NCBI GenBank assembly: GCA_964631745.1 | Contig: CAZVWV010000022.1 | Location: forward strand, 15,640-34,295 | Reading direction: 5' to 3' | Origin: an uncultured Bdellovibrionales bacterium | GTDB lineage: Bacteria; Bdellovibrionota_C; UBA2361; JBGSMV01 | Length of the DNA stretch: 18,656 bases | In this document: one piece after another, positions 1 through 18,656 of the stretch | Numbering within the stretch: position 1 is the stretch's first letter | How the letters are laid out: each line of letters opens with the position of its first letter | Made by a program: the position numbers and the translations under genes | Notes under the pieces: model-generated | Told to the model about the DNA's origin: nothing | Databases searched by the model: none | The model's input: the letters and a program-made list of their open reading frames with translations, nothing else

Positions 1-1
1 A

Positions 2-118
2 AAGCAAATTCCGATTTACGGTGAGGGCTTACAGATTCGTGAATGGATTCATGTGTTTAAGCTGGGTTTTTCGTGGCTTTGGAATGGGTGTACGCGCTAT
101 TTCACATATTGAACGATA
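2..118 (+). pseudogene. Fragment of an NAD-dependent epimerase/dehydratase (RmlB/dTDP-glucose 4,6-dehydratase-like) gene, truncated at the window edge and diverging after the conserved motif
   Basis: Frame from nt 2 translates KQIPIYGEGLQIREWIHV. This resembles the conserved P-[IV]-Y-G-x-G-x-Q-x-R-[DE]-[WF]-x-[YH]-V motif of RmlB/GalE-family C-terminal domains. It then runs into unrelated sequence and a stop at 116-118. Confidence 0.3.
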
Positions 119-316
119 ATTGGCATAACCAGTACAGGAGTCTGAATCTTATGGGTAGAGAAGCACCGCTGCAGAACGGCCGGCCTACGGGGGTGGGGCC
201 CGTCCCCGTCGAGCCGCTTGAGGGTTGGCCTTCGCCAGCGATAGGTGCCCATCTCGACGAGGAGGCTCTTTCACCGCGGCCCCTGACGCAACAAGCTAGA
301 GAGAAGCTCGAAGCCC

Positions 317-1420
317 GTGCCCGTGAACTTAAAGTATCGATTGCGGAGCTTCGCGAAAGTTTGTACGGCCAGCCTGTTCCAATCCTCAAAAAGCAAATTC
401 CAACAGAGGCCAGTAGTGCACTGCTCTCGCTTGCTAAGTGGGGCGGCCAGGTTAGCCAATGACAATCTTTTTGTGATGGGCGTAGTGGGTGCCACAGGAT
501 TGGGAATAGGGCATGCATATGGTTCGCATTTTCCCACTGCCCAAATGGCCTTTGGTATTCTCGCCATTGCAGAATTTTGTCTGTTAAAACTAGTTCTGCC
601 CCGTTTCGGAGAAAATTGCGGTTATTGGAACGAAAGCCGTGGGTATGACGTCCCTAGTTGGAATGAGCGCATGTCCCGTAGCCGGAATCCGTTAGTACGG
701 CTGCTGGGTGTATTGGGGAAATCACGAGAGCCAAAGGAGGTGAGGGAGGCCTATAAGCAAATTTGGGATTCCAGGCTTAGTGGGCAAGCTGCCTCTGTTT
801 ATAGGCAGGCTGATATTAGGAAACAGATCCGCTCCCTTGAAGAGACCTACGGAGAAACGTCATTGGTCGATGAGCGTAATTTCCTTGAAAGGCGTATTGT
901 TGAACTCTCACGCAAATTAAGCGGCCCAGATTCACCCGTGGAGAAGCAAGCGCGCGCATCCCTTGAGGCGGAATTAGGAAAATGGGAGCAGGAGCTCCGT
1001 TCGATACGTGAGAGGATCGGCGATGACGAGGAAAGAGAAGCTCAGAGGGAAGCGGCCGCTTTGGAGGTTGCGCGTGCCAGGAGTGAGGATAAGGAACGAA
1101 AGGCTTTACAAAAGGATTTGGATCAAGCGACGGCTCTCGATCCTGAGCCATTGAGTAGCCAGGAGCTGCGCAAGATCTTTAAGGAAACCACAACCGATCT
1201 AGAATTGATTCGCAAGCTCCTGGATAACGACCAGAAAAAGCGAGCCGAGGGGGTATTCGCGTTACGGGACATAAAAAACAACCCGTACATGCGGCTATTT
1301 AATATGCTTTACGAGGCAACGCCTGAGTCAGAACGGGAGGCCCTCTGCTTTAGATTCATCCAACAGCTAGCCGAACGGAAAGCCACGGCAGAGCATTCGA
1401 TCCCACTTGCCAATATGTAA
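317..1420 (+). CDS. Hypothetical protein with a long Glu/Arg/Lys-rich coiled-coil-like central region
   Basis: 367-codon ORF. The start is uncertain: a different-frame ORF at 73..462 overlaps the 5' end, and an internal Met (MSRSRNPL...) is possible. I recognise no family. The EELRSIRERIGDDEEREAQREAAALE stretch has a coiled-coil character. Confidence 0.4.
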   Translation: MPVNLKYRLRSFAKVCTASLFQSSKSKFQQRPVVHCSRLLSGAARLANDNLFVMGVVGATGLGIGHAYGSHFPTAQMAFGILAIAEFCLLKLVLPRFGENCGYWNESRGYDVPSWNERMSRSRNPLVRLLGVLGKSREPKEVREAYKQIWDSRLSGQAASVYRQADIRKQIRSLEETYGETSLVDERNFLERRIVELSRKLSGPDSPVEKQARASLEAELGKWEQELRSIRERIGDDEEREAQREAAALEVARARSEDKERKALQKDLDQATALDPEPLSSQELRKIFKETTTDLELIRKLLDNDQKKRAEGVFALRDIKNNPYMRLFNMLYEATPESEREALCFRFIQQLAERKATAEHSIPLANM

Positions 1421-1451
1421 GATATTACCCAACCAGAGCCCGAGCCCCCAA

Positions 1452-1904
1452 TCAACGTTTCTCGTACTCGCTCAAAAATCCGTAAAACTCCCGTCTGTGT
1501 TCCTCTTCGTCGCCGAGCAAGGTTACACAAAGATCCTGGGTGACGTAATCTTCGCCTTCACATAGTGAGATAATCAGTTTGTATTGCTTGATAGCGCCAT
1601 CCTCCGCGTCGATCACGCCCTTTATCACGGTGACCACATCTGTGGAATCAGCGGGTGGTTGCAATGACTTCTGAGCGGCGTGGAATTTGAAACTTCCGGG
1701 GACGCTGCCGCCTAAGACGCGGATGCGCGAGGCTATCTGTTGCGCGTGCCCCAGCTCGGCGGTGACATCGGCTGCTAATGATTTCTTGATCTCTTCCGCG
1801 CGTACGCCATCCAGGTTAACGGAATTTGCGAGATAGTTCTGCACTGTTTCTAATTCCATCCAATAGGCCGTGATTAAGGCATCTATTATTTTTGAGTTTG
1901 TCAT
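1452..1904 (-). CDS. Ferritin-like domain protein (Dps/bacterioferritin superfamily)
   Basis: 150 aa. The ...ELGHAQQIASRIRVLGGSVP... and ...DEEEHRREF... segments match the di-iron ferritin-like helices (E..H spacing, 'ERIxxLGG.P' motif). A GGGAGG Shine-Dalgarno lies 7 nt upstream of the ATG. Confidence 0.6.
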   Translation of the reverse strand: MTNSKIIDALITAYWMELETVQNYLANSVNLDGVRAEEIKKSLAADVTAELGHAQQIASRIRVLGGSVPGSFKFHAAQKSLQPPADSTDVVTVIKGVIDAEDGAIKQYKLIISLCEGEDYVTQDLCVTLLGDEEEHRREFYGFLSEYEKR

Positions 1905-2027
1905 GAGGTCCTCCCGTTGATTTGTTATTTATGATGCCACTATAGGCCAGCAGGGCAACTTTGAAAAGTTGTGTATCGTTGAAGCATGCTGGTCCATAGC
2001 GCTGTTCTATAGGTACAATTCTTTCCT

Positions 2028-3146
2028 ATGTCCATTCGATACGTTCTGGTACTTTTGTCGATCGCCGCGCTCCTATTAATGGGTTACCTCGCCTTACCAG
2101 ATATTATCGCAACACAGAGCACAAAATGGCTTTTAGCCCGAGGCTTTACTGAAGTGAGCTTCGTTCCAACTTTACCGGGGCTTTCTGGGGTTGAGCTGCA
2201 TGGCGTGAAGTTTACATACGTGGTTGCGGGCCGAACCCTGCGAGGCCAAACTAGCACTCTAACACTGAGCTACGACCTGTTTGGAGATAACGAAGACGTC
2301 CTCTCGGAAATCGAATTCTCGGAGGCGACTCTCCATATTGCTGAGCCCGCTGCCGTAGCGGCCTCTGTGCGCCAGGGCCAGCCATCTTTTAGCAGCGCTA
2401 TCTTGAAGCAGACCTTATCAGAGTTACCATTAGGTACACTAACAGCAAATCATCTTAAAATTAACACTGACGAATTTGGAGATTTTGAGATCGATACGCT
2501 GCGTGCCAAAAAACAAGAACCTCTTTCGATCGAAGGGACTTATCAAAAATCAGGAATTTCGTATCGAGGGTCTTTACGAGTGCTGGCAACATCGGGCAAG
2601 TTGGTTAGCCGCGGAATACTTTCTAGCGCTGAAAAGGCGCTTTTGCCACTTAGTATGTCTGCTGACATCTTGGACAGTCAGCATATTGCCCTTACCGCAG
2701 AGGACCTGAACTTTGCGGCTCTTATCTCTCTTTATTCTAAAGATGCCCTAAAGGTAACAGGTACTTTCAACACGCAGTTTACACTGAATCTTGCCAAGGG
2801 TGGTGTTTCTATCCAAGACGGTAAGTTCCGGGCCGCTCCACCGGGTGGGATAATTCAGTACGAGCCGGGCGATTTGTCGGCAGCATCTGCGCCGGGGCTT
2901 GAAATCGCCTTTCAGGCGCTCAAAAACTTTCATTACAGTTCGCTAAATGGGACTGTCGATTTACACAGCGACGGCAAGCTGCTTTTAGGTTTTGAAATTA
3001 CGGGCCAAAACCCGGATTGGCAAGCTGGCCGTGCTGTAAACTTCAATCTAAATGTTGAGGAGAACCTCTACGAGCTAATACGCACGATTAGGCTTACCTC
3101 TGATGTAGAAGGTGAGCTTAAGTCTGTAATAGGGCAGGGGAATTGA
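2028..3146 (+). CDS. ydbH: YdbH-like (AsmA/DctA-YdbH family) membrane-anchored protein, short form
   Basis: N-terminal TM helix (LVLLSIAALLLMGYLALP). It sits immediately upstream of ynbE and ydbL in the conserved ydbH-ynbE-ydbL arrangement. At 372 aa it is much shorter than E. coli YdbH (~880 aa). Confidence 0.55.
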   Translation: MSIRYVLVLLSIAALLLMGYLALPDIIATQSTKWLLARGFTEVSFVPTLPGLSGVELHGVKFTYVVAGRTLRGQTSTLTLSYDLFGDNEDVLSEIEFSEATLHIAEPAAVAASVRQGQPSFSSAILKQTLSELPLGTLTANHLKINTDEFGDFEIDTLRAKKQEPLSIEGTYQKSGISYRGSLRVLATSGKLVSRGILSSAEKALLPLSMSADILDSQHIALTAEDLNFAALISLYSKDALKVTGTFNTQFTLNLAKGGVSIQDGKFRAAPPGGIIQYEPGDLSAASAPGLEIAFQALKNFHYSSLNGTVDLHSDGKLLLGFEITGQNPDWQAGRAVNFNLNVEENLYELIRTIRLTSDVEGELKSVIGQGN

Positions 3147-3188
3147 GCGCTCCTGGTGCTCTTTACGAAATTCAGTTAGAACTTGGTA

Positions 3189-3377
3189 ATGGAGAAGATC
3201 GCACTACTCACCTGTCTGATATTGTTGGCCGTTACGGCCTGTACCCCTAAGGTCGAGCTCTCGACCTCGGATAAACCGATCACAATCAATATGAACTTAA
3301 AGATCGACCATGAGGTGCGAGTCAAGGTTGAGCGAGATCTTGATCAAGTTGTTGGGAAAGATAGTAAATTATTCTAG
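3189..3377 (+). CDS. ynbE: YnbE-family small lipoprotein
   Basis: MEKIALLTCLILLAVTAC lipobox, followed by the characteristic TPKVELSTSDKPITINMNLKIDHEVRVKVERDLDQV of YnbE. I take the ATG at 3189; the track's TTG at 3183 is less likely. Confidence 0.8.
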   Translation: MEKIALLTCLILLAVTACTPKVELSTSDKPITINMNLKIDHEVRVKVERDLDQVVGKDSKLF

Positions 3378-3388
3378 TGAGAAACAAG

Positions 3389-3742
3389 ATGAGAATAATA
3401 ACGAAAAGATTTGTGCGCTGCTTTCCGATTCTGGCACTTATGTTTATTTCGATTAGTGCGGGAAGTGCTTATGCACTTGGTCTAGATGAAGGCAAGGCCA
3501 AAGGACTGGTGGGAGAGCAACAAAATGGCTATTTAGGGGCGGTAAGCGGCAGTCCGGCTGCTGATGTCAGCGCCCTCGTGGCCGATATTAATCGGCAACG
3601 TAAAGCAAAGTACCAGGAGATCGCCACAAAAAACGGCACGACGGTTACAGCCGTGGAGCTGCTCGCCGCCAAGAAAGCGATTCAGGGGACGGCCGCCGGA
3701 AATTATGTTCAGAATGAAGCCGGCGCTTGGGTGCGGAAATAG
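3389..3742 (+). CDS. ydbL: YdbL-family (DUF1318) periplasmic protein
   Basis: Signal peptide MRIITKRFVRCFPILALMFISISAGSAYA, then GLDEGKAKGLVGEQQNGYLG...RQRKAKYQEIA, typical of YdbL. It follows ynbE directly. I take the ATG at 3389 over the track's GTG at 3377. Confidence 0.75.
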   Translation: MRIITKRFVRCFPILALMFISISAGSAYALGLDEGKAKGLVGEQQNGYLGAVSGSPAADVSALVADINRQRKAKYQEIATKNGTTVTAVELLAAKKAIQGTAAGNYVQNEAGAWVRK

Positions 3743-3958
3743 GAGCTGCCGCGCCGTTGACTTGGCGGCCGGTGTGCATAGTGGCACTGCTTTTCAGGGC
3801 GTGGCCACTACCGGCTCGCACCTGGTGCTGCCTGTCGGCCTAAAAATTAGTACAACTTTTTGGCATCGGCTGGCGCGGTCGCCTGCGCTAAATCTTATTA
3901 CTCGTTGCTGCATATTTCCCGGGCGTTCTCTATTTGAGAAGCCATACTCTTTCCATGG

Positions 3959-4573
3959 TTACATATAAGCAACGGATTCGCTATAGGAGGGTCTCTCCGC
4001 GAGCTCCTCCTCGGGAATCTCTGCTAAAGTTGCACCGGCAACCTCACGTTCCGGGGGCTGGGCAGATTGGCGAATGGCGCGCTGTATGGCAACGGCACTG
4101 CGAAGATTGAGCCCTTCGATGCGCGCAAAGCGTGTCTCAGATTCAGTCTCTGCCTGTCCCGGCGTGACGATATCGAGGGAATAGAGCCCCAGTATAAGAT
4201 GCTGAAAATCTCTAGCTAAACGCAGGGCGGTAATCTTATCTGTAGGAAAACTCCAGCGCTGCCTCAGCAGAACTCCCTTTGAAATTGAGAACGTATTGTG
4301 GTTCAGGTCGATTCTAAAGAAATGATGCTGCAAAGCCGCCCAAATAATAGCGCCGCTAAGCATAAGGAAGACAAAGCCAAGCAACACAAACTCTTCAAGC
4401 TCCAAGTTTCTAAAGAGATGCAGCTCACGCCCGAGAATCCCGTTTTCGACGCTTGTTAGACTGATTAGCGCTAGAATGGAGAATGCAAGCACGATCCATT
4501 TCAATGAACGTAATAGAATAAATCTTCTTGAGAGCCCAACCAAACGTCCGTTTCTGACTGCCATAATTCCCAT
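3959..4573 (-). CDS. Bacterial PH-domain (bPH_2, YdbS/YdbT-like) membrane protein
   Basis: Two predicted N-terminal TM helices, followed by a region resembling the bPH_2 fold (RQRWSFPTDKITALRLARDFQHLILGLYSLDIVTPG). Convergent with ydbL. Confidence 0.55.
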   Translation of the reverse strand: MGIMAVRNGRLVGLSRRFILLRSLKWIVLAFSILALISLTSVENGILGRELHLFRNLELEEFVLLGFVFLMLSGAIIWAALQHHFFRIDLNHNTFSISKGVLLRQRWSFPTDKITALRLARDFQHLILGLYSLDIVTPGQAETESETRFARIEGLNLRSAVAIQRAIRQSAQPPEREVAGATLAEIPEEELAERPSYSESVAYM

Positions 4574-4780
4574 ACAAATTACCTCACCACGGCGAATGGG
4601 ACGCTAAGGACACTTCGATATTCAAACTTTTCGGTTAGACCTGAGTTGGAATATGATGGTAATCAGGTAAGTGCCCACGCTATTGTTCCAGGCTTTAATT
4701 CAATATTTCTGGCTAAGCGAAGGTATACCGCTTTTCTGAATAGGACTCAGGAGGCTTGGATGGTCCCGTTTTGTCTTTTT

Positions 4781-4809
4781 TTGGCCTAACCTAGCGTTGG
4801 CTCTATAAT
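4781..4809 (+). promoter_or_regulatory. Near-consensus sigma70 promoter TTGGCC-N17-TATAAT directed toward the cassette array
   Basis: TTGGCC at 4781-4786, a 17-bp spacer, TATAAT at 4804-4809, and a T-rich tract immediately upstream (UP-like). Confidence 0.4.
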
Positions 4810-4864
4810 CAGGATGTTTATGAGCCAGGTAGCTATAATTGCCGTCGAATCAGCCATCCCCCAA

Positions 4865-4929
4865 TTGACCGATAAGTTCACTTATCGGTCAATATTAGAT
4901 GTTACTGCCGAAGTGAACTATCGGTCAAT
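4865..4929. promoter_or_regulatory. Operator-like repeats: a perfect 12-bp inverted repeat (TTGACCGATAAG-TTCA-CTTATCGGTCAA) plus a third half-site (AACTATCGGTCAAT)
   Basis: Palindrome at 4865-4892. A direct repeat of its right half lies at 4916-4929 (GTTCAC/GTGAAC, then TATCGGTCAAT). All lie 55-120 bp downstream of the promoter at 4781-4809. Confidence 0.35.
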
Positions 4930-4977
4930 TCAGGTATCTACTCCCTGCCGGAATCCCGATCACTCTCGCTATCTGGG

Positions 4978-5331
4978 TTAAAAATCATAGTCGTAAATTT
5001 GTCCAACGCTTCCGCGGCACGTGCCCTTCTTTCGGCCAGCCGCCTCTATACCTTCAGGATCAACTTTCCGCATATATTCCCAAACGACGAAGGGCGCAGA
5101 AGAAAGAACGCGAAAAATGAATGCGCCCATTTCGCGTATCTTGCGAATTGCCAAGGTAAAATTAAAGGATGGGATCCGTGCAAGGTATTTAAAACTGCCG
5201 TGCGACTTACTGATGCCGAACTGACCAGCGTTGTTCCCAGGATCGGCTTGCCTCTGAGCAATTCGAGTCGCTTCAAAAGGCGCCTTAATCAAGTTACCCT
5301 CCCCTACTTGAGAATCCACTGGTGCAAGCAC
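4978..5331 (-). CDS. Hypothetical ORF of uncertain coding status
   Basis: Longest ORF in the 4.6-5.5 kb gap. No family recognised. It overlaps plus-strand ORFs of similar length, so it may be non-coding remnant DNA. Confidence 0.15.
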   Translation of the reverse strand: MLAPVDSQVGEGNLIKAPFEATRIAQRQADPGNNAGQFGISKSHGSFKYLARIPSFNFTLAIRKIREMGAFIFRVLSSAPFVVWEYMRKVDPEGIEAAGRKKGTCRGSVGQIYDYDF

Positions 5332-5510
5332 CTCAAGCGGGCTTTTGGTTCCGGTCGGCCCACATTCCGCGACGTGAGTGTACCGATCTTTATTCCCCTT
5401 CCCAAATCGATTTGGATTGGGCTAGTACTTGTGGAGCCTTGGTCAAAACGCAGAAACCCATAGACTTTTTGCCAAACAACCCAAGCTTACAAATATGTTG
5501 AGATGGGCGG

Positions 5511-5609
5511 CATAACACCCGAATTCTCCCGTCAGCGGGGCGCGACCACTTTGGGTAATTTGGCTTGACTAAATGGCCCCGCTGCGGGAGATTCGGCAAC
5601 ACATTAGCT
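5511..5609 (+). repeat. attC-like site, family 1 copy A
   Basis: cATAACa ... CCGAaTTCTCCCGtCAGCGGGGC ... TTGACT ... GCCCCGCTGCGGGAGATTCGG ... cATTAGC. One of four ~95-bp copies (see 9575, 16385, 16779) that are about 80-90% identical. Imperfect dyad, with extra bases only in the 5' arm. Confidence 0.7.
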
Positions 5610-5629
5610 TGCTTGTATGTGATGGTATT

Positions 5630-6040
5630 ATGATGGCCCGAGACATTAGTAAAGTTTTTTGTATGACCGCAGCTCTTTCAAGCTTCGCGCTTGGAGTAAC
5701 CGGTTGTGATAACTTGAATCCTGGATCCGATCCTTCATTTTTGGGAAGAATAGGTACCGCTGACTTATATCTTAAGGAGATTGGCGGTAGGAGTTACTTA
5801 GTCGTAGACGACGATCCTGGCACTGCTTGCATAGAACATCACCCAAAATCAAAATTAGATAACATTGCCCACAGCTTTAGCAGTCAACTTGAGGGGAAGG
5901 CTGGCGACGTTGAGCTCTATACAGTTGAGGTCGATGGCACCAAATATCTTTTATCTCTAAACTACCTTACGAATCGCGGCCATGGATGTGATTTAATACT
6001 GATCCCAGAAGGGGCAAGTGGCGACACTCTCGCAAGATAA
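5630..6040 (+). CDS. Cassette-borne small lipoprotein, function unknown
   Basis: MMARDISKVFCMTAALSSFALGVTGC signal with lipobox. TAA stop at 6038-6040 is embedded in the GATAAC R'' box of the next attC. I take the ATG at 5630 because the track's ATG at 5573 lies inside attC-A. Confidence 0.5.
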   Translation: MMARDISKVFCMTAALSSFALGVTGCDNLNPGSDPSFLGRIGTADLYLKEIGGRSYLVVDDDPGTACIEHHPKSKLDNIAHSFSSQLEGKAGDVELYTVEVDGTKYLLSLNYLTNRGHGCDLILIPEGASGDTLAR

Positions 6041-6132
6041 CACCGGCCCGAAACTGACCGCGCCCCTTGAGTACTCGTGGCGCCATGATATTATATCTGG
6101 GGCGCGGCAGTTTTGGCCGCGAACCGTTATCC
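6035..6132 (+). repeat. attC-like site, family 4 copy a
   Basis: GATAACACCGGCCCGAAACTGACCGCGCCCC ... GGGGCGCGGCAGTTTTGGCCGCGAACCGTTATCC. About 85% identical to the copy at 9005-9101. Unpaired bases in the left arm. Confidence 0.65.
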
Positions 6133-6139
6133 ACTCATT

Positions 6140-6610
6140 ATGAACCAAACTAAAGCCGAGTATTACAAGAGCTTGCCGGCCAAGAGAATGGGCGCTGGCG
6201 TTCTTTTCTTTAATGATCAAAATGAACTCTTGCTCGTGCAACCAACCTACAAAGACACTTGGGAAATTCCAGGTGGCATTGTTGAACTAAGCGAATCACC
6301 GCGTGATGCAGTGCTCCGCGAAGTTCATGAGGAGCTAGGTTTAAAGATTGAACCTGAACTACTTAATTTTACATGCATTGAATATATGTCTGCGGGCAAA
6401 GAGATCTCGGAGTCCTTAATGTTTGTATTCTCGGGAGGGGTGCTTACTGAAAACATTATTAACCAGATTAACTTAGAATCTTCCGAACTCAAATCATTTA
6501 AGTTTGTTCCACCGAGTAGTATCACTGAATTTCTCGGACCAATTCTCGGGTCGAGAATCATAAAATGTCTTGAATCATCTAGTTGCTTTTACTCGGAAAA
6601 CAAATACTAG
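6140..6610 (+). CDS. NUDIX hydrolase
   Basis: Canonical Nudix box GGIVELSESPRDAVLREVHEELGL (Gx5Ex7REUxEExGU). I take the ATG at 6140 because the track's TTG at 6113 lies inside the attC. The TAG stop lies 5 nt before the next R''. Confidence 0.85.
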   Translation: MNQTKAEYYKSLPAKRMGAGVLFFNDQNELLLVQPTYKDTWEIPGGIVELSESPRDAVLREVHEELGLKIEPELLNFTCIEYMSAGKEISESLMFVFSGGVLTENIINQINLESSELKSFKFVPPSSITEFLGPILGSRIIKCLESSSCFYSENKY

Positions 6611-6613
6611 AGT

Positions 6614-6712
6614 GGATAACAAGCCGGTGCACTTGATGCGAAACTCTTGGCTTTTCCGGGTGTTTTGGGGCACTATTGGAGAGTTTCGCACAAGTGACCC
6701 TAAACTTTATCT
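6614..6712 (+). repeat. attC-like site, family 6
   Basis: GATAAC at 6615-6620. Arms GCACTTGaTGCGAAACTCTtGGC and GGAGAGTTTCGCACAAGTGA, with a ~26-nt loop. Variant R' is CTTTATC. Confidence 0.5.
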
Positions 6713-6721
6713 TCCTAACTT

Positions 6722-7276
6722 TTACTCACGCCCAAAACCGATCTTTCCCTTTCTCCCTCTCTGCATCGGTTCCTTCGGTTGAGCGTTAATTAACTCCCGA
6801 ATGCTATTGAACACCACTTTAAATTGGGCGTCATAACGCCGCTCTAGTTCGTCTAATCGTTTCGCGAACTCTTTGTTACTTGCTAGAATCTGCCGCATCC
6901 GGACAAACGCTCTGATGATCGCTATATTCACATGAATAGCTCTCTCACTATTCAAAACACTGGAAAGCATTGAAATTCCGTGCTCAGTGAACGCGTATGG
7001 CAGGTTTCGTCGGCCAGGCTTACCACTTGAGGTCACAATTTGTGACCGTAAAGCCGTGTATTCTTGGCTAGTTAGCTGAAACATGAAGTCCGCCGGGAAT
7101 CTTTCCACGTTTCGCTTTACAGCCTGTACCAGCGCCTTCGTTCTTACTTGGTAAAGTCTGGCTAGATCCTCGTCCAGCATTACCTTCTCACCTCTAATGA
7201 AGTAAATTGATTGCTCCAGCCGTTCAACAGGTATTACAGAACTGTTCTTTTTATTCATCGTTTCCCAAACTATCAT
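6722..7276 (-). CDS. ORF6N-domain (KilA-N-like / antirepressor-type DNA-binding) protein
   Basis: N-terminal IYFIRGEKVMLDEDLARLYQVRTKALVQAVKRNVERFPADFMFQLT is the ORF6N signature. The ORF is inverted within its cassette and sits next to the family-2 attC. Confidence 0.75.
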   Translation of the reverse strand: MIVWETMNKKNSSVIPVERLEQSIYFIRGEKVMLDEDLARLYQVRTKALVQAVKRNVERFPADFMFQLTSQEYTALRSQIVTSSGKPGRRNLPYAFTEHGISMLSSVLNSERAIHVNIAIIRAFVRMRQILASNKEFAKRLDELERRYDAQFKVVFNSIRELINAQPKEPMQRGRKGKIGFGRE

Positions 7277-7302
7277 GCCATTATCCGCTTAGACAACGCG
7301 GA

Positions 7303-7381
7303 AGATAACCATTGAATTCACGATATTTCGCGCTTTAGAATCAGTTTGGCGCGAAAATCGTGATTCAACAGAACGTTGGAC
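7303..7381 (+). repeat. attC-like site, family 2 copy a
   Basis: GATAACC ATTGAATTCACGATATTTCGCGC ... GGCGCGAAAATCGTGATTCAACA GAACGTTGGAC. The R' GTTGGAC is a perfect GTTRRRY. Confidence 0.65.
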
Positions 7382-7436
7382 TGAGCCGCGCAGTAGCGCG
7401 GAGGATCCTAAGCGAGAATTTGAATCGTAAGAGTAA

Positions 7437-7464
7437 GACCGGCACCGACCGGTCATTTTTTTTT
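7437..7464 (+). terminator. Rho-independent terminator at the 5' end of a cassette
   Basis: GACCGG-CACCGA-CCGGTC hairpin followed by a T9 run. It lies 60 nt after the cassette boundary within a conserved leader (7382-7465). A weaker copy lies at 14433-14515. Confidence 0.6.
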
Positions 7465-7645
7465 GCGAAAAGCGTGAGGATGTGTGCCGGTGGTTCAAGT
7501 CCCATCGCCGCCCCGACCGCCCGAACCTAGTGCCGAACCTAGTGTAGCTGAAAAGTAGAAAAGAATCTTGGCGAAAGTTCCATCCCTGATGGTGTAAAAG
7601 AGACCTGACTAAAGAAACTCATTTACAACCATCAGGGAGGAATTC

Positions 7646-8233
7646 ATGAACGATAAAAAAAGTACGCCACTTAGAGAGAAAATGAAAGCGGATTTAATGC
7701 TTCGGAATTATTCTAAGCCTTCTGAAGAGTTATATCTGTTTCATGTCAGGCGCTTTGCACAACACTATCACAAATCCCCAGGACATCTTGGACTAGACGA
7801 GATCCGGAGCTACCTGACGTACCTGCGCCAAGAAGCCAACGTATCGCAGTCATCGTATAAGCAAACGGTGGCAGCGCTCAAAGACGGCAACGTCTCTTTC
7901 TCCTACAAAGATTACAGAACTAACGAAAAGAAATTGATGACGCTGCCTGCTGTAGAGTTTATTCGGAGATTTCTGCTGCATGTGCTTCCAAACAAGTTCG
8001 TGAGGGTGCGCTACTACGGGTTCCTGACCAGGGCAAAGAAACTTGCCGCTCTGAGCACTATTAGAGAGGCGTTGGAGACCCATTCTCAAGCCCCGCCACC
8101 AAAACCTGCCACTACGCCCCATAGACACTGCTGCCCGGCCTGCAAGCTCGGGAAATTGGTCCACATTGGCCAAGTCCCACGCTGTTCGATTCCAGGCACT
8201 AGTCCACCAGCGCAACATACAGCCCTTTCTTAG
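7646..8233 (+). pseudogene. Degenerate chimeric ORF: tyrosine-recombinase (IntI/Xer-type) SAM-like N-terminal domain joined to the C-terminal segment of an IS91-family (Y2 HUH) transposase
   Basis: Residues 8-80 (LREKMKADLMLRNYSKPSEELYLFHVRRFAQHYH...VSQSSYKQTVAAL) fit the recombinase N-terminal SAM-like domain. Residues about 100-175 (EFIRRFLLHVLPNKFVRVRYYGFLTRAKK ... CCPACKLGKL) fit the Y2-transposase C-terminus with its terminal Zn motif. No catalytic domain sits between them. Confidence 0.45.
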
Positions 8234-8267
8234 CCAATCGCTCTTAGCTATACTAACTTCAATCGTT

Positions 8268-8394
8268 GGAGGCTGCGCGGCCCAGTCCAACGGGGTGTCG
8301 AGCCGCGATTCTCAGGCGAGAACGCTGCGGCAAGTTGGCACTCCTTGGCTGATAATCGCGGCCCAACACTAAACATTATCCCCTTTAGGCAGCC
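8268..8394 (+). repeat. attC-like site, family 3 copy 1; it has an extended outer palindrome
   Basis: GCGCGGCCCA GTCCAAC ... GAGCCGCGATTCTCAGGCGA ... GGCTGATAATCGCGGCCC AACACTAAACATTATCC. About 80% identical to 14966-15086. The 10 nt outside R'' are the reverse complement of the 10 nt that follow R' at the cassette start (7382-7391). Confidence 0.55.
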
Positions 8395-8663
8395 AGTTTT
8401 CTCTTGAGAACCTTAATCTCATTTTCAATCTGTTCAAGTCTCGAGGCAGCCGTCACTTTATCCGACATGCTTTCACTCAGAGTCCTGTTAATTAGCCGCT
8501 GATAAGGAATTCCACTCTCATCAGCCATAGCTCTTAGCTTTGCAAGAGTTTCGGCATTGATATTGATTGTAATTTTTATGCTCTTCTGGCGAGCCATCGC
8601 AGAACGTATTCGCTTGGTTTCAGCCCTATCGATTTTAAGATTTTTTAGGTTTGGTTTTTTCAT
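8385..8663 (-). CDS. brnA: BrnA antitoxin (CopG/RHH-type)
   Basis: MKKPNLKNLKIDRAETKRIRSAMARQKSIKITININAETLAKLRAMADESGIPYQRLIN. Starts at the internal Met of the track ORF and overlaps the end of brnT by about 29 nt. Confidence 0.7.
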   Translation of the reverse strand: MKKPNLKNLKIDRAETKRIRSAMARQKSIKITININAETLAKLRAMADESGIPYQRLINRTLSESMSDKVTAASRLEQIENEIKVLKRKLAA

Positions 8664-8922
8664 TGTATATTCTCCTAAACTCTCGCCATTCGGCCGACCC
8701 ATAAATTCGTACTTTTCCTTCTCGCCTTGTAAACCGAGTCGTAAGTATCTTCCCCGAACTCGATCTCCCCAACCAATAAAAACGCTCCTCATCCTGAGAA
8801 TGCTTATCATCTCTGATGGCAAATCCATCAGGATCGGAAAAAGACTCCGCGGCTTCGGAAAAACTCACCTTGTGCTTCCTAAGGTTTTCTTTAGCTTTGC
8901 CGGCGTCCCACTCGAAATCCAT
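8635..8922 (-). CDS. brnT: BrnT toxin (DUF497 ribonuclease family)
   Basis: MDFEWDAGKAKENLRKHKVSFSEAAESFSDP...DDKHSQDEERFYWLGRSSSGKILTTRFTRREGKVRIYGSAEW matches the BrnT pattern (FEWD..K...N..KHGVSF.EA, HS..EERF). The toxin lies upstream of the antitoxin, as in BrnTA. Confidence 0.8.
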   Translation of the reverse strand: MDFEWDAGKAKENLRKHKVSFSEAAESFSDPDGFAIRDDKHSQDEERFYWLGRSSSGKILTTRFTRREGKVRIYGSAEWREFRRIYNEKTKPKKS

Positions 8923-9004
8923 ATAAGCATGATTACCATACCTATGTGTATTTTACCATATAAACTGTAAGTTGGTGAAGATTTATTTTTTGGTTCCACG
9001 CAGG

Positions 9005-9101
9005 GGATAACACCGACCTTAAACTGACCGCGCCCATTGATTAGGGTTGCCAGTATGGTACCATTATGGGGCGCGGCAGTTTAGGCCGCAAAACGTTAGG
9101 C
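9005..9101 (+). repeat. attC-like site, family 4 copy b
   Basis: GATAACACCGACCTTAAACTGACCGCGCCC ... GGGGCGCGGCAGTTTAGGCCGCAAAACGTTAGGC. Perfect R' GTTAGGC. Extra T and A in the left arm. Confidence 0.7.
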
Positions 9102-9120
9102 AGCCTACGGAGAGAAACTT

Positions 9121-9580
9121 ATGCGAATGGTCCTGGACGAGAATTTCAAAATATCCATCGAGGGACGGAATGATTTCGATGGACGAATCCTATTTCTGAG
9201 CAAGAACTCTGGAATTGCGAGGATTGGCAACAAGGGCTGGGATTTTCGCGATGCAATTTTAGGCAGTGGTGAGGATTTTGCCATCGAGCTAATGGCGAAT
9301 GGGCAAGCAGCAGCTACCTTATCGTTTGAAAGAAATTCAGGCCATTCGATCGCGGTCCCTAGAAAGGGCGATAAAAATTGAGAATTTTCAATTGAACCTC
9401 GACCCAAACACTGAAGAGTGGATTCTTGAAAGTAAACAACACAAGCATGGATTCGGACAGCGAATTGGTTCTCGGATCGTCCTTAACATTAACGACGAGC
9501 ATTTAGTTCAGGAAATGGCGGAGGTAGTGGCGTTGAGTTTTATTGCTATTCAAGGCTGGGGCGGAATGAAGGCTGCCTAA
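9121..9580 (+). pseudogene. Unknown cassette gene apparently split by a +1 frameshift at an A5 run
   Basis: ORFs 9121..9381 and 9299..9580 are in frames 1 and 2. They overlap around GGGCGATAAAAATTGAG (about 9368-9375). Joined they give a protein of about 152 aa. The TAA stop at 9578-9580 is embedded in the CCTAAC R'' box. Confidence 0.45.
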
Positions 9581-9675
9581 CATCCGAGTGCTCCCGACAG
9601 CGGGGCCGCGGTCTGCTTTAGTAGTTTGTATTGACTTGAAGGCCCCGCTGCGGGAGATTCGGCATCACGTTGGAC
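9575..9675 (+). repeat. attC-like site, family 1 copy B
   Basis: GCCTAAC at 9575-9581 is a perfect RYYYAAC. CCGAGTgCTCCCGACAGCGGGGCCGCG ... TTGACTTGAAGGCCCCGCTGCGGGAGATTCGGCATCAC GTTGGAC. Perfect R' at 9669-9675. Confidence 0.8.
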
Positions 9676-9750
9676 TGCAAGTATTTTTGATTAGGAAGTC
9701 TGCCCATGATACACTTTTTATTATTAATTTAACATAATAGAGGTATTATT

Positions 9751-10134
9751 ATGAACTCACCACAAATGGAGTTTGCAGGAAATATCGGCGGATTACAAAA
9801 CTTTCTTAGCCAGTGTTCATCGGCAGCTTTGGCGATGGCAATACAACCAGAAATAACAAAAATTATGCAAAATCAATCCTTGGATTCCAATGCACCTTTA
9901 ACAGTGGATCTACTAAACACCTTGAGGCAGAGCTTATACAGTCGAAATGACGATCCAGATGCAAGACAAACAGATATTTTAATGATACTGGCCGATGCCT
10001 TGCGTGGAAAGGGCGTTTCGTCAGGGAATCCTATCGAAGATAGACTGCGTTTTGTAGAAATACTTCAAGATCAATTACAACGAAACGGCAGAGTCAATTT
10101 TCAGAGAGCACTCGCAGAGTCTATAGCAAGATAG
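9751..10134 (+). CDS. Hypothetical cassette protein (127 aa)
   Basis: ATG preceded by a GAGG-like Shine-Dalgarno within an AT-rich leader. No family recognised. Followed by a candidate attC at 10148-10235. Confidence 0.4.
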   Translation: MNSPQMEFAGNIGGLQNFLSQCSSAALAMAIQPEITKIMQNQSLDSNAPLTVDLLNTLRQSLYSRNDDPDARQTDILMILADALRGKGVSSGNPIEDRLRFVEILQDQLQRNGRVNFQRALAESIAR

Positions 10135-10147
10135 TGCAGGCTAACAA

Positions 10148-10235
10148 GTGGGCGCACTGGAGGCAAAATCCTGGGGCTTTCTTAGGAATTTTGTGACTGT
10201 TATGATGATTTTGCCCCAGTGGTTCTAAACGTTAA
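10148..10235 (+). repeat. Candidate attC-like site, family 9
   Basis: GGCTAAC ... GCGCACTGGaGGC / GCCCCAGTGGTTC imperfect dyad, with one extra A in the left arm. R' is AAACGTTAACC. Confidence 0.4.
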
Positions 10236-10256
10236 CCCCTTTTAGCAGTAATACCC
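10235..10256 (+). repeat. 22-bp direct copy of the tip of the Tn3-family IRR (ACCCCTTTTAGCAGTAATACCC)
   Basis: Identical to 12822-12843 and in the same orientation. It starts 5 nt after a cassette boundary and 13 nt before the tnpA ATG. Confidence 0.5.
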
Positions 10257-10268
10257 CTCCTTGACCAA

Positions 10269-12743
10269 TTGATGGAACCAAATGACGCGAGTTCGGCGAA
10301 GCTCACACGGTATCAGCTTACGCTCATGAAGAAATTCGCTCACTCCATTGCGCCATCTGCAATAAAGGAAAATGTCGAGCAGCTTGTAGCGCTGCGTGAA
10401 CTTTACCTTGAGATTCGAGCAGTATTAGAAGAGCTTGATCTTACCCGCGAAGGCATTCGTTACTTTGCGACCTACGTTTTAAAATCGCCTACTTGGAGGC
10501 TTTCTGCAAGAGAGGACCATGACCGATACTTGCACATGATAACTTTTGTTGCTCATCAGTACTATCAACTTCAAGATATCCTTGTCGATGTTTTGCTCAG
10601 CTCTGTAACGGCAATTAACAACGGCGCACGTCGTGAGCACAAAGATGGTTGCTACGAACAGCGGTCTCAAAAAAATAGCTCCCTTGCAAATGTGATTGAA
10701 ACAGTTGAGAAACTTCTCTCTGGCTATGCTGAGATTCACGATATCTTGCACAAAAAGGGACTACACTCGGATAAAAAAATAGAGCTTATCAAGGCTCTAC
10801 TTGATGAAAATGAAGCTGCTATCCGTAACGCCAGAAAGCATGTCATTAACCTCAAACAGGCATCTCAGCAGGTGGTTGAGAATGATTTCTACGCAATTCT
10901 GGAATCAAAGTCGGTCAAACTTCAAAATAGAGTCGCAGGGATTGTAAAAACGCTTGAGTTTAGATCTGACTGCTCTGATAAGCTGCTCTACAGCGCCATA
11001 TGTCACTATAGAGAGCACGCTACCCTCACTGAATCTGCACCATACGATTTCTTAAGTCCGGTTGAGCAGAATCTCTTGCACAGAGACGGTGGAAAGTTTC
11101 GAGTTCCGCTCTATAAAGTGCTGCTCTTTGGAAGAATCGCTGAAGCAATTCGGGCCGGGACCCTTAACTTAGACCACTCATACAAGTATCGCACTTTAGA
11201 AGAGTATCTAATCGCGCGGTGCGCTTGGGATGAGGGAAAAGATGTCCTCATAGAGCGCGCAAGCCTCCAAGTTGTTGAGAACTGTCCTAAAGTGCTTACC
11301 GATCTTCAAACCCGCCTAGCGCAATATTATCAGCTTACAAATCAGCGAATTTTAGATGGCGGCAATGAATTTGTTTCGGTCAAAAGTACCGGCGCTTATA
11401 CCGTGCAAACCCCGCCAGTAGCCGAGAAGATGGCTCCTGGCCTGCCTGAGTACTTTCCAGAGACTAAATTTATTTCTCTGCTTGAAATCCTTTCCACAAC
11501 CAATCAAGTAACAAATTTTCTAGCAGAATTTAAACGCTCAAAATTAAAGTATAATCGCGCACGACCAAGCGATCGGTCCTTTTTTGCCGGTTTACTCGGA
11601 TTTGGGTGCGGCATCGGTATAAAAAGAATCGCTCAAATCTCAAACCTCATCGACGAAGATGAGCTTGAAAGAACCGTAAACTGGCATTTTTCTTTAGATA
11701 ATGTTGAAGCTGCCAACGATAGAATTTTAGCCTTCATGGATAAGCTTGATCTCCCCTCGGTTTATCTCCAAGACCCAGAGTGGCGGCACACCTCAAGTGA
11801 CGGCCAAAAGGTAGAGGTGGCCGTGCCTTCGCTTAATGCCAATTACTCGTTTAAATATTTCGGCCAAGGTAAGGGCGTGAGCGTCTATAGCTTCATTGAT
11901 GAGAGACATTTTCTCTTTCACTCAACGGTAATTAGCTCAGCGGAACGGGAGGCCGCATATGTAATCGACGGCTTGATGCACAATGATGTTGTACAGAGCG
12001 ATATTCATTCAACTGATACTCACGGCTATACTGAAGTAATATTTGGCGCGACGCATCTTTTGGGATTCATGTTCGCCCCTCGAATCAAGAGTTTAGGGCG
12101 ACAACACCTCTATACCTTTCCTGGCAATACAAAAAAGCTGTACAAAGAAATGAAATACCCTATCCTGCCAGATGGCGTTATCAACATTCAATTAATCGCA
12201 GATAACTGGGATGAAATTCTGCGATTCGTGGCTACCATCAAACTAAAAGAAACCCCTGCTTCGCAGCTATTTAGACGACTTAACTCATACTCAAAATCGC
12301 ACCCTTTATGGGACGCTCTCAAAGAGTTTGGAAAAATTATAAAATCGATTTTCATCCTTCACTACATCGACGATCTCAATCTTCGCCAGGCAGTTGAGAA
12401 GCAGATGAACAAGATCGAAAGTGCTCAGAAGTTTTCAAACGCCGTGGCGTTCGGATCACAAGAATTTAGGCAGGCAGACCGAGAGGAGCAAAATATTGTC
12501 GCTGCTTGTCGCAGGCTTATTAAGAACGCCATCATCTGTTGGAACTACCTATACCTTTCGCAAAAAATTGTAGATGCGCCGAGCCCAGCGCAGAAAAATG
12601 AAATTATTGATGCCGTTCAAAACGGCTCAGTGGTCGCATGGCGGCACATTAATTTCTACGGGGAGTATGATTTCTCAGATGAAAAGCTCAGGGATTCTGT
12701 TGGAATTACTGCCCCTTCGGTTAGGAGTCTTAGAGTGGCTTGA
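10269..12743 (+). mobile_element. tnpA: Tn3-family transposase TnpA, N-terminally truncated relative to full-length (~1000 aa) TnpA
   Basis: 824 aa. Family motifs: RYLHMITFVAHQYYQLQDILVDVLL; SSDGQKVEV; HSTDTHGYTEVIFGATHLLGFMFAPRIKSLGRQHLYTF (DDE region). The first ~170 aa, the N-terminal DNA-binding region, are absent. No resolvase or res site nearby. Confidence 0.85.
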
Positions 12744-12805
12744 AATTCAAAAATGGGAGGGTCGTTTTTGAGTTAAGTTGCTGATCTGGCATAAGAATTC
12801 GGAAA

Positions 12806-12843
12806 TTCTGTGGCGGTTTTCACCCCTTTTAGCAGTAATACCC
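12806..12843 (-). mobile_element. Tn3-family 38-bp terminal inverted repeat (IRR)
   Basis: Read from the tip it is GGGTATTACTGCTAAAAGGGGTGAAAACCGCCACAGAA. It shares GGG at the tip, GCT at 11-13 and GAAAAC at 23-28 with the Tn3 IR (GGGGTCTGACGCTCAGTGGAACGAAAACTCACGTTAAG). It lies 63 bp past the tnpA stop. Confidence 0.55.
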
Positions 12844-12968
12844 AACGTTCGCTAGCGCAGCTTCTTTGCTTTTCAGTACGCTCGAAAGCATCGCTACTCC
12901 CTGTTCCGAGAAGGAGTACGGAGGAGTCCTACGGCCGCCCCAAGATCTTGATATGCCAAATTGGCATT

Positions 12969-13172
12969 TCAAGTCGGCAAGTTCTTGATTTGACAGCCGA
13001 AACATAAAATCCCCGGGAATCGATCTTTGTTTCGCCTAACCGCACGATTTAAATGCCCCGTTTCGACACAATAGAGTTCAGCCAAATCGGAATCTAGCAT
13101 CACGCGCTGCCCTCTGATCAGATAAATCAGGCTAGAAATCTCTTTTTTGATAACTGCGCTGGTTTTTGGCAT
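12969..13172 (-). pseudogene. Truncated ORF6N-domain gene; paralog of 6722..7276
   Basis: [38 protein letters not shown] aligns to ORF6N copy 1 up to 'RFP', then diverges and terminates at 67 aa. Its family-2 attC is retained upstream. Confidence 0.6.
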
Positions 13173-13233
13173 ATATATGTGAGTTTACCTTTAGTCAATG
13201 GAGGCGCCAAGGTCATATTGCAACAACGGTGCT

Positions 13234-13330
13234 GGCTAACAATTGAATTCACGAGATTTCGCGCCACTACCTTTAGTAGTTGCTTTGACATCCAGTTGGC
13301 GCGAAACTCCTGATTCAACATCACATTATG
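13234..13330 (+). repeat. attC-like site, family 2 copy b
   Basis: GGCTAAC AATTGAATTCACGAGATTTCGCGCC ... GGCGCGAAACTCCTGATTCAACA TCACATTATG. Variant R' is CATTATG. Confidence 0.6.
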
Positions 13331-13362
13331 CGCCCGCTCCACTGCTCATAAATTTAGCTGTT

Positions 13363-13725
13363 ATGCTTAATTCCACCTCACGAAAAAATCTAGGTAAAAT
13401 ATTCTTATGTTTGGTCATTATTTGGGTGGCAAAAGAAGGATATGAGTGGACTCGTTGTTTCTGCAGTACGGCAACGGATACGCGGGTGCTGATTGCGCAG
13501 TGCACCGAAGTTAAAAGAGAACTTCAACTTTATAAAGACAAACATGGTGCTTGGCCTAGGTCCTTGTTCGATGCGGGTATTTGGCCCATTAGCTATTTTG
13601 GAATTTGGCGTTATCGCCCGTCCTCCCTAGATTTTGATGGCCCAATGTTGGAAATTGGTTGCAGCGGCTGGCATATAGTAGGAACCTCGCCTGATGAAAA
13701 TGGTGATTGCGGAGCTTGGGATTGA
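13363..13725 (+). CDS. Hypothetical small protein with one N-terminal TM helix (weak pseudopilin-like motif)
   Basis: IFLCLVIIWVA hydrophobic helix; AQCTEVKRELQLYKDKHGAWPRSL loosely resembles a GspG/pilin segment. I take the ATG at 13363 because the track's start lies inside the attC. No Shine-Dalgarno. Confidence 0.35.
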   Translation: MLNSTSRKNLGKIFLCLVIIWVAKEGYEWTRCFCSTATDTRVLIAQCTEVKRELQLYKDKHGAWPRSLFDAGIWPISYFGIWRYRPSSLDFDGPMLEIGCSGWHIVGTSPDENGDCGAWD

Positions 13726-13732
13726 GTGCTCG

Positions 13733-13832
13733 CATAACCACCGCGTTGAAGGGAAACGCGACTCGCGAGCGGATTTCGAAATTTTAAGCGTTTGAGTGGG
13801 GCGCGTCCCCATCAGGCGGCAACCCATTATGC
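13733..13832 (+). repeat. attC-like site, family 8
   Basis: GCATAACC ... TGAAGGGAAACGCGaCtCgCG / GAGTGGGGCGCGTCCCCATCA imperfect dyad. Variant R' CATTATGCGC, the same 10-mer as at 13323-13332. Confidence 0.45.
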
Positions 13833-13833
13833 G

Positions 13834-14043
13834 CTAGCGCTTCCTGAGCTTGTTAGGATCTCGGCGGCAGTGGAAAACTGATACGACCACGATATGTTCG
13901 GTTTCTATCGAGAAAAATACCCCGAAGGGAAACTTTTTTAGCAAACATCGGCGAAGATCGTCGAAAGCAACTGAATATAACATAGGAGTTCTTGCAATCT
14001 TTGCCAAAGCAACATCAAGCGACCGAATAAATTCCGATCCCAA
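13834..14043 (-). CDS. ParE/RelE-family toxin, short (possibly N-terminally truncated)
   Basis: ...DDLRRCLLKKFPFGVFFSIETEHIVVVSVFHCRRDPNK matches the ParE C-terminal core. The ORF begins at TTG with an in-frame stop just upstream. It leaves an 80-bp gap to the antitoxin and lacks the usual ~25-aa N-terminal helix. Confidence 0.6.
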   Translation of the reverse strand: MGSEFIRSLDVALAKIARTPMLYSVAFDDLRRCLLKKFPFGVFFSIETEHIVVVSVFHCRRDPNKLRKR

Positions 14044-14123
14044 ACCATGTGCTTGCGTTTCCTACCAACGCGCAGCGGCTTCTAGTTCAGCAGAAGCCTT
14101 TTGGGTAAATCTAATTTCCACAA

Positions 14124-14345
14124 TTAAAGGCTGATTTTCTGCTTGAGATCCGACCATGAAATGCCGGTATCGGGGTCTCTCCTATAATGCGCAAGTCTAG
14201 CGCGCAATTCCACTTTTTGGTCTTCGCTGAGCTCAAGTGAATCTGGGAGCTGCTCTATGCTGTCCCAAATATCCTGAACAAGTTGAATTCGCTCTGAAAC
14301 GCTTAAGCCAAGAATCTCTTCTAGAAGTTCCTTTTCTTTGGGCAT
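14124..14345 (-). CDS. Antitoxin, 'putative addiction module component' (TIGR02574-like), partner of the ParE-like toxin
   Basis: LSVSERIQLVQDIWDSIEQLPDSLELSEDQKVELRARLAHYRRDPDTGISWSDLKQKI fits the LSxEERLxLIxxLWDSL...AxLDRRLAxYxxDP pattern of this antitoxin family. Located upstream of the toxin. Confidence 0.65.
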   Translation of the reverse strand: MPKEKELLEEILGLSVSERIQLVQDIWDSIEQLPDSLELSEDQKVELRARLAHYRRDPDTGISWSDLKQKISL

Positions 14346-14364
14346 CTGAGTATTGTATAGCTAA

Positions 14365-14432
14365 GCGCATAACAACGCAATCAATAGACATTTTGCTTCG
14401 CAAAATGCTATTGATTGCGCGATACGTTGGAC
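14365..14432 (+). repeat. Short attC-like site (~68 bp), family 7
   Basis: GCATAAC AACGCAATCAATAGaCATTTTGC ttcg GCAAAATGCTATTGATTGCGCGAT ACGTTGGAC. Perfect R' GTTGGAC. Extra base in the left arm. Confidence 0.7.
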
Positions 14433-14515
14433 TGAGCCGCGCTGGCGCGCGGAGGGGTGTAATTGAAACATTTATGGTTGAATTGGAATGATTCGTAAGA
14501 GACGGTCATTTTTTG
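14433..14515 (+). repeat. Conserved cassette-start leader (second copy) with CCGCGC-N4-GCGCGG hairpin and a degenerate terminator
   Basis: TGAGCCGCGCTGGCGCGCGGAGG...GAATTGGAATGATTCGTAAGAGACGGTCATTTTTTG, against 7382-7465 TGAGCCGCGCAGTAGCGCGGAGG...GAATTTGAATCGTAAGAGTAAGACCGGCACCGACCGGTCATTTTTTTTT. Confidence 0.6.
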
Positions 14516-14965
14516 TATACGAGATTAGGTGAAACGCCACTTCATGGCGCTGAAGGCGTCTTGCCTGACTTTTAATTGCGAATAGCGAGAAGCCTACTAA
14601 TTTCACTTGATATCTTTTGAAGAGCTGGCAGCATTGCTTCCCAAAAAGAGAAGCGGGCCTGTCGCGACTGCTTACTTACGTGCAGTCAGGAATGGAGATT
14701 CCTTTTTTACCGCCAGGGATGGCGGCGCCGCTTTAGACATAAACTGAGAGCGCGAATTGTGCTCAGACTCGGTGGGTAGGCCGAAGGCTTTTTGAAAGAA
14801 AAGCTATATTTCTTGGGGTGGGTTGTGCCTAATTGCAAAACTGAGAGATTTTTTATTACGTTAAATCAAATAGTTATTACTCTCCACATAAAAAACGCTG
14901 ACCAATCCCCATAGGCATAATCAGGCGTTGATTAACTATCTGGTTCCTTCAATAATCAAACCATT

Positions 14966-15086
14966 GTAGGCAGCGCGGCACAGTCCAACCGGGTGTCGAG
15001 CCGCGCTTCTCAGGCGAAGTTGCGGCACTGACTTCTCCCGTTTTGGCTGAGAACCGCGGCCCAACACTAAACATTAGGCAGACAGA
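14966..15086 (+). repeat. attC-like site, family 3 copy 2
   Basis: GCGCGGCACA GTCCAAC CGGGTGTCGAGCCGCGCTTCTCAGGCGA ... GGCTGAGAACCGCGGCCC AACACTAAACATTAGGCAG. Confidence 0.55.
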
Positions 15087-15091
15087 GCATT

Positions 15092-15883
15092 ATGCGTTGC
15101 GATTTTCCTATCCTTGAATACGATTCGGACCAGACAGCCCGTATCGAACCCACTGCTGTAGTGCCGGATGGCACGCTGCCTGAGATATGTATCATCTCGT
15201 TTTTCGCCGATGCTATTGAAAGGTTCGTCTCCAACGCCAACGCGACTGTGGCCTGTCGTTTTGACACGATGATAAGCTCGCATCCCGTCTATGAATTCTC
15301 CTACAAGGAGCGGCGGTTGGCCCTACTGCCAGCCGGGCTCGGTGGACCCCTTTCTGTTGGTCTTCTCGAGCACGCTATTGCTATGGGCTCGCGGTATTTT
15401 GTGGTGTGTGGCGCAGCGGGTGTTCTCAACAAAGAGATTGCAGCGGGACACCTGATTTTGCCAACAGCGGCGATACGGGATGAAGGAACGTCGTACCACT
15501 ACCTCCCGCCAGCTCGCGAAGTTGTGCCAAGTGCCGCAGCAGTAGCGGCTATTGGGAAAGTACTTGAAGATGCTAATATCCCGGTCGTTCGCGGAAAAAC
15601 ATGGACCACGGATGCATACTTTCGGGAAACGCGACGTAAGATTGAGTTGCGCCAGTCCGAGGACTGTATTTGTGTCGAAATGGAGGCGGCTGCCCTGTTT
15701 TCCGTCGCGGTGTTTCGCGGGGTTGATCTCGGCTATATCCTTTACGGAGGAGATTCCGTTGCCGGTGTTTGGGACCCACGAGAAGAGTTTGACCGTGCTG
15801 TGGTTCGCGAGAGGCTGATTCGCCTTTCCTGCGAAGCATGCTGTTTACTAGCCGATCAAACAAACGTTCTGAGGCATAAGTGA
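15092..15883 (+). CDS. Nucleoside phosphorylase-I family protein (PNP/UDP/MTAN-type phosphorylase domain)
   Basis: VEMEAAALFSVA matches the family's VEMEAAA[IL] active-site motif. The upstream segment LALLPAGLGGPLSVGLLEHAIAMGSRYFVVCGAAGVL...ILPTAAIRDEGTSYHY aligns with the DeoD/MTAN substrate-binding core. The ATG lies inside CATTATGCG. Confidence 0.7.
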   Translation: MRCDFPILEYDSDQTARIEPTAVVPDGTLPEICIISFFADAIERFVSNANATVACRFDTMISSHPVYEFSYKERRLALLPAGLGGPLSVGLLEHAIAMGSRYFVVCGAAGVLNKEIAAGHLILPTAAIRDEGTSYHYLPPAREVVPSAAAVAAIGKVLEDANIPVVRGKTWTTDAYFRETRRKIELRQSEDCICVEMEAAALFSVAVFRGVDLGYILYGGDSVAGVWDPREEFDRAVVRERLIRLSCEACCLLADQTNVLRHK

Positions 15884-15888
15884 GGGCT

Positions 15889-15983
15889 GCCTAACAATTG
15901 GAGCGAGCGGAGGAAAGGCCGCGAATGAAATTGATGATTTGTAGATTTGAAGTGGCCTTTCCCCGCTCCTCCTCGCCATTATC
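15889..15983 (+). repeat. attC-like site, family 5
   Basis: GCCTAAC (perfect RYYYAAC) AATTGGAGCGAGCGGaGGAAAGGCC ... GGCCTTTCCCCGCTCCTCCTCGC CATTATC. Confidence 0.55.
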
Positions 15984-16012
15984 CCGCCCTTTCGTTTGCA
16001 ACTTGTAATTTA

Positions 16013-16390
16013 ATGAATCAGGCCTTAACCCCCTATAGAGATGTCTTTCTGCGGTTGTTGAATGCTCTCCTGTTTCTGAGCTTAGTGGGTTTTCATGTCA
16101 TGCCAAAGTTATCGCTTATTATTATCGGCAATCAGCAACCTTCCGTTTTTCACATCGTCGCATTCGTAGTTTCAATTACGTCGGGATGTATTGCAGCGAA
16201 GTGGATAATAAAGCGGTTCTCCTTTGTTGAGCATTTAATTGTTTCATTTTGCCTTCTCCCACTTACAATTTGTGTGGCGGTAAGTTTACGGGAGGGTTTA
16301 ATATGGATTCTTATATTAGCTCTTTTCTCGCTTTTTAGTTATCTTCCTTACCGAAGAATCCAAAAAACAAGACCACCAAGCGCGGGATAA
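16013..16390 (+). CDS. Small integral membrane protein (about 4 TM helices), unknown function
   Basis: 125 aa with four hydrophobic segments. The TAA stop at 16388-16390 is embedded in the GATAAC R'' of attC-C. I take the ATG at 16013 because the track's start lies inside the preceding attC. Confidence 0.45.
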   Translation: MNQALTPYRDVFLRLLNALLFLSLVGFHVMPKLSLIIIGNQQPSVFHIVAFVVSITSGCIAAKWIIKRFSFVEHLIVSFCLLPLTICVAVSLREGLIWILILALFSLFSYLPYRRIQKTRPPSAG

Positions 16391-16485
16391 CCACCGAGTA
16401 CTCCCGATAGCGAGGCCGCGTTCTGCTTTGGTAATTTGAGTTGACTTGGAGGCCCCGCTGCGGGAGACTCGGCAAAACGTTAACC
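16385..16485 (+). repeat. attC-like site, family 1 copy C
   Basis: GATAACCA CCGAGTaCTCCCGAtAGCGaGGCCGCG ... TTGACTTGGAGGCCCCGCTGCGGGAGACTCGGCAAAAC GTTAACC. Confidence 0.75.
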
Positions 16486-16507
16486 CTCATTTAAAAATTC
16501 ATAGCAG

Positions 16508-16777
16508 ATGGGTATTGCAACCACTCTAATTATCTACGTCGCGCTCTTTCTCGTCATACGCCAGTCAGTTTTTATTATTGGCGAGAATCAGCGCGGAGTA
16601 ATTGTCCGGCTAGGGCGTTTCGAAAGAATTCATTATCCCGGGTTGCTTATTGTGGTTCCTTTCATGGACCGGGTTCACAAGATAGACTTGCCTGCACAAG
16701 TACCTGGTTGGGAGAAACTTTCTAAGGAGCAGCTTGATGCTAAGGTTCAGGAAATTGCTTTGAGCAAGATAGAATGA
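16508..16777 (+). CDS. SPFH/band-7 domain N-terminal fragment (89 aa)
   Basis: TM helix, then IIGENQRGVIVRLGRFERIHYPGLLIVVPFMDRVHKIDL, the start of the SPFH (stomatin/HflK/C) fold. Far shorter than functional SPFH proteins. The TGA stop lies 2 nt before the R'' of attC-D. Confidence 0.55.
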   Translation: MGIATTLIIYVALFLVIRQSVFIIGENQRGVIVRLGRFERIHYPGLLIVVPFMDRVHKIDLPAQVPGWEKLSKEQLDAKVQEIALSKIE

Positions 16778-16778
16778 G

Positions 16779-16879
16779 GGTTAACCACCGAGTTCTCCCG
16801 ACAGCAGGGCCACGATCATTAGTGGTAGTTCGAATTGACTAAGAAGCCCCGCTGCGGGAGACTCGGCAAAACGTTATGT
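16779..16879 (+). repeat. attC-like site, family 1 copy D (last attC of the array)
   Basis: GGTTAACCA CCGAGTtCTCCCGACAGCaGGGCCaCG ... TTGACTAAGAAGCCCCGCTGCGGGAGACTCGGCAAAAC GTTATGT. The R' overlaps the pepD stop codon. Confidence 0.75.
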
Positions 16880-18556
16880 GCGCTGACAAAGCTCACCTAG
16901 AAGTCCGACCAATCCGTTGAGGAAAGGCGGTACTGAACGCAACACCACACATTCGCGTAAGCCGTGAGCCCCAAGAATGGTGGGGCCTCTAGAATCTATC
17001 TCAAGCTCTGGATAAGCAGCTCTGGGAAAAGCAAACTCTAACCCACAGTGAGCTCCCTTGACGCGGGCCGGTTGGCCGCTATGAAGTTTTCCATGAGCAC
17101 GTTGAGCTATTTCAAGCAAAGAGCTGGATTCCCGCGGAGGTGACAATGGATATGTCTTTCCAAACTCAAATCTAAATTCACTATTTCGTAGTTCCGTTAG
17201 TATCGGCTCTTGCACTGACTCAATGCCTCCAGGTCGGTTGGATCGAGTCATGGTGAGCAGATTTACAGCATCATTCGTAGTTGAACTCAGGCTCCATGTA
17301 TTACTAGTAGCAACAAAGTCTTCGACTCCGTCCGGCAAAAATGCGGGAATTTCTGAGGCTCGCTCAATCACTCCATCAGCCATCGAACTTACGAGGTTCT
17401 GAAGTTTCCGCAAGAATCCAGAATCCATCACAGGGGGGAAAACAGGCTTTTTACTATCTTCGACTATTTCCACCTGAACAGAAATGTCATCTCCCTCGAG
17501 CTGTCTCGTTTGACGAGAAAGAGCTCGTTTTACTTGAGCACAAAAATCAGTGGCTTTTCCTTTATGACACCAAACGACCAAGGTAGCATCTGTGGGAATT
17601 GAACTTCGGCCAAGCCCTCCTTGTAGCGAAGCAAATCGAATTCCCTCGATATCAACGCCGTCTCCCAATGCTTCAAATAGAATCTTCTGCGCGTTGCCAT
17701 GGCCTTTATCAACATCCAAGCCACTGTGACCACCTTTCAAGCCAGTAAGAGATATATTAACAGGAACTTCATTTTCCGAACGCTCGTCACGAGACACGGG
17801 GAGTGTTATTTTTAAGTCTCTCCCTCCAGCTGCACTTATGAAGATGCCTTCTTCCTCCATGTCGAGATTGATCCAATATCTGCGCTGTACATCAGGATCT
17901 GATACGGTGCGAAGAAGGCCATAATCTAGTCCCTTTATGCCTTGCATGTCGCCCTCTTCGTCAGAGGTGAAGACAATTTCCAACGGCGGATGATCTATTC
18001 CCGGGGTCTGAAGCACAGCAAGAATGGCGCTCAGTGACAGATTGTTATCAGCCCCTAATGATCCTTCCTGTGCATATAGTACCCTCTCGCGCCTGCCTCG
18101 CTCAATCTCCCTGGACTCTACTGCTAATGTTCGCTTACAGCCAGCGTCAAAACCTTCGTAGCGCATATCAACAATGTCCATATGAACCTGTAAAACACTT
18201 GGGTCAGCGCCAACTCCACTCCCTCTTCCATCTGCATATAGAATCGCGTTGCCGACTTTGTCGATCTTCATCTGTCGAACCGGTATCAATCCGAGGGAGC
18301 CATCGTTGTAGTGCGGAAAAGCTAGCTGGGCGACATACTCTCGAACATGCCTTTCGTGACCTGACCTTCTGTCTAGTTGGCTGAGCGAGGCGAAGTGCGC
18401 AAACGTGGTCGTGCAAAGTTTCGTCGGGCAAAATGGCAGTAACTCTGCGGCCAATTGTCCGGTAAGAAGAGGGGATTCGGCCATCTGCTGAGCCAATTGC
18501 TGAGCTTGAGTGAATGAGGGCAGTTCTAGTCCAGGCAAATTGAATCCTCCGCGCAA
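16874..18556 (-). CDS. pepD: Aminoacyl-histidine (Xaa-His) dipeptidase PepD, M20 family
   Basis: VLQVHMDIV, LGADNNLSLSAILAVL...PLEIVFTSDEEGDMQG, LKGGHSGLDVDKGHGNA and HCGLEFAFP...YPELE...GPTILGAHGLRE align along the whole length with E. coli PepD motifs. Confidence 0.85.
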   Translation of the reverse strand: MRGGFNLPGLELPSFTQAQQLAQQMAESPLLTGQLAAELLPFCPTKLCTTTFAHFASLSQLDRRSGHERHVREYVAQLAFPHYNDGSLGLIPVRQMKIDKVGNAILYADGRGSGVGADPSVLQVHMDIVDMRYEGFDAGCKRTLAVESREIERGRRERVLYAQEGSLGADNNLSLSAILAVLQTPGIDHPPLEIVFTSDEEGDMQGIKGLDYGLLRTVSDPDVQRRYWINLDMEEEGIFISAAGGRDLKITLPVSRDERSENEVPVNISLTGLKGGHSGLDVDKGHGNAQKILFEALGDGVDIEGIRFASLQGGLGRSSIPTDATLVVWCHKGKATDFCAQVKRALSRQTRQLEGDDISVQVEIVEDSKKPVFPPVMDSGFLRKLQNLVSSMADGVIERASEIPAFLPDGVEDFVATSNTWSLSSTTNDAVNLLTMTRSNRPGGIESVQEPILTELRNSEFRFEFGKTYPLSPPRESSSLLEIAQRAHGKLHSGQPARVKGAHCGLEFAFPRAAYPELEIDSRGPTILGAHGLRECVVLRSVPPFLNGLVGLLGELCQRT

Positions 18557-18656
18557 TATCTTAGCAGTTTAAAGGACTTAATCAACGACTCAGTCACACT
18601 CCCTGCATTTCAGACACTAAAAAAAGAAGAAACCGCGGCCCCCCGTAGAGAAGGCT

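What the first reader, a model, noticed from the sequence alone, without database searches (positions are those of the whole stretch)
4574..5510. The array's proximal boundary has a near-consensus promoter and an operator-like repeat cluster but no intI
The 937 bp between the bPH gene and the first attC, about the size of an intI gene, contain no ORF resembling a tyrosine recombinase in any frame. The region does contain TTGGCC-N17-TATAAT (4781-4809) pointing into the array. It is followed by a perfect 12-bp-arm palindrome TTGACCGATAAG/CTTATCGGTCAA (4865-4892) and a third half-site (4916-4929). This looks like a Pc-like cassette promoter under repressor control, or the remains of an attI region whose integrase was lost (CALIN).
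Basis: partly seen in the sequence, partly recalled or inferred. Interest (0 to 1): 0.6.

Follow-up and report, generated by a model that had tools for sequence, protein, structure and literature searches.

The report
Chromosome dif site beside integron array
The "operator-like" palindrome next to this integrase-less gene-cassette array is most likely the chromosome's own dif site, where a Xer recombinase separates joined sister chromosomes at the replication terminus. It is not a repressor-controlled cassette promoter and not a leftover integron attachment site.

Summary
The interpretation does not hold.

The palindrome (4865-4892) has the dif layout: two 11-bp inverted arms around a 6-bp centre, with inner ATAA/TTAT.
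- The same arms recur once per contig or genome in about 60 unrelated contexts, mostly Bdellovibrionota-like MAGs.
- None of those loci has attC sites.
- The 6-bp centre varies by lineage.
- GC skew switches from + to - at the site.
- The FtsK-orienting motif GGGNAGGG points toward it 61:12 across the loci, and 3 of 3 in the window.
- In a relative whose bPH protein is 60% identical, only the palindrome survives in the intergenic DNA (32 of 34 nt). The promoter and the third half-site do not.

The promoter match is within chance expectation. The third half-site is a decayed partial copy of an arm plus the centre.

The array has 15 attC sites (5511-16880) and qualifies as a CALIN; it happens to start 618 bp from dif.

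The site is unusual because both arms are of the XerC type and the conserved XerD arm is missing. That suggests a single recombinase. No protein binding or recombination was tested.

The parts
4865..4892 (.). dif-like core site of 28 bp: left arm TTGACCGATAA (4865-4875), centre GTTCAC (4876-4881), right arm TTATCGGTCAA (4882-4892). The symmetry extends one base further on each side (4864-4893).
   Evidence: Read directly from the sequence. The same arms occur once per locus in 25 metagenome loci and 27-39 species genomes. It is conserved 32/34 nt in relative L096 while the flanks are not alignable. GC skew and GGGNAGGG converge on it.
4913..4929 (+). Degenerate partial copy of the site, GTGAACTATCGGTCAAT. 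It equals the reverse complement of 4864-4881 (arm plus centre) minus one T. The expected partner arm (4901-4912, GTTACTGCCGAA) matches only 4 of 12 positions.
   Evidence: It is absent from relative L096. Extra half-sites are not enriched in the other loci: 43 found versus 33 expected.
4781..4809 (+). Sigma-70-like match TTGGCC-N17-TATAAT. It is probably fortuitous, and its function is untested.
   Evidence: Chance expectation. Not conserved in L096.
4930..5510 (.). Spacer between the site and the first attC. It holds only an orphan ORF (4978-5331, -) and two GGGNAGGG motifs on the - strand (5297-5304, 5396-5403) that point back toward the site.
3959..4573 (-). bPH_2-domain gene, the chromosomal neighbour of the site. 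It is also the neighbour in relative L096/L097.
5511..5610 (+). First attC of the array. Its crossover triplet reads ATT instead of GTT.
5511..16880 (+). Cassette array of 15 attC sites, all on the + strand, interrupted by a Tn3-family transposase gene (10269-12743). No integron integrase is present, so it is a CALIN.

Best explanation
The palindrome at 4865-4892 is the chromosome dimer resolution site (dif) of this bacterium, at the replication terminus.

Inferred mechanism:
- A Xer-type tyrosine recombinase binds each 11-12-bp arm.
- FtsK, guided by GGGNAGGG-like polar motifs that converge on the site, brings the two sister copies together at the septum.
- Strand exchange across the 6-bp centre (GTTCAC) resolves chromosome dimers.
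- Both arms are identical and of the XerC-arm type (..CCGATAA), and the usual XerD arm (TTATGTnAAnT) is absent. The site is therefore probably served by one recombinase acting as a homodimer on each site, or by two with the same specificity.

Other features of the region:
- The nearby partial copy (4913-4929) is a decayed duplicate with no demonstrated role.
- The promoter-like hexamers are probably chance.
- The 580-bp spacer appears to be native terminus DNA.
- The integrase-less cassette array (CALIN, 5511-16880) simply starts 618 bp to the right of dif. Terminus regions commonly accumulate foreign DNA.

Shown here: the architecture, deep conservation, single-copy occurrence, unrelated contexts, and the convergence of skew and KOPS-like motifs. 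Inferred, not shown: protein binding, recombination and FtsK dependence.
For: 1. Architecture. The site has 11+6+11 bp, inner ATAA/TTAT and 37% G+C against about 47% for the window, and it is intergenic. These are the defining dif features listed by Carnoy & Roten (PMC2731167).
2. Arm identity. The arm TTGACCGATAA equals the left arm of the predicted Propionibacterium acnes dif. CCGATAA occurs in 87 predicted dif sites in the supplement of Kono et al. (PMC3025954).
3. Distribution. There are 25 metagenome loci with the exact arms, one site each. Of 69 species genomes matching the core pattern, each has one site, and 27-39 have matching outer flanks. These are mostly MAGs labelled Bdellovibrionota, Bdellovibrionales, Oligoflexia or 'delta proteobacterium', plus Dadabacteria and a few Cyanobacteriota.
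4. Context. The neighbouring genes are unrelated between lineages: cyclophilin/glycosyltransferase, a T4CP-like cluster, IleS and others.
5. Centre. It is asymmetric and lineage-specific (GTAACC, GTAAAG, GTAACG and others) while the arms are invariant.
6. GC skew. It is higher to the left than to the right of the site in 29/34 loci, against 11/22 in the look-alike control class. In the window it goes from +0.035 to -0.070, and cumulative skew peaks at 4.0-4.5 kb.
7. KOPS-like motifs. GGGNAGGG points toward the site 61:12, against 57% expected from base composition (p=1.4e-6). The controls give 17:9, not significant. Collapsed to independent genomic contexts the count is 11 versus 1. In the window all 3 motifs converge on the site.
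8. Relative. L096/L097 (bPH 60% identical) keeps the site 160 nt upstream of bPH at 32/34 nt, while the rest of the intergenic DNA is not alignable.
Against: - No Xer gene, binding or recombination could be examined, and only 18.7 kb of this genome is available. Single-copy status and terminus position are therefore inferred for this genome from other genomes and from local skew.
- The skew result weakens when collapsed to independent contexts (10/13, p=0.09).
- The loci are phylogenetically clustered.
- The conserved XerD arm, a hallmark of proteobacterial dif, is absent.
- The predicted dif of cultured Bdellovibrio bacteriovorus HD100 is different (TCTTCTGATAAGTTATATTATGTAACGG).
- A few pattern matches are other things, such as Bradyrhizobiaceae hairpins and terminator-like sites.
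- The same palindrome also sits in a tailed-phage contig upstream of terL. This shows the motif is not exclusively chromosomal.
Confidence: 0.82

Rival explanations
1. Operator of a repressor that controls a Pc-like promoter reading into the cassette array.
For: A 10/12 sigma-70 match lies 55 nt upstream and points toward the palindrome and the array. Perfect palindromes are typical operators. Each half-site contains TTGACC, which resembles a -35 element.
Against: The promoter is within chance expectation and is not conserved in the relative, whereas the palindrome is. The palindrome would lie at about +48 to +77, not over the promoter. The same site occurs once per genome next to unrelated genes and without attC arrays. 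A local operator does not explain the convergence of skew and KOPS-like motifs.
Confidence: 0.04
2. Remains of an attI site, meaning IntI-binding repeats left after loss of intI.
For: The position is right for attI, to the left of an array whose attC sites all read R''->R' on the + strand. IntI proteins are Xer relatives, and attI sites carry inverted plus direct binding repeats. An ATTAGAT box follows the right arm at 4894.
Against: None of 68 other loci carrying the palindrome has an attC. No intI remnant is present in any frame. R-box-like heptamers occur at chance frequency: 3 found versus about 1.8 expected. The site lies 618 bp from the first attC, and the DNA between carries terminus-oriented GGGNAGGG motifs.
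Confidence: 0.03
3. The site is dif, but the adjacent DNA, possibly including the cassette array, entered as an element that integrated by Xer recombination (IMEX-like). On this reading the degenerate copy at 4901-4929 is a junction scar.
For: The third site keeps one arm plus the centre while its other arm has diverged. This is the pattern described for difGGI and for IMEX attachment sites (PMC5357621). DNA beyond dif differs completely between the window and relative L096. Several Bdellovibrionota loci have 1-6 kb of variable DNA between the site and conserved neighbours. A phage contig carries the same site.
Against: The two sites are only 19-26 bp apart, and the centre of the second reads in inverted orientation. 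No second site exists at the far end of the array or anywhere else in the window. The spacer carries native-looking KOPS polarity. Extra half-sites are not enriched near the site in other genomes.
Confidence: 0.08
4. Structural hairpin only: a REP-like repeat or a bidirectional transcription terminator.
For: A 14-bp perfect stem is possible. About 30 of the 69 genome matches to the core pattern are A-run/T-run terminator-like hairpins in unrelated phyla.
Against: There is one copy per locus and per genome, not many. There is no T-run and no terminator call. The arms are conserved in sequence, not merely in pairing, and no compensatory changes are seen. The terminator-like class shows no skew or KOPS convergence.
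Confidence: 0.03

Closest known systems
XerC/XerD-dif of Proteobacteria (E. coli dif GGTGCGCATAA-TGTATA-TTATGTTAAAT)
   Same: It shares the 11+6+11 layout, inner ATAA/TTAT, low G+C, intergenic position, lack of a fixed gene context, single copy, location at the GC-skew switch, and convergence of GGGNAGGG motifs. The recombinase gene is not linked to the site: a motif scan found a tyrosine-recombinase-like ORF in only 1 of 66 loci, 10 kb from the site.
   Different: Both arms are identical and XerC-like. The highly conserved XerD arm is missing. The arms are perfectly symmetric over 12-14 nt.
Single-recombinase Xer systems (XerH/difH, XerS/difSL, archaeal XerA/dif)
   Same: More symmetric sites served by one recombinase. 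Archaeal dif also has 11+6+11 bp (PMC5357621).
   Different: difSL has an 11-bp centre and is linked to xerS, and difH has different arm sequences. Here there is no adjacent recombinase gene, and KOPS-like polarity suggests FtsK dependence, unlike XerA. The recombinase family is unknown.
Predicted actinobacterial dif (for example P. acnes TTGACCGATAA-GAGACA-TTATGTCATTT)
   Same: The left arm is identical at 11 of 11 positions.
   Different: The actinobacterial right arm is a normal XerD arm. Here the right arm is an inverted copy of the left.
CALIN (cluster of attC sites lacking an integron integrase)
   Same: 15 attC sites in one orientation with covarying stems and no intI within the window.
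   Different: The array is not part of the palindrome's function. Its adjacency to dif (618 bp) was not seen at any other locus examined.
IMEX attachment sites and pdif modules
   Same: The degenerate second site has one good arm plus the centre.
   Different: No element lies between the two sites, and the orientation is inverted rather than direct.

Membership tests
dif (Xer chromosome dimer resolution site) | Two ~11-bp inverted arms separated by a 6-8-bp central region, with inner ATAA/TTAT | tested here: met
   TTGACCGATAA-GTTCAC-TTATCGGTCAA at 4865-4892. The same layout is present in all related loci.
dif (Xer chromosome dimer resolution site) | Arms resemble known Xer-binding arms | tested here: met
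   The left arm is identical to the predicted P. acnes dif arm. CCGATAA occurs in 87 predicted dif sites.
dif (Xer chromosome dimer resolution site) | Conserved XerD arm (TTATGTnAAnT), as in XerCD-type dif | tested here: not met
   The right arm is TTATCGGTCAA, an inverted copy of the left. TTATCGG occurs in only 2 sites of Kono's table. It therefore fails as a classical XerCD-type dif but remains compatible with a single-recombinase dif.
dif (Xer chromosome dimer resolution site) | One copy per chromosome | tested here: inconclusive
   There is one match per genome in 69 species genomes and one per locus in 25 metagenome loci. These used a strict pattern, and only 18.7 kb of this genome is available.
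dif (Xer chromosome dimer resolution site) | Located at the replication terminus (GC-skew switch from + to -) | tested here: met
   29/34 loci against 11/22 controls. The window goes from +0.035 to -0.070. The result is weaker when collapsed to contexts: 10/13.
dif (Xer chromosome dimer resolution site) | FtsK-orienting polar sequences converge on the site | tested here: met
   GGGNAGGG gives 61 toward and 12 away, p=1.4e-6, and the controls are not significant. By genomic context the count is 11 versus 1. In the window it is 3 of 3.
dif (Xer chromosome dimer resolution site) | Intergenic, no fixed genetic context, G+C below that of the genome | tested here: met
   Neighbours are unrelated across lineages. 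The site is 37% G+C against about 47% for the window.
dif (Xer chromosome dimer resolution site) | Bound and recombined by cognate Xer recombinase(s), with FtsK activation | not testable with these tools
Integron attI / Pc promoter region | Adjacent, divergently transcribed intI (or a recognisable remnant) | tested here: not met
   No Pfam hit in six frames of 4400-5700. No integrase among the window's ORFs. The only tyrosine-recombinase-like piece is a 70-aa N-terminal domain inside an IS91 chimera at 7646-8233.
Integron attI / Pc promoter region | Site associated with attC arrays wherever it occurs | tested here: not met
   0 attC hits in 68 other loci carrying the palindrome.
CALIN | Two or more attC sites in one orientation with no integron integrase nearby | tested here: met
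   15 attC on the + strand, 5511-16880. Five of them were not used to build the model. Stems covary: 16 of 18 pairs. No intI in the 5.5 kb to the left or the 1.8 kb to the right.
Repressor operator | Overlaps or abuts a conserved promoter of a specific regulated gene | tested here: not met
   The promoter is at chance level and not conserved. Neighbouring genes differ between lineages.
REP / repetitive extragenic palindrome | Many dispersed copies per genome | tested here: not met
   Single copy per locus and per genome.

The most novel reading that the evidence does not exclude
The site defines an undescribed, perfectly symmetric dif class with two XerC-type arms and no XerD arm. It would be used by a single FtsK-guided Xer recombinase across uncultivated Bdellovibrionota-like lineages, Dadabacteria and some Cyanobacteria, a phylum where dif prediction had failed. 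In this genome the site would also have served as the entry point through which an integrase-less cassette array was captured by Xer recombination, leaving the degenerate copy at 4901-4929 as a scar. That would link integron cassettes to the ancestral Xer machinery.
Probability: 0.08. Interest if true: 0.75.

Novelty: new variant of a known kind. Interest (0 to 1): 0.4.

Why it matters
It replaces an attractive but wrong regulatory story with a housekeeping explanation. It also shows that a CALIN can abut the terminus recombination site.

The site itself is of modest wider interest.
- A fully symmetric dif that lacks the otherwise near-universal XerD arm is conserved across poorly studied lineages. 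It gives a concrete sequence for locating replication termini in their MAGs.
- It predicts a one-recombinase, FtsK-guided Xer system that could be tested directly.
- The same arms in a few cyanobacterial genomes bear on the failure to predict dif in that phylum (PMC3025954).

Tried and rejected
- Orthologous loci through the bPH protein in species genomes: nothing found.
- Exact-protein look-ups to extend the contig: only a 1.6-kb Logan contig identical to the window was returned. The 34-kb NCBI contig that the tools report was not retrievable.
- Homologues of the right-flank dipeptidase, sought to find an 'empty' locus: only the protein itself at E<=1e-50. I set that threshold too strictly and spent a search on it.
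- Six-frame Pfam scan, Rfam at gathering and at E<=1, and tRNA scan of the region: nothing.
- Orphan ORF 4978-5418 (-): no family found.
- Second dif-like site at the far end of the array or elsewhere in the window: none.
- Enrichment of extra half-sites near the site in other genomes: none, 43 found versus 33 expected.
- Gene-orientation convergence at the site: present, but equally so in the terminator-like control class, so it was discarded as evidence.
- Recombinase gene linked to the site: a tyrosine-recombinase motif scan flagged only one ORF in 66 loci, 10 kb away.
- attC arrays beside the site in other loci: none. A perfect hairpin with TAAC/GTTAC ends in L096 scores only 4 bits with the attC model.
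- Literature search for the arm sequence: only unrelated primer hits.

Full report
**1. The observation**

- TTGGCC-N17-TATAAT lies at 4781-4809 on the + strand.
- The palindrome TTGACCGATAAG/CTTATCGGTCAA lies at 4865-4892. It extends to perfect 14-nt arms separated by TC (4864-4893).
- A third exact TATCGGTCAAT lies at 4919-4929. The window's only three exact copies of this 11-mer fall within 66 bp.

No frame of 4400-5700 gives any Pfam hit, even at E<=10. Rfam and tRNA scans are empty. The longest ORF, 4978-5418 on the - strand, is an orphan among 1.84 billion representative proteins.

A covariance model built from ten attC sites of the window has 16 of 18 covarying stem pairs. It recovers 15 attC sites, all on the + strand, from 5511-5610 to 16780-16880. 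Five of these were not used in training. It finds none to the left of 5511. The array boundary and the absence of intI are therefore as described.

The promoter is not statistically notable. It is the only match of 10/12 or better in the window, where 2.9 are expected. Such a match arises in 13% of resampled 937-bp regions.

**2. What the palindrome is**

The useful way to read it is 11+6+11: TTGACCGATAA, GTTCAC, TTATCGGTCAA.

A metagenome scan for the arms with a 4-12-nt gap returned 25 loci. Almost all have the same spacing, and each has one site. The flanking DNA and genes are unrelated between groups. Examples are cyclophilin/glycosyltransferase, a T4CP-like gene cluster, and phage terminase.

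A scan of one genome per species with the inner 18 specified bases returned 69 genomes, each with one site.
- About 30 are A-run/T-run terminator-like hairpins in assorted phyla. I used these as a control class.
- 27 have the full TTGACC...GGTCAA arms, and 12 more have a one-base variant.
- These 39 are mostly MAGs labelled Bdellovibrionota, Bdellovibrionales, Oligoflexia or 'delta proteobacterium'. Two are Dadabacteria and a few are Cyanobacteriota.

The arms are invariant. The 6-bp centre is asymmetric and lineage-specific: GTAACC 13, GTAAAG 11, GTAACG 8, and others.

This is the pattern of a tyrosine-recombinase core site, specifically dif. Carnoy & Roten list the defining features as two 11-nt inverted arms around a hexanucleotide, conserved inner ATAA/TTAT, intergenic position, no fixed genetic context, low G+C, and location at the GC-skew maximum (PMC2731167). 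In the supplement of Kono et al., the predicted dif of Propionibacterium acnes is TTGACCGATAA-GAGACA-TTATGTCATTT, so its left arm is identical to ours. CCGATAA occurs in 87 predicted dif sites, whereas TTATCGG occurs in only 2 (PMC3025954).

**3. Tests of the dif reading**

GC skew:
- Over up to 4 kb on each side, skew is higher to the left than to the right in 29 of 34 loci of the true class. Eighteen are + then -, and one is the reverse.
- The control class gives 11 of 22.
- The window goes from +0.035 to -0.070, and its cumulative skew peaks at 4.0-4.5 kb.
- Collapsing loci that share flanking genes into 13 contexts leaves 10 positive (p=0.09). On its own this is supportive but not decisive.

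FtsK-orienting motif:
- I pre-specified the E. coli KOPS consensus GGGNAGGG. It points toward the palindrome 61 times and away 12 times. This is 84%, against 57% expected from the G/C ratio (p=1.4e-6).
- Control G-rich motifs show little bias, and the control class gives 17:9, which is not significant.
- By context the count is 11 versus 1 (sign test p=0.006).
- In the window all three GGGNAGGG motifs converge on the site: 3132-3139 (+), 5297-5304 (-) and 5396-5403 (-).
- The last two lie in the spacer between the site and the first attC. This suggests the spacer is native terminus DNA rather than a cassette.

Synteny and selection:
- The only detectable relative of the bPH protein (P0002, 60% identity) sits on two short ENA contigs. 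There the palindrome AATTGACCGATAAGAGAACTTATCGGTCAATT lies 160 nt upstream of bPH.
- Between the two genomes the coding region is 69% identical at the DNA level and the palindrome matches at 32/34 nt. The rest of the intergenic DNA is not alignable, including the promoter and the third half-site.

Linkage:
- A scan for conserved tyrosine-recombinase motifs in ORFs of at least 150 aa flagged a candidate in only one of 66 loci, 10 kb from the site. This resembles XerCD/dif and differs from XerS/difSL.
- No attC is found in 68 other loci carrying the site. The palindrome therefore has nothing to do with integrons as such.

**4. The other elements**

The third site, read with its left neighbours (4913-4929, GTGAACTATCGGTCAAT), equals the reverse complement of arm plus centre (4864-4881) minus one T. 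Its would-be partner arm matches only 4 of 12 positions.

One good arm plus the centre with a diverged second arm is what IMEX attachment sites and difGGI look like (PMC5357621). Against that reading:
- the copy is only 19-26 bp from the main site;
- it is in inverted orientation;
- it is absent from the relative;
- it has no counterpart at the far end of the array.

Extra half-sites are not enriched near the site in other genomes. I treat it as a decayed local duplicate, with a small chance of being an integration scar.

The promoter is most simply chance.

**5. How it most likely works**

The steps below are inferred, not shown.
- A Xer-family recombinase binds both arms.
- FtsK, translocating along converging GGGNAGGG-like motifs, aligns the sister sites at the septum and activates strand exchange across the centre.

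Both arms are the same XerC-type sequence and the near-universal XerD arm is missing. The simplest model is therefore a single recombinase, or two with the same specificity.

**6. Comparison and novelty**

Functionally and architecturally this is dif. It fails one defining feature of the classical XerCD-type site, the XerD arm. It also differs in sequence and linkage from difH, difSL and archaeal dif. I therefore file it as a new variant of a known kind rather than as a member of the XerCD-dif class.

Full-text searches for the arm sequence found only unrelated primer hits. Kono et al. failed to predict dif in Cyanobacteria and Planctomycetes.

The array is an ordinary CALIN. Its position 618 bp from dif was not seen in any other locus examined and is best regarded as coincidence within a plastic terminus region.

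**7. Verdict**

- The promoter/operator and attI readings are not supported. The 'no intI / CALIN' part stands.
- Best explanation: chromosomal dif site, confidence about 0.8.
- Interest is moderate (0.4). It is a clean reinterpretation plus an unusual, testable dif variant, with no experimental evidence and no access to the rest of this genome.

Noticed in passing
window 5603, 8375, 13325, 15073: In 4 of the 10 best attC sites the crossover triplet reads ATT (ACATTA) instead of the canonical GTT (ACGTTA or CCGTTA in the other six). The stems remain intact. This could reflect decay of an integrase-less array, a CpG-type transition hot spot, or a tolerated variant.
   Followed up: partly
window 7646-8233 (+): A 195-aa chimeric ORF lies inside the array. 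Residues 11-79 match the N-terminal SAM-like domain of tyrosine recombinases. The best hits are integron integrase and XerA models, but far below their cut-offs (32 bits versus 265). Residues 73-167 match the C-terminus of IS91-family transposase (84 bits versus a cut-off of 125). It looks like a deleted IS91-family element, not the missing intI.
   Followed up: partly
window 10239-13234: A Tn3-family transposase gene (10269-12743, 562 bits) sits between attC 10140-10238 and attC 13235-13332. A 25-nt repeat (TTAACCCCTTTTAGCAGTAATACCC) occurs at 10232-10256 and 12819-12843 in direct, not inverted, orientation.
   Followed up: no
L020 9889-9918, L021, L024, L098 665-692: Tailed-phage contigs carry the same palindrome (centre CAATAC) about 137 nt upstream of the large terminase gene (phrog_38). 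A portal-sized ORF follows. This may be a phage exploiting the host Xer site, or a prophage junction.
   Followed up: partly
L096 34-114 and 120-300: In the relative, a near-perfect 81-nt hairpin with TAAC/GTTAC ends and a 3-nt bulge lies about 300 nt beyond dif (z = -11). It is attC-like in outline but scores only 4 bits with the attC model. It is followed by a fragment resembling the IS91 zinc-binding N-terminus (EYLNCGLLCRGAARVCGYD).
   Followed up: partly
L008, L011, L031-L035, L039, L042, L053, L057, L060, L065, L080, L083, L093: In 12-15 Bdellovibrionota-like genomes the site lies between two conserved gene sets. One side has a cluster comprising a TraG-D_C/T4CP-like 700-aa protein, a 690-aa protein and a 160-aa protein. 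The other side has an 840-aa dehydrogenase-like gene. Between the site and the cluster there is 0-6 kb of variable DNA, possibly islands inserted next to dif.
   Followed up: partly
window 2028-3742 and 1452-1904: A ydbH-like gene (C-terminal part only), a 64-aa ORF and a DUF1318 (ydbL-like) gene form an operon-like run. A ferritin/Dps-like gene lies on the opposite strand upstream. This is native chromosomal context of proteobacterial type.
   Followed up: no
L038, L044, L090: Three Cyanobacteriota genomes carry the same core with AT-rich flanks, and two of them share flanking genes. Kono et al. 2011 could not predict dif in this phylum, so these may be candidate cyanobacterial dif sites.
   Followed up: no

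Follow-up and report, generated by a model that had tools for sequence, protein, structure and literature searches.

The 18.7-kb window analyzed here (18,656 nucleotides of a 34.3-kb contig) contains a long series of structured repeats, which raises the question of whether these are the recombination sites of an integron and, if so, what became of its integrase. An earlier note had described fifteen same-orientation repeats at 5511-16879 and read them as an integron-type cassette array. A structural scan run unsupervised (AAC ... TT plus arm duplex) recovered precisely these 15 sites, all on the plus strand, at 5510-16879, and the integron reading was borne out in all its testable defining properties. 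We therefore consider, with high confidence, that the region is an integron cassette array lacking an intact adjacent integrase, an element of a well-known kind, present here in an uncultivated and deeply divergent bacterium. The sites measure 66-101 nt (mostly 96-101 nt), not the 68-127 bp given before, and delimit 14 complete cassettes. The expected unit size of about 0.4-1.0 kb holds for 13 of these (394-1000 bp) but not for the remaining one, which reaches 3094 bp (10232-13325) because a 5′-truncated Tn3-family transposase lies inside it. The array is bounded on the left by a bPH-domain gene and on the right by a pepD-like dipeptidase gene, at its stop codon; the flanking genes previously named ydbH-ynbE-ydbL, bPH, and pepD were recovered by Pfam as YdbH, YnbE, DUF1318, bPH_2, and an M20 dipeptidase, DUF1318 being the family meant by the ydbL label. 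Neither the structural scan nor a covariance-model search found attC-like sites in the 7.3 kb of flanking DNA, and an extra structural-scan candidate at 171-230 was rejected, its folding being no better than that of shuffles. No sequence similarity was found between the array and known cassettes or plasmids.

Several independent properties identify the repeats as attC sites. AAC is present in all 15 R″ boxes and TT in all 15 R′ boxes, and the only varying core position is the first of R′, which is not G in seven sites (A in six, T in one); the R′ boxes quoted earlier (GTTGGAC three times, GTTAGGC, and GTTAACC twice) are all correct. The R″ box of each site is complementary to the R′ box of the preceding site at 52 of 56 variable positions, as expected for cassette closure, whereas complementarity within single sites reaches 30 of 60, and the closure score was attained by none of 100,000 permutations. 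Folding of the bottom strand and a covariance-model search had been proposed as checks. In the former, 13 of 15 sites fold far below shuffles (z ≤ -3.4), the exceptions being A8 (-1.9) and A10 (-0.4). Pure bulges fall on the 3′ arm of the bottom strand, that is, the R″-L″ arm, as expected for attC; the claim that extra-helical bases occur only in the 5′ arm thus stands for most sites but not for A5 and A12, which have no bulges or extrahelical bases, nor for a few others with internal mismatches on both arms. In the latter, run with our own models, model R1, trained on A1, A7, A14, and A15 only, recovered nine of the 11 other sites end-to-end with exact coordinates (E ≤ 1.5e-5), the bottom strand outscoring the top strand by far and nothing in the window outside the array falling below E 0.2, although A5 and A12 were missed. 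As to covariation, 95% of cells were paired, compared with 62% in shuffles and 35-48% with a slid partner, and compensatory changes were seen at 20 of 21 stem pairs. Applied to 52 kb of unrelated plasmid DNA, a second model, R2, trained on 12 of the window sites, detected six annotated class 1 attC sites, all of them on the expected strand, adjoining aadA2, dfrA14, aac(6')-IIc, lnu(F), aac(6')-Ib, and arr-3; A5 and A12 were not recognized by this model either.

The individual plus-strand sites are given here with their R″/R′ boxes, folding z, and, where available, R1 scores. A1 (5510-5609, GCATAAC/ATTAGCT, z -4.9, 109.5 bits as a training member) closes a 5′-truncated first cassette. It is followed by A2 (6035-6132, AGATAAC/GTTATCC, z -4.4, 34.1 bits, not in the training set) and A3 (6614-6712, GGATAAC/TTTATCT, z -4.1, 25.5 bits), whose R′ box is the one beginning with T; an identity breakpoint against L009 and L010 confirms the junction that follows this base. 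A4 (7303-7381, AGATAAC/GTTGGAC, z -5.3, 38.8 bits) precedes A5 (8285-8381, GTCCAAC/ATTATCC, z -4.0, 5.7 bits), whose 20-bp stem is without bulges and which passes the closure test at both junctions, the downstream one confirmed by an identity breakpoint against L011. Then come A6 (9005-9101, GGATAAC/GTTAGGC, z -3.9, 42.7 bits), A7 (9575-9675, GCCTAAC/GTTGGAC, z -4.2, training member), A8 (10139-10237, GGCTAAC/GTTAACC, 22.9 bits with R1 and 48.5 bits with R2, untrained in both), and A9 (13234-13331, GGCTAAC/ATTATGC, z -4.6, 46.7 bits). The weakly folding A10 (13732-13832, GCATAAC/ATTATGC) scores 37.4 bits untrained and closes at 4/4 positions at both the upstream and the downstream junction, and A11 (14367-14432, GCATAAC/GTTGGAC, z -6.0, 31.4 bits) is 66 nt long. 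A12 (14983-15079, GTCCAAC/ATTAGGC, z -3.4) is atypical; it is a paralogue of A5 (84% identical), and its closure is 4/4 on both sides. The series ends with A13 (15889-15984, GCCTAAC/ATTATCC, z -3.6, 27 bits) and the training members A14 (16385-16485, GGATAAC/GTTAACC, z -3.4) and A15 (16779-16879, GGTTAAC/GTTATGT, z -5.4), in whose R′ box TTA is complementary to the TAA that ends the dipeptidase gene (16874-16876).

The content of the cassettes is typical of integrons, consisting of small single ORFs that stop at or within R″, toxin-antitoxin pairs in inverted orientation, and numerous genes to which no function could be assigned. Forward ORFs of unknown function occupy cassettes 1 (5604-6126, ORF ending at 6040), 6 (9096-9669, two overlapping ORFs at 9121-9381 and 9299-9580), 7 (9670-10231, ORF 9751-10134, closure with A8 being only 2/4), 9 (13326-13826, ORF ending at 13725), and 13 (15979-16479, ORF ending at 16390). 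The TAA codons said to be embedded in TAAC at 6038-6040, 9578-9580, and 16388-16390 are found at these coordinates, the first lying within R″ of A2 and the last within that of A14. Cassette 2 (6127-6706) encodes a NUDIX hydrolase (ORF to 6610; PF00293, E 1.6e-18), cassette 12 (15074-15978) a PNP_UDP_1 phosphorylase-family protein (15092-15883), and cassette 3 (6707-7375) an inverted ORF6N-domain protein (6722-7276, minus strand). Inverted toxin-antitoxin pairs are present in cassettes 5 (8376-9095, BrnT/BrnA) and 10 (13827-14426, a ParE-like toxin with a partial match and an Unstab_antitox antitoxin). Cassette 4 (7376-8375) holds an IS91-family remnant whose ORF (7646-8233) joins a Xer/IntI-like SAM-domain N-terminus with the ~100 C-terminal residues of an IS91 transposase (PF13495 plus PF04986; NF033538 positions 252-354 of 356). 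Cassette 11 (14427-15073) has no ORF of at least 50 aa and no Rfam match, and has in common with cassette 4 only the first ~26 nt and the last ~125 nt. Cassette 8 (10232-13325) is an ORF6N cassette whose minus-strand gene (12829-13172) is frameshifted, with two ORF6N halves matched; the inserted transposase (10269-12743, NF033527 positions 184-953 of 954) is accompanied by 25-nt direct repeats flanking the insert (10232-10256 and 12819-12843) and by a single GGGG-ended end at 12806-12826. Finally, cassette 14 (16480-16873) contains a fragment of an SPFH/Band_7 protein (16508-16777) covering only profile positions 1-49 of 176.

Two of these cassettes recur elsewhere. The ORF6N cassette 3 is 96-98% identical in two ENA assemblies in which its upstream neighbours differ, the BrnTA cassette 5 is shared at 91% identity with three ENA assemblies, where its neighbours on either side are different, and one or other of the two cassettes is found in a total of four other metagenome assemblies. 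In shared cassettes, identity begins and ends exactly at the predicted N|TT crossover, and the IS91-like element starts directly at the cassette boundary both here and in L012/L013. As judged from these sequence comparisons, the cassettes, or very close copies of them, have been exchanged between related arrays that are present in other environmental samples.

With respect to the integrase, the claim that the window contains none is correct for an intact gene, as profile and tblastn searches found no intact tyrosine recombinase or integrase, although one may lie further away on the contig, of which 18.7 kb was covered; however, a short tyrosine-recombinase remnant resembling the C-terminal part of IntI probably lies immediately to the left of the first attC. 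This candidate (5308..5415, minus strand) reads ...NRFGKGNKDRYTHVAECGPTGTKSPLEVL... and has the motif YTHV...G..G..SPL..L, 130-200 nt left of A1 and on the expected strand, in a frame that opens after a stop at ~5422 and continues to 4978. By tblastn, residues 312-336 of IntI1 match 5382-5308 with 30.8 bits (E 0.001), a score reached in none of 1000 shuffled windows, and a second, approximate IntI query gave 23.5 bits at the same spot. No match to the candidate was found in HMM libraries, PDB sequences, or 1.84 billion representative proteins. Since the ...SP.D.L tail is common to IS91-associated Xer-like integrases, the remnant could derive from one of these elements instead of intI. The first cassette also has no recognizable start, no TTATGC occurring within 936 bp upstream of A1.

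CALINs, as attC arrays with no integrase next to them are called in the terminology of Cury et al. 2016, are frequent and have been well documented (PMC4889954). The region belongs among them as a CALIN in decay, or a chromosomal integron whose integrase has been deleted. Each unit is best explained as a gene cassette that was formerly a circle, inserted by an integron integrase that cut the folded bottom strand of attC at 5′-AA|C-3′ (after the second A), corresponding to N|TT on the top strand. One or more deletions may then have eliminated the greater part of intI together with attI and the beginning of the first cassette. Because only an integrase-like remnant of ~25-35 residues is left and the 5′ end of the first cassette is lost, such deletion is the most likely history, although we give integrase loss by deletion, with a remnant left behind, an even chance or slightly less. 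That the array is decaying is shown by the truncated Tn3 transposase, the IS91 remnant, the frameshifted ORF6N gene, and the truncated Band_7 and ParE genes.

Another possibility, which we regard as doubtful, is that the array is an active reservoir whose cassettes are moved in trans by an integrase encoded elsewhere in the genome, A or T at R′ position 1 being a tolerated, lineage-specific relaxation of GTT. Cassettes common to other arrays with exact junctions are consistent with this, as are the confinement of core variation to that position, the occurrence of A-type sites at junctions necessarily formed by recombination, the presence of A in both paralogues A5 and A12 in different contexts, and the fact that in the folded bottom strand the change to A produces a G.T wobble, not a mismatch (CG 7, UG 4 at that pair). 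However, many cassette genes are pseudogenized or truncated, there are two transposon remnants, and each of the six G-to-A changes corresponds to a CpG-to-TpG transition on the bottom strand, so that simple mutational decay could account for them. Moreover, in class 1 systems altering R′ position 1 in just one of the partners reduces recombination 10^3- to 10^4-fold, which argues that such a change is strongly deleterious (PMC2811028).

It is less probable still that the array never had an adjacent integrase and that a distantly encoded enzyme placed the first cassette at a secondary site of the attG type (consensus G|WT), namely G|TTATGT at the dipeptidase stop codon, the hybrid attC then taking up more cassettes. 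The last R′ box, GTTATGT, is indeed chromosomal sequence including the stop-codon complement, with the dipeptidase gene intact, and fits the GWT consensus of genomic insertion (bioRxiv 10.1101/2022.09.11.507474), and most CALINs lack recognizable intI pseudogenes (PMC4889954). On the other hand, the IntI-like match adjoins the first attC on the expected strand, the missing N|TTATGC start of the first cassette is expected of a deletion and not of a clean insertion junction, and CALINs of this origin are thought to be mostly small (bioRxiv 10.1101/2022.09.11.507474), whereas 15 sites are present here. A reading that has nothing to do with integrons, namely a family of intergenic palindromes (REP/BIME or MITE-like) or transcription terminators, suggested by imperfect palindromes between genes, some close after stop codons, is effectively refuted by the complementarity of each 5′ box to the previous 3′ box, which REPs and terminators do not have, by units moving as blocks with breakpoints at N|TT, by the recognition of both window and class 1 sites by model R2, and by the absence of such repeats from the 7.3 kb of flanks.

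Like other CALINs, the array has at least two same-strand attC sites separated by less than 4 kb and lacks an intact intI in the vicinity, and it has cassettes mostly of unknown function along with toxin-antitoxin pairs but no resistance genes, and IS or transposon debris inside (PMC4889954). It differs in being larger than most, only 6.6% of CALINs exceeding 10 sites, in probably retaining an integrase remnant, which lies near only ~5% of CALINs (PMC4889954), and in coming from a lineage without close relatives in the searched databases. Sedentary chromosomal integrons such as the Vibrio cholerae superintegron are likewise chromosomal and located between housekeeping-like genes, with many cassettes of unknown function, inverted toxin-antitoxin cassettes, and attC families; unlike in these, neither intI nor attI nor Pc can be identified here in functional form, there are 15 sites only, and the sites are more heterogeneous than the highly uniform VCR-type repeats (mean pairwise identity 60%, in families up to 84% identical). 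The sites share with class 1 attC (59-base elements) the arrangement R″-spacer-L″...L′-spacer-R′, bulges on the R″-L″ arm, and crossover at G|TT, whereas they are mostly longer and have A or T at R′ position 1 in 7/15. Transposable-element remnants inside the array recall elements that lodge in or near integrons (IS1111-attC, group IIC-attC introns, and ISCR1 near class 1 integrons), but those of the present array are a fragment of a Tn3-family transposase and an IS91-family element that includes an accessory Xer-like recombinase.

Fifteen attC sites (A1 to A15, numbered from left to right) lie on the + strand of the window, and their identity as attC sites is established by five independent lines of evidence, namely cassette closure, folding, cross-validation, recognition of canonical sites, and mobility. 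The 15 repeats in one orientation claimed in the earlier note were all recovered when the sites were fixed by script, which places A1 at 5510-5609 and the end of A15 at 16879; the right limit previously given is thus retained, and the left limit (5511) is moved one base further left. The sites are 66-101 nt long and were tested against the box consensus RYYYAAC (R'', in the 5′ arm) and GTTRRRY (R', in the 3′ arm). R'' ends in AAC and positions 2-3 of R' are TT in all of them, and the G of R' is only partly conserved, since the first base of this box is G in eight sites, A in six, and T in one. On the script-based assignment of boxes, the box sequences quoted earlier and the TAA embedded in TAAC at three sites are correct, and the description of the R' boxes as GTTRRRY-like does not hold for the seven that start with A or T. 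On the + strand, an unsupervised structural scan for AAC and TT 45-135 nt apart with arms able to pair recovered the same 15 sites and one further match at 171-230, which was dropped because its fold was no better than that of shuffled sequence (z +0.4). Neighbouring sites are separated by at most 3.0 kb, and the units between crossovers, previously put at 0.4-1.0 kb, include one of 3094 bp.

Pairwise identity among the sites averages 60%, with families reaching 84%. Neither the structural scan nor a covariance model search detected copies of attC outside the array within the window, and Rfam, which has no attC family, yielded no family anywhere in the window at either the gathering threshold or E ≤ 1. 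A conserved 21-mer of the largest attC family had zero matches in GTDB representative genomes. Its four matches in JGI metagenome contigs, all high in GC, were judged to be due to chance, two of them (L005 and L006) falling in coding sequence and the other two (L007 and L008) having no attC-like partner arm.

Because a circular cassette is cut at the crossover point N|TT, the last six bases of R' belong to the next cassette and must therefore complement the R'' of that cassette itself. Between neighbouring sites, 52 of 56 variable positions match in this way, compared with 30 of 60 within sites, and this value was reached by none of 100,000 permutations. The sole clear exception is the cassette at 9670-10231 (A7-A8), which starts with TTGGAC and has GGCTAAC as the R'' of its attC (closure 2/4); two cassettes may have fused here, or the unit may have mutated.

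Folding of the bottom strand as single-stranded DNA, the check suggested in the earlier note, gave z ≤ -3.4 relative to dinucleotide shuffles in 13 of the 15 sites, the values for the other two being -1.9 (A8) and -0.4 (A10). In most sites, pure bulges are found on the 3′ arm of the bottom strand, which corresponds to the R''-L'' arm, and two bulge columns were retained in the covariance model alignment. The extrahelical bases reported to be confined to this arm are present as single-base bulges in most sites, the exceptions being A5 and A12, which have none. Since MAFFT did not align the 15 sites well enough for direct modelling, a covariance model was bootstrapped from one attC family (A1, A7, A14, and A15). 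Built from these four sites only, the model recovered nine of the other 11 from end to end (23-47 bits, E ≤ 1.5e-5) and found nothing below E 0.2 in the window outside the 15 sites, and scores were far higher for the bottom strand (100-116 bits) than for the top strand (17-24 bits). In the model alignment, 95% of cells pair, compared with 62% after column shuffles and 35-48% with the partner slid, and compensatory changes occur in 20 of 21 stem pairs, figures that lean toward structure because the alignment was fitted to the model. When a second model, trained on 12 sites of the window, was applied to four plasmid-borne class 1 integrons with annotated cassettes, its best matches were the attC sites adjoining aadA2, dfrA14, aac(6')-IIc, lnu(F), aac(6')-Ib, and arr-3, all six on the expected strand.

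Evidence of mobility comes from the ORF6N and BrnT/BrnA cassettes, copies of which lie beside different neighbours in four other assemblies, with identity ending precisely at N|TT. Two ENA assemblies contain the ORF6N cassette (6707-7375) at 96-98% identity, which begins exactly at TTATCT; the cassette is preceded there by a different attC, which comes from a 64-nt mini-cassette. The BrnT/BrnA cassette (8376-9095) recurs at 91% identity in three assemblies; its identity begins at TTATCC and stops directly after the G of its R', the sequence at this junction being GTT|AGGC in the window, GTT|ATGC in contig L011, and GTT|GAAC in contigs L012 and L013. To judge from these sequence comparisons, such breakpoints are those that integrase-mediated cassette exchange would predict and that no REP, MITE, or terminator model would, and the interpretation of the region as an integron array in the earlier note is supported. 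Megablast of the array against plasmids gave no DNA match. The mini-cassette (TTCTGC...GCAGAAC...G), found in L009 and L010 (ERZ23795167 and ERZ22157947), contains little beyond an attC, and both ends of L009 carry an identical 55-mer, as is expected if the mini-cassette lies on both sides of the ORF6N cassette or if the sequence is circular.

The gene families of the cassettes were assigned with Pfam and NCBIfam. Cassettes in forward orientation encode a NUDIX hydrolase, a PNP_UDP_1 phosphorylase-family protein, a Band_7 fragment, and five ORFs of unknown function, and inverted cassettes encode two ORF6N proteins (one frameshifted), BrnT/BrnA, and ParE with an antitoxin. The 647-bp cassette at 14427-15073 has no ORF of at least 50 aa inside and no Rfam match. 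The cassette at 7376-8375 contains an IS91-family remnant, in which a Xer/IntI-like SAM-domain N-terminus is followed, in one fused product, by the final ~100 residues of an IS91 transposase. The cassette at 10232-13325 bears a Tn3-family transposase (10269-12743) lacking its first ~183 residues, together with a single GGGG-ended terminal sequence (12806-12826, minus strand), of which no second inverted copy was found. This insert is bordered by a 25-nt direct repeat (10232-10256 and 12819-12843), far longer than the 5-bp target duplication usual for Tn3. Signs of gene decay were also observed, including the second ORF6N gene (12829-13172), which is split into two ORFs corresponding to the two halves of PF10543, the ParE match (13834-14043), which covers only profile positions 28-89 of 89, and the Band_7 ORF (16508-16777), which covers only positions 1-49 of 176. 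Resistance genes are absent from the array, which can be explained without invoking a new mechanism.

The two sites without bulges, A5 and A12, are 84% identical to each other and are scored by neither covariance model. Both possess R'' and R' boxes and a stem of 20 bp, and their junctions are fully validated. The cassettes to which they belong (7376-8381 and 14427-15079) have in common only their first ~26 nt, which form a TTGGACTGAGCCGCGC..GCGCGG hairpin, and their last ~125 nt, which include the atypical attC, and a 19-nt inverted repeat formed by their ends prolongs the R box. Such cassettes may represent an IS91-like element that exploits the ends of cassettes or imitates them. In contigs L012 and L013, an intact-looking Xer-like recombinase of the IS91-associated type begins at the equivalent cassette-start position (L012 1-700). 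This recombinase, which adjoins the BrnT/BrnA cassette, was considered as the missing integron integrase and rejected on two grounds: members of its family are encoded immediately upstream of IS91 transposases, and its alignment to the integron-integrase model ends before the IntI-specific region is reached.

The first base of R' differs from G at 5603, 6706, 8375, 13325, 13826, 15073, and 15978 (six A and one T), with the other five core bases intact and the base before R' being C in all 15 sites. These substitutions could be either tolerated variation or decay. In favour of decay, each of the six G-to-A changes, read on the bottom (recombining) strand, is a CpG-to-TpG transition, an asymmetry that could arise from deamination of the extruded bottom strand or from selection. 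Moreover, recombination in class 1 integrons is lowered 10^3- to 10^4-fold when position 1 of R' differs between partners, as measured with constructs in which both complementary positions had been changed (PMC2811028). In the folded bottom strand of the A variants described here, a G.T wobble is formed with an unchanged R''. In addition, the attC of the ORF6N cassette has G at this position in the window (A4) and A in L009, and the paralogous A5 and A12 both have A in different contexts, which together imply that A-type sites have probably taken part in recombination. A more far-reaching reading, which we regard as rather unlikely, is that the crossover triplet of this lineage is RTT instead of GTT, such that bottom-strand AA|T sites, wobbling G.T with an unchanged R'', would still be recombined, as a natural relaxation of the partner-match base known from class 1. 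If this were the case, the seven non-G sites among the 15 would be functional variants, not products of decay, they might bias the choice of strand or partner, and an integrase elsewhere in the genome would still shuffle this integrase-less array. The recurrence of A at the first base of R' with the other core bases intact offers a testable lead on the strictness of the cleavage site beyond class 1, and it is the only feature of the array with some potential to surprise a specialist.

The array works like any integron cassette array. A complete integron would have, at a distance of up to about 4 kb from its array, an intI encoding the IntI-specific domain; as no intact intI is present, the element does not qualify as one. 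It corresponds to a CALIN, defined as at least two clustered attC sites on one strand with no integrase nearby, there being no intact intI in the window. In sedentary chromosomal integrons, a large array with highly homogeneous attC sites adjoins a vertically inherited intI; here, the mean identity of the attC sites is 60% and intI is not intact. CALINs are common; only about 6.6% of them have more than 10 sites (PMC4889954). The G+C content is 46% in the array, 50% in the core-like left flank (1-4573), and 49% in the right flank. The flanking genes, of YdbH/YnbE/YdbL type plus bPH on the left and encoding a PepD-like dipeptidase on the right, were correctly described in the earlier note. No close relatives were found for the flanks (1-4573 and 16874-18556): the best non-self matches of the dipeptidase and the YdbH-like protein among about 5.8 billion protein clusters are about 30% identical, and the dipeptidase has no relatives in GTDB genomes. 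These comparisons indicate that the host is a deeply divergent bacterium. Short Logan contigs from the same population show the gene order of the window. As a fairly large and clearly documented array in a divergent host, it broadens both the range of hosts and the pool of cassettes known for integrons, and it may represent a natural case in which the integrase was lost through deletion. This route to CALINs has already been proposed, although only about 5% of CALINs were found to lie close to an intI pseudogene (PMC4889954). Apart from these points, the element is ordinary, of a kind already known and of modest interest.

The array ends on the right with GTTATGT, the R' of A15, and the TTA of this box is the complement of the TAA stop codon of the dipeptidase gene (16874-16876), which places the crossover immediately outside the gene and leaves the latter intact. 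Two origins are compatible with this arrangement, namely the natural terminus of an old chromosomal array and insertion at a secondary genomic site of the G|WT type (bioRxiv 10.1101/2022.09.11.507474).

On the left, the 936 bp that separate A1 from the bPH gene (47% G+C) contain no N|TTATGC start, the complement of the R'' of A1, for the cassette ending in A1, which is consistent with a deletion. The absence of an integrase claimed earlier holds insofar as neither the 5.5 kb on the left of the array nor the 1.8 kb on its right encodes an intact tyrosine recombinase; a short candidate IntI-like remnant was, however, detected at 5308-5415. A tblastn search with IntI1 gave one match (5382-5308, minus strand; IntI1 residues 312-336; 48% identity, 30.8 bits, E 0.001) on the strand and side expected for intI, and a match of equal strength occurred in none of 1000 locally shuffled windows. 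V. cholerae IntIA, used as an approximate query, matched at the same place. The frame reads ...NRFGKGNKDRYTHVAECGPTGTKSPLEVL... and contains GKGxKDR, followed by the catalytic-tyrosine motif YTHV and the integron-integrase tail G..G..SPL..L. Searches of NCBIfam, Pfam, PDB, 1.84 billion representative proteins, and a word-indexed protein database returned nothing but the segment itself and one spurious repeat protein; the lack of support from the HMM libraries, PDB, and the 1.84 billion proteins is attributable to the shortness of the segment. An IS91-type recombinase is a possible alternative source, since an IS91-associated integrase from Paraburkholderia ends in ...SPFDLL with equal spacing; by manual count, the remnant is closer to IntI1 (11 of 22 residues identical) than to that protein (6 of 22). 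On the strength of these alignments, we consider it reasonably probable that the segment is a genuine recombinase remnant and, provided that it is, equally or slightly more probable that it derives from intI. In the stretch from the bPH gene to the remnant, three copies of a TTGACCGATA-type motif (4856-4937) give rise to a strongly palindromic structure (z -6.0 when folded as DNA), which looks like a putative operator.

Follow-up and report, generated by a model that had tools for sequence, protein, structure and literature searches.

In the 18,656-nucleotide stretch of DNA analysed here (the window), 15 integron attC sites lie within positions 5510-16879, all on the + strand and in a single orientation, and seven of them carry a derived point substitution at G1, the first base of the GTT triplet of R', where strands are exchanged. 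The substitutions are confined to this base, and the site boundaries are exact. By analogy with the integrase IntI1, we propose, with a probability of about one half, that the substituted sites would remain cleavable but would form mutually incompatible classes, which would freeze most of the array.

Array layout and attC boundaries

The sites are labelled A to P, the letter I being omitted, and 14 complete cassettes lie between them. The features of the array and its flanks are as follows.

4580-5509, no strand: proximal flank, without intI, attI or a cognate start (TTATGC...) for the cassette ending at attC A
5510-5609, + strand: attC A, family 1; R'' GCATAAC; R' ATTAGCT; crossover base A (5603); two bulged bases on the R'' arm, 6 bp spacing
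6035-6132, + strand: attC B, family 2; R' GTTATCC; G1 at 6126
6614-6712, + strand: attC C; R'' GGATAAC; R' TTTATCT; crossover base T (6706)
6707-7375, + strand: ORF6N cassette; gene 6722-7276 on the minus strand; also in other metagenome contigs
7303-7381, + strand: attC D, family 4, short loop; R' GTTGGAC; G1 at 7375
7646-8233, + strand: hybrid ORF of 195 aa; tyrosine-recombinase SAM-like N-terminus and IS91 transposase C-terminus
8285-8381, + strand: attC E, family 3, atypical (stem symmetric, bulged bases absent); R'' GTCCAAC; R' ATTATCC; crossover base A (8375)
9005-9101, + strand: attC F, family 2; R' GTTAGGC; G1 at 9095
9575-9675, + strand: attC G, family 1; R' GTTGGAC; G1 at 9669
10139-10237, + strand: attC H; current R' GTTAACC, interrupted by the Tn3-family relic; G1 at 10231
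10233-12843, + strand: Tn3-family relic inside R' of attC H; N-terminally truncated tnpA 10269-12743
13234-13331, + strand: attC J, family 4; R' ATTATGC; crossover base A (13325)
13732-13832, + strand: attC K, singleton, stem irregular; R' ATTATGC; crossover base A (13826)
14367-14432, + strand: attC L, singleton, 66 nt, single bulge; R' GTTGGAC; G1 at 14426
14983-15079, + strand: attC M, family 3; R' ATTAGGC; crossover base A (15073)
15074-15978, + strand: PNP-like nucleoside phosphorylase cassette, between two ATT sites, M and N
15889-15984, + strand: attC N, singleton; R' ATTATCC; crossover base A (15978)
16385-16485, + strand: attC O, family 1; R' GTTAACC; G1 at 16479
16779-16879, + strand: attC P, the final site, family 1; R' GTTATGT and the M20 dipeptidase stop codon overlap
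16874-18556, minus strand: M20 dipeptidase gene; stop codon shares bases with R' of attC P

Based on sequence and predicted folding, the cluster is one of genuine integron attC sites with exact boundaries. AAC is present in R'' of all 15 sites, and the R'' 7-mers are RYYYAAC or near it. Compared with GTTRRRY, in which the crossover falls between G and TT, R' retains TT in 15/15 sites and a TTRRRY-like sequence in most. The sites measure 66-101 nt, against an expected range of about 57-141 nt. Their predicted DNA folding energies are -12.5 to -26 kcal/mol, and all but the irregular K have long stems. On the AAC-proximal arm, two bulged bases about 6 bp apart are found in 10 sites and one in H and L; E and M have none, and K is irregular. 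Additionally, the cassette starts, comprising TTRRRY and the bases beyond it, are perfectly reverse-complementary to the next R'' over 7-12 nt at 11 of the 14 junctions; the start that follows attC C, TTATCTTCC, is reverse-complementary to the R''(D) flank for 9 nt. The other three junctions match at 8-9 of 10 positions (A to B and G to H) or at 6 of 10 (H to J). Perfect complementarity totals 108 nt, compared with 51 nt on average and at most 88 nt in 20,000 permutations (p<5e-5).

If the boundaries had been mis-called, the polarity reversed or the sequence misassembled, the true cores could be canonical GTT, but this is extremely improbable. A canonical GTT a few nucleotides from the CATTA cores was looked for, and no variant core has one within 10 nt, which indicates that the boundaries are right. 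The 6-12 nt following each A or T fit the next R''. In terms of polarity, the opposite-strand GTT at every site start is the complement of the R'' AAC, the extra bases sit on the AAC-proximal arm, where the standard polarity places them, and most cassette genes run in the + direction, starting just after R'. Moreover, sites L, M and N recur base for base in two independent Logan assemblies (L in L002; M and N in L002 and L003), which opposes an assembly error.

The sites fall into 8-9 sequence families, in agreement with the approximately nine of the preliminary description. Family 1 has its four members (A, G, O and P), at an identity of 75-81% gapped or 64-82% ungapped rather than the 80-90% first claimed. 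Family 2, previously given three copies, contains only B and F (75% identical), while family 3 (E and M, 82%) and family 4 (D and J, 67%) have two copies each, as described. C and H are weakly alike (68%), and K, L and N are singletons. The suggested homogeneity of a sedentary integron is weak, the largest family holding just 4/15 sites. The 10-mer CATTATGCGC, reported to recur three times, does so at J (13324-13333) and K (13825-13834) because both downstream cassettes end in R'' ...GCGCATAAC or ...TCGCATAAC. Its third copy, at the start of the PNP-like gene (15088-15096), is start-codon context and a chance match, since the 77%-identical homologue in L006 reads GGAATGCAC instead.

Substitutions confined to the crossover base

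G1 is G in 8/15 sites, A in 6/15 (A, E, J, K, M and N) and T in 1/15 (C). The CATTA cores noted previously are thus real, although there are six rather than five, CATTATC being present in both E and N, and a CTTTA core (C) is added to them. On the bottom strand, G1 is the C of 5'-AA^C-3', which has changed to T in six sites and to A in one. In contrast, the six remaining core positions (AAC of R'', the -1 C and TT) show 0/90 substitutions against 7/15 at G1 (Fisher p=2.8e-7), and G-to-A is found at G1 in 6/15 sites, whereas neither of the core C positions ever shows C-to-T (0/30, p=6e-4). Against the reading proposed here, half of the six A sites, namely E, K and M, are atypical or irregular in structure.

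Homologous cassettes in other metagenomes carry G at most corresponding junctions, which indicates that the variant cores are derived point mutations. In family 4, D and L010 have G at the position where J has A; similarly, in family 1, G is found in G, O and P and A in site A. The position occupied by T in site C is G in the homologous cassettes of L010 and L011, and in L010 GTT follows a K-like right arm (CAAAAC-GTTATCT). Among the junctions read in other contigs, 2/12 cores are non-G, relative to which the excess here is not significant (p=0.22). The subfamilies of family 4 differ by a compensatory change, GAT/ATC versus GAG/CTC, which points to selection on pairing in the wider cassette pool. 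For the ORF6N cassette, homology elsewhere begins precisely at TTATCT and stops at G1; its 98%-identical copy in L011 is followed by ...GACG-ATTCTGC, in which TTCTGC fits a next R'' GCAGAAC, so that A at G1 may exist in another array. Because homology elsewhere breaks exactly at the crossover, the ORF6N and PNP cassettes appear to have been moved by site-specific recombination.

The array also shows signs of age. No intI was recognised with Pfam and NCBIfam in any ORF of the window, nor in six-frame translations of 4571-5520; the window extends beyond the array by 5.5 kb upstream and 1.8 kb downstream, within a 34,295-bp contig. The sole resemblance to an integrase lies in a 79-aa N-terminal part of the 195-aa hybrid ORF, which scores 32 bits against a TIGR02249 cut-off of 265 bits; this ORF is an internally deleted IS91-family relic inside the cassette between D and E. 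Likewise, no attI was found in the window, and no TTATGC... start cognate to R''(A) was found upstream of the array. Since the cassette of attC A has no cognate start in the proximal flank, the array is truncated at its head. The Tn3-family relic is bounded by direct 25-nt repeats (10232-10256 and 12819-12843), with AACGTT flanking both outer ends, and GTTCGCT (12846-12852) may have been the R' of attC H before the insertion. In addition, an in-frame stop interrupts the ParE-like gene, and the second ORF6N has a frameshift.

These signs agree with the old, decaying array envisaged in the preliminary description, and G:C-to-A:T transitions are the commonest spontaneous mutation. A dead array might have lost its integrase and accumulated such transitions unconstrained, their concentration at G1 being luck or ascertainment. 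The failure to find intI and attI in the window, the pseudogenes and transposon relics within cassettes and the derivation of the variants from junctions that are mostly GTT elsewhere are all consistent with this explanation. Moreover, in raw counts, an intact gene is absent from 4/6 ATT-ending cassettes versus 2-3/8 GTT-ending ones. However, undirected decay does not fit, because all seven changes occur at one base of the seven core positions while the stems, the bulges and the core bases AAC, TT and -1 C are retained. The two core C positions, which have an equal mutational chance, are unchanged, and AAC and TT are never altered despite 18-25% divergence within families. The stems and bulges are kept here, unlike those of the visibly decayed attC beside the PNP relic in L006, and none of the cassettes has the double length that a missed degenerate site would leave. 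Overall, we consider neutral decay possible, though on the unlikely side.

Methyl-CpG mutation is argued against by the lack of depletion of CpG and ACGT, whose genome-wide observed/expected ratios are 1.04 and 1.03. A very unlikely alternative is that the scissile C of the bottom strand is unusually prone to deaminate to U/T, at the edge of the unpaired spacer of the extruded hairpin or when exposed in integrase complexes. Even with no selection, such hypermutation would produce recurrent, independent changes of one type at one position, as observed, and three of the four arm substitutions in family 1 are also top-strand G-to-A, giving a bottom-strand T.G pair. Nevertheless, unpaired C residues in the spacers and loops would be expected to be affected at least equally, the -1 C adjoining the spacer is intact in 15/15 sites, and the array has no strand compositional skew (G 0.239, C 0.237). 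To our knowledge, no mechanism has been described for site-specific hypermutation of this kind.

Predicted recombination between site classes

Engineered G1 mutants of attC-aadA7, attC-VCRd and attI1 provide a precedent (Frumerie et al. 2010, PMC2811028). Relative to wild type, IntI1 recombined attC-ATT with attI-GTT at 3.1e-3 and attC-GTT with attI-ATT at 3.4e-3, while matched partners reached 1.0 (ATT x ATT) or 0.044 (TTT x TTT). Among single-partner mismatches, ATT was the mildest (3e-3), followed by CTT (1.5e-4 to 1.5e-3) and TTT (2e-4 or less). Furthermore, G1-to-A and G1-to-T substrates were cleaved in vitro, and the crystal structure contains no base-specific contact with G1, whose only role in IntI1 recombination is to dock the exchanged strand on its partner (PMC2811028). 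A relaxed or unusual integrase, as proposed in the preliminary description, is thus not required, since G1 is unread by the enzyme and needs only to match the partner.

In the present array, all 15 sites, including the seven with a derived substitution at G1, retain the determinants of recognition and cleavage (AAC and TT in all, stems and R''-arm bulges in most). If the native integrase behaved like IntI1, the ATT sites would remain bound and cleaved. ATT x ATT would recombine normally, ATT x GTT about 300-fold less, and the lone TTT site would fare worse still. Because GTT, ATT and TTT sites are expected to recombine poorly across classes, the array would be a mosaic of mutually incompatible site classes. 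Only five single cassettes would have matched flanks, with G on both sides of the three that end at G, H and P, and A on both sides of the two that end at K and N. By IntI1 rules, the PNP-like cassette is predicted to be fully excisable. The remaining cassettes would be effectively locked. Neighbouring sites differ in G1 class in 9/14 cases, no more than chance (p=0.45), which gives no sign that locking was selected for. In addition, G-to-A is the sole G1 substitution that would retain pairing in the folded bottom strand, where T would form a wobble pair (T.G) with the invariant R'' G, and we propose that A dominates because this wobble preserves a base pair.

The sites resemble the laboratory mutants in that G1 is changed to the same bases (A and T), from which retained cleavage and recombination of like with like are predicted. 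In contrast, both arms were changed in the mutants, so that the folded site kept a Watson-Crick pair (T-A), whereas here R' alone is changed, giving a T.G wobble in the A sites and an A.G mismatch in C. Moreover, the ATT and TTT sites share one array with GTT sites, unlike the engineered mutants.

A different possibility is that the docking base has diversified, either into orthogonal GTT and ATT classes that partition excision and exchange or under an integrase that accepts a bottom-strand T by G.T wobble (core RTT); this is unlikely. For the second form, set out as a lineage-specific relaxed specificity in which C or T docks onto the G of R'' or attI, GTT and ATT sites are interchangeable and the array is fully active, the likelihood is low and the reading quite doubtful. 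It would account for the recurrence of the wobble-compatible transition alone (6 A, 1 T, 0 C) with the C of R'' kept in 15/15 sites, and for A in both family-3 copies despite their different cassettes and contexts. The possible A at the L011 junction and the mildness of ATT as a single-partner mismatch for IntI1 point the same way. However, one ATT partner still costs IntI1 about 300-fold, the literature describes GTT as conserved in every integron characterised by 2010, and junctions in the wider cassette pool are mostly GTT.

Relation to known integrons and significance

Clusters of attC sites without an integron integrase are termed CALIN, and those with more than 10 attC sites make up 6.6% (Cury et al. 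2016, PMC4889954). Similar to CALIN (at least two attC sites and no intI within about 4 kb), the array has 15 sites, in the upper tail, lacks intI for several kb (5.5 kb upstream and 1.8 kb downstream) and carries cassettes unrelated to resistance cassettes. In contrast, descriptions of CALIN are silent on core variation, and the absence of intI here has the scope of the window. A complete integron would have an adjacent intI, encoding a tyrosine recombinase with the IntI-specific insertion, and an attI whose crossover core matches the first cassette, neither of which was found in the window. A sedentary chromosomal integron is a large array of highly similar attC sites, whereas here only the four family 1 members reach 75-81% across the 8-9 families. 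The Vibrio cholerae superintegron type nevertheless shares the chromosomal location between housekeeping-type genes, a repeated attC family, toxin-antitoxin cassettes (here BrnT/BrnA and ParE-like) and many cassettes of unknown function; it differs from the present array in the low attC homogeneity here, in the integrase and attI not being found, and in nearly half the cores being non-canonical. Inactivated chromosomal integrons in Xanthomonas, as reportedly described by Gillings and colleagues in 2005, are said to have decayed chiefly in intI. The present array is likewise old, with decayed components and IS activity, but no intI remnant was detected in the window, and the attC changes are limited to one base.

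The GTT/AAC triplet is treated as the single invariant sequence of integron recombination sites and is built into detection tools. Work on IntI1 predicted that the first base of GTT is freely changeable if the partners match and ascribed its conservation to cassette exchange between integrons (PMC2811028). With ATT or TTT in nearly half of its sites and the other determinants intact, the present array is a natural test bed for this partner-match idea. It raises the questions of whether single-arm (wobble) variants recombine, whether arrays are partitioned or frozen by one-base changes, and how cassettes that no longer move become fixed in chromosomes. If the sites are merely dead, annotation should not demand G at G1, which may be the first base lost. 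If orthogonal classes or wobble docking prove true, nature would for the first time offer an equivalent of the specificity changes engineered by Frumerie et al. (2010), and the 'absolutely conserved' GTT would be a compatibility convention rather than a mechanistic need.

The attC sites and their crossover cores

A search of the two strands for AAC...NTT pairs whose arms are complementary, together with reading of the window, recovered 15 attC sites (A to P, with I skipped), all on the + strand between 5510 and 16879 and identical to the 15 named in the preliminary description. Folded with DNA parameters, the sites display the standard anatomy, with a 5' AAC box and a long imperfect stem. Ten sites carry two single-base bulges on the arm next to AAC, separated by about 6 bp, and H and L carry one; the side of the bulges sets a single polarity for the entire array, which matches the orientation of most cassette genes. 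The stem of E and M is symmetric and free of bulges, and two of its conserved positions form a G.T wobble in the bottom strand and an A.C mismatch in the top strand. The fold of site K is irregular. To our knowledge, attC has no Rfam family, and the window in its entirety gave no Rfam match at E ≤ 1. Additionally, a GC-rich 60-nt hairpin between the attC-like cores GCAGAAC and GTTGGCC lies at 171-230, inside an ORF 5.3 kb upstream of the array, and is probably a chance feature.

Families of the 15 attC sites from global alignment
Family 1: sites A, G, O and P; 75-81% identity
Family 2: sites B and F only; 75% identity
Family 3: sites E and M; 82% identity
Family 4: sites D and J; 67% identity; both with ORF6N genes
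Weak pair: sites C and H; 68% identity
Singletons: sites K, L and N

Homogeneous attC sites are typical of large sedentary integrons, whereas the window array lacks such homogeneity: with 8-9 families in total and 75-81% identity in family 1, the earlier likening to sedentary integrons is weak.

In a cassette array, at least six bases 3' of each crossover belong to the next cassette and are expected to equal the reverse complement of its R''. Here, the cassette start matches its own R'' perfectly over 7-12 nt in 11 of 14 junctions, and the other three match at 8-9 of 10 positions (A to B, G to H) and at 6 of 10 (H to J). The summed perfect run is 108 nt, compared with 51 on average and at most 88 in 20,000 permutations. 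After the variant cores, the matching TTRRRY is perfect at five of the six sites with ATT and at the site with TTT, while three of four variable positions match after site A. No GTT occurs within 10 nt of any variant core. Given the cognate starts and the absence of a nearby GTT, A or T occupies the exact position of G1, the first base of the GTT core in R', and mis-annotation, in which the CATTA cores would be mis-called with GTT a few nucleotides away, is rejected. The CATTA cores of the preliminary description are thus real, but its list was incomplete, as a second CATTATC and a CTTTA had been missed. Moreover, sites L, M and N are repeated in independent Logan assemblies, and these pieces are identical to the window; the Logan assemblies of SRR12762304 and SRR12762305 stem from the organism of the window.

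Sequences flanking variant cores
Site N, end of the L' arm: ...CTCCTCGCC
PNP-like phosphorylase cassette between sites M and N, bases after the crossover A of M: TTAGGCAGAC
Cassette ending at site K (between sites J and K), bases after the crossover A: TTATGCGCCC

The recurrence of CATTATGCGC noted earlier is borne out at J and K and is explained by the ends of both downstream cassettes, ...GCGCATAAC or ...TCGCATAAC; the 9-mer resembling it at the start codon of PNP is a chance likeness, since it is absent from the homologue in metagenome contig L006. In family 3, the attC modules (8262-8381 and 14960-15079) go with cassette starts at 7376-7405 and 14427-14456, and the 18-bp outer stem is formed with a conserved cassette-start module, TTGGACTGAGCCGCGC..GCGCGGAGG, after which comes the terminator-like CGGTCATTTTTT. 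The two family-3 cassettes have only their ends in common, and their interiors differ. Inverted repeats of 19-41 nt (7353-7393/8273-8313 and 14426-14444/14971-14989) were considered as ends of inserted elements or as inverted attC and rejected; they represent the normal complementarity of cassette start and R'', lengthened to 18 bp in family 3.

Across the 15 sites, G1 is G in eight, A in six (A, E, J, K, M and N) and T in one (C), while the AAC of R'', the C preceding the core and both T's are unchanged in 15/15. G1 is therefore changed in 7/15 sites versus 0/90 at the other core positions (Fisher p=2.8e-7), and G1-to-A occurs in 6/15 versus 0/30 at the two core C positions, which have an equal chance of G:C-to-A:T mutation (p=6e-4). 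The cassette intervals are single-gene sized, except for H to J with its 2.6-kb Tn3 relic, so that no degenerate site was missed. Overall divergence of the attC families is 18-25% with an otherwise intact core, indicating that the other core positions stayed constant while G1 changed at an approximately neutral rate or faster. Observed/expected ratios of 1.04 for CpG and 1.03 for ACGT rule out methyl-CpG or ACGT-specific deamination and a genome-wide mutational bias at CpG or ACGT. Furthermore, a locally hypermutable C has no known mechanism and predicts changes at unpaired C residues, none of which were seen.

Homologous cassettes in other contigs

The collections contain no close relative of the organism: besides its own 34,295-bp NCBI contig, the flanking dipeptidase has matches of at most 30% identity, and hence there are no orthologous junctions to compare. 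A search with the family-1 pattern gave one chance match (Micromonospora) in the genome collection and none in the metagenome collection, where a two-arm pattern then gave three chance matches; a look-up of BrnT gave no match, and the ORF6N cassette gave only a weak match to a Legionella gene among plasmids. The ORF6N cassette is also present in metagenome contigs L011 (gene 98% nucleotide identity) and L010 (82%), and the homology extends exactly from TTATCT to G1 of the family-4 attC. Its upstream partner is GTT in L010 and L011 and TTT at site C of the window, and the family-4 site is GTT in L010 versus ATT at site J; a K-like arm in L010 is likewise followed by GTT. In L006, the PNP cassette has decayed to a relic, and its homology begins at TTAGGCAG. 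GTT was found at 10 of the 12 junctions read in L006, L010, L011 and L015-L019. The other two are a T in the decayed L006 context and one GACG-ATTCTGC, which may be another A at G1, judging from the match of TTCTGC to the next R'' GCAGAAC. Because the homologous junctions are mostly GTT, the window variants represent derived point mutations and not a property of the cassette families, although the frequency of non-G cores (7/15 in the window vs 2/12 in the other contigs) does not differ significantly with so few sites (p=0.22).

These contigs have further features. In L006 (2790-3800), the PNP cassette is 77% identical and lies in a higher-GC genome; one of its TGG codons has become the stop TGA, the attC stems to either side have decayed, and the upstream junction has T in place of G1. 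On this contig, an HEPN_AbiU2 gene is also followed by a neat 60-nt attC (1095-1154, GTTGGGC). The ORF6N cassette is a mosaic (L011 1-810, L010 700-1498): the window gene is 98% identical to that of L011, while the attC arms match those of L010 (gene 82%). The ends of L011, which is 810 nt long, overlap by 55 nt, indicating a circle or tandem; the contig comprises the ORF6N cassette and a mini-cassette of 63 nt that has a short attC of its own.

Cassette content and array ends

Genes and relics in the array
Lipoprotein-like ORF
NUDIX hydrolase
ORF6N, two cassette copies, the second frameshifted
BrnT/BrnA pair
13834-14123, minus strand: ParE-like toxin with an in-frame TAG
14124-14345: antitoxin gene of the ParE-like toxin, intact
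PNP/UDP-type phosphorylase
Band_7 fragment
Several small ORFs with no family match
7646-8233: IS91-family relic
10227-12849: Tn3-family relic

In the ParE-like gene, the TAG follows ...AAARW, so the called ORF starts internally, at a TTG, and covers only profile positions 28-89. The IS91-family relic lies inside a cassette; in its 195-aa ORF, a tyrosine-recombinase SAM-like N-terminus (residues 9-79) is joined to a part matching the C-terminal third of an IS91 Y2 transposase (residues 73-167). Such a fusion looks like the product of an internal deletion within an IS91-family element that carried an integrase gene of its own. The truncated Tn3-family transposase (10269-12743) lies within R' of site H. 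Its tnpA lacks the N-terminus (824 aa, DDE_Tnp_Tn3 E=1.6e-114), an IRR-like end is present at 12806-12843, and the outer 25 nt are copied in direct, not inverted, orientation at 10232-10256. As AACGTT is present on both outer flanks, the element seems to have inserted into ACGTT of the attC H core. The next cassette may in fact begin with TTCGCTAGC at 12847, where 10 of 14 positions agree with the R''(J) flank read as its reverse complement. Sites D and L were suspected of being followed by a group IIC-attC intron or IS1111-attC element; the window showed no signal of a group II intron.

The array is bordered by a bPH_2 membrane protein gene on one side and an M20 dipeptidase gene on the other, and the last R' core, GTTATGT (16874-16879), overlaps the stop codon of the convergent dipeptidase gene at the distal end. 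In the gene-poor head (4856-4937), the half-site TTGACCGATAAG occurs three times, two forming a palindrome with 12-bp arms and the third 44 nt away, and this cluster looks like an operator. Neither the ORFs of the window nor the 930-bp head region translated in six frames showed an intI. Near 5330-5400, a 'YTHV...SPLE'-like stretch of the minus strand, considered as an intI remnant, was unsupported by Pfam/NCBIfam at E ≤ 10. Moreover, no start cognate to R'' of site A lies upstream in the window. Collectively, within the window the array is an integrase-less, head-truncated attC cluster, that is, a cassette array of CALIN type.

Compatibility of the variant cores

The triplet was dissected for IntI1 by Frumerie et al. 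2010 (PMC2811028). Cleavage separates A from C within AAC of the bottom strand, the structure shows no base-specific contact with G1, and G1-to-A and G1-to-T substrates retain cleavage in vitro (PMC2811028). With G1 changed in one partner, A lowers recombination about 300-fold (3.1e-3 and 3.4e-3 of wild type) and C or T lowers it further; with both partners changed, A restores it fully (1.0) and T partly (0.044), while a single change of T2 or T3 in one partner has a small effect (PMC2811028). The authors concluded that G1 docks the exchanged strand only and that its conservation reflects compatibility between integrons (PMC2811028).

By analogy with IntI1, the ATT sites would stay substrates and form a separate class. 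Matched flanks would then be confined to the cassettes ending at K and N (A/A) and at G, H and P (G/G), and excision of the remaining nine single cassettes, with unlike flanks, would be at least 100-fold rarer. In the natural sites, the change is in R' only and AAC of R'' is kept, a configuration beyond those of PMC2811028. Once the bottom strand is folded, the T arising from the change lies opposite G as a wobble pair; a C supplied by a GTT partner would form a perfect pair with this G of R'', and the T handed over in return would make a wobble pair with the G of the partner. G-to-A is the sole G1 substitution with this property, which fits the six A, one T and zero C and the invariant C of R''. 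Selection for the locking of cassettes predicts an excess of unlike neighbouring sites, and these are not above chance (9/14, p=0.45).

Plain decay of a dead array agrees with the missing integrase and the pseudogenes, but the changes are confined to one base and the stems are intact. The earlier alternative of relaxed specificity or an old, decaying array is partly supported: the age of the array stands, but the core changes are position-specific. No specific report of natural non-GTT attC cores was found in the literature, and variant G1 cores in a natural array are, as far as we found, unusual and without an earlier report. On a functional reading carried over from IntI1 genetics, the core changes look like a shift of compatibility rather than erosion; a lineage-specific integrase that reads G and A alike is less likely and would, if true, be the more novel outcome.

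What the first reader, a model, noticed from the sequence alone, without database searches (positions are those of the whole stretch)
7376..8394. Paralogous cassette pair with a conserved 5' leader hairpin, a cassette-start intrinsic terminator, and an R-box palindrome extended by 10 bp
Cassettes 7376-8394 and 14427-15086 both begin TTGGAC TGAGCCGCGC-N4-GCGCGGAGG, then have a conserved GAATTKGAATSRTTCGTAAGAG block, then a terminator (strong in copy 1: GACCGG-CACCGA-CCGGTC plus T9; eroded in copy 2). Both end with the same family-3 attC. The 10 nt outside that attC's R'' (GCGCGGCCCA or GCGCGGCACA) are the reverse complement of the 10 nt after R' at the cassette start (TGAGCCGCGC). In the circular or ssDNA form the R-box stem would therefore be 17 bp instead of 7. 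A terminator as the first element of a cassette would block read-through from upstream promoters and insulate everything downstream. This is an uncommon, possibly regulatory, cassette design.
Basis: seen in the sequence. Interest (0 to 1): 0.65.

Follow-up and report, generated by a model that had tools for sequence, protein, structure and literature searches.

The report
IS91-family relics posing as integron cassettes

Summary
The sequence features are real and not chance. The 17-mer GTTGGACTGAGCCGCGC occurs 4 times (twice inverted), against 0 expected.

They are not a regulatory cassette design. ORF 7646-8233 fuses the N-terminus of a tyrosine recombinase to the C-terminus of an IS91-type Y2 transposase. 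Full-length relatives carry the same leader, an intact IntI-like integrase and an IS91 transposase.

Across 11 elements from several phyla, including the named ISAzo26, the "R box plus 10 bp" is a covarying 17-20 bp terminal inverted repeat. It starts with the integron core GTTRRRY. The left end adds a small hairpin, usually an intrinsic terminator, and an RBS-sequestering stem. The right end adds a 60-120 nt near-perfect hairpin.

That hairpin lacks the two bulged bases that 10 of the other 11 attCs in this array show (the eleventh has one). The element's integrase lacks the IntI-specific insertion.

These elements lie exactly at attC G|TT junctions (7 contexts) or within 185-240 nt of an intI gene, where attI is expected (3 contexts).

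Copy 1 is an internally deleted relic. Copy 2 keeps only the ends. They are independent insertions, not paralogues.

How the element inserts (own integrase, host IntI or rolling-circle transposase) is inferred, not shown.

The parts
7303..7375 (+). Canonical upstream attC whose terminal G (7375) abuts copy 1. This is the insertion site (target).
   Evidence: The fold shows two single-nt bulges spaced 6 bp apart, as in most other attCs of the array.
7375..7393 (+). Left terminal inverted repeat (IRL) of copy 1, GTTGGACTGAGCCGCGCAG. It consists of the integron-type core GTTGGAC plus the extension.
   Evidence: I1, I9; covariation with IRR across 11 elements.
7386..7401 (+). Subterminal leader hairpin CCGCGC-AGTA-GCGCGG. 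Its 3' arm repeats the inner part of IRR.
   Evidence: A hairpin at the same place is present in 12 of 15 elements, with different sequences.
7437..7464 (+). Intrinsic-terminator-like hairpin GACCGG-CACCGA-CCGGTC followed by A+T9.
   Evidence: A terminator-like site lies at +35 to +69 in 8 of 15 elements, with different stem sequences, against a background of 8.9% per 200-nt window.
7576..7644 (+). Long stem-loop that pairs an anti-SD stretch with the GGGAGG ribosome-binding site of the int remnant.
   Evidence: z = -7.7. The equivalent stem is present in 6 of 6 subfamily members (z -3.4 to -7.7).
7646..8233 (+). Dead fusion ORF (195 aa): integrase SAM-like N-terminus joined to the C-terminal end of an IS91-type Y2 transposase. 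It lacks the integrase catalytic domain, the HUH region and the YxxxY motif.
   Evidence: PF13495 54.7 bits, aa 9-79; PF04986 68.2 bits, profile positions 122-180 of 183; alignment.
8273..8291 (+). Right terminal inverted repeat (IRR) of copy 1, CTGCGCGGCCCAGTCCAAC, ending in R''-like GTCCAAC (8285-8291).
8294..8375 (+). attC-like hairpin (stem 8294-8370) plus the TAAACA tail. It is the right end of the mobile unit and has no bulged bases.
   Evidence: It is part of the mobile unit in multi-copy relatives outside integrons.
14371..14426 (+). Upstream attC of a different family, whose terminal G abuts copy 2.
14426..14452 (+). IRL plus leader hairpin of copy 2 (CCGCGC-TGGC-GCGCGG).
   Evidence: D7, 73, 96.
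14500..14515 (+). Eroded remnant of the terminator: only the 3' half-stem ACGGTC and the T run remain.
14516..14958 (+). Interior of copy 2. It is unrelated to int/tnpA, has no ORF of 50 aa or more and no Rfam match, so copy 2 is MITE-like or has had its cargo replaced.
14971..15073 (+). IRR (14971-14989; R'' at 14983-14989) plus the attC-like hairpin and tail of copy 2.
   Evidence: D2/D5, 10, 75, 84, 96.

Best explanation
Units 7376-8375 and 14427-15073 are two independently inserted, non-autonomous relics of an ISAzo26-type member of the IS91 family.

Intact elements of this type (about 2.5 kb) encode an IntI-like tyrosine recombinase that lacks the IntI-specific insertion, followed by an IS91 (HUH/Y2) transposase. 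They are bounded by a 17-20 bp terminal inverted repeat that begins with the integron core GTTRRRY.

The left end carries a small subterminal hairpin, usually an intrinsic terminator, and a stem that sequesters the int ribosome-binding site. Together these keep outside transcription from expressing int-tnpA, which is the usual form of IS self-restraint.

The right end carries IRR followed by a near-perfect 60-120 nt hairpin ending at [A/G]|TTA. It mimics an attC but has no extrahelical bases.

Shown: the identity of the relics, the conservation and covariation of every end feature, and the placement exactly at attC G|TT junctions or within 185-240 nt of an intI gene.

Inferred: the two ends, joined in a single-stranded (bottom-strand) circle made by the rolling-circle transposase, fold into one long attC-like hairpin. 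That hairpin is then recombined into attC or attI at G|TT by the element's own integrase or by the host IntI. The element therefore enters and moves in integrons like a cassette.

Copy 1 lost about 1.4 kb of int-tnpA. Copy 2 kept only the ends.
For: 1. Relic genes. ORF 7646-8233 matches PF13495 and the C-terminus of PF04986.

2. Same unit with less or no decay. L001 carries the same unit in another array with a smaller deletion. L002, L009, L091 and L092 have the same leader plus an intact 278-284 aa integrase and an IS91 transposase (NF033538, 395 bits).

3. Conserved ends. IRL/IRR were found in 11 elements, including annotated ISAzo26 and a 3-copy Rhizobium element. Of the IR cells, 86% are paired, 14 of 20 pairs show compensatory change, 0 of 500 shuffles reach this, and slid controls reach at most 35%.

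4. Mobile unit. In the Rhizobium copies the limits of the mobile unit include the 3' hairpin.

5. Insulation. The terminator recurs in 8 of 15 elements with different stems. The RBS-sequestering stem is present in 6 of 6.

6. Integrase. It scores highest or joint-highest, with the XerA model, against the integron-integrase model (187-212 bits, below the 265 cutoff) and lacks the IntI insertion.

7. Hairpin. The 3' hairpins have no bulges, whereas 10 of the other 11 attCs of the array have two and the eleventh has one.

8. Location. The elements lie at attC G|TT in 7 contexts and 185-240 nt from bona fide intI genes in L010, L011 and L082.

9. Strand bias. The junction hairpin is more stable on the bottom strand in 9 of 9 elements. 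IS91 uses a bottom-strand ssDNA circle (PMC13181058).

10. Independent insertions. Copy 1 is 91% identical to L001 but only 83-88% identical to copy 2.
Against: No full-length copy of the closest subfamily with both ends was recovered, apart from L092, which is about 70-80% identical at the ends.

No circular junction, empty site or intI was seen for this window; only a doubtful intI relic was found.

Covariation of inverted repeats is also expected if the same protein simply binds both ends in duplex DNA, so base pairing is not proven.

The IR positions were chosen by an IR search, which is a selection bias.

Within an array, host IntI could shuffle any cassette, so different flanks do not prove self-mobility there.

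Some relatives (the Rhizobium element, L015, L017) have no obvious hairpin or integron at the target.

Which enzyme acts, and the exact crossover (G|TT versus IS91-style insertion 5' of RTTA), cannot be decided from sequence.
Confidence: 0.85

Rival explanations
1. These are ordinary integron gene cassettes, mobilised only by the host IntI, whose cargo happened to be an int-tnpA module. On this reading the 3' hairpin is a bona fide attC, and the leader and extension are idiosyncratic cassette sequence rather than IS ends.
For: The units are bounded exactly like cassettes. They start TT after the G of an attC. R'' GTCCAAC is complementary to the first 6 nt. The hairpin is 92 nt with R''/L''/L'/R' order. 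The position of relatives next to intI fits attI x attC integration.
Against: The same ends bound int-tnpA elements outside integrons: ISAzo26 on a plasmid, and three Rhizobium plasmid copies whose unit limits include the hairpin. The hairpin lacks the bulged bases present in the other attCs of this array. The base at the R' G position is A in both window copies and in 4 relatives.
Confidence: 0.15
2. Same identity (IS91-family relics), but insertion is purely IS91-style. The Y2 transposase inserts the element 5' of a preferred RTTA tetranucleotide next to a hairpin. The integron-like look (GTTRRRY, attC-like oriIS hairpin) is then convergence, and neither recombinase is involved in integration.
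For: IS91-family ends are a left terIS with one subterminal palindrome and a right oriIS with one or two palindromes abutting a target tetranucleotide (GTTC, CTTG or GTCC), with no target duplication (PMC13181058). Here the left end has one palindrome next to GTTG, the right hairpin abuts ATTA or GTTA in 8 elements and ATTC in the Rhizobium copies, and no duplication is seen.
Against: A 4-nt target occurs about every 256 nt. Yet 7 of 7 subfamily copies lie exactly at attC junctions and 3 distant relatives lie within 185-240 nt of an intI gene. The elements always carry an IntI-like recombinase, and their IRs contain its expected core site.
Confidence: 0.25
3. The 5' leader is a cis-regulatory RNA (attenuator or riboswitch) controlling the downstream gene of a cassette.
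For: The hairpin-plus-terminator architecture resembles an attenuator.
Against: There is no Rfam match even at E<=1. Copy 2 has no downstream gene. The first hairpin arm covaries with a partner 0.5-2.4 kb away at the other end of the element. No alternative antiterminator fold is apparent.
Confidence: 0.03
4. A chance similarity or a local segmental duplication within the array.
For: Only two copies occur in the window.
Against: None of 200 shuffles gives even one match to the 17-mer. The same ends are found in other samples and phyla. Copy 1 is closer to L001 than to copy 2.
Confidence: 0.01

Closest known systems
IS91 family, ISAzo26-type subgroup (tyrosine recombinase gene upstream of the Y2/HUH transposase)
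   Same: Same gene pair: the transposase scores 395 bits on NF033538, and the integrase lies directly upstream. ISAzo26 itself has the same end architecture: an IRL GTTGGACTAAACCGC plus small hairpin, an IRR ...GGTTCAGTCCAAC, and then an attC-like hairpin ending CTGC|ATTATGC. No target duplication. Functionally distinct ends with subterminal palindromes, as described for IS91/IS801/IS1294.
   Different: The window copies are dead relics (one fusion ORF, one with no gene). This subfamily was found only in metagenomes, and its integrase is at most 44% identical to anything among the GTDB species representatives. Every copy of the subfamily seen lies at an attC junction. I found no paper describing integron residence or the attC-like end of this subgroup; that ISfinder lists integrase-bearing IS91 members is from my own memory.
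Integron gene cassette with attC
   Same: Bounded at G|TT. R'' is RYYYAAC and complementary to the unit's first bases. The order is R''-L''...L'-R'. The hairpin length lies within the attC range. The orientation matches the array. The bottom strand folds better than the top.
   Different: There are no extrahelical bases. A stands in place of the R' G. The palindrome extends 10-12 bp beyond the R box. The unit encodes its own recombinase and transposase, and relatives move outside integrons.
attC-targeting mobile elements (IS1111-attC group, group IIC-attC introns) - from my own knowledge
   Same: These are selfish elements that specifically occupy attC sites in cassette arrays.
   Different: They insert inside the attC hairpin using a DEDD transposase or a retrohoming ribozyme. 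The present element sits at the G|TT crossover, brings its own attC-like hairpin, and encodes an IntI-like recombinase plus an HUH transposase.
Integron integrase IntI / Xer recombinases
   Same: The element's integrase scores highest or joint-highest (with XerA) against the IntI model TIGR02249 (187-212 bits) and about 32-36% identical to true IntIs. It has the same SAM_4 plus catalytic-domain layout.
   Different: It scores below the IntI cutoff (265 bits) and lacks the ~40-aa IntI-specific insertion (the KYP...W.WQ..F segment). From my own knowledge, that segment contacts the extrahelical bases of attC.

Membership tests
IS91 family (ISAzo26-type) | Y2/HUH IS91-type transposase | tested here: met
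   The window holds only a C-terminal remnant (PF04986 68.2 bits, profile positions 122-180 of 183). Full-length relatives with the same ends score 395 bits on NF033538, against a cutoff of 125.
IS91 family (ISAzo26-type) | Tyrosine recombinase gene immediately upstream of tnpA | tested here: met
   The remnant matches PF13495 at 54.7 bits. Intact int lies 0-10 nt before tnpA in L002, L009, L090-L092, L093 (ISAzo26) and L095.
IS91 family (ISAzo26-type) | Distinct left and right ends with subterminal palindromes; no target-site duplication | tested here: met
   There is a small hairpin at the left end and a long hairpin at the right end. The flanks are ...AACG| and |TTATCC, or ...TACG| and |TTAGGC, with no direct repeat.
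IS91 family (ISAzo26-type) | Specific tetranucleotide adjacent to the right (oriIS) end | tested here: inconclusive
   ATTA or GTTA follows the unit in 8 elements and ATTC in the Rhizobium copies. The same bases are the start of the next cassette's R' box.
IS91 family (ISAzo26-type) | Rolling-circle transposition through an ssDNA circle | not testable with these tools
   Only indirect evidence: the joined ends fold better on the bottom strand in 9 of 9 elements. No circular contig was found.
Integron gene cassette / attC | Unit bounded by G|TTRRRY crossover points inside an attC array, in array orientation | tested here: met
   The units start at 7376 and 14427, after the G of canonical attCs. 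The next cassettes start TTATCC at 8376 and TTAGGC at 15074.
Integron gene cassette / attC | R'' RYYYAAC complementary to the unit's own first bases; imperfect L''/L' stem; length 57-141 nt | tested here: met
   GTCCAAC pairs with TTGGAC. The stem pairs 18 of 21 positions. The distance from R'' to R' is 92 nt.
Integron gene cassette / attC | Extrahelical (bulged) bases at conserved spacing in the stem | tested here: not met
   Ten of the other 11 attCs fold with two single-nt bulges 6 bp apart, and the eleventh has one. Both family-3 hairpins have only symmetric mismatches. Hairpins of relatives are also bulge-free.
Integron gene cassette / attC | R' begins with G (GTTRRRY) | tested here: not met
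   The unit's last base is A in both window copies and in L001, L092, ISAzo26 and L017. Note that 3 of the 11 canonical attCs here also have A.
Integron gene cassette / attC | Recombined by IntI | not testable with these tools
   Relatives lie 185-240 nt from intI genes, which is suggestive only.
Integron integrase (for the element's Int) | Scores above the TIGR02249 cutoff and has the IntI-specific insertion | tested here: not met
   It scores 187-212 bits against a cutoff of 265, while true IntIs score 401-479. The insertion is absent in alignment A5.
Rho-independent terminator | GC-rich hairpin followed by a U tract, conserved by covariation | tested here: met
   7437-7454 plus T9. Six subfamily and two distant elements have a hairpin plus T run at the same offset with different stem sequences. 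Termination activity itself is not testable.

The most novel reading that the evidence does not exclude
ISAzo26-type IS91 elements may be self-mobilising integron cassettes. The rolling-circle Y2 transposase would peel off a bottom-strand ssDNA circle. Its joined ends would fold into an extended, bulge-free attC-like hairpin. The element's own IntI-like recombinase (an IntI without the extrahelical-base-reading insertion), or the host IntI, would then recombine that hairpin into attI/attC at G|TT.

Copy 2 (IS ends around unrelated DNA), together with the family's known one-ended transposition, would then point to a route by which foreign DNA acquires an attC-like end. That bears on two open questions: where attC sites and cassettes come from, and where IntI came from.
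Probability: 0.3. Interest if true: 0.85.

Novelty: new variant of a known kind. Interest (0 to 1): 0.6.

Why it matters
For this window, the analysis turns an apparent 'regulatory cassette design' into two dead IS copies. It also corrects the cassette boundaries and shows that one 'attC family' of the array is not a canonical attC. That matters for annotating integrons and for counting cassettes.

More broadly, a named but little-studied subgroup of the IS91 family appears to be built to live in integrons. Its inverted repeats carry the integron core site. Its right end imitates an attC without extrahelical bases. Its recombinase is an IntI look-alike without the insertion that reads those bases.

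If the inferred mechanism holds, it links two single-strand DNA systems: HUH rolling-circle transposition and integron recombination. It would also give a directly testable model for how attC-like ends become attached to new DNA.

Tried and rejected
Rfam, at gathering thresholds on the whole window and at E<=1 on both units: only chance miRNA-like hairpin hits.

tRNA scan, prompted by a tRNA-like GGTTCAAGTCC stretch at 7493: no tRNA.

Exact leader pattern in GTDB genomes: 0 hits. In JGI metagenomes: 5 hits, of which 3 (L005-L007) are chance matches inside GC-rich coding sequence.

The host remains unknown.

P0131's 6.9-kb contig had no retrievable DNA.

RNAalifold on the int 5' UTRs returned no structure because the alignment was poor. 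I replaced it with single-sequence folds.

Copy 2's interior against full elements by blastn and tblastx: no homology.

The ISAzo26 DNA search in plasmids gave only one full copy, so its ends could not be delimited that way. The Rhizobium copies were used instead.

The ~2.54-kb contigs were checked for terminal overlap as a sign of circular forms: none.

The idea that the mobile unit ends at IRR (8291), with the hairpin belonging to a host attC, was rejected. All copies share the sequence through ...CTAAACA, and the Rhizobium unit includes the hairpin.

Six literature searches found nothing on integrase-bearing IS91 elements in integrons. One further search call failed because a term was too short.
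Full report
**What is in the sequence**

The window from about 4.8 kb onward is an integron-type cassette array. Eleven canonical attCs lie on the + strand. Ten of them fold with two single-nucleotide bulges 6 bp apart on the 5' arm, and the eleventh has one. The window holds no intact intI.

The two units of the finding start TTGGAC TGAGCCGCGC-N4-GCGCGGAGG at 7376 and 14427. Each start comes immediately after the terminal G of a different upstream attC.

Copy 1 then has a strong terminator-like site: 7437-7454 followed by A+T9. Copy 2 keeps only half of this site.

Both units end with the same ~95-nt hairpin, 88-94% identical. The shared sequence stops at ...CTAAACA, at 8375 and 15073. The next cassettes begin TTATCC at 8376 and TTAGGC at 15074.

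The 17-mer GTTGGACTGAGCCGCGC occurs four times: twice on the + strand at the starts, and twice on the - strand just before the hairpins, with one mismatch each. None of 200 shuffles produced a match. When the two ends are joined as in a circle, the ssDNA folds into one long hairpin, with z = -4.0 for the top strand and -6.7 for the bottom.

**What the units carry**

ORF 7646-8233 (195 aa) matches the integrase N-terminal SAM-like domain (PF13495, aa 9-79). It continues directly into the last third of the IS91-type Y2 transposase domain (PF04986, profile positions 122-180 of 183). It is an internal-deletion fusion. It lacks the recombinase catalytic domain, the HUH region and the YxxxY motif.

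L001 comes from another sample and holds the same unit in a different array. It is 91% identical overall and 99% identical at the 3' end. Its deletion is smaller (252-aa ORF) and its 19-bp inverted repeat is perfect.

L002, L009, L091 and L092 show the undecayed state. Each has an upstream attC, then G|TTG[G/A]AC and the leader hairpin. L002, L009 and L091 also have the terminator; L092 does not. An intact 278-284 aa tyrosine recombinase follows, then a gene that scores 395 bits on the NCBIfam IS91 transposase model.

The interior of copy 2 (14516-14958) has no homology to these elements, no ORF and no Rfam match. Only the ends survive.

Copy 1 is closer to L001 than to copy 2 (83-88% identity), so the two window copies are separate insertions rather than paralogues.

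**The 'extended R box' is a terminal inverted repeat of a widespread IS group**

A protein-guided scan of GTDB genomes and PLSDB plasmids found int + IS91-tnpA pairs in Gemmatimonadota, GN15, Cloacimonadota, Acidobacteriota, Rhizobium, Sphingomonas and Aromatoleum. The Aromatoleum element is annotated by NCBI as ISAzo26.

In each of these, the region upstream of int begins [G/A]TTG[A/G]AC plus about 10 nt. That stretch is the inverted complement of a sequence ending ...GT[T/C]CAA[C/T] downstream of tnpA.

I aligned 11 elements as IRR-linker-IRL. In that alignment 86% of cells pair, 14 of 20 pairs show changes on both sides, 0 of 500 shuffles reach this level, and slid registers reach at most 35%.

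The IRL is followed by a small hairpin in 12 of 15 elements. A hairpin plus T run lies at +35 to +69 in 8 of 15, with different stem sequences; the background is 8.9% per 200-nt window.

In 6 of 6 subfamily members, a long stem pairs an anti-SD stretch with the int ribosome-binding site (z -3.4 to -7.7).

IRR is followed by a near-perfect 60-120 nt hairpin that ends at ATTA or GTTA. In three copies on different Rhizobium plasmids, the limits of identity run from the IRL to about 80 nt past the IRR. The hairpin is therefore part of the mobile unit even outside integrons.

**Relation to integrons**

The element's integrase scores highest or joint-highest, with the XerA model, against the integron-integrase model, at 187-212 bits, but this is below the cutoff of 265. 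It lacks the ~40-aa IntI-specific insertion that true IntIs from the same scan possess; those score 401-479 bits.

Correspondingly, the element's hairpins have no bulged bases, unlike the canonical attCs of this array. That the IntI insertion reads the extrahelical bases is from my own knowledge of the VchIntIA-attC structure. The linkage between the two absences is an inference.

All seven subfamily copies with a visible upstream flank lie exactly after the G of an attC.

Three distant relatives begin 185-240 nt from a bona fide intI gene, where attI is expected: L010 (Chloroflexi), L011 (Gemmatimonadaceae) and L082 (Elusimicrobia). A fourth, L017, lies about 450 nt from one.

The joined-end hairpin is more stable on the bottom strand in 9 of 9 elements. 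IS91 uses a bottom-strand ssDNA circle as its insertion intermediate (PMC13181058). That integrons recombine the bottom strand of attC is from my own knowledge.

**How it most likely works**

Shown:
- The units are IS relics.
- The leader hairpin, the terminator, the RBS stem, the IRs and the 3' hairpin are conserved parts of that IS.
- The IS occupies integron recombination points.

Inferred:
- The terminator and the RBS stem shield int-tnpA from read-through transcription. This is a common IS strategy, and in an array it would also be polar on downstream cassettes.
- The ends, joined in an ssDNA circle, form an extended attC-like hairpin. The element's Int or the host IntI recombines that hairpin at G|TT.

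The main mechanistic rival is IS91-style insertion 5' of an RTTA tetranucleotide. It fits the end layout described for IS91, IS801 and IS1294. It does not explain the precision for attC and intI-adjacent sites.

One caveat applies throughout. Covariation between IRs is also expected for duplex protein-binding sites, so pairing is supported mainly by the strand asymmetry and is not proven.

**Comparison with what is known, and novelty**

The kind is known: the IS91 family, including integrase-bearing members such as ISAzo26.

I could not find any description of three things: this subgroup's residence at attC/attI, the integron core inside its IRs, or its bulge-free attC-like end paired with an insertion-less IntI-like recombinase. 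Six literature searches and the papers I read turned up nothing. The library lacks most subscription journals and ISfinder/TnPedia, so absence there is weak evidence.

I therefore rate the finding as a new variant of a known kind. The window copies themselves are ordinary dead ISs.

Noticed in passing
window 10232-12843: A Tn3-family transposase ORF (10269-12743; PF01526, 383 bits) starts right at the R' of attC 10139-10232. It is bracketed by direct (not inverted) 25-nt repeats TT[A/C]ACCCCTTTTAGCAGTAATACCC at 10232-10256 and 12819-12843.
   Followed up: no
window ~5332-5409 (- strand): One reading frame gives ...GKGNKDR|YTHVAECGPTGTKSPLEVL. These are two tyrosine-recombinase motifs joined together, with an IntI-like C-terminus. 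It may be a tiny intI relic. tblastn gives only E = 0.29, and there is no intact intI in the window.
   Followed up: partly
window 5603, 13325, ~15979: Three of the 11 canonical attCs of the array have A|TT instead of G|TT at R'. The two IS relics also end in A.
   Followed up: partly
window 7524-7547: Tandem duplication CCGAACCTAGTG x2 in the int 5' UTR of copy 1; L001 has a single copy. It lies inside a motif conserved across the subfamily between the terminator and the RBS stem (CCCGACCGCCCGA...CTAG.GTAGC...AAAGAATCTTG). This could be the element's own promoter or operator.
   Followed up: no
window 7871-7880 vs L001 909-918 and 1085-1094: The extra 171-nt deletion of copy 1 relative to L001 lies between two short similar repeats (GCAGCGCTCA and GTAGCTCTCA). 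This suggests slippage or microhomology deletion.
   Followed up: partly
proteins P0002, P0005, P0007, P0008, P0047, P0057: Several independent ORFs in public data fuse the integrase SAM-like domain to the C-terminal part of a Y2 transposase at different junctions. Internal int-tnpA deletions therefore recur in this IS group. Whether any fusion has a function is unknown.
   Followed up: partly
one search hit table; L098: Many close integrase homologues sit on contigs of about 2.5 kb (2534-2541 nt in six different samples). This is the behaviour expected of a repeated element that breaks assemblies at its ends. L098 shows the same IRL, IRR and hairpin, inserted after a small hairpin.
   Followed up: partly
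L093 2328-2359; L012 621-658; L098 1-27; L082 7078-7114: Outside canonical attCs, the base before the IRL is still usually preceded, within 0-10 nt, by a short hairpin; for ISAzo26 it is a perfect 15-bp palindrome. This hints that the target is 'the foot of a hairpin plus RTT'.
   Followed up: partly
window 8385-8828 (-) and 6722-7276 (-): Neighbouring cassettes encode a BrnA/CopG-like antitoxin-domain protein and an ORF6N/Rha-domain protein on the strand opposite to the array orientation.
   Followed up: no

What the first reader, a model, noticed from the sequence alone, without database searches (positions are those of the whole stretch)
7583..8233. Chimeric ORF joining a tyrosine-recombinase SAM domain to an IS91 C-terminus, behind an SD-sequestering 10-bp hairpin
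The 195-aa ORF joins an IntI/Xer-like N-terminal SAM-like domain directly to the last ~80 residues of a Y2 (IS91/ISCR-type) transposase, with no catalytic domain in between. It is either a deletion remnant of a recombinase-transposase fusion or a domesticated fragment. Immediately upstream, CCCTGATGGT (7583-7592) pairs perfectly with ACCATCAGGG (7629-7638), and the right arm contains the GGGAGG Shine-Dalgarno 7 nt before the ATG. That is a translational-control-like hairpin.
Basis: partly seen in the sequence, partly recalled or inferred. Interest (0 to 1): 0.5.

Follow-up and report, generated by a model that had tools for sequence, protein, structure and literature searches.

The report
Deletion remnant of an IS91-type transposon
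The hybrid gene formed when a deletion of about 1.4 kb inside an IS91-family mobile element fused the start of its integrase gene to the end of its transposase gene; it is an ordinary, catalytically dead transposon relic, and the hairpin in front of it is the element's usual brake on translation.

Summary
ORF 7646-8233 (195 aa) carries a Phage_int_SAM_4 domain (residues 9-79). This is joined to only the last third of the Y2_Tnp profile (positions 122-180 of 183). A stable hairpin (7576-7644, z = -6.8) buries the Shine-Dalgarno sequence.

The ORF lies inside a 1,006-bp element (7373-8378). Its ends recur in other genomic contexts (L001, L002, L090, L124/L125) and a second time in this window (14424-15076). 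Full-length relatives are about 2.4 kb. They carry two separate genes, an integron-like integrase (282 aa) and then an IS91-family Y2 transposase (378 aa).

The window copy lacks about 1,415 bp, from integrase codon 79 to transposase codon 266. The break sits at a microhomology (GCAGCGCTCA / GTAGCTCTCA). All catalytic motifs are gone. Six other SAM_4+Y2_Tnp chimeras in public data have different junctions, so such deletions recur independently.

The terminator and the SD-hiding hairpin are conserved in intact relatives. Together they match the leader design shown experimentally for IS200.

Verdict: a non-autonomous internal-deletion derivative of a known kind of insertion sequence, not a recombinase-transposase fusion or a domesticated gene. 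Interest is low. The only mild curiosity is that copies tend to sit just downstream of hairpins.

The parts
7373..8378 (+). Element A: non-autonomous, internally deleted copy (1,006 bp) of a two-gene (integrase + Y2 transposase) IS91-family insertion sequence
   Evidence: Similarity to L001, which lies in a different genomic context, starts at ACGTTGGACTG and stops at AACATTA. The same left-end start is seen in L002, L090, L124 and window copy B. The full-length relative L124/L125 is about 2.38 kb with the same end motifs.
7375..7393 (+). Left core repeat GTTGGACTGAGCCGCGCAG, the inverted copy of 8273-8291. It overlaps a GC-rich stem-loop, CCGCGC-AGTA-GCGCGG (7386-7401).
   Evidence: (I1). The motif is kept even in relatives with 35-40% protein identity (GTTGAACTAAACCGC...). 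IS91-family left ends are reported to carry a conserved GC-rich stem-loop (PMC3189936).
7437..7464 (+). Intrinsic-terminator-like hairpin GACCGGCACCGACCGGTC followed by ATTTTTTTTT. It faces inward and would stop transcription entering from the left flank.
   Evidence: It is conserved, with compensatory stem changes, in L001, L002, L124 and L090 (for example AATCGGC...GCCGATT in L090).
7576..7644 (+). [quoted passage not shown]
   Evidence: z = -6.84; I5. SD-containing hairpins are predicted upstream of int in L001, L002, L124 and in six distant relatives whose arms differ in sequence (AACTTGC/GCAAGTT).
7646..7879 (+). Codons 1-78 of the chimeric ORF: the N-terminal SAM-like (core-binding) domain of the integron-like tyrosine recombinase
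   Evidence: Pfam SAM_4. The stretch is 74% identical to residues 2-78 of the full integrase P0006. Relatives continue as ...AALRFLYKYTL....
7871..7880 (+). Deletion junction: microhomology GCAGCGCTCA (int) with GTAGCTCTCA (tnp)
   Evidence: Read from the alignment with L001, which keeps 171 bp more. The tblastn matches of int and tnp overlap at 7868-7882.
7880..8233 (+). Codons 79-195 plus stop: the C-terminal third of the IS91-family Y2 transposase (equivalent to L125 tnp residues 267-378), lying after the HUH and YxxxY motifs
8273..8291 (+). Right core repeat CTGCGCGGCCCAGTCCAAC (inverted copy of the left core)
8295..8378 (+). Right-end (ori-like) hairpin, arms 8295-8320 / 8344-8369, plus the terminal tail TAAACATTA
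   Evidence: I2. The segment 8234-8378 is 98.6% identical to L001, against 88-91% for the ORF. The hairpin-plus-tail design is kept in copy B, L124 and the distant group.
14424..15076 (+). Element B: a second non-autonomous copy (653 bp) of the same IS family. It has both ends but no int or tnp coding sequence.
   Evidence: right end 81% and left core 91% identical to element A. tblastn finds no int or tnp remnant there.

Best explanation
The ORF is the in-frame scar of an internal deletion in an IS91-family insertion sequence.

The parental element is about 2.4 kb. It is organised as: left end (core repeat plus GC-rich stem-loop), inward-facing terminator, leader hairpin that hides the SD, integron-like tyrosine recombinase gene, a 2-4 bp gap, Y2 (HUH) transposase gene, and right end (core repeat, hairpin, tail ...CATTA).

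In the window copy about 1,415 bp were lost between integrase codon 79 and transposase codon 266. The break is at a 10-nt microhomology, most likely through replication slippage or template switching (inferred).

The product keeps the integrase DNA-binding SAM-like domain and the transposase C-terminal tail. It has lost the R-H-R-Y catalytic domain, the zinc-binding domain, the HUH motif and both catalytic tyrosines. It therefore cannot recombine or transpose DNA.

The element keeps both cis-acting ends, so it is a non-autonomous copy that could at most be moved in trans by an intact relative (inferred).

The hairpin is the parental integrase leader. Together with the upstream terminator it keeps expression low and blocks activation by outside transcription, as shown experimentally for IS200 (here inferred from structure and conservation). 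In this copy it now controls a dead ORF.
For: Domains:
- The ORF has partial domain matches only.

Full-length relatives:
- They carry int and tnp as separate adjacent genes, with the same end motifs, terminator and leader.
- The L125 transposase scores 410.7 bits on the NCBIfam IS91 model and has Zn_Tnp_IS91 plus a full Y2_Tnp domain.

Element boundaries:
- They are defined by comparison with independent insertions.

Deletion:
- Microhomology lies at the junction.
- Seven SAM_4+Y2_Tnp chimeras each have a different junction. In Pfam Y2 profile coordinates they start at 122, 73, 25, 37, 70, 56 and 141.
- Three of them are stand-alone ORFs in long contigs, and one of those keeps both core repeats.
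- These points indicate recurrent independent deletions.

Timing of the deletion:
- The closest relative of the C-terminal part (L122, 93.6% identical) carries transposase sequence upstream of both the window's and L001's junctions.
- L123 continues the integrase past the junction.
- The low dN/dS (0.18 against L001; 9 synonymous to 3 nonsynonymous changes on the window branch) is therefore best read as divergence while the genes were intact, followed by a recent deletion.

Cis-acting ends:
- The ends are the most conserved parts (97% and 98.6%, against 77-91% elsewhere), as expected for cis-acting sites.
- A second copy with no int or tnp sequence lies in the same window.

Hairpin and literature:
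- Hairpin stability and conservation.
- IS91 starts at its right end, works in trans and yields miniature derivatives (PMC3189936).
- Integron-like recombinases occur in IS91 entries of ISfinder (bioRxiv 10.1101/542381).
- IS200 uses a terminator plus an SD-sequestering stem-loop (PMC4513863).
Against: - No full-length copy more than 95% identical to element A was found, so the deleted sequence is inferred from a relative with 63-66% protein identity (L125).
- No second insertion with the same junction was found, so mobilisation after the deletion is not shown.
- The ORF is intact and shows low dN/dS. This alone could also mean selection on the chimera.
- The evidence that L122 extends beyond L001's junction rests on about 12 nt at a contig end.
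- The promoter of the leader was not located; the consensus scan found none between 7465 and 7575.
- MAFFT-based covariation for the hairpin is weak: only 2 of 17 pairs show changes on both sides. The support comes mainly from independent folds.
Confidence: 0.87

Rival explanations
1. The chimeric protein is a functional, retained product. For example, it could be a trans-dominant regulator or inhibitor of transposition that binds element DNA through the SAM-like domain and interferes through the transposase C-terminal tail. This would be analogous to truncated-transposase repressors.
For: The ORF is intact. It keeps its SD, start codon and regulated leader. dN/dS against L001 is 0.18, and window-branch changes are 9 synonymous to 3 nonsynonymous. 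In-frame SAM_4+Y2_Tnp chimeras recur.
Against: Every chimera has a different junction, and none forms a conserved family. P0001 and P0008 are single-member clusters. In-frame recurrence is an ascertainment effect of searching with a protein. Closer relatives still carry the deleted segments, so the low dN/dS is explained by a recent deletion. The AlphaFold2 model has pTM 0.32, and the conserved strand 119-127 falls below pLDDT 50.
Confidence: 0.07
2. The junction is an assembly or sequencing artefact that joins two parts of an intact element.
For: The source appears to be a metagenome-type assembly of a poorly sampled lineage. One related contig (L123, 1.4x coverage) looks mosaic.
Against: The overlap at the junction is only 4-10 nt, far below assembler k-mer sizes. 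An independent data set (L001) shows the same kind of deleted element with a different junction and different flanks. Other chimeras lie in contigs of 6.7-124 kb. The window also holds a second deleted copy.
Confidence: 0.02
3. The ORF belongs to a genuine, undeleted protein family that naturally combines a SAM-like domain with a short Y2-type C-terminal domain.
For: Several database proteins carry both Pfam domains.
Against: The Y2_Tnp match begins at profile position 122 of 183 here and at six other positions in the other proteins. Lengths range from 195 to 311 aa. The nucleotide alignment with L001 shows a clean 171-bp gap. All intact relatives have two genes.
Confidence: 0.01
4. The inverted repeat 7583-7593 / 7628-7638 acts at the DNA level, for example as a recombinase or transposase binding site, rather than as an mRNA structure controlling translation.
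For: The element encodes DNA-binding recombination proteins, and its ends use hairpins.
Against: The 3' arm always overlaps the SD and the start region of int, even in distant relatives where the arm sequences are unrelated. The repeat lies about 200 nt inside the left end. The 34-nt spacing does not fit a tyrosine-recombinase core site (established knowledge). The terminator-plus-SD-hairpin layout matches IS200 (PMC4513863).
Confidence: 0.05

Closest known systems
IS91-family insertion sequences that carry an integron-like tyrosine recombinase gene upstream of the Y2 transposase (ISfinder entries cited in bioRxiv 10.1101/542381; annotated example: 'integrase/recombinase y4qK' plus 'IS91 family transposase' on Acetobacter orientalis plasmid pAOF1, AP018516.1)
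   Same: Same gene pair and order in the intact relatives. The transposase passes the NCBIfam IS91 equivalog cutoff. The left end has a GC-rich stem-loop and the right end is highly conserved. No target duplication is seen.
   Different: The window copy has lost 1.4 kb and encodes neither enzyme. This lineage has a clear 19-bp subterminal inverted core repeat, whereas IS91 and IS801 are described as lacking inverted repeats (PMC3189936).
Miniature or truncated derivatives of IS801 (IS91 family) in Pseudomonas syringae (PMC3189936)
   Same: Defective IS91-family copies that keep the essential right end and could depend on a transposase supplied in trans.
   Different: The IS801 fragments are 5'-truncated products of early termination. 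Here both ends are kept and the middle is deleted, which creates a fused ORF.
IS200 left-end control region (PMC4513863)
   Same: An intrinsic terminator just inside the left end guards against incoming transcription. It is followed by a 5'UTR stem-loop that sequesters the SD of the first gene.
   Different: This is a different IS family with no sequence similarity. Here the controlled gene is the integrase, not the HUH transposase. No antisense RNA was examined. Function here is inferred, not measured.
Internal-deletion derivatives of DNA transposons, such as Ds from Ac and KP from the P element (own knowledge)
   Same: Both ends are kept and the internal coding sequence is deleted. Different junctions recur, and truncated in-frame products sometimes result.
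   Different: Those are eukaryotic DDE or THAP elements, and KP has a demonstrated repressor function. No function is shown here.

Membership tests
IS91-family transposase (NCBIfam NF033538 / Pfam Zn_Tnp_IS91 + Y2_Tnp) | Whole-protein score above the curated cutoff | tested here: not met
   The window ORF scores 84.4 bits against a cutoff of 125 and matches only profile positions 252-354 of 356. The intact relative (L125 tnp) scores 410.7 bits.
IS91-family transposase (NCBIfam NF033538 / Pfam Zn_Tnp_IS91 + Y2_Tnp) | N-terminal zinc-binding domain, HUH motif and the two catalytic tyrosines (YxxxY) | tested here: not met
   There is no Zn_Tnp_IS91 match. In the alignment with L125 tnp and P0075, the window ORF starts after the HxHLH and YLARY motifs. 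P0002/L001 still keeps YLARY.
IS91-family element (DNA level) | Conserved right (ori-like) end downstream of tnp, and a GC-rich stem-loop at the left end | tested here: met
   The right end 8234-8378 is 98.6% identical to L001 and carries a hairpin. The stem-loop CCGCGC-AGTA-GCGCGG lies at 7386-7401 and is kept in L001, L002, L090, L124 and copy B. The feature is described in PMC3189936.
IS91-family element (DNA level) | No target-site duplication | tested here: met
   The flanks at 7373 (...CAACAGA) and 8378 (TCCCCTT...) share no direct repeat. The same holds for L001 and copy B. Boundaries are known to within about 2 nt.
IS91-family element (DNA level) | Specific target tetranucleotide (GAAC/CAAG type) at the junction | tested here: inconclusive
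   The four bases before GTTGG are GAAC (A), ATAC (B), AAAC (L001), TCAC (L002), AACC (L090) and GACC (L124). Only an ...AC tendency is visible.
Tyrosine recombinase (integron-like / Xer-like) | N-terminal SAM-like core-binding domain | tested here: met
   Phage_int_SAM_4 at residues 9-79, E = 1.4e-14. The best NCBIfam hit is integron integrase, at its N-terminus only.
Tyrosine recombinase (integron-like / Xer-like) | Catalytic domain with the R-H-R-Y residues | tested here: not met
   There is no Phage_integrase match in the ORF. The intact relatives have it at residues 106-267.
Non-autonomous (MITE-like) derivative of an IS | Both element ends kept and no functional transposase | tested here: met
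Non-autonomous (MITE-like) derivative of an IS | Several copies with the same internal structure at different sites (proof of mobilisation after the deletion) | tested here: not met
   No second protein or locus with the AAL|KDG junction was found. The rest of the source genome could not be searched.
IS200-type leader control | Inward-facing terminator in the left end plus a stem-loop that pairs the SD | tested here: met
   Terminator scan; folds; conservation in relatives. This is a computational test only.
IS200-type leader control | Measured repression of translation by the stem-loop | not testable with these tools
   This needs reporter fusions or toeprinting, as done in PMC4513863.

The most novel reading that the evidence does not exclude
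The in-frame chimera (integrase DNA-binding domain plus transposase C-terminal tail, still behind its regulated leader) is kept because it acts as a trans-dominant regulator of the intact int-tnp elements. This would be a bacterial counterpart of deletion-derived transposon repressors.
Probability: 0.06. Interest if true: 0.55.

Novelty: new member of a known kind. Interest (0 to 1): 0.2.

Why it matters
Mainly for annotation. The ORF should be labelled as a pseudogene or remnant inside a defective IS91-family element, not as a new recombinase-transposase fusion. The recurrence of such chimeras in databases (proteins with SAM_4 plus Y2_Tnp) is explained as repeated internal deletions.

The analysis also gives a clean anatomy of a little-studied IS91 subgroup that pairs an integron-like recombinase with a rolling-circle transposase. 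That anatomy covers the ends, terminator, SD-hiding leader and two-gene operon. It also raises a testable lead: copies tend to lie just downstream of hairpins.

Tried and rejected
1. A genome-contig scan with the end motif CGTTGGACTGNNCCGCGC returned about 119 mostly chance matches in GC-rich genomes. Only L090 proved related.
2. The exact-protein look-up of the window ORF's contig failed. The cluster look-up gave no names or organism.
3. Plasmid collection: there was no DNA match to the element or to the whole window.
4. Protein-mode hits that looked like further chimeras were not. H5 is an ordinary int plus IS91 transposase pair with the alignment running through the transposase. H1 is a transposase followed by the next integrase.
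5. tRNA and Rfam scans were run because 7490-7520 looked like a tRNA T-arm. They found nothing.
6. Taxonomic placement through a 559-aa dipeptidase-like neighbour gave a best hit of only 32% identity.
7. I considered that the window copy derives from an L001-type copy by a second deletion, which would imply long-term selection on the chimera. I rejected this because L122, the closer relative, carries transposase sequence beyond L001's junction.
8. I considered that the direct repeat CATTATCC (7279 and 8374) is a target duplication. I rejected it because several repeats of similar length and quality occur in the region, and 7290-7370 is a separate repeat unit also present at about 13190-13330.
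9. The alignment-based covariation test of the leader hairpin was weak because of indels. I relied on independent folds instead.

Full report
**Observation**

The 195-codon ORF at 7646-8233 exists. Pfam gives two partial matches:
- Phage_int_SAM_4 over residues 9-79.
- Y2_Tnp over residues 73-131, aligned only to profile positions 122-180 of 183.

There is no integrase catalytic domain and no Zn_Tnp_IS91 domain. NCBIfam agrees. The IS91 transposase equivalog is matched only at positions 252-354 of 356, at 84.4 bits, below the cutoff of 125. The N-terminus weakly matches the first 70 positions of integron-integrase models.

The upstream inverted repeat is perfect over 11 bp (7583-7593 / 7628-7638). 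The RNA fold of 7575-7655 is far more stable than shuffles (-33.9 kcal/mol, z = -6.84). The helix spans 7576-7644 and contains GGGAGG (7635-7640).

**What surrounds it**

A protein search returned one close relative with the same general architecture: P0002, 252 aa. Its contig L001 aligns with the window from ACGTTGGACTG (7373) to AACATTA (8378). Outside these limits the sequences are unrelated. The ORF therefore sits in a discrete 1,006-bp unit that occurs in at least two genomic contexts.

The unit has the following parts:
- A 19-bp core repeat near each end, in inverted orientation (7375-7393 and 8273-8291, one mismatch).
- A GC-rich stem-loop overlapping the left core (7386-7401).
- A terminator-like hairpin with a T-run (7437-7464).
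- The SD hairpin.
- A right-end hairpin (8295-8320 / 8344-8369) followed by the tail TAAACATTA.

Against L001, the two ends are the best-conserved segments (97% and 98.6%). The leader is 77% identical, the hairpin 89% and the ORF 88-91%. This is the pattern expected of cis-acting transposon ends.

**The intact parent**

L002 carries a full integrase (P0006, 283 aa, 74% identical to the window's N-terminal part). It is followed 4 bp later by an ORF beginning with an IS91-type zinc-binding domain. L002 also has the same left-end motif, terminator and an SD hairpin.

The metagenome scan found L124/L125, a complete element of about 2.38 kb. Its features are:
- An integrase of 282 aa (SAM_4 at 9-89, Phage_integrase at 106-267).
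- Two bases later, a transposase of 378 aa (Zn_Tnp_IS91 at 12-102, Y2_Tnp at 142-321). It scores 410.7 bits on the NCBIfam IS91 model.
- The same core repeats and the same right-end hairpin and tail.

Eleven more loci, with 35-40% protein identity, show the same int-then-tnp order and the same core repeat. An annotated plasmid example (AP018516.1) has 'integrase/recombinase y4qK' followed by 'IS91 family transposase'. A survey of tyrosine recombinases states that its integron-like subgroup includes recombinases found in IS91 entries of ISfinder (bioRxiv 10.1101/542381). The parent is thus a known kind of two-gene IS91-family element, not a fusion protein.

**The deletion**

Mapped onto L125, the window ORF equals integrase residues 1-78 joined to transposase residues 267-378. 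About 1,415 bp are missing (L125 2512-3926).

The break lies in a 10-nt microhomology. The integrase side reads GCAGCGCTCA (7871-7880). The transposase side, seen in L001 and L122, reads GTAGCTCTCA or GTCGCTCTCA.

The deletion removed the following:
- The integrase catalytic domain.
- The zinc domain.
- The HUH motif.
- The YLARY tyrosine motif, which L001's longer remnant still keeps.

The product cannot catalyse either reaction. An AlphaFold2 model has mean pLDDT 69.7 and pTM 0.32. The conserved FVRVRYYGFL strand scores below 50, so the two leftovers do not form one confident fold.

**Is the chimera a family or a recurrent accident?**

Seven proteins combine SAM_4 with Y2_Tnp, and each has a different junction. 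In Y2 profile coordinates the matches begin at 122, 73, 25, 37, 70, 56 and 141. Lengths run from 195 to 311 aa, and one keeps part of the integrase catalytic domain. Three were checked and are stand-alone ORFs in contigs of 6.7-124 kb. One of these (L144) still has both core repeats. These are independent deletions. That they are all in frame follows from finding them with a protein search.

The dN/dS between the window and L001 is 0.18, with dS = 0.34. This could suggest selection on the chimera, but closer relatives argue for a recent deletion instead:
- L122 is 93.6% identical in the C-terminal part. It contains the 171 bp that the window lacks, and its first bases match the full-length transposase (AACTNCGTGGCG) rather than L001's junction.
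- L123 matches the window's leader and early int closely and continues into integrase sequence past the junction.
- Window-branch substitutions (9 synonymous, 3 nonsynonymous) fit divergence as a working gene followed by a recent deletion.
- No second copy of this junction exists in the protein collections.

**The hairpin**

Upstream of int, each of the window, L001, L002 and L124 folds into a long hairpin whose 3' arm contains the SD. Six distant relatives do the same with unrelated arm sequences (AACTTGC / GCAAGTT around GGAGG). An alignment-based count shows little formal covariation because the SD side is constrained and indels disturb the alignment.

The upstream terminator is also conserved, with compensatory stem changes. 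This two-part layout is what has been shown for IS200: a terminator against impinging transcription and a 5'UTR stem-loop that sequesters the SD and blocks 30S binding (PMC4513863).

I therefore read 7576-7644 as the parental integrase leader's translational brake. The structure and its conservation are shown here; the function is inferred. No convincing promoter was found between 7465 and 7575. A relative (L090) has a TATAAT box just after its terminator. A start there would place both arms in the native transcript, as in IS200.

**How it works now**

Element A encodes no active enzyme but keeps both ends. In IS91, transposition starts at the essential right end and stops at the left end. The transposase acts in trans, and defective miniature copies are common (PMC3189936). 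Element A is therefore best described as a non-autonomous internal-deletion derivative. Whether it has moved since the deletion is not shown.

A second defective copy of the family with no int or tnp sequence lies at 14424-15076. This supports the view that the region collects such derivatives.

**Side observation**

Four of six left ends are preceded, 6-15 nt upstream, by a strong hairpin of unrelated sequence (window A, window B, L001, L002; z from -3.0 to -6.4). L124 and L090 are not.

The hairpin next to element A (about 7290-7370) is itself a repeat unit. It is also present, without an element, at about 13190-13330. Both resemble the family's right-end hairpin plus its CAACA... tail. This could mean that insertion occurs next to ori-like hairpins. 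It was not pursued further.

**Verdict**

But the parent is two genes, and there is no evidence of domestication. This is a new member of a known kind and of low interest.

Noticed in passing
window 14424-15076: A second, 653-bp defective copy of the same IS family. It has the left core repeat with stem-loop, a decayed terminator, and the right core, hairpin and tail ...AACATTA. Its interior has no int or tnp similarity, so it resembles a MITE.
   Followed up: partly
window 7290-7370 and about 13190-13330; also L001 370-422, L002 40-100, window 14384-14420: Four of six left ends are preceded, 6-15 nt upstream, by a strong hairpin of unrelated sequence (z from -3 to -6.4). The one beside element A is a repeat unit that also occurs alone at about 13190-13330 and resembles the family's right-end hairpin plus CAACA tail. 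This may reflect insertion next to ori-like hairpins, or head-to-tail arrangements.
   Followed up: partly
window 7521-7544: A perfect 12-bp tandem duplication, CCGAACCTAGTG x2, lies in the leader of element A. L001 has a single copy.
   Followed up: no
window 7279-7290 and 8374-8385: The direct repeat CATTATCCGCTT / CATTATCCCCTT has its second copy spanning the right terminus of element A. CATTAT(C/G)C also follows the right ends of L124 and L125 and the solo hairpin at about 13325. It is probably part of, or a mimic of, the terminal tail rather than a target duplication.
   Followed up: partly
window 6722-7276 (-), 8385-8828 (-), 10269-12743 (+): The neighbours are mobile-element-type genes: an ORF6N/Rha-like regulator, a CopG/BrnA-like antitoxin, and a Tn3-family DDE transposase ORF of 824 aa, which seems short for that family (own knowledge). 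The region is rich in mobile DNA.
   Followed up: no
window 16874-18556 (-): The 559-aa M20 dipeptidase-like protein has no relative above 32% identity in 5.8 billion proteins, apart from its own record. The host lineage is poorly sampled.
   Followed up: partly
L123 1-1095: This contig matches the window's leader and early int closely (92% over 325 nt overall). It then switches to a diverged int sequence and then to unrelated GC-rich DNA, at 1.4x coverage. It is probably a recombinant or chimeric assembly.
   Followed up: no
L125 3126-3129; L002 1241-1246: In the close group the int stop codon and the tnp start codon are only 2-4 nt apart. This suggests translational coupling, so the SD hairpin upstream of int may limit both proteins.
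   Followed up: no

Follow-up and report, generated by a model that had tools for sequence, protein, structure and literature searches.

The window, i.e., the whole 18,656-nt stretch of DNA that was analysed, carries an integron cassette array with 12 attC ends of the form ...AAC(G/A)|TT, short ORFs and the repeat families D1-D8, which cover these ends. Five attC sites were folded and each of them forms a hairpin; z lies between -3.1 and -4.2 for four, and the site at 10139-10237 is weaker (z = -1.15). No IntI integrase was found among the large ORFs scanned, nor an attI beside the array, and the window may stop short of intI; the array is of the CALIN type, with no integrase gene in the window. 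The sole tyrosine-recombinase-like piece among the scanned ORFs is a 195-aa fragment at 7646-8233.

Two attC sites of this array border the region described here. The upstream one (10139-10237, + strand) belongs to the cassette of the ORF at 9751-10134 and is similar to the attC at 6617-6711. It folds into a bottom-strand hairpin in which R'' (GGCTAAC, 10139-10145) pairs with R' (GTTAACC, 10231-10237), and its end motif ...AAACG|TTA agrees with those of the other attC ends of the window. The other one (13234-13327, + strand) is the attC of an ORF6N paralog cassette. It has the R'' box GGCTAAC, a degenerate R' (CACA|TTATGC) and a hairpin z of -4.1, and it matches the attC at 7300-7378 (repeat families D3 and D8).

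The ORF6N paralog is a pseudogene on the - strand (12844-13172), delineated by the Pfam ORF6N profile on its first 57 aa, by three-frame translation and by alignment to the close homologues P0124-P0128 (170-174 aa) and to the copy at 6722-7276. Codons 1-54 are in frame, after which the loss of 1 bp in the C-run at 13011-13014 shifts the frame. The homology resumes in the new frame up to ...SKEAALANV and ends at 12844, i.e., at codon 110 of approximately 171, so that about 61 C-terminal codons (roughly 200 bp) are missing. Of the 86 profile positions, the paralog covers 2-44 in frame; the ORF6N domain is complete in the intact copy at 6722-7276 (protein of approximately 170-185 aa). A preliminary description of this DNA regarded the paralog as cut off after about 50 codons and most of its cassette as replaced. 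Comparison with the intact ORF6N cassette, as suggested there, mapped the right breakpoint to codon 110 and did not uphold a cut at codon 50: the apparent cut is the homopolymer frameshift, and the extent of the replacement was overstated, about 61 codons having been lost. A naturally short ORF6N cassette ending at TAG 12853-12855, in which nothing would have been replaced, was also considered. This reading was rejected, as the TAG lies in a non-homologous frame; it is further excluded by the homologous frame, which reads through AACGTT, and by the length of the close homologues.

The truncated transposase gene and its inverted repeats

A 5'-truncated tnpA occupies positions 10257-12743 (+ strand), as defined by homology to the full-length gene from codon 191 onwards, the Pfam domain DDE_Tnp_Tn3 and alignment to two relatives, L002 and L003. 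The ORF (10269/10272-12743) has its first ATG at 10272 and its stop codon at 12741-12743, the frame being open over 824 aa. DDE_Tnp_Tn3 (PF01526) is recognised with E=1.6e-114 over profile positions 1-389 of 389; DUF4158 (DBD1) was not found in the ORF by Pfam profile search. The predicted protein is 87% and 86% identical to P0002 and P0003, respectively (both 1020 aa). At the DNA level the alignment to L002 and L003 begins at CTCCTTGACC, base 10257, and codons 1-190 are absent from the whole window. Alignment confirms the N-terminal truncation seen earlier, with 190 codons missing (196 when counted to the first ATG) instead of about 170. The suggestion that the truncated TnpA could still start from this ATG was not supported. 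Such a protein would be without DBD1, the key IR-specificity determinant, which contacts IR bp 21-36 in Tn4430 (PMC9579193), and no promoter-like site was seen upstream of the ATG at 10272. No resolvase, tyrosine recombinase or res (IRS) module was found in or beside the unit at 10232-12843, in which the gene ends at 12743 and the right inverted repeat at 12843.

The complete right inverted repeat (IRR; 12796-12843, + strand) was delineated by alignment with the IRL and IRR of L002. It has its tip at 12843, 100 bp past the tnpA stop, and its conserved core GAAATTCTGTGGCGGTTTTC (12802-12821) occurs once in the window. The tip GTAATACCC agrees with both ends of the intact relative L002 and also with L021 and L017. 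The IRR had been recognised correctly as genuine and as ending at 12843, but the alignment of the L002 ends gives it a length of 42 bp or more, up to approximately 50 bp, rather than 38 bp. Placing the true tip at the GGGG at 12826, with the 17 bp beyond it as target DNA, was rejected because the ends of L002, L021 and L017 all reach ...GTAATACCC.

The outermost 22 bp of this repeat, ACCCCTTTTAGCAGTAATACCC, occur exactly twice in the window, at 10235-10256 and 12822-12843, both on the + strand (two exact matches observed against none expected in 200 shuffles). The exact search bears out the same, not inverted, orientation of the two copies, and the window holds only the stub and the IRR tip, with no copy unlinked to Tn3 ends. 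The stub (10235-10256, + strand) corresponds to right-repeat positions 22 to 1, and its orientation is that of the IRR. Identity amounts to 24/25 when 10232-10256 is compared with 12819-12843; A10234 is not derived from the repeat, IR position 23 being a conserved G (C on this strand). No inverted copy (IRL) was detected in the whole window at up to three mismatches, and a full-length inverted IRL upstream, raised previously as a possibility, was not found there either. Instead of the two inverted terminal repeats of Tn3-family elements (at least 38 bp, GGG(G) tip), the IRR alone is complete. At the other end of the gene the tip of the stub abuts tnpA codon 191 to the base, and a junction of this exactness is the signature of a transposase-made joint.

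An intact 7.5-kb Tn3-family relative, L002, was found in a Logan contig (SRR21359179), bounded by GGGTATTACTGC... and ...GCAGTTATACCC. Its ends are defined by the observation that excising the element together with 6 bp restores a 655-aa helicase ORF. L002 resembles the element in the window in its TnpA (P0002, with the 87% identity extending over the retained 824 aa), in the same 100-bp distance from the stop codon to the tip and in the same inverted repeat (GGGTATTACTGCTAA..GGGGTGAAAACCGCCACAGAATTTC). It differs in that its two repeats are inverted, its tnpA is full-length and includes DUF4158 and its 6-bp duplication is clean, and in its cargo of a tyrosine recombinase (Phage_integrase), an RVT_1 reverse transcriptase and bAvd. 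P0002 matches the Tn4430 TnpA (PDB 7QD4/7QD8) over the catalytic half, residues 387-999 (E about 1e-62). L002 fixes the ends of an undescribed Tn3-family subgroup with the tip GGGTATTAC and an inverted repeat of about 45-50 bp; its cargo resembles a diversity-generating retroelement, and L002 is a more interesting element than the remnant. An intact copy of the element itself was found neither in a scan of genome contigs (identity of no more than 59% for a partial match, and of about 50% when the full length is aligned) nor in a plasmid collection (at best 48% at the protein level, with weak DNA matches), and for the exact protein no contig record exists. A metagenome scan for the inverted repeat yielded one real repeat, L021, and a scan of viral sequences gave no match to the element. 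The flanks of L001, L004, L005, L006 and L016 showed no recognisable duplication.

A Tn3-family transposon of an uncharacterised subgroup survives here as an inactive remnant, located inside a reverse-oriented ORF6N cassette. The remnant consists of the right-hand end of the transposon and a 22-bp stub of a second copy of that end fused to the middle of tnpA. The IRL, any cargo and tnpA codons 1-190 are missing, and the right 2.6 kb and the direct stub are kept. Judged from their sequences, neither the remaining ORF, which is without DBD1/DUF4158, nor the stub, which is without IR positions 23 onwards, should be able to support transposition.

Origin of the two junctions

The preliminary description proposed a Tn3-family insertion into the ORF6N cassette followed by a deletion or an aberrant transposase event. 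The insertion is borne out by the 5'-truncated tnpA and the IRR that remain, the tip of the IRR interrupting ORF6N at codon 110. Some later event is indeed needed to account for the direct copy of the IR tip beside the upstream attC. The exact junction of the IR tip with codon 191, which that description did not mention, suggests that transposase made a second joint, rather than a deletion pure and simple. A comparable joint was found in L015 (ENA ERZ24794656), where a Tn3-family IR tip (...AAAAACCCC) abuts a 5'-truncated tnpA in the same gene orientation at approximately codon 208 (estimated from the sequence by comparison with P0002), 17 codons away from the joint in the window. The inserter in L015 is another Tn3-family member, still largely present and with no repeats common to both genes, whereas in the window the stub matches the resident IRR at every base and has been reduced to 22 bp. 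L015 is the sole genuine nested insertion among the TnpA hits without DUF4158 that were checked (L027 is ambiguous). A recurrent truncation near codon 190 among these hits was considered and rejected, most of them being frameshifts, decayed copies or contig ends (L016, L017, L026).

With some reserve, we lean towards a history of an insertion, a second right-end joint made into tnpA and then a deletion reaching the R' box of the upstream attC. In the first step a complete element would have transposed into ORF6N. The right end of a second copy would then have been joined by transposase into tnpA at codon 191. This end may have come from a nested copy, from a tandem left by an unresolved cointegrate or a sister copy, or from the element's own end, and the event would be of the kind normally suppressed by target immunity. 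Finally, one illegitimate deletion, running from the first bases of the cassette (TTA or TTAACC, just past the crossover) to position 23 of the second repeat, would have removed the 3' end of ORF6N, the IRL, any cargo, tnpA codons 1-190 and nearly all of the second copy. This history is supported by the exact two-copy 22-mer, the true IR tip in L002, L021 and L017 and the joint at codon 191. It is in line with the lack of an IRL and of N-terminal coding sequence in the window, with ORF6N homology reaching up to the IRR tip and with the precedent of L015, in which a Tn3-family IR tip sits at nearly the same place in another tnpA. Since GTTAACC pairs with the R'' box GGCTAAC and another cassette starts AAAACG|TTAACCC, the left breakpoint can lie in an ACC/ACCCC microhomology with the inverted repeat TTCACCCC. 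The microhomology argument is weakened by the cassette's own R'' GGCTAAC, which predicts that the cassette begins with TTAGCC and not TTAACC. The same history is contrary to Tn3-family target immunity in that it includes a nested insertion by the same element, and the order and number of the events cannot be read from one sequence.

It also leaves to coincidence the hexamer AACGTT, which flanks the whole unit like a target duplication; the odds of such a coincidence are roughly 1 in 1000 when a few registers are allowed. The left copy (10228-10233) is part of the R' core of the attC and ends 1 nt ahead of the 22-mer, the single base A10234 setting it off from the stub. The right copy (12844-12849) adjoins the IRR tip and on the - strand represents the native ORF6N codons N109-V110, close homologues reading ...AALVNVQIMRAF... 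at this position. Outside attC cores, AACGTT has only three occurrences in 18.6 kb, and it has the length of the 6-bp duplication of L002, the one relative in which both flanks are present; an ambiguous tip base would make that duplication 5 bp long, which is the usual length for the Tn3 family. Products of Tn3-family one-ended transposition carry target duplications. An unlikely reading of the hexamers is that the unit 10234-12843 was inserted whole by one-ended or rolling-circle transposition, with transposase supplied in trans and AACGTT as a genuine 6-bp target duplication. The IRR would then be the defined end, and the "variable end" would be found 22 bp beyond a second IR tip. Work cited by PMC4133298 documents one-ended transposition in the Tn3 family, the second endpoints being random. 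The target would have been either an attC R' core already fused to the truncated ORF6N, or ORF6N itself, the 3' part of which would then have been lost by recombination between the AACGTT copies through an integrase pseudo-site or microhomology. The right end is exact at the IR tip and the left end carries no inverted repeat, as expected of such a product, and the flanks are compatible with it but for the A10234 offset, a base not derived from the repeat; chance could also explain them. A donor with an IR tip already at tnpA codon 191 is still required. Moreover, the insertion has to fall exactly at an older deletion junction, or the duplication has to equal the attC core by chance, the good R' box GTTAACC becomes a coincidence, and the right AACGTT is native ORF6N coding sequence.

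The second joint could also have arisen in situ, with no second copy, if the right (or left) end of the element turned on the element's own tnpA at codon 191, approximately 22 nt of the repeat were copied from the joint, and the broken chromosome was end-joined to the upstream attC with loss of the left part. The precise joint and the 22/22 identity of the stub to the resident IRR fit such autointegration, which needs fewer independent events than the history favoured above, and the structural literature portrays target immunity as a safeguard against self-destruction (PMC9579193). We nevertheless give it little chance: it is purely a paper model that requires the rescue of a broken chromosome and leaves the AACGTT flanks and A10234 unaccounted for. 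To our knowledge, autointegration products of this kind have not been described for Tn3-family elements. It is rather improbable that the 2.6-kb unit is itself a transposase product, whether an insertion of one unit length plus 22 nt, made by one-ended or rolling-circle transposition with a 6-bp duplication within the R' core of an attC, or the trace of an autointegration that escaped target immunity. If it were, a Tn3-family side reaction known so far mainly from plasmid assays of the 1980s would be attested in nature, and in the one-ended case a folded attC site might attract a Tn3-family transposase.

The proximity of the left junction to an attC site had been taken to indicate interplay between transposon and integron, with the crossover placed at 10229|10230 and the 22-mer 5 nt further on. 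Comparison with the other 11 attC ends of the window places the crossover at G10231|T10232, and the 22-mer starts 3 nt after it. Rearrangement by IntI between the upstream attC and a secondary G|TT site in the inverted repeat or in ORF6N is a very improbable source of this junction. The left breakpoint is indeed within 3 nt of a G|TT crossover and the ORF6N AACGTT is a perfect mimic of an R' core. A crossover at the only GTT of the inverted repeat, however, predicts AAACG|TTTTCACCCC, whereas AAACG|TTAACCCC is observed, which leaves the left breakpoint untied to an integrase. Recombination of the attC with the right-hand AACGTT would remove the entire insert, and the window is without an intI gene. 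A new transposon-integron mechanism is rejected: the closeness of the remnant to attC is incidental and the region is ordinary transposon wreckage.

The source, a single 34-kb NCBI contig, is probably metagenome-assembled, and both junctions were read from the assembly. A repeat of 22-25 bp could in principle give a chimeric join, as short repeats can mis-join assembly graphs. An artefact of this sort is extremely improbable. The repeat is below the typical final k-mer length, and the alternative path would consist of a 2.6-kb circle or tandem (truncated tnpA and IRR) plus a solo 22-bp stub in the array, which is odder than the given contig and keeps the joint between the IR tip and codon 191.

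Comparison with known systems

The region shows the decay of a replicative transposon within a cassette array, and its biological weight is small. It provides one case from nature in which the IR tip of a Tn3-family element has been joined into a tnpA of its own kind, an event that target immunity is thought to prevent. For annotation, the 824-aa ORF is a truncated, non-functional transposase and the ORF6N paralog a frameshifted, truncated pseudogene.

The IS1111-attC group and group IIC-attC introns target attC, inserting site-specifically and repeatedly inside it. Like them, the remnant is a mobile element beside an attC recombination core, but the one joint of the transposon that is intact lies within the coding sequence of ORF6N, and on the attC side there is a single breakpoint, which looks illegitimate. 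Tn1721 consists of Tn1722 and a tet region that ends in a truncated tnpA and a second IRR. Like the window, it holds the 3' part of a tnpA together with the adjoining IRR and, in one structure, two right repeats in direct orientation. Tn1721, however, has an IRL and an intact tnpA, and resistance genes lie between its two IRRs, each of which is complete and functional. The second repeat of the window is a stub of 22 bp that runs straight into the truncated tnpA, and nothing functional is left. Isolated or partial Tn3-family repeats also occur in genomes as solo IRs, TIMEs and one-ended products, the last having one IR end and one variable end (PMC4133298). TIMEs carry two inverted repeats and are mobilisable (PMC4133298), whereas the stub in the window is direct and stops short of the DBD1-binding part of the repeat (bp 21-36 in Tn4430; PMC9579193).

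The transposon remnant and its inverted repeat

The region is a decayed remnant of a Tn3-family transposon of an undescribed subgroup, and it sits inside an ORF6N cassette that is decaying too. It is marked by the 22-mer ACCCCTTTTAGCAGTAATACCC, present as two exact plus-strand copies at 10235-10256 and 12822-12843 (chance expectation, 0 in 200 shuffles), with no third copy on either strand of the window at up to three mismatches. The repeat reaches 25 bp with one mismatch (TTAACCCC... at 10232 vs. TTCACCCC... at 12819). The preliminary description placed a 38-bp IRR at the right-hand copy. This inverted repeat (IR) is genuine, since the reverse complement of 12780-12843 aligns from base 1 with the IRs of L002, a 19-kb contig, and the identical tip recurs in two further loci, L021 and L017; its length, however, is at least 42 and up to approximately 50 bp by the L002 alignment. 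The 22-mer forms the outermost part of the IRR and is thus a true IR tip. The conserved inner IR core occurs only once in the window and the IRL is absent.

A single long ORF of 824 aa occupies the interval between the 22-mer copies; its start is TTG 10269 or ATG 10272, and it runs to 12743. It has a complete Tn3-type DDE domain (PF01526, E=1.6e-114); the N-terminal domain DUF4158 was not detected in it. The closest full-length relatives, P0002 and P0003 (1020 aa; 87 and 86% identity to the window ORF, respectively), both have DUF4158 and PF01526. When 10200-10420 is aligned at the DNA level with tnpA from L002 and from L003, homology begins at CTCCTTGACC, base 10257, which is the first base past the 22-mer and matches L191 in the 1020-aa protein. 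The missing N-terminus, put at about 170 residues before, thus comprises the first 190-196 by the alignment of the relatives, and tblastn of the window with TnpA residues 1-200 gave no other match. The GC content of the insert is that of its surroundings.

P0002 is encoded by an intact 7.5-kb Tn3-family transposon (L002:5639-13163; ends GGGTATTACTGCTAAGTGGGGTGAAAACCGCCACAGAATTTCC... left and ...GAAATTCTGTGGCGGTTTTCGACCCGTTTAGCAGTTATACCC right) that splits a DEAD/Helicase_C gene. Removal of 5639-13163 and 6 bp (CAAGGA) gives a continuous 655-aa ORF, the target duplication being these 6 bp and not the canonical 5 bp. On plasmids, the nearest relatives of the window remnant show 48% identity. With an RVT_1 reverse transcriptase and a bAvd accessory protein, the L002 cargo resembles a diversity-generating retroelement; a tyrosine recombinase accompanies it. 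A second decayed copy of the subgroup, 84% identical, was found at L017:650-3427; its tnpA is degraded upstream of approximately codon 145 and has in-frame stops. This copy keeps an intact IRR, and its contig stops one base beyond the IR tip.

The cassette array and the ORF6N paralog

Plus-strand ORFs each directly precede attC-like repeats that end in ...AAC(G/A)|TT and whose bottom strands fold into hairpins, so the array runs from left to right and cassettes start at TT. For the attC at 10139-10237, in which R' GTTAACC pairs with R'' GGCTAAC, the crossover previously assigned to 10229|10230 is moved 2 nt further right, to G10231|T10232. The same R' box opens the cassette AAAACG|TTAACCC at 16476. 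An integrase crossover at the IR's only GTT was also considered; its predicted product, AAACG|TTTTCACCCC, was not seen.

The whole array (5508-16876) holds about a dozen attC sites of approximately five sequence types, and 5 of the 12 attC ends inspected have a crossover base other than the canonical G (A|TT at 5606, 8378, 13327 and 15076; T|TT at 6711). A 195-aa ORF at 7646-8233, with Phage_int_SAM_4 and the C-terminal part of Y2_Tnp, is a tyrosine recombinase or transposase fragment; the start (ACGTTGGACTGAGCCGCGC...) and attC of its cassette recur some 7 kb downstream, where they flank a shorter cassette (7373-8378 vs. 14424-15076).

The ORF6N paralog starts at 13172 on the minus strand. 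It was first described as cut off after about 50 codons. Instead, the C-run 13011-13014 (C/G homopolymer) is 1 bp short, whether by true mutation or through a sequencing error; this shifts the frame after codon 54 to give a 67-aa ORF, and homology persists in the shifted frame until the IR. The gene is broken at codon 110, with about 61 codons and a short 3' spacer gone. At the interruption point its closest homologues (78-83% identical, 170-174 aa) have ...AALVNVQIMRAFV..., and because they read likewise there, AACGTT at 12844-12849 is native ORF6N coding sequence (N-V). Both ORF6N cassettes of the window follow the same attC type (G[GC][CA]TAACAAG...; 6617-6711 and 10139-10237), and this attC type, at L018:3530-3625, also precedes the nearest ORF6N homologue from a separate metagenome contig; the genes upstream of the three sites differ (NUDIX, an unknown 127-aa ORF and LysE). 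The pairing may be fortuitous, or it may mean that ORF6N and this attC type travel together.

Origin of the left joint

Transposase strand transfer leaves an IR tip joined to unrelated DNA base-exactly; random deletion or templated filler is an unlikely source of such a joint. The direct IR stub would then be the trace of a second transposase-mediated joint into tnpA, with a deletion after it, and we hold this sequence of a nested copy and a deletion with slightly more confidence than doubt. A10234 is not IR-derived, since the IR has a conserved G at position 23 (C on the plus strand), which places the left breakpoint between 10234 and approximately 10239. It may lie in the ACC/ACCCC microhomology that a native cassette start of TTAACC would share with TTCACCCC of the IR; a caveat is that R'' of the ORF6N cassette itself, likewise GGCTAAC, would fit TTAGCC best.

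The palindrome AACGTT flanks the remnant at 10228-10233 (attC R' core) and 12844-12849; the right copy directly adjoins the IRR tip, and the left one lies 1 nt from the 22-mer, offset by A10234. Outside attC cores the 18.6 kb contain AACGTT only three times, its length equals that of the L002 duplication, and it goes without explanation under the nested copy and deletion. With AACGTT on either side looking like a target duplication, the unit 10234-12843 resembles a one-ended transposition product, of a kind that a passage of PMC4133298 documents for Tn3-family elements. Such models, however, need either an insertion exactly at a prior deletion junction or a duplication coinciding with the attC core, require the extra A in addition, and leave the good R' box GTTAACC to chance; because of these added coincidences they are ranked below the nested copy and deletion, though they are not discarded. 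For a functional interplay between transposon and attC no evidence was obtained. No intI was found in the window (CALIN-like array). The remnant is real, yet ordinary.

Expected activity and comparable joints

IR specificity of Tn4430 TnpA is determined chiefly by its N-terminal DBD1, which contacts bp 21-36 of the IR, and target immunity is thought to guard against self-destruction (PMC9579193); binding of the beta-clamp needs an N-terminal motif too (PMC11417375). With the first 190-196 residues gone from the ORF and everything from IR bp 23 on gone from the stub, neither the truncated TnpA nor the 22-bp stub is expected to be active. Upstream of ATG 10272 there is no promoter-like site.

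Most other TnpA matches without DUF4158 gave no further precedent, as their genes carry frameshifts, have decayed or run off the end of a contig. A nested insertion at L015:2236-2345, in another contig, is a natural precedent: there a Tn3-family element has its IRR tip (...AAAAACCCC, also given as ...GCTATAAAAACCCC) directly against the tnpA of a second, different Tn3-family element, in the same orientation. The joint falls at about codon 208, a position estimated by comparing the sequence with P0002 by eye, and so lies close to codon 191, where the window has its joint; the two cases may be coincidental or point to a soft spot within tnpA.

What the first reader, a model, noticed from the sequence alone, without database searches (positions are those of the whole stretch)
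14433..15086. ORF-less cassette (about 650 bp) with nested GC hairpins, a candidate non-coding RNA cassette
No ORF of 60 aa or more exists in any frame between 14492 and 15066, although the unit is bounded by attC sites like its ORF-containing paralog. It contains GC-rich nested hairpins, for example 14533-14562 AACGCC/GCCA...TGGC/GGCGTC. Non-coding cassettes are known but poorly characterised. This one shares its 5' leader with a coding paralog, suggesting either cargo replacement or an sRNA function.
Basis: inference. Interest (0 to 1): 0.5.

Follow-up and report, generated by a model that had tools for sequence, protein, structure and literature searches.

The report
Gene-less mini insertion sequence in integron array
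The ORF-less unit is real, but its only conserved parts are the two ends of an IS91-family mobile element, so it is best read as a transposase-less relic filled with orphan DNA, not as a demonstrated RNA gene.

Summary
Window 14427-15073 (647 bp) lies exactly between two recombination crossovers in an attC array and holds no ORF above 46 aa.

The non-coding-RNA reading is not supported:
- Rfam gives nothing.
- No homologue of the 432-444-nt interior was found in any frame or as DNA.
- Whole-unit folding is unremarkable (z -1.7).
- The local hairpin excess is as strong on the minus strand.

The shared "5' leader" and "attC" are the left and right ends of an IS91-family insertion sequence of the subgroup that carries an integrase-like gene followed by a Y2 transposase gene. 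Related contigs show these ends around an intact gene pair (L005) or deleted remnants (L003, and the window's paralog at 7376-8375). Annotated rhizobial copies have the same end architecture.

- The first 18 nt pair with 14971-14988, extending the stem of the folded 3' site, with one compensatory change.
- That 3' site resembles an attC but lacks the single-base bulges seen in all 12 ordinary attCs of the window.

The unit keeps about what IS91 needs in cis, so it is most likely a non-autonomous mini-element. Any present effect is probably cis-regulatory on the downstream phosphorylase cassette. That is untested.

The parts
14367..14432 (+). Canonical attC of the upstream toxin-antitoxin cassette (R'' GCATAAC, R' GTTGGAC). 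The crossover G|TT lies between 14426 and 14427 and forms the left boundary of the unit.
   Evidence: Sequence. The bottom-strand fold has one single-base bulge on the 3' arm.
14427..15073 (+). The gene-less unit (647 nt): left end, orphan interior and right end.
   Evidence: Removing it would leave ...GATACG|TTAGGC..., an ordinary attC junction.
14427..14514 (+). It is homologous to 7376-7461, L005 117-203 (77%) and L003 from 430 (about the first 90 nt).
14427..14444 (+). 18-nt arm TTGGACTGAGCCGCGCTG, complementary to 14971-14988 with one mismatch. It extends the R stem of the folded site when the two ends are joined.
   Evidence: (I9). One compensatory T-A to A-T change relative to the paralog and L003. 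The L003 stem is a perfect 18 bp.
14437..14452 (+). Subterminal GC hairpin CCGCGC-TGGC-GCGCGG, 10 nt from the left terminus. Distant relatives keep a hairpin at the same position with different stem sequences.
14485..14514 (+). Imperfect hairpin plus T6 (14509-14514). It is the degraded counterpart of a clean terminator-like hairpin plus T-run in the paralog, L003 and L005.
14515..14946 (.). Orphan interior with no coding signal, no Rfam match and no homologue found.
14525..14568 (+).
   Evidence: z -3.16 on plus; z -2.78 on minus.
14627..14725 (.). Cluster of four consecutive short hairpins: 14627-14663, GACTGC..GCAGTC 14666-14687, AGGAAT-GGAG-ATTCCT 14688-14703 followed by T6 at 14704-14709, and CCGCCA-GGGA-TGGCGG 14710-14725.
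   Evidence: The excess stability appears on both strands.
14786..14814 (+). Hairpin GGCTTTTT-GAAA-GAAAAGCT followed by the T-rich tail ATATTTCTT (terminator-like, weak).
14827..14960 (+). Low-GC stretch (GC 0.26 at 14827-14901, 0.40-0.44 beyond) with sigma-70-like hexamers TTGATT-17-AATAAT at 14928-14956, pointing towards the right end and the downstream gene.
   Evidence: The count of promoter-like sites is at chance level (3 found, 1.8 +/- 1.0 expected).
14947..15073 (+). Right end, homologous to about 8255-8375 and to L003 about 1465-1587. It consists of the arm plus R'' (14971-14989), spacer CGG, an imperfect stem-loop (14993-15067), spacer TAAAC, and the terminal A (15073).
15073..15079 (+). 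R'-type box ATTAGGC. The crossover A|TT lies between 15073 and 15074, and TTAGGC is the first 6 nt of the next cassette.
   Evidence: The next cassette's own R'' is GCCTAAC at 15889.
7376..8375 (+). Paralog: a decayed copy of the same element family. Its 195-aa ORF (7646-8233) fuses the integrase N-terminal SAM-like domain to the last part of an IS91 transposase.
15092..15883 (+). Downstream phosphorylase-superfamily gene. Its ATG lies 18 nt after the cassette start, so it depends on transcription coming through or out of the gene-less unit.

Best explanation
Window 14427-15073 is a natural, transposase-less 'mini' derivative of an IS91-family insertion sequence. The parent subgroup carries an integron-integrase-like tyrosine recombinase gene directly followed by a Y2 (HUH) transposase gene.

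The unit sits at the G|TT crossover of an ordinary attC, so it looks like an integron cassette. Only its ends are conserved:
- Left end, about 88 nt: terminal TTGGAC, a GC hairpin 10 nt in, then a hairpin plus T-run.
- Right end, about 115-125 nt: an arm complementary to the first 18 nt, a GTCCAAC box, and a long imperfect stem-loop.

Shown: when the two ends are joined, as in an excised circle or single strand, they fold into an attC-like structure with an 18-bp extended stem.

Inferred: these ends are the cis signals for movement, supplied in trans by a family integrase/transposase or possibly by an integron integrase.

The 432-444-nt interior replaced the gene pair. It is orphan non-coding DNA with no detectable RNA-gene or protein signal.

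Inferred, weak: its most plausible present effect is on transcription of the promoterless phosphorylase cassette that starts 18 nt downstream. Sense-strand hairpin/T-run sites are followed by an AT-rich, promoter-like stretch.
For: Boundaries and lack of ORFs.

End homology with no interior homology inside the window.

Related contigs, found through the paralog's protein and fetched:
- L005 has the target-type leader (77% over 90 nt) after a canonical attC, followed by an intact 283-aa recombinase and the start of an IS91 transposase.
- L003 is a complete copy with both ends and a 252-aa deletion fusion.

Distant relatives (L007-L010) and three annotated rhizobial plasmid copies ('tyrosine-type recombinase/integrase' plus 'IS91 family transposase') show the same end layout. 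It consists of TTGRAC, 3-4 nt, a GC hairpin, then an arm complementary to the left end, a perfect or imperfect hairpin, and (A/G)|TT. Copy-to-copy homology stops exactly at these points.

Extended stem and compensatory change.

No bulged bases in the target, paralog, L003, L009, L010 or L011 sites. All 12 ordinary attCs of the window and the L003 and L005 upstream attCs have them.

The family recombinase is closest to integron integrase (TIGR02249, 211.6 bits, below the cut-off of 265). Against VchIntIA (2A3V), 15 residues stand where the integrase has 57 (182-238).

IS91 needs only 89 bp of the left end and 82 bp of the right end in cis. It has subterminal palindromes at both ends, makes no target duplication and forms circular intermediates (PMC13181058).

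Interior negatives:
- Rfam.
- Pfam, six frames.
- 5.8 billion proteins, six frames.
- Family proteins by tblastn.
- DNA against plasmids and phages.
- DNA against relatives.
- 5' UTR homology control.
- Codon usage and ribosome-binding sites.
- The 46-aa ORF gave only repeat-protein artefacts.
Against: - No relative of the interior exists in anything I could search, so neither function nor neutrality is shown.
- The target interior is not a simple deletion remnant of the known relatives, so how the cargo was swapped is unexplained.
- All four close-family insertions (target, paralog, L003, L005) sit exactly at attC crossovers. An ordinary IntI-moved cassette would look the same, so the enzyme that moved the unit cannot be told from sequence.
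- A|TT crossovers also occur in three ordinary attCs of this array (5511-5609, 13733-13832, 15889-15985), so that feature does not discriminate.
- The hairpin cluster (z -2.5 to -3.7) is unexplained.
- The extrahelical-base comparison rests on minimum-energy folds, not on a curated attC model.
Confidence: 0.6

Rival explanations
1. An ordinary integron cassette, moved by the host's integron integrase, that lost its gene and now acts as a cis-regulatory (promoter or insulator) cassette for the downstream phosphorylase cassette. This would match the gene-less cassettes of Vibrio superintegrons.
For: - It is bounded at (G/A)|TT crossovers in the same orientation as its neighbours.
- Its own site has R''-spacer-stem-spacer-R' architecture.
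- Own-start/R'' complementarity of 9-13 nt is normal for cassettes in this array, and 18 nt is the long end of that range.
- The downstream ATG is 18 nt into the next cassette.
- An AT-rich, promoter-like stretch lies at 14827-14960.
- Most of 29 tested gene-less Vibrio cassettes had sense-strand promoter activity (PMC11014356).
Against: - The same ends flank integrase-transposase pairs outside any cassette array (L009, L010, rhizobial plasmids).
- The site has no extrahelical bases, unlike all 12 ordinary attCs here.
- Promoter-like matches are at chance level, and in-silico promoter calls were shown to be unreliable for such cassettes.
- No integrase gene lies in the window.
Confidence: 0.22
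2. A cassette-borne small or structured RNA gene, transcribed from within the unit and acting in trans or in cis.
For: - Local hairpin excess: 14525-14568 z -3.2, 14607-14786 z about -2.5.
- A promoter-like site with extended -10 at 14463-14492, and hairpin/T-run sites at 14688-14709 and 14786-14814, could delimit an RNA of 200-320 nt.
Against: - No Rfam family matches, even at E<=10.
- The whole-unit fold is z -1.69.
- The hairpin excess is equal or stronger on the minus strand, so it is a DNA-level palindrome signal.
- No homologue exists to test covariation.
- The promoter-like site at 14463-14492 is not conserved in L005, L003 or the paralog.
Confidence: 0.08
3. A decayed protein-coding cassette, or a cassette encoding a short protein under 60 aa.
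For: - The family decays by internal deletions (L005 to L003 to paralog).
- A 46-aa ORF exists at 14607-14747.
Against: - Six-frame searches found nothing in Pfam or in 5.8 billion proteins at E<=0.1.
- There is no remnant of the family integrase or transposase.
- Plus-strand ORFs start only with TTG and none has a Shine-Dalgarno motif. Codon scores are about 0, against 0.13 for real genes.
- The exhaustive search with the 46-aa ORF hit only a 17-residue motif repeated nine times in an Ig-repeat protein, plus a TPR protein.
Confidence: 0.04

Closest known systems
IS91-family insertion sequences carrying an upstream tyrosine-recombinase gene (annotated example: Mesorhizobium sp. AR02 plasmid pMspAR02c, WP_258580584.1 plus WP_258580585.1), and laboratory mini-IS91 constructs (terIS-marker-oriIS)
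   Same: - Left end with a subterminal palindrome, right end with a longer subterminal palindrome.
- No target duplication.
- The insertion junction has T at the second position.
- Only about 90 nt of each end is retained, which is what IS91 needs in cis.
- Close relatives carry the integrase-transposase pair between the same ends.
   Different: - The target has no transposase or integrase and an unrelated 432-444-nt interior.
- Its clade is found only at attC crossovers (4 of 4 insertions), whereas the rhizobial copies sit at GA|TTCC outside arrays.
- The canonical IS91 target tetranucleotides (CTTG, GTTC) are not matched exactly.
Gene-less integron cassettes (Blanco et al. 2024, Nucleic Acids Res 52:2961, PMC11014356)
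   Same: - An attC-delimited unit in a chromosomal-type array with no ORF above 70 aa.
- It sits directly upstream of a cassette with no room for its own promoter.
   Different: - The recombination site lacks extrahelical bases.
- The ends belong to an insertion-sequence family.
- Promoter activity is untested.
attC-targeting mobile elements (IS1111-attC group of the IS110 family; group IIC-attC introns); recalled from the literature, not tested here
   Same: Mobile elements found inserted site-specifically and in a fixed orientation in attC sites of cassette arrays.
   Different: - Those use a DEDD transposase or a retro-homing ribozyme and insert inside the attC stem.
- This family has a Y2 transposase plus an integrase-like recombinase, and sits exactly at the G|TT crossover with its own attC-like site.
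- No group II intron signal was found.
MITEs and mobile insertion cassettes (IS ends around non-transposase DNA); recalled from the literature
   Same: Short, non-autonomous, keeps only IS termini and carries unrelated passenger DNA.
   Different: There is no target-site duplication. The right-hand repeat is subterminal, about 85 nt from the end, not terminal.

Membership tests
Integron gene cassette | Delimited by crossovers at G|TT in 7-bp core (R') boxes, in the same orientation as neighbouring cassettes | tested here: met
   The left junction is ACG|TTGGAC and the right junction is ACA|TTAGGC. The A|TT variant also occurs in three ordinary attCs of this array.
Integron gene cassette | Own attC with R''-L''...L'-R' imperfect palindrome and an unpaired central spacer | tested here: met
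   GTCCAAC-CGG-stem-loop-TAAAC-ATTAGGC. The bottom-strand fold is -23.5 kcal/mol against -20.3 for the top strand.
Integron gene cassette | Extrahelical (bulged) bases on the R''-L'' arm of the folded bottom strand | tested here: not met
   The target and paralog sites have none, only a symmetric 1x1 mismatch. All 12 other attCs in the window, and the L003 and L005 upstream attCs, have them. This is based on minimum-energy folds.
Integron gene cassette | First bases of the cassette complementary to its own R'' box (the site is reconstituted in the circle) | tested here: met
   18 nt with one mismatch, against 9-13 nt for other single cassettes.
Integron gene cassette | An integron integrase and attI adjacent to the array | tested here: inconclusive
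   No integrase gene lies in the window. The rest of the 34-kb source contig could not be fetched.
IS91 family (integrase-associated subgroup), non-autonomous derivative | Ends homologous to those flanking Y2 transposase genes | tested here: met
   Sequence homology to L005, L003 and the paralog. Architectural match to L009, L010 and L011-L013, whose copy boundaries coincide with these ends.
IS91 family (integrase-associated subgroup), non-autonomous derivative | Y2 (HUH) transposase gene | tested here: not met
   It is absent from the target with no remnant. This is why I call the unit a derivative and not a member.
IS91 family (integrase-associated subgroup), non-autonomous derivative | Subterminal palindrome at the left (terIS) end, one or two at the right (oriIS) end, and no target duplication (PMC13181058) | tested here: met
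   Hairpin 14437-14452, stem-loop 14993-15067. The flanks ACG and TTAGGC are not duplicated.
IS91 family (integrase-associated subgroup), non-autonomous derivative | Target tetranucleotide CTTG, GTTC or GTCC adjacent to oriIS | tested here: inconclusive
   The junctions read (A/G)TT(A/C/T). T at position 2 is kept, but the canonical tetranucleotides are not. GTCC and GTTC occur inside the R''-like box.
Promoter-bearing gene-less cassettes (Blanco et al. 2024) | No ORF above 70 aa | tested here: met
   The largest ORF is 46 aa.
Promoter-bearing gene-less cassettes (Blanco et al. 2024) | Measured promoter activity, mostly on the sense strand | not testable with these tools
   Only consensus matches at chance level were found. 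The paper shows that such prediction is unreliable.
Any curated RNA family (Rfam 15), including integron-borne sRNAs and group II introns | Covariance-model match | tested here: not met
   No match at gathering score in the window. The best match at E<=10 has E 0.14 and 20 bits, against a cut-off of 98.

The most novel reading that the evidence does not exclude
The unit and its relatives could point to a link between rolling-circle transposons and integrons.

An IS91 subgroup encodes a recombinase that is the nearest relative of integron integrase but lacks a roughly 40-residue segment. That segment is where the integrase, as recalled from the literature, contacts bulged bases. The joined ends of these elements fold into an attC-like site without bulged bases.

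One clade of the subgroup inserts exactly at attC crossovers. The gene-less unit would then be a trans-mobilisable mini-element, showing how arbitrary DNA can be packaged as a cassette. Its hairpin-rich interior could still be a functional RNA or a protein-binding module.
Probability: 0.2. Interest if true: 0.75.

Novelty: new variant of a known kind. Interest (0 to 1): 0.42.

Why it matters
For annotation: units in cassette arrays that look like ORF-less cassettes with shared leaders can be decayed or miniature insertion sequences. They should not be counted as candidate RNA genes or as evidence of cargo swapping by the integron.

For biology: the family context is the interesting part.
- An IS91 subgroup has an integron-integrase-like recombinase.
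- It has attC-like ends without bulged bases.
- In one clade, all four insertions seen are at attC crossovers.

If this holds up, it gives a concrete system for testing how single-stranded folded sites, HUH transposases and tyrosine recombinases cooperate. That bears on the open question of where attC sites and cassettes come from. The gene-less unit itself is a modest finding.

Tried and rejected
- Rfam at gathering score and at E<=10: nothing.
- tRNA/tmRNA and tandem repeats: none.
- A tRNA-like T-arm motif in the paralog's 5' region: not supported by ARAGORN.
- Pseudogene test by six-frame Pfam and six-frame search of 5.8 billion proteins: nothing.
The 46-aa ORF alone gave only repeat-protein artefacts.
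- blastn of the unit against plasmids and phages: no match.
- Close strains for comparison: neighbouring proteins are singleton clusters. The only other contigs holding the unit are 100% identical. The flanking peptidase has no relative above 30% identity, so no related array could be compared.
- Fetching the rest of the source contig failed.
- The idea that the interior is the parent's retained untranslated regions was rejected. The paralog, L003 and L005 5' regions still align (z 6-9) and the target does not (z about 0).
- The idea that the interior holds integrase or transposase remnants was rejected.
- My first crude attC finders failed, so sites were mapped by eye and by folding.
- An apparent truncated attC after the phosphorylase gene turned out to be a normal attC with an A|TTATCC box.
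- Literature searches for a description of integrase-bearing IS91 elements at attC sites found nothing specific.
- The run accessions are not mentioned in the held papers.

Full report
**1. Observation**

The window is an attC array on the plus strand, running from about 5.5 to 16.9 kb. I mapped 12 ordinary attCs by sequence and folding. They lie at 5511-5609, 6036-6133, 6614-6715, 7302-7382, 9006-9101, 9575-9675, 10139-10237, 13733-13832, 14367-14432, 15889-15985, 16386-16485 and 16780-16880.

The flagged unit runs from 14427 (...ATACG|TTGGAC) to 15073 (...CTAAACA|TTAGGC), 647 nt.

No ORF of 60 aa or more lies in 14492-15066. The largest internal ORF is 46 aa. This is the longest ORF-free gap in the window: 575 nt, against 404 nt for the next.

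The unit shares 14427-14514 with 7376-7461 and 14959-15076 with 8261-8378. The 444 nt in between match nothing else in the window.

The 'nested' hairpins at 14533-14562 are really two mutually exclusive pairings. The minimum-energy structure is one imperfect 17-bp hairpin at 14525-14568 (z -3.2).

**2. Is the interior a gene of any kind?**

RNA tests:
- Rfam gives nothing at gathering score. At E<=10 it gives only noise: best E 0.14, 20 bits against a cut-off of 98.
- There are no tRNA or tmRNA genes and no tandem repeats.
- The whole unit folds no better than shuffles (z -1.69).
- Windows 14607-14786 are modestly stable (z -2.5). The minus strand is equally or more stable (z -3.7 and -2.1). 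The signal is therefore a run of short DNA palindromes, not a strand-specific RNA fold.

Protein tests:
- Six-frame translations hit no Pfam family.
- They hit nothing among 5.8 billion proteins at E<=0.1.
- tblastn with the family's integrase and transposase finds no remnant.
- Plus-strand ORFs start only with TTG, none has a Shine-Dalgarno motif, and codon scores sit between coding and non-coding values.
- An exhaustive HMMER search with the 46-aa ORF returned only a 17-residue motif matched nine times in an Ig-repeat protein, and a TPR protein. Both are artefacts.

**3. Relatives**

Direct DNA routes failed:
- There is no match in plasmids or phages.
- Exact-pattern scans of the genome, metagenome and viral collections found nothing.
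- Neighbouring proteins are singleton clusters.
- The two other contigs carrying the unit are 100% identical to the window.
- The flanking peptidase has no relative above 30% identity. The host lineage is essentially unsampled.

The paralog's 195-aa ORF is an integrase N-terminal SAM-like domain fused to the end of a Y2 transposase. It did have close relatives, and I fetched their contigs:
- L003 is a complete copy of the paralog-type unit. It follows a canonical attC (...AAAACG|TTGGAC) and ends ...AACA|TTAGAC. It carries a 252-aa fusion ORF.
- L005 has a canonical attC, then a leader 77% identical to the target's leader, including the same TGGC hairpin loop. Next comes an intact 283-aa tyrosine recombinase, followed 4 nt later by the N-terminus of an IS91-family transposase.

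Both leader variants are therefore ancestrally attached to an integrase-transposase pair. The paralog, L003 and L005 form a series of nested internal deletions.

The target interior is not part of that series. The 5' untranslated regions of the paralog and L003 still align with that of L005 (z 6.3 and 8.7). The target aligns with none of them (z -0.7 to 0.1). Further searches of the interior against all fetched relatives also found nothing.

**4. What the shared ends are**

More distant members (L007-L010) and three annotated rhizobial plasmid copies share one end layout. The plasmid copies are labelled 'tyrosine-type recombinase/integrase' plus 'IS91 family transposase'.
- The element begins TTGRAC, then 3-4 nt, then a short GC hairpin whose stem sequence differs between lineages.
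- Downstream of the transposase gene lies an arm complementary to the left terminus. A GTYCAA box, a hairpin and a short spacer follow, ending in (A/G) before a target TT.
- In the plasmid copies, similarity between copies stops exactly at |TTGAAC and at ...CCAGA|TT.

These features match what is described for IS91-family ends (PMC13181058):
- a subterminal palindrome at terIS and one or two at oriIS;
- no target duplication;
- circular intermediates with joined ends;
- only 89 bp of the left end and 82 bp of the right end needed in cis.

The target retains about 88 nt and about 115-125 nt of the respective ends, and nothing else from the family.

**5. The folded site**

Joining the unit's right and left ends gives a structure like an attC, with an 18-bp extended outer stem (14427-14444 with 14971-14988).
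- Stem position 18 is T-A in the target and A-T in the paralog and L003.
- The L003 stem is perfect.
- The mismatch in the paralog is a G-T wobble only on the bottom strand.

Other single cassettes of this array pair 9-13 nt in the same way, so this is the long end of a general property.

The site differs from the 12 ordinary attCs. All of those show one or two unmatched bases on the R''-L'' arm of the bottom-strand fold, as do the L003 and L005 upstream attCs. The target, paralog, L003, L009, L010 and L011 sites show none.

The terminal A|TT is not diagnostic, because three ordinary attCs here also have it.

The family recombinase is closest to integron integrase:
- TIGR02249 scores 211.6 bits, below the cut-off of 265.
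- The best solved structure is VchIntIA (2A3V).
- 15 residues stand where VchIntIA has 57 (182-238).

From established knowledge, integron integrases carry an extra segment in this part of the protein that contacts the extrahelical bases. I did not test whether the missing residues are that segment, so the link to bulge-free sites is inference only.

**6. Interpretation**

The best reading is a non-autonomous mini-derivative of this IS91 subgroup, lying at an attC crossover.

Its ends are the constrained, functional parts. Movement would need enzymes in trans, and none is encoded in the window; the paralog is also defective.

I cannot tell whether the family's own enzymes or an integron integrase placed it. 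All four close-family insertions are exactly at attC G|TT sites, which fits either attC targeting or IntI-mediated capture.

The interior is orphan DNA. A cis effect on transcription is plausible but untested:
- Sense-strand hairpin/T-run sites lie at 14485-14514, 14688-14709 and 14786-14814.
- A low-GC stretch follows at 14827-14960 (GC 0.26 up to 14901), with TTGATT-17-AATAAT at 14928-14956.
- The downstream phosphorylase ATG lies 18 nt past the boundary.

Most gene-less Vibrio cassettes proved to be sense promoters, but such activity could not be predicted in silico (PMC11014356).

**7. Verdict**

- Observation: confirmed.
- ncRNA interpretation: unsupported.
- 'Cargo replacement': supported.
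- 'attC-bounded cassette': only partly right.

The unit itself is of modest interest. The family context deserves follow-up.

Noticed in passing
window 7376-8375; L003 430-1587; L005 117-1485: The 'coding paralog' is a decayed insertion sequence. Its 195-aa ORF joins integrase residues ...TVAAL to transposase ...KDGNVSF.... L003 has a smaller deletion (252 aa). The window copy looks derived from an L003-like copy by a second deletion between GCGCTCA and GCTCTCA microhomologies.
   Followed up: partly
L005 390-1241 (P0041); L010; L011-L013: The recombinase of this IS91 subgroup is closest to integron integrase (TIGR02249, 2A3V), but 15 residues stand where VchIntIA has 57 (182-238). The elements' joined ends fold like an attC without bulged bases. 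This suggests possible kinship between the subgroup and integron recombination.
   Followed up: partly
window 14426/14427 and 7375/7376; L003 429/430; L005 116/117: All four insertions of the close family lie exactly at the G|TT crossover of canonical attCs that have bulged bases. Distant relatives (L009, L010, rhizobial plasmids) sit at other (A/G)|TT sites outside arrays.
   Followed up: partly
window 5511-5609, 13733-13832, 15889-15985 (also 6614-6715): Three ordinary attCs have A|TT instead of the canonical G|TT at the crossover. One further attC appears to have C|TT. With the two family sites, that is about a third of the array.
   Followed up: no
window 10232-12843: An 824-aa Tn3-family DDE transposase ORF (10269-12743) lies inside the array. 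It is flanked by 25-nt direct repeats TT(A/C)ACCCCTTTTAGCAGTAATACCC at 10232-10256 and 12819-12843. The first repeat starts exactly at a cassette boundary.
   Followed up: no
window 1-18656: No integrase gene lies in the window. The array is flanked by ordinary genes (ferritin-like and YdbH-like on the left, an M20-type peptidase on the right). The peptidase's best non-self relative is 30% identical and the cassette proteins are singleton clusters, so the host lineage is essentially unsampled.
   Followed up: partly
window 4856-4937: Repeated CAATTGACCGATA / TATCGGTCAAT(T) motifs lie upstream of the first cassette-like ORF and look like an operator.
   Followed up: no
L010 131-2154 and 4603-6154: Two integrase-plus-IS91-transposase copies sit in opposite orientation on one 6.8-kb contig. 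Their right ends are near-identical and diverge immediately after ...CCTGA|TT.
   Followed up: partly

What the first reader, a model, noticed from the sequence alone, without database searches (positions are those of the whole stretch)
15087..16873. Three consecutive cassettes with a phosphorylase-family enzyme, a 4-TM membrane protein and an SPFH fragment; candidate uncharacterised cassette functions
A PNP/UDP-phosphorylase-fold protein as a cassette is unusual cargo, although the fold also occurs in housekeeping enzymes. Nucleoside-phosphorylase domains act as nucleotide-depleting effectors in some anti-phage systems, and integron arrays are enriched for defence genes, so this enzyme could be a stand-alone defence or abortive-infection effector. 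The next two cassettes encode a small polytopic membrane protein and an SPFH-domain N-terminal fragment, functions also seen in defence islands. Each is a separate cassette, so any functional link is speculative.
Basis: inference. Interest (0 to 1): 0.55.

Follow-up and report, generated by a model that had tools for sequence, protein, structure and literature searches.

The report
Three ordinary integron cassettes, defence unsupported
The last three gene cassettes of an integrase-less integron-type array carry an intact enzyme of the nucleoside-phosphorylase fold, an orphan small membrane protein and a truncated SPFH remnant, and nothing found here links them to each other or to phage defence.

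Summary
Window 15074-16873 is three consecutive cassettes, each with one + strand ORF followed by its own attC hairpin. They sit at the far end of an array of at least 12 attC sites with no integrase in the window.

Cassette 1 encodes an intact 263-aa NP-I fold protein (PF01048). It belongs to a large uncharacterised family centred on Chloroflexota, with more than 8000 homologues at about 50% identity. These are single genes with no conserved neighbours.

The family keeps the ribose and base catalytic residues (E-M-E, Asp221). At the diagnostic phosphate-binding Arg and Ser/Thr it has Ala/Val and Gly/Ala, as the hydrolases MtnN and Amn do. I infer a hydrolytic nucleosidase rather than a phosphorylase.

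The defence reading is not supported:
- No PADLOC hit even at E<=10, while the DtcC control hits strongly.
- No profile similarity to DtcC.
- No sensor domain or partner gene.
- Neighbours of homologues are not defence genes.

Relatives at 30-36% identity recur on resistance plasmids and on a tet(O) phage, a weak hint of a detoxifying role.

Cassette 2 is a near-orphan membrane protein with four hydrophobic segments. Cassette 3 holds only the first 49 of 176 SPFH profile positions.

This is ordinary cassette cargo of unknown function and of low interest.

The parts
14959..15079 (+). attC of the preceding (ORF-less) cassette. Its R' core ATTAGGC (15073-15079) marks the start of cassette 1 at 15074.
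   Evidence: It is 88-94% identical to the element at 8261-8378 (D2/D5). The bottom strand forms a hairpin, z -2.2. Sequence read.
15074..15978 (+). Cassette 1 (905 bp, 53.8% G+C against 46.3% for the array).
   Evidence: Limits come from the R' cores. G+C.
15092..15883 (+). Intact gene for a 263-aa NP-I (PNP_UDP_1) fold enzyme of an uncharacterised subfamily, inferred to be a nucleosidase.
   Evidence: Pfam 4.5e-31. More than 8000 homologues. AlphaFold pLDDT 87.6 and pTM 0.88. The closest solved fold is S. solfataricus MTAP, TM 0.75/0.85 at 21% identity. Active-site columns are. dN/dS is 0.09 against the copy in L003.
15890..15984 (+). attC of cassette 1 (R'' GCCTAAC 15890-15896; R' ATTATCC 15978-15984, with A in place of the usual G).
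   Evidence: The bottom strand forms a bulged 19-pair hairpin, z -3.0. Cores read.
15979..16479 (+). Cassette 2 (501 bp, 43.9% G+C).
   Evidence: Limits come from the R' cores.
16013..16390 (+). Gene for a 125-aa membrane protein with four hydrophobic segments (near-orphan). The ORF as listed starts at TTG 15947, inside the attC, so ATG 16013 is the likely start.
   Evidence: ORF; hydropathy. No Pfam, NCBIfam, PADLOC or PHROG family. Only 4 hits among 1.84 billion representatives, the best 36% identical at E 1.7e-11.
16385..16485 (+). attC of cassette 2 (R'' GGATAAC contains the ORF's stop codon; R' GTTAACC).
   Evidence: Repeat family D1. Hairpin z -3.6.
16480..16873 (+). Cassette 3 (394 bp).
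   Evidence: Limits come from the R' cores.
16508..16777 (+). 89-aa ORF: one N-terminal membrane helix, the first ~50 residues of an SPFH/Band-7 domain, then an unrelated 19-aa tail. It is a truncated remnant.
   Evidence: Pfam Band_7 covers profile positions 1-49 of 176. HflC and HflK N-termini match only. One hydrophobic segment. No relative other than itself in the word-indexed search.
16779..16879 (+). Last attC of the array (R'' GGTTAAC; R' GTTATGT). Its end overlaps the stop codon of the convergent pepD-like gene.
   Evidence: Repeat family D1. Hairpin z -4.65. Sequence.
16874..18556 (-). Chromosomal flank: a divergent aminoacyl-histidine dipeptidase (PepD-like, M20). It marks the distal end of the array and is not part of the cassettes.
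   Evidence: NCBIfam TIGR01893, 1.4e-61. The best non-self homologue is only 30% identical.

Best explanation
These are the three most distal cassettes of an integron-type attC array that has no integrase in the window (CALIN-like). Each was acquired independently by attC recombination. They are stored cargo, not an operon.

Cassette 1 carries an intact gene under purifying selection. It encodes a stand-alone NP-I fold enzyme of a widespread, uncharacterised family centred on Chloroflexota.
- The enzyme keeps the residues that hold the ribose (Glu196-Met197-Glu198) and that protonate the leaving base (Asp221).
- At the Arg and Ser/Thr that bind the phosphate nucleophile in DeoD and Udp it has Val105 and Ala109, as the hydrolases MtnN and Amn do.
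- It probably also replaces the Gly-x-x-x-Arg phosphate loop with Phe-Phe-x-Asp-Ala.
- I infer that it cleaves the N-glycosidic bond of a purine-type nucleoside or nucleotide by hydrolysis. Its role would be metabolic (salvage) or detoxifying, not that of a regulated suicide effector.

Cassette 2 encodes a near-orphan membrane protein with four hydrophobic segments, function unknown. Cassette 3 is a truncated SPFH gene remnant that cannot form an SPFH domain.

Shown: the cassette structure, the fold, family membership, the residue pattern, and the lack of similarity to defensive PNP domains. Inferred: hydrolysis, the substrate class and the biological role.
For: Cassette structure:
- attC cores and hairpins.
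- No integrase domain in any ORF of 100 aa or more.
- Chromosomal genes lie on both flanks.

Enzyme, fold and family:
- PF01048 at 4.5e-31; confident NP-I model.
- More than 8000 homologues at about 50-55% identity.
They span many phyla.

Enzyme, residue pattern:
- The column of DeoD R87 / Udp R91 is A, V, S, L, I or F in 83 of 83 family members (never Arg). It is N in MtnN and M in Amn.
- The column of S90/T94 is G in 65 of 83.
- M180, E181 and D204 equivalents are kept in 82 of 82 (the same is seen in HMMER alignments to 1jds, 4lnh, 1odi, 1ybf and 5lhv).
- The loop after strand 1 reads S36-F37-F38 and the following helix starts at A39, where 4lnh has C-G-E-P-D-R. AlphaFold places strand 32-36 and helix 39-48.
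- The uracil-binding PGQER insertion of Udp is absent.
- The AAIRxEGTSxxYLP motif is shared with the short AMP-nucleosidase-like protein 1ybf.

Gene integrity:
- All 46 invariant family columns are present in the window protein.
- dN/dS is 0.09 against the 77%-identical copy in L003.

Not an operon:
- Each gene has its own attC.
- G+C is 54%, 44% and 47% for the three cassettes.
- No relative of any of the three is found next to a relative of another.

No conserved partners of homologues:
- The best neighbour cluster occurs in 7 loci among the neighbours of the 62 loci with a recognised homologue.
- 188 Pfam families occur among 148 neighbours.
Against: - Hydrolysis is inferred from residues only. 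The family has several invariant Arg/Lys (R129, R142, K169, R178, R187, R209) that could build a different phosphate site.
- The N-terminal loop alignment rests on one HMMER alignment plus the predicted secondary structure. MAFFT and hhalign do not align that region reliably.
- No substrate can be named.
- The host and the rest of its genome are unknown, so an integrase elsewhere on the 34-kb contig cannot be excluded.
- Expression is unknown. No convincing promoter or Shine-Dalgarno sequence was seen.
Confidence: 0.6

Rival explanations
1. One reading: the PNP-fold protein is a stand-alone anti-phage or abortive-infection effector that depletes nucleotides, as the ATP nucleosidases Cap17 and DtcC do.
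For: - Integron cassettes are a known reservoir of compact defence systems, many invisible to PADLOC and DefenseFinder.
- The protein has a hydrolase-like residue pattern.
- The only close relative (P0002, 77% identity) lies 3 genes from a HEPN_AbiU2 gene.
- Toxin-antitoxin-like cassettes are present in the same array.
Against: - No PADLOC hit at E<=10, while the DtcC control hits at 1.4e-64 and 4e-12.
- hhalign of the family against DtcC gives probability 0.3%.
- The closest relatives by sequence and fold are the Udp, SsMTAP and PNP group. Only the Cap17 clade is defence-associated (Table S3).
- There is no sensor or regulatory domain. The isolated Cap17 PNP domain is toxic in E. coli.
- Thousands of homologues are single chromosomal genes, one next to an adenosine deaminase.
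- Neighbours show no recurrent defence system.
- The copy near HEPN_AbiU2 is a pseudogene.
Confidence: 0.06
2. It is a conventional phosphorolytic nucleoside phosphorylase (DeoD/Udp-like salvage enzyme) that happens to sit in a cassette.
For: - Databases call the relatives 'nucleoside phosphorylase' or 'uridine phosphorylase'.
- The best solved relatives by sequence and fold are phosphorylases.
- The ribose and base residues are conserved.
- Several invariant basic residues could bind phosphate.
Against: - The diagnostic Arg (DeoD R87 / Udp R91) is absent in 83 of 83 family members, and the Ser/Thr is mostly Gly.
- The GxPxR loop is probably replaced by FFx(D/E)x.
- The uracil-binding insertion is absent.
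- All NCBIfam equivalog scores are a quarter of the cut-off or less.
Confidence: 0.2
3. The enzyme's role is resistance. It inactivates a toxic nucleoside antibiotic or analogue by removing the base, which would explain why the family is repeatedly picked up by mobile elements.
For: - Relatives at 30-36% identity with the same motifs lie between tet(O) and an aminoglycoside/streptothricin resistance cluster on Campylobacter plasmid pN29710-1 and six sister plasmids.
- Another lies near the tet(O) region at the end of S. pyogenes phage phi-m46.1.
- Another lies next to an IS3 transposase, with an IS4 transposase a few genes away, on an Enterococcus plasmid.
- Among 148 neighbours of chromosomal homologues the commonest families are GNAT acetyltransferases (6). 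AadA_C (2) is also present.
- Here the gene is an integron cassette.
Against: - Co-location with tet(O) may be hitch-hiking of one ancestral fragment.
- GNAT and methyltransferase genes are common everywhere, and no statistical background was computed.
- No resistance phenotype is reported. The one paper found only lists the gene (PMC6145009).
- Most homologues are plain chromosomal genes.
Confidence: 0.12

Closest known systems
Integron gene cassettes in an integrase-less array (CALIN, or the distal end of a sedentary chromosomal integron)
   Same: - One promoterless ORF per unit, all on one strand.
- Each ORF is followed by a 95-121-nt imperfect palindrome with RYYYAAC...GTTRRRY-type cores and bulged bottom-strand hairpins.
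- At least 12 such sites lie in 11.4 kb between chromosomal genes.
   Different: - No intI or attI in the window.
- 5 of 12 R' cores read CATT instead of CGTT, including both sites that bound the PNP cassette. This suggests decay.
- This attC type was not found in JGI metagenome contigs.
Hexameric NP-I nucleoside phosphorylases (E. coli DeoD and Udp, S. solfataricus MTAP 1jds, T. thermophilus PNP 1odi, V. fischeri 4lnh)
   Same: - Same fold: TM 0.75-0.85.
- Same ribose-binding E-M-E and, except in Udp, the same catalytic Asp.
- Similar size.
   Different: - About 20% identity.
- The phosphate-binding Arg and Ser/Thr are replaced by Val/Ala and Ala/Gly.
- No Udp uracil-binding insertion.
- An N-terminal extension of about 16-20 residues carries an invariant PILE(F/Y)D motif.
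NP-I hydrolases: AMP nucleosidase (E. coli Amn; short AMN-like 1ybf) and MTA/SAH nucleosidase MtnN
   Same: - No Arg at the diagnostic position (N in MtnN, M in Amn).
- The AAIRxEGTSxxYLP motif is shared with 1ybf.
- The best NCBIfam hit is the short AMP nucleosidase model.
   Different: - The score of 66.6 bits is far below the cut-off of 264.
- No Amn regulatory N-terminal domain.
- MtnN is more distant than Udp in profile comparison (8.9e-09 against 5.9e-14).
Defensive ATP nucleosidases of the Cap17 clade (CBASS Cap17, Detocs DtcC)
   Same: Same Pfam superfamily (PF01048). Presumably the same bond is cleaved. They are hydrolases.
   Different: - No detectable profile similarity to DtcC and no PADLOC model hit.
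- No sensor or receiver domain and no partner genes.
- The family is not located near defence genes.
SPFH/Band-7 proteins (HflK, HflC, stomatin-like)
   Same: The N-terminal membrane helix and the first ~50 residues of the SPFH domain match.
   Different: Only 49 of 176 profile positions are present. The ORF ends 19 residues later and the cassette has no room for the rest. No NfeD-type partner was detected: cassette 2 has no Pfam hit.

Membership tests
Integron gene cassette | An attC site at the 3' end with inversely matching R''/R' cores and an imperfect bottom-strand hairpin with bulges. | tested here: met
   All three cassettes meet this. Hairpin z-scores are -3.0, -3.6 and -4.65. Two of the sites belong to a 4-copy repeat family. 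The R' of cassette 1 is ATT rather than GTT.
Integron gene cassette | A compact unit with one ORF in the array's orientation, with boundaries at the R' crossover. | tested here: met
   The units are 905, 501 and 394 bp, each with one + strand ORF.
Complete integron | An intI integrase gene and attI next to the first cassette. | tested here: not met
   No Phage_integrase domain in any ORF of 100 aa or more. Left of the first attC are Dps, YdbH, DUF1318 and bPH_2 genes. The rest of the source contig could not be retrieved.
NP-I / PNP_UDP_1 superfamily (PF01048) | Pfam score above the gathering cut-off, and the alpha/beta NP-I fold. | tested here: met
   108.5 bits against a cut-off of 25.1. pLDDT 87.6; Foldseek probability 1.00 to many NP-I structures.
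DeoD/Udp-type phosphorylases | The phosphate-binding Arg (DeoD R87 / Udp R91) and Ser/Thr (S90/T94) in the R-x-G-S/T-x-G motif. | tested here: not met
   The query has V105 and A109. No family member out of 83 has Arg there.
DeoD/Udp-type phosphorylases | NCBIfam equivalog score above the cut-off. | tested here: not met
   Udp TIGR01718 scores 58.9 against 280.3. DeoD TIGR00107 scores 32.4 against 232.
AMP nucleosidase | NCBIfam equivalog score above the cut-off. | tested here: not met
   PRK07115 scores 66.6 against 264. TIGR01721 scores 61.2 against 307.
AMP nucleosidase / NP-I hydrolases | Hydrolytic activity, with water rather than phosphate as the nucleophile. | not testable with these tools
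   Only the residue pattern is available. An enzyme assay is needed.
Cap17-clade defensive ATP nucleosidase | Sequence membership of the Cap17/DtcC PNP clade. | tested here: not met
   No PADLOC hit at E<=10, while DtcC hits two PNP-containing models. hhalign probability is 0.3%. No full phylogeny was built.
Cap17-clade defensive ATP nucleosidase | Fusion to, or an operon with, a sensor or signalling module (SAVED/TPALS, receiver, NLR and the like). | tested here: not met
   The 263-aa protein is a single domain. The neighbouring genes are separate cassettes. Homologues have no conserved neighbour.
Cap17-clade defensive ATP nucleosidase | An anti-phage phenotype that depends on the catalytic Asp. 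| not testable with these tools
   Experiment required.
SPFH/Band-7 | A complete SPFH domain (about 176 profile positions). | tested here: not met
   Only positions 1-49 are matched. The ORF ends at residue 89 and the attC follows at once.

The most novel reading that the evidence does not exclude
The 263-aa protein represents a large, overlooked hydrolase branch of the nucleoside-phosphorylase superfamily that mobile elements capture repeatedly (an integron cassette here, Campylobacter and Gram-positive resistance plasmids, and a tet(O) phage). On this reading it is captured because it protects the cell, either by destroying toxic nucleoside antibiotics or analogues, or as a sensor-less single-gene anti-phage nucleosidase unrelated to the Cap17 clade.
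Probability: 0.12. Interest if true: 0.6.

Novelty: new member of a known kind. Interest (0 to 1): 0.25.

Why it matters
As it stands the finding matters little. Integron arrays are full of cassettes of unknown function, and these three add one enzyme, one orphan membrane protein and one gene remnant.

The useful by-product concerns the enzyme's family. It is very large and annotated everywhere as 'nucleoside/uridine phosphorylase', yet it lacks the phosphate-binding residues that define phosphorylases, and it turns up on resistance plasmids.

If biochemistry showed it to be a nucleosidase with a defined substrate, thousands of annotations would be corrected. A detoxifying or protective role would also become testable.

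Tried and rejected
**Defence membership**
- PADLOC on all three proteins gave nothing.
- PHROGs gave only a weak 'lipoprotein' hit for the SPFH fragment.
- hhalign against DtcC was negative.

**Known RNA or riboswitch upstream of the enzyme**
- Rfam at gathering threshold on the whole window gave 0 hits.
- Rfam at E<=1 on 14300-17000 gave only a chance miRNA hit.

**Conserved neighbourhood of homologues**
- All-against-all clustering of neighbours, then Pfam and PADLOC scans of 148 neighbours, showed no recurrent partner.

**Identifying the host or the rest of the contig**
- Exact-protein look-ups for the NCBI contig failed, and cluster names were empty.
- PepD-like homologues are at most 30% identical.
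- The Logan contigs are identical sub-pieces of the window.

**Other arrays with the same attC type**
- Two metagenome scans found nothing.

**Whether the 77% relative in L003 sits in an intact cassette**
- Homology starts at the TTAGGCAG core and ends just after GCYTAAC.
- The flanks do not fold as attC (z +0.3 to +0.5).
- That copy has a premature stop plus P20L, E198K and D221A. I read it as a fossil copy, not proof of recent mobility.

**N-terminal phosphate loop**
- MAFFT alignments misplace DeoD's PGDP against the family's N-terminal motif.
- hhalign does not reach that region.
- Only the 4lnh HMMER alignment and the predicted secondary structure were used for it, and that claim is marked as probable.

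**NfeD-SPFH pairing of cassettes 2 and 3**
- Rejected. Cassette 2 has no NfeD or any other Pfam hit, and an attC separates the two.

**Literature**
- No paper in the library links an integron cassette to a nucleoside phosphorylase or characterises this family.
Full report
**1. Observation**

The window holds an attC array. A repeat search finds several families of 90-120-nt elements between 5508 and 16876. Reading their ends gives 12 sites with RYYYAAC...(G/A)TTRRRY-type cores.

The bottom strands of six of these sites were folded. All form long hairpins with bulges, with z-scores from -2.2 to -4.7 against dinucleotide shuffles.

Inside the finding's coordinates the crossover points define three cassettes.
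- 15074-15978: ORF 15092-15883, attC 15890-15984.
- 15979-16479: ORF 16013-16390, attC 16385-16485.
- 16480-16873: ORF 16508-16777, attC 16779-16879.

The array ends against a convergent, very divergent PepD-like dipeptidase gene. To its left lie ordinary chromosomal genes: Dps, the YdbH C-terminus, DUF1318 and bPH_2. No ORF of 100 aa or more has an integrase catalytic domain. In the window, then, this is a cluster of attC sites without an integrase.

- PNP_UDP_1 at E 4.5e-31.
- Four hydrophobic segments in the second protein.
- Band_7 profile positions 1-49 of 176 in the third.

**2. The enzyme: fold and family**

It is not an orthologue of any named enzyme. NCBIfam scores are 66.6 against 264 for the short AMP nucleosidase model, 58.9 against 280 for Udp, 32.4 against 232 for DeoD, and 27.7 against 169 for MtnN.

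It belongs to a very large family. More than 8000 proteins score E<=0.001. Apart from an identical entry and one 77% relative, all are about 50-55% identical and about 254 aa long.

They are mostly Chloroflexota, with Acidobacteriota, Actinomycetota, Clostridia, deltaproteobacteria, a Lentisphaerae bacterium and one archaeon also present.

AlphaFold gives a confident NP-I fold (pLDDT 87.6, pTM 0.88). The nearest solved structures are S. solfataricus MTAP, uridine phosphorylases and T. thermophilus PNP, at TM 0.75-0.85 and about 20% identity. MTAN and futalosine hydrolase follow close behind.

**3. The enzyme: active site**

I took real E. coli K-12 sequences for DeoD, Udp, MtnN and Amn and aligned them with 83 family members.
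- The equivalents of DeoD M180, E181 and D204 are kept in 82 of 82 members.
- The column of the phosphate-binding Arg (DeoD R87, Udp R91) never holds Arg. It is A in 50, V in 22, and S, L, I or F in the rest. It is N in MtnN and M in Amn.
- The S90/T94 column is G in 65.

HMMER alignments to five solved proteins show the same pattern.

The alignment to 4lnh puts the family's C-F-F-Q-E-V opposite the phosphate loop C-G-E-P-D-R. The model places strand 1 at residues 32-36 and helix 1 at 39-48, which fits that alignment. MAFFT and hhalign do not align this region reliably, so I treat that part as probable only.

The Udp uracil-binding insertion is missing. The family shares AAIRxEGTSxxYLP with the AMN-like protein 1ybf.

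It is established knowledge of the NP-I superfamily that phosphorylases keep the R-x-G-S/T motif and the hydrolases do not. From that I infer a hydrolytic nucleosidase acting on a base that needs protonation by Asp221, meaning a purine-type base. The substrate is unknown. Several invariant basic residues would fit a phosphorylated substrate such as a nucleotide, but that is speculation.

**4. Is the gene alive?**

The window protein has all 46 invariant family residues.

Against the 77% copy in L003 the gene shows dN/dS 0.09, with dS about 1.5. That other copy has a stop at codon 227 and has changed Pro20, Glu198 and Asp221.

Homology between the two loci starts at the TTAGGCAG core and stops just after the GCYTAAC core. 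This fits a cassette origin. However, the L003 flanks no longer fold as attC.

Cassette 1 is 53.8% G+C against 46.3% for the array, consistent with foreign origin.

**5. Defence test**

- PADLOC gives nothing for the three proteins, and nothing for the enzyme even at E<=10. In the same call the Detocs effector DtcC hits PDC-M60C at 1.4e-64 and the CBASS 'PN-superfamily' effector at 4e-12. The DtcC sequence came from Table S1 of bioRxiv 10.1101/2023.01.24.525353.
- Profile-profile comparison of the family with DtcC gives probability 0.3%.
- In that paper only the Cap17 clade is enriched near defence systems: 18% against 2.6% expected. The DeoD/Udp clade is at 2.2% against 3.2% (Table S3). The described defensive members carry sensor or receiver domains or sit in defence operons, and the isolated Cap17 PNP domain is toxic.
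- Here the protein is a bare domain.
- Homologues on long contigs sit in unremarkable chromosomal settings, one next to an adenosine deaminase.
- Across the 62 loci with a recognised homologue, the commonest neighbour cluster occurs in 7 loci.
- 148 neighbours hit 188 different Pfam families. The commonest are GNAT acetyltransferases (6) and methyltransferases (3).
- PADLOC on the same set shows no recurrent system.

Defence is therefore unsupported. It is not excluded, because cassette defence genes found by experiment often have no PADLOC or DefenseFinder match.

**6. A weak lead**

Relatives at 30-36% identity with the same motifs are carried by mobile elements.
- Seven Campylobacter plasmids of 55 kb carry one between tet(O) and an aph/aad/sat4 cluster.
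- S. pyogenes phage phi-m46.1 carries one at the end of the record that also holds tet(O).
- Enterococcus, Lactococcus and Lactobacillus plasmids carry them. The Enterococcus copy lies next to an IS3 transposase, with an IS4 transposase a few genes away.

This may be hitch-hiking. It is the only contextual hint of a protective, for example nucleoside-detoxifying, role.

**7. The other two cassettes**

The 125-aa membrane protein has only four hits among 1.84 billion representatives (best 36% identity, E 1.7e-11).
- The best hit lies beside an APH-family kinase gene.
- A weaker one (27% identity) lies in a run of small same-strand ORFs. A repeated ...GACGTTATAC precedes it and recurs one gene further downstream, and a matching inverted ...GGTATAAC lies at its end. 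That locus is probably another cassette array.
- No function can be proposed beyond membrane insertion.

The 89-aa ORF is a membrane helix plus the first third of an SPFH domain and an unrelated tail. The cassette has no room for more. I read it as a remnant.

No relative of any of the three is found beside a relative of another. Each has its own attC, and their G+C contents differ. There is no basis for a functional link.

**8. Verdict**

The finding is a new member of a known kind, namely cassette cargo of unknown function. Its one mildly interesting aspect is that a large 'phosphorylase' family looks like a hydrolase and is recurrently mobilised.

Noticed in passing
window, R' cores at 5600-5606, 8372-8378, 13321-13327, 15070-15076 and 15975-15981: Five of the 12 attC R' cores read CATT where the others read CGTT (a G-to-A change at a CpG, that is, AAC to AAT on the recombining bottom strand). 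Both sites bounding the PNP cassette are affected. This suggests deamination-driven decay of the array and possibly loss of excisability.
   Followed up: partly
window 14431-15073: The cassette just upstream of the PNP cassette has no ORF longer than 46 aa (an ORF-less cassette). No Rfam family matches it.
   Followed up: partly
window 10232-12843: A Tn3-family DDE transposase gene (10269-12743, 824 aa, Pfam 1.6e-114) sits inside the array. It is flanked by 25-nt direct (not inverted) repeats at 10232-10256 and 12819-12843.
   Followed up: no
window 7646-8233 (+): A 195-aa ORF combines a Phage_int_SAM_4 N-terminal domain with the C-terminal end of a Y2_Tnp (IS91-type) profile. This recombinase/transposase fragment lies between two attC sites. 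It is not the array's integrase.
   Followed up: no
window 6113-6610 (+), 6722-7276 (-), 8385-8828 (-), 14124-14345 (-): Other cassettes encode a NUDIX hydrolase, an ORF6N/Rha-like regulator in reverse orientation, a BrnA/CopG-like antitoxin and an Unstab_antitox-family antitoxin (the last from the precomputed Pfam of the identical Logan contig L001).
   Followed up: no
window 8261-8378 vs 14959-15076; 6036-6129 vs 9006-9098; 7306-7404 vs 13237-13327: Three pairs of attC sites are 76-94% identical to each other, besides the four-copy family at 5508, 9574, 16384 and 16778. The array therefore uses at least five attC types.
   Followed up: no
window 16874-18556 (-): The flanking PepD-like dipeptidase has no relative above 30% identity among 5.8 billion proteins, and the attC type is absent from JGI metagenome contigs. 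The host lineage seems very poorly sampled.
   Followed up: partly
L003 526-2789: The decayed 77% copy of the PNP gene lies downstream of a HEPN_AbiU2 gene and two ORFs without Pfam hits, between a gene fragment (L003 3-230, no Pfam on record) and an ORF running off the contig end. It may be a small degraded cassette island in a G+C-richer organism.
   Followed up: partly
L087 5992-6762 (Campylobacter coli pN29710-1) and L088 6190-6702 (phage phi-m46.1): Members of the same NP-I subfamily travel with tet(O) on a Campylobacter resistance plasmid and a streptococcal phage. On the plasmid the gene is annotated only as 'nucleoside phosphorylase'; the phage record calls it 'pnp: phosphorylase'.
   Followed up: partly
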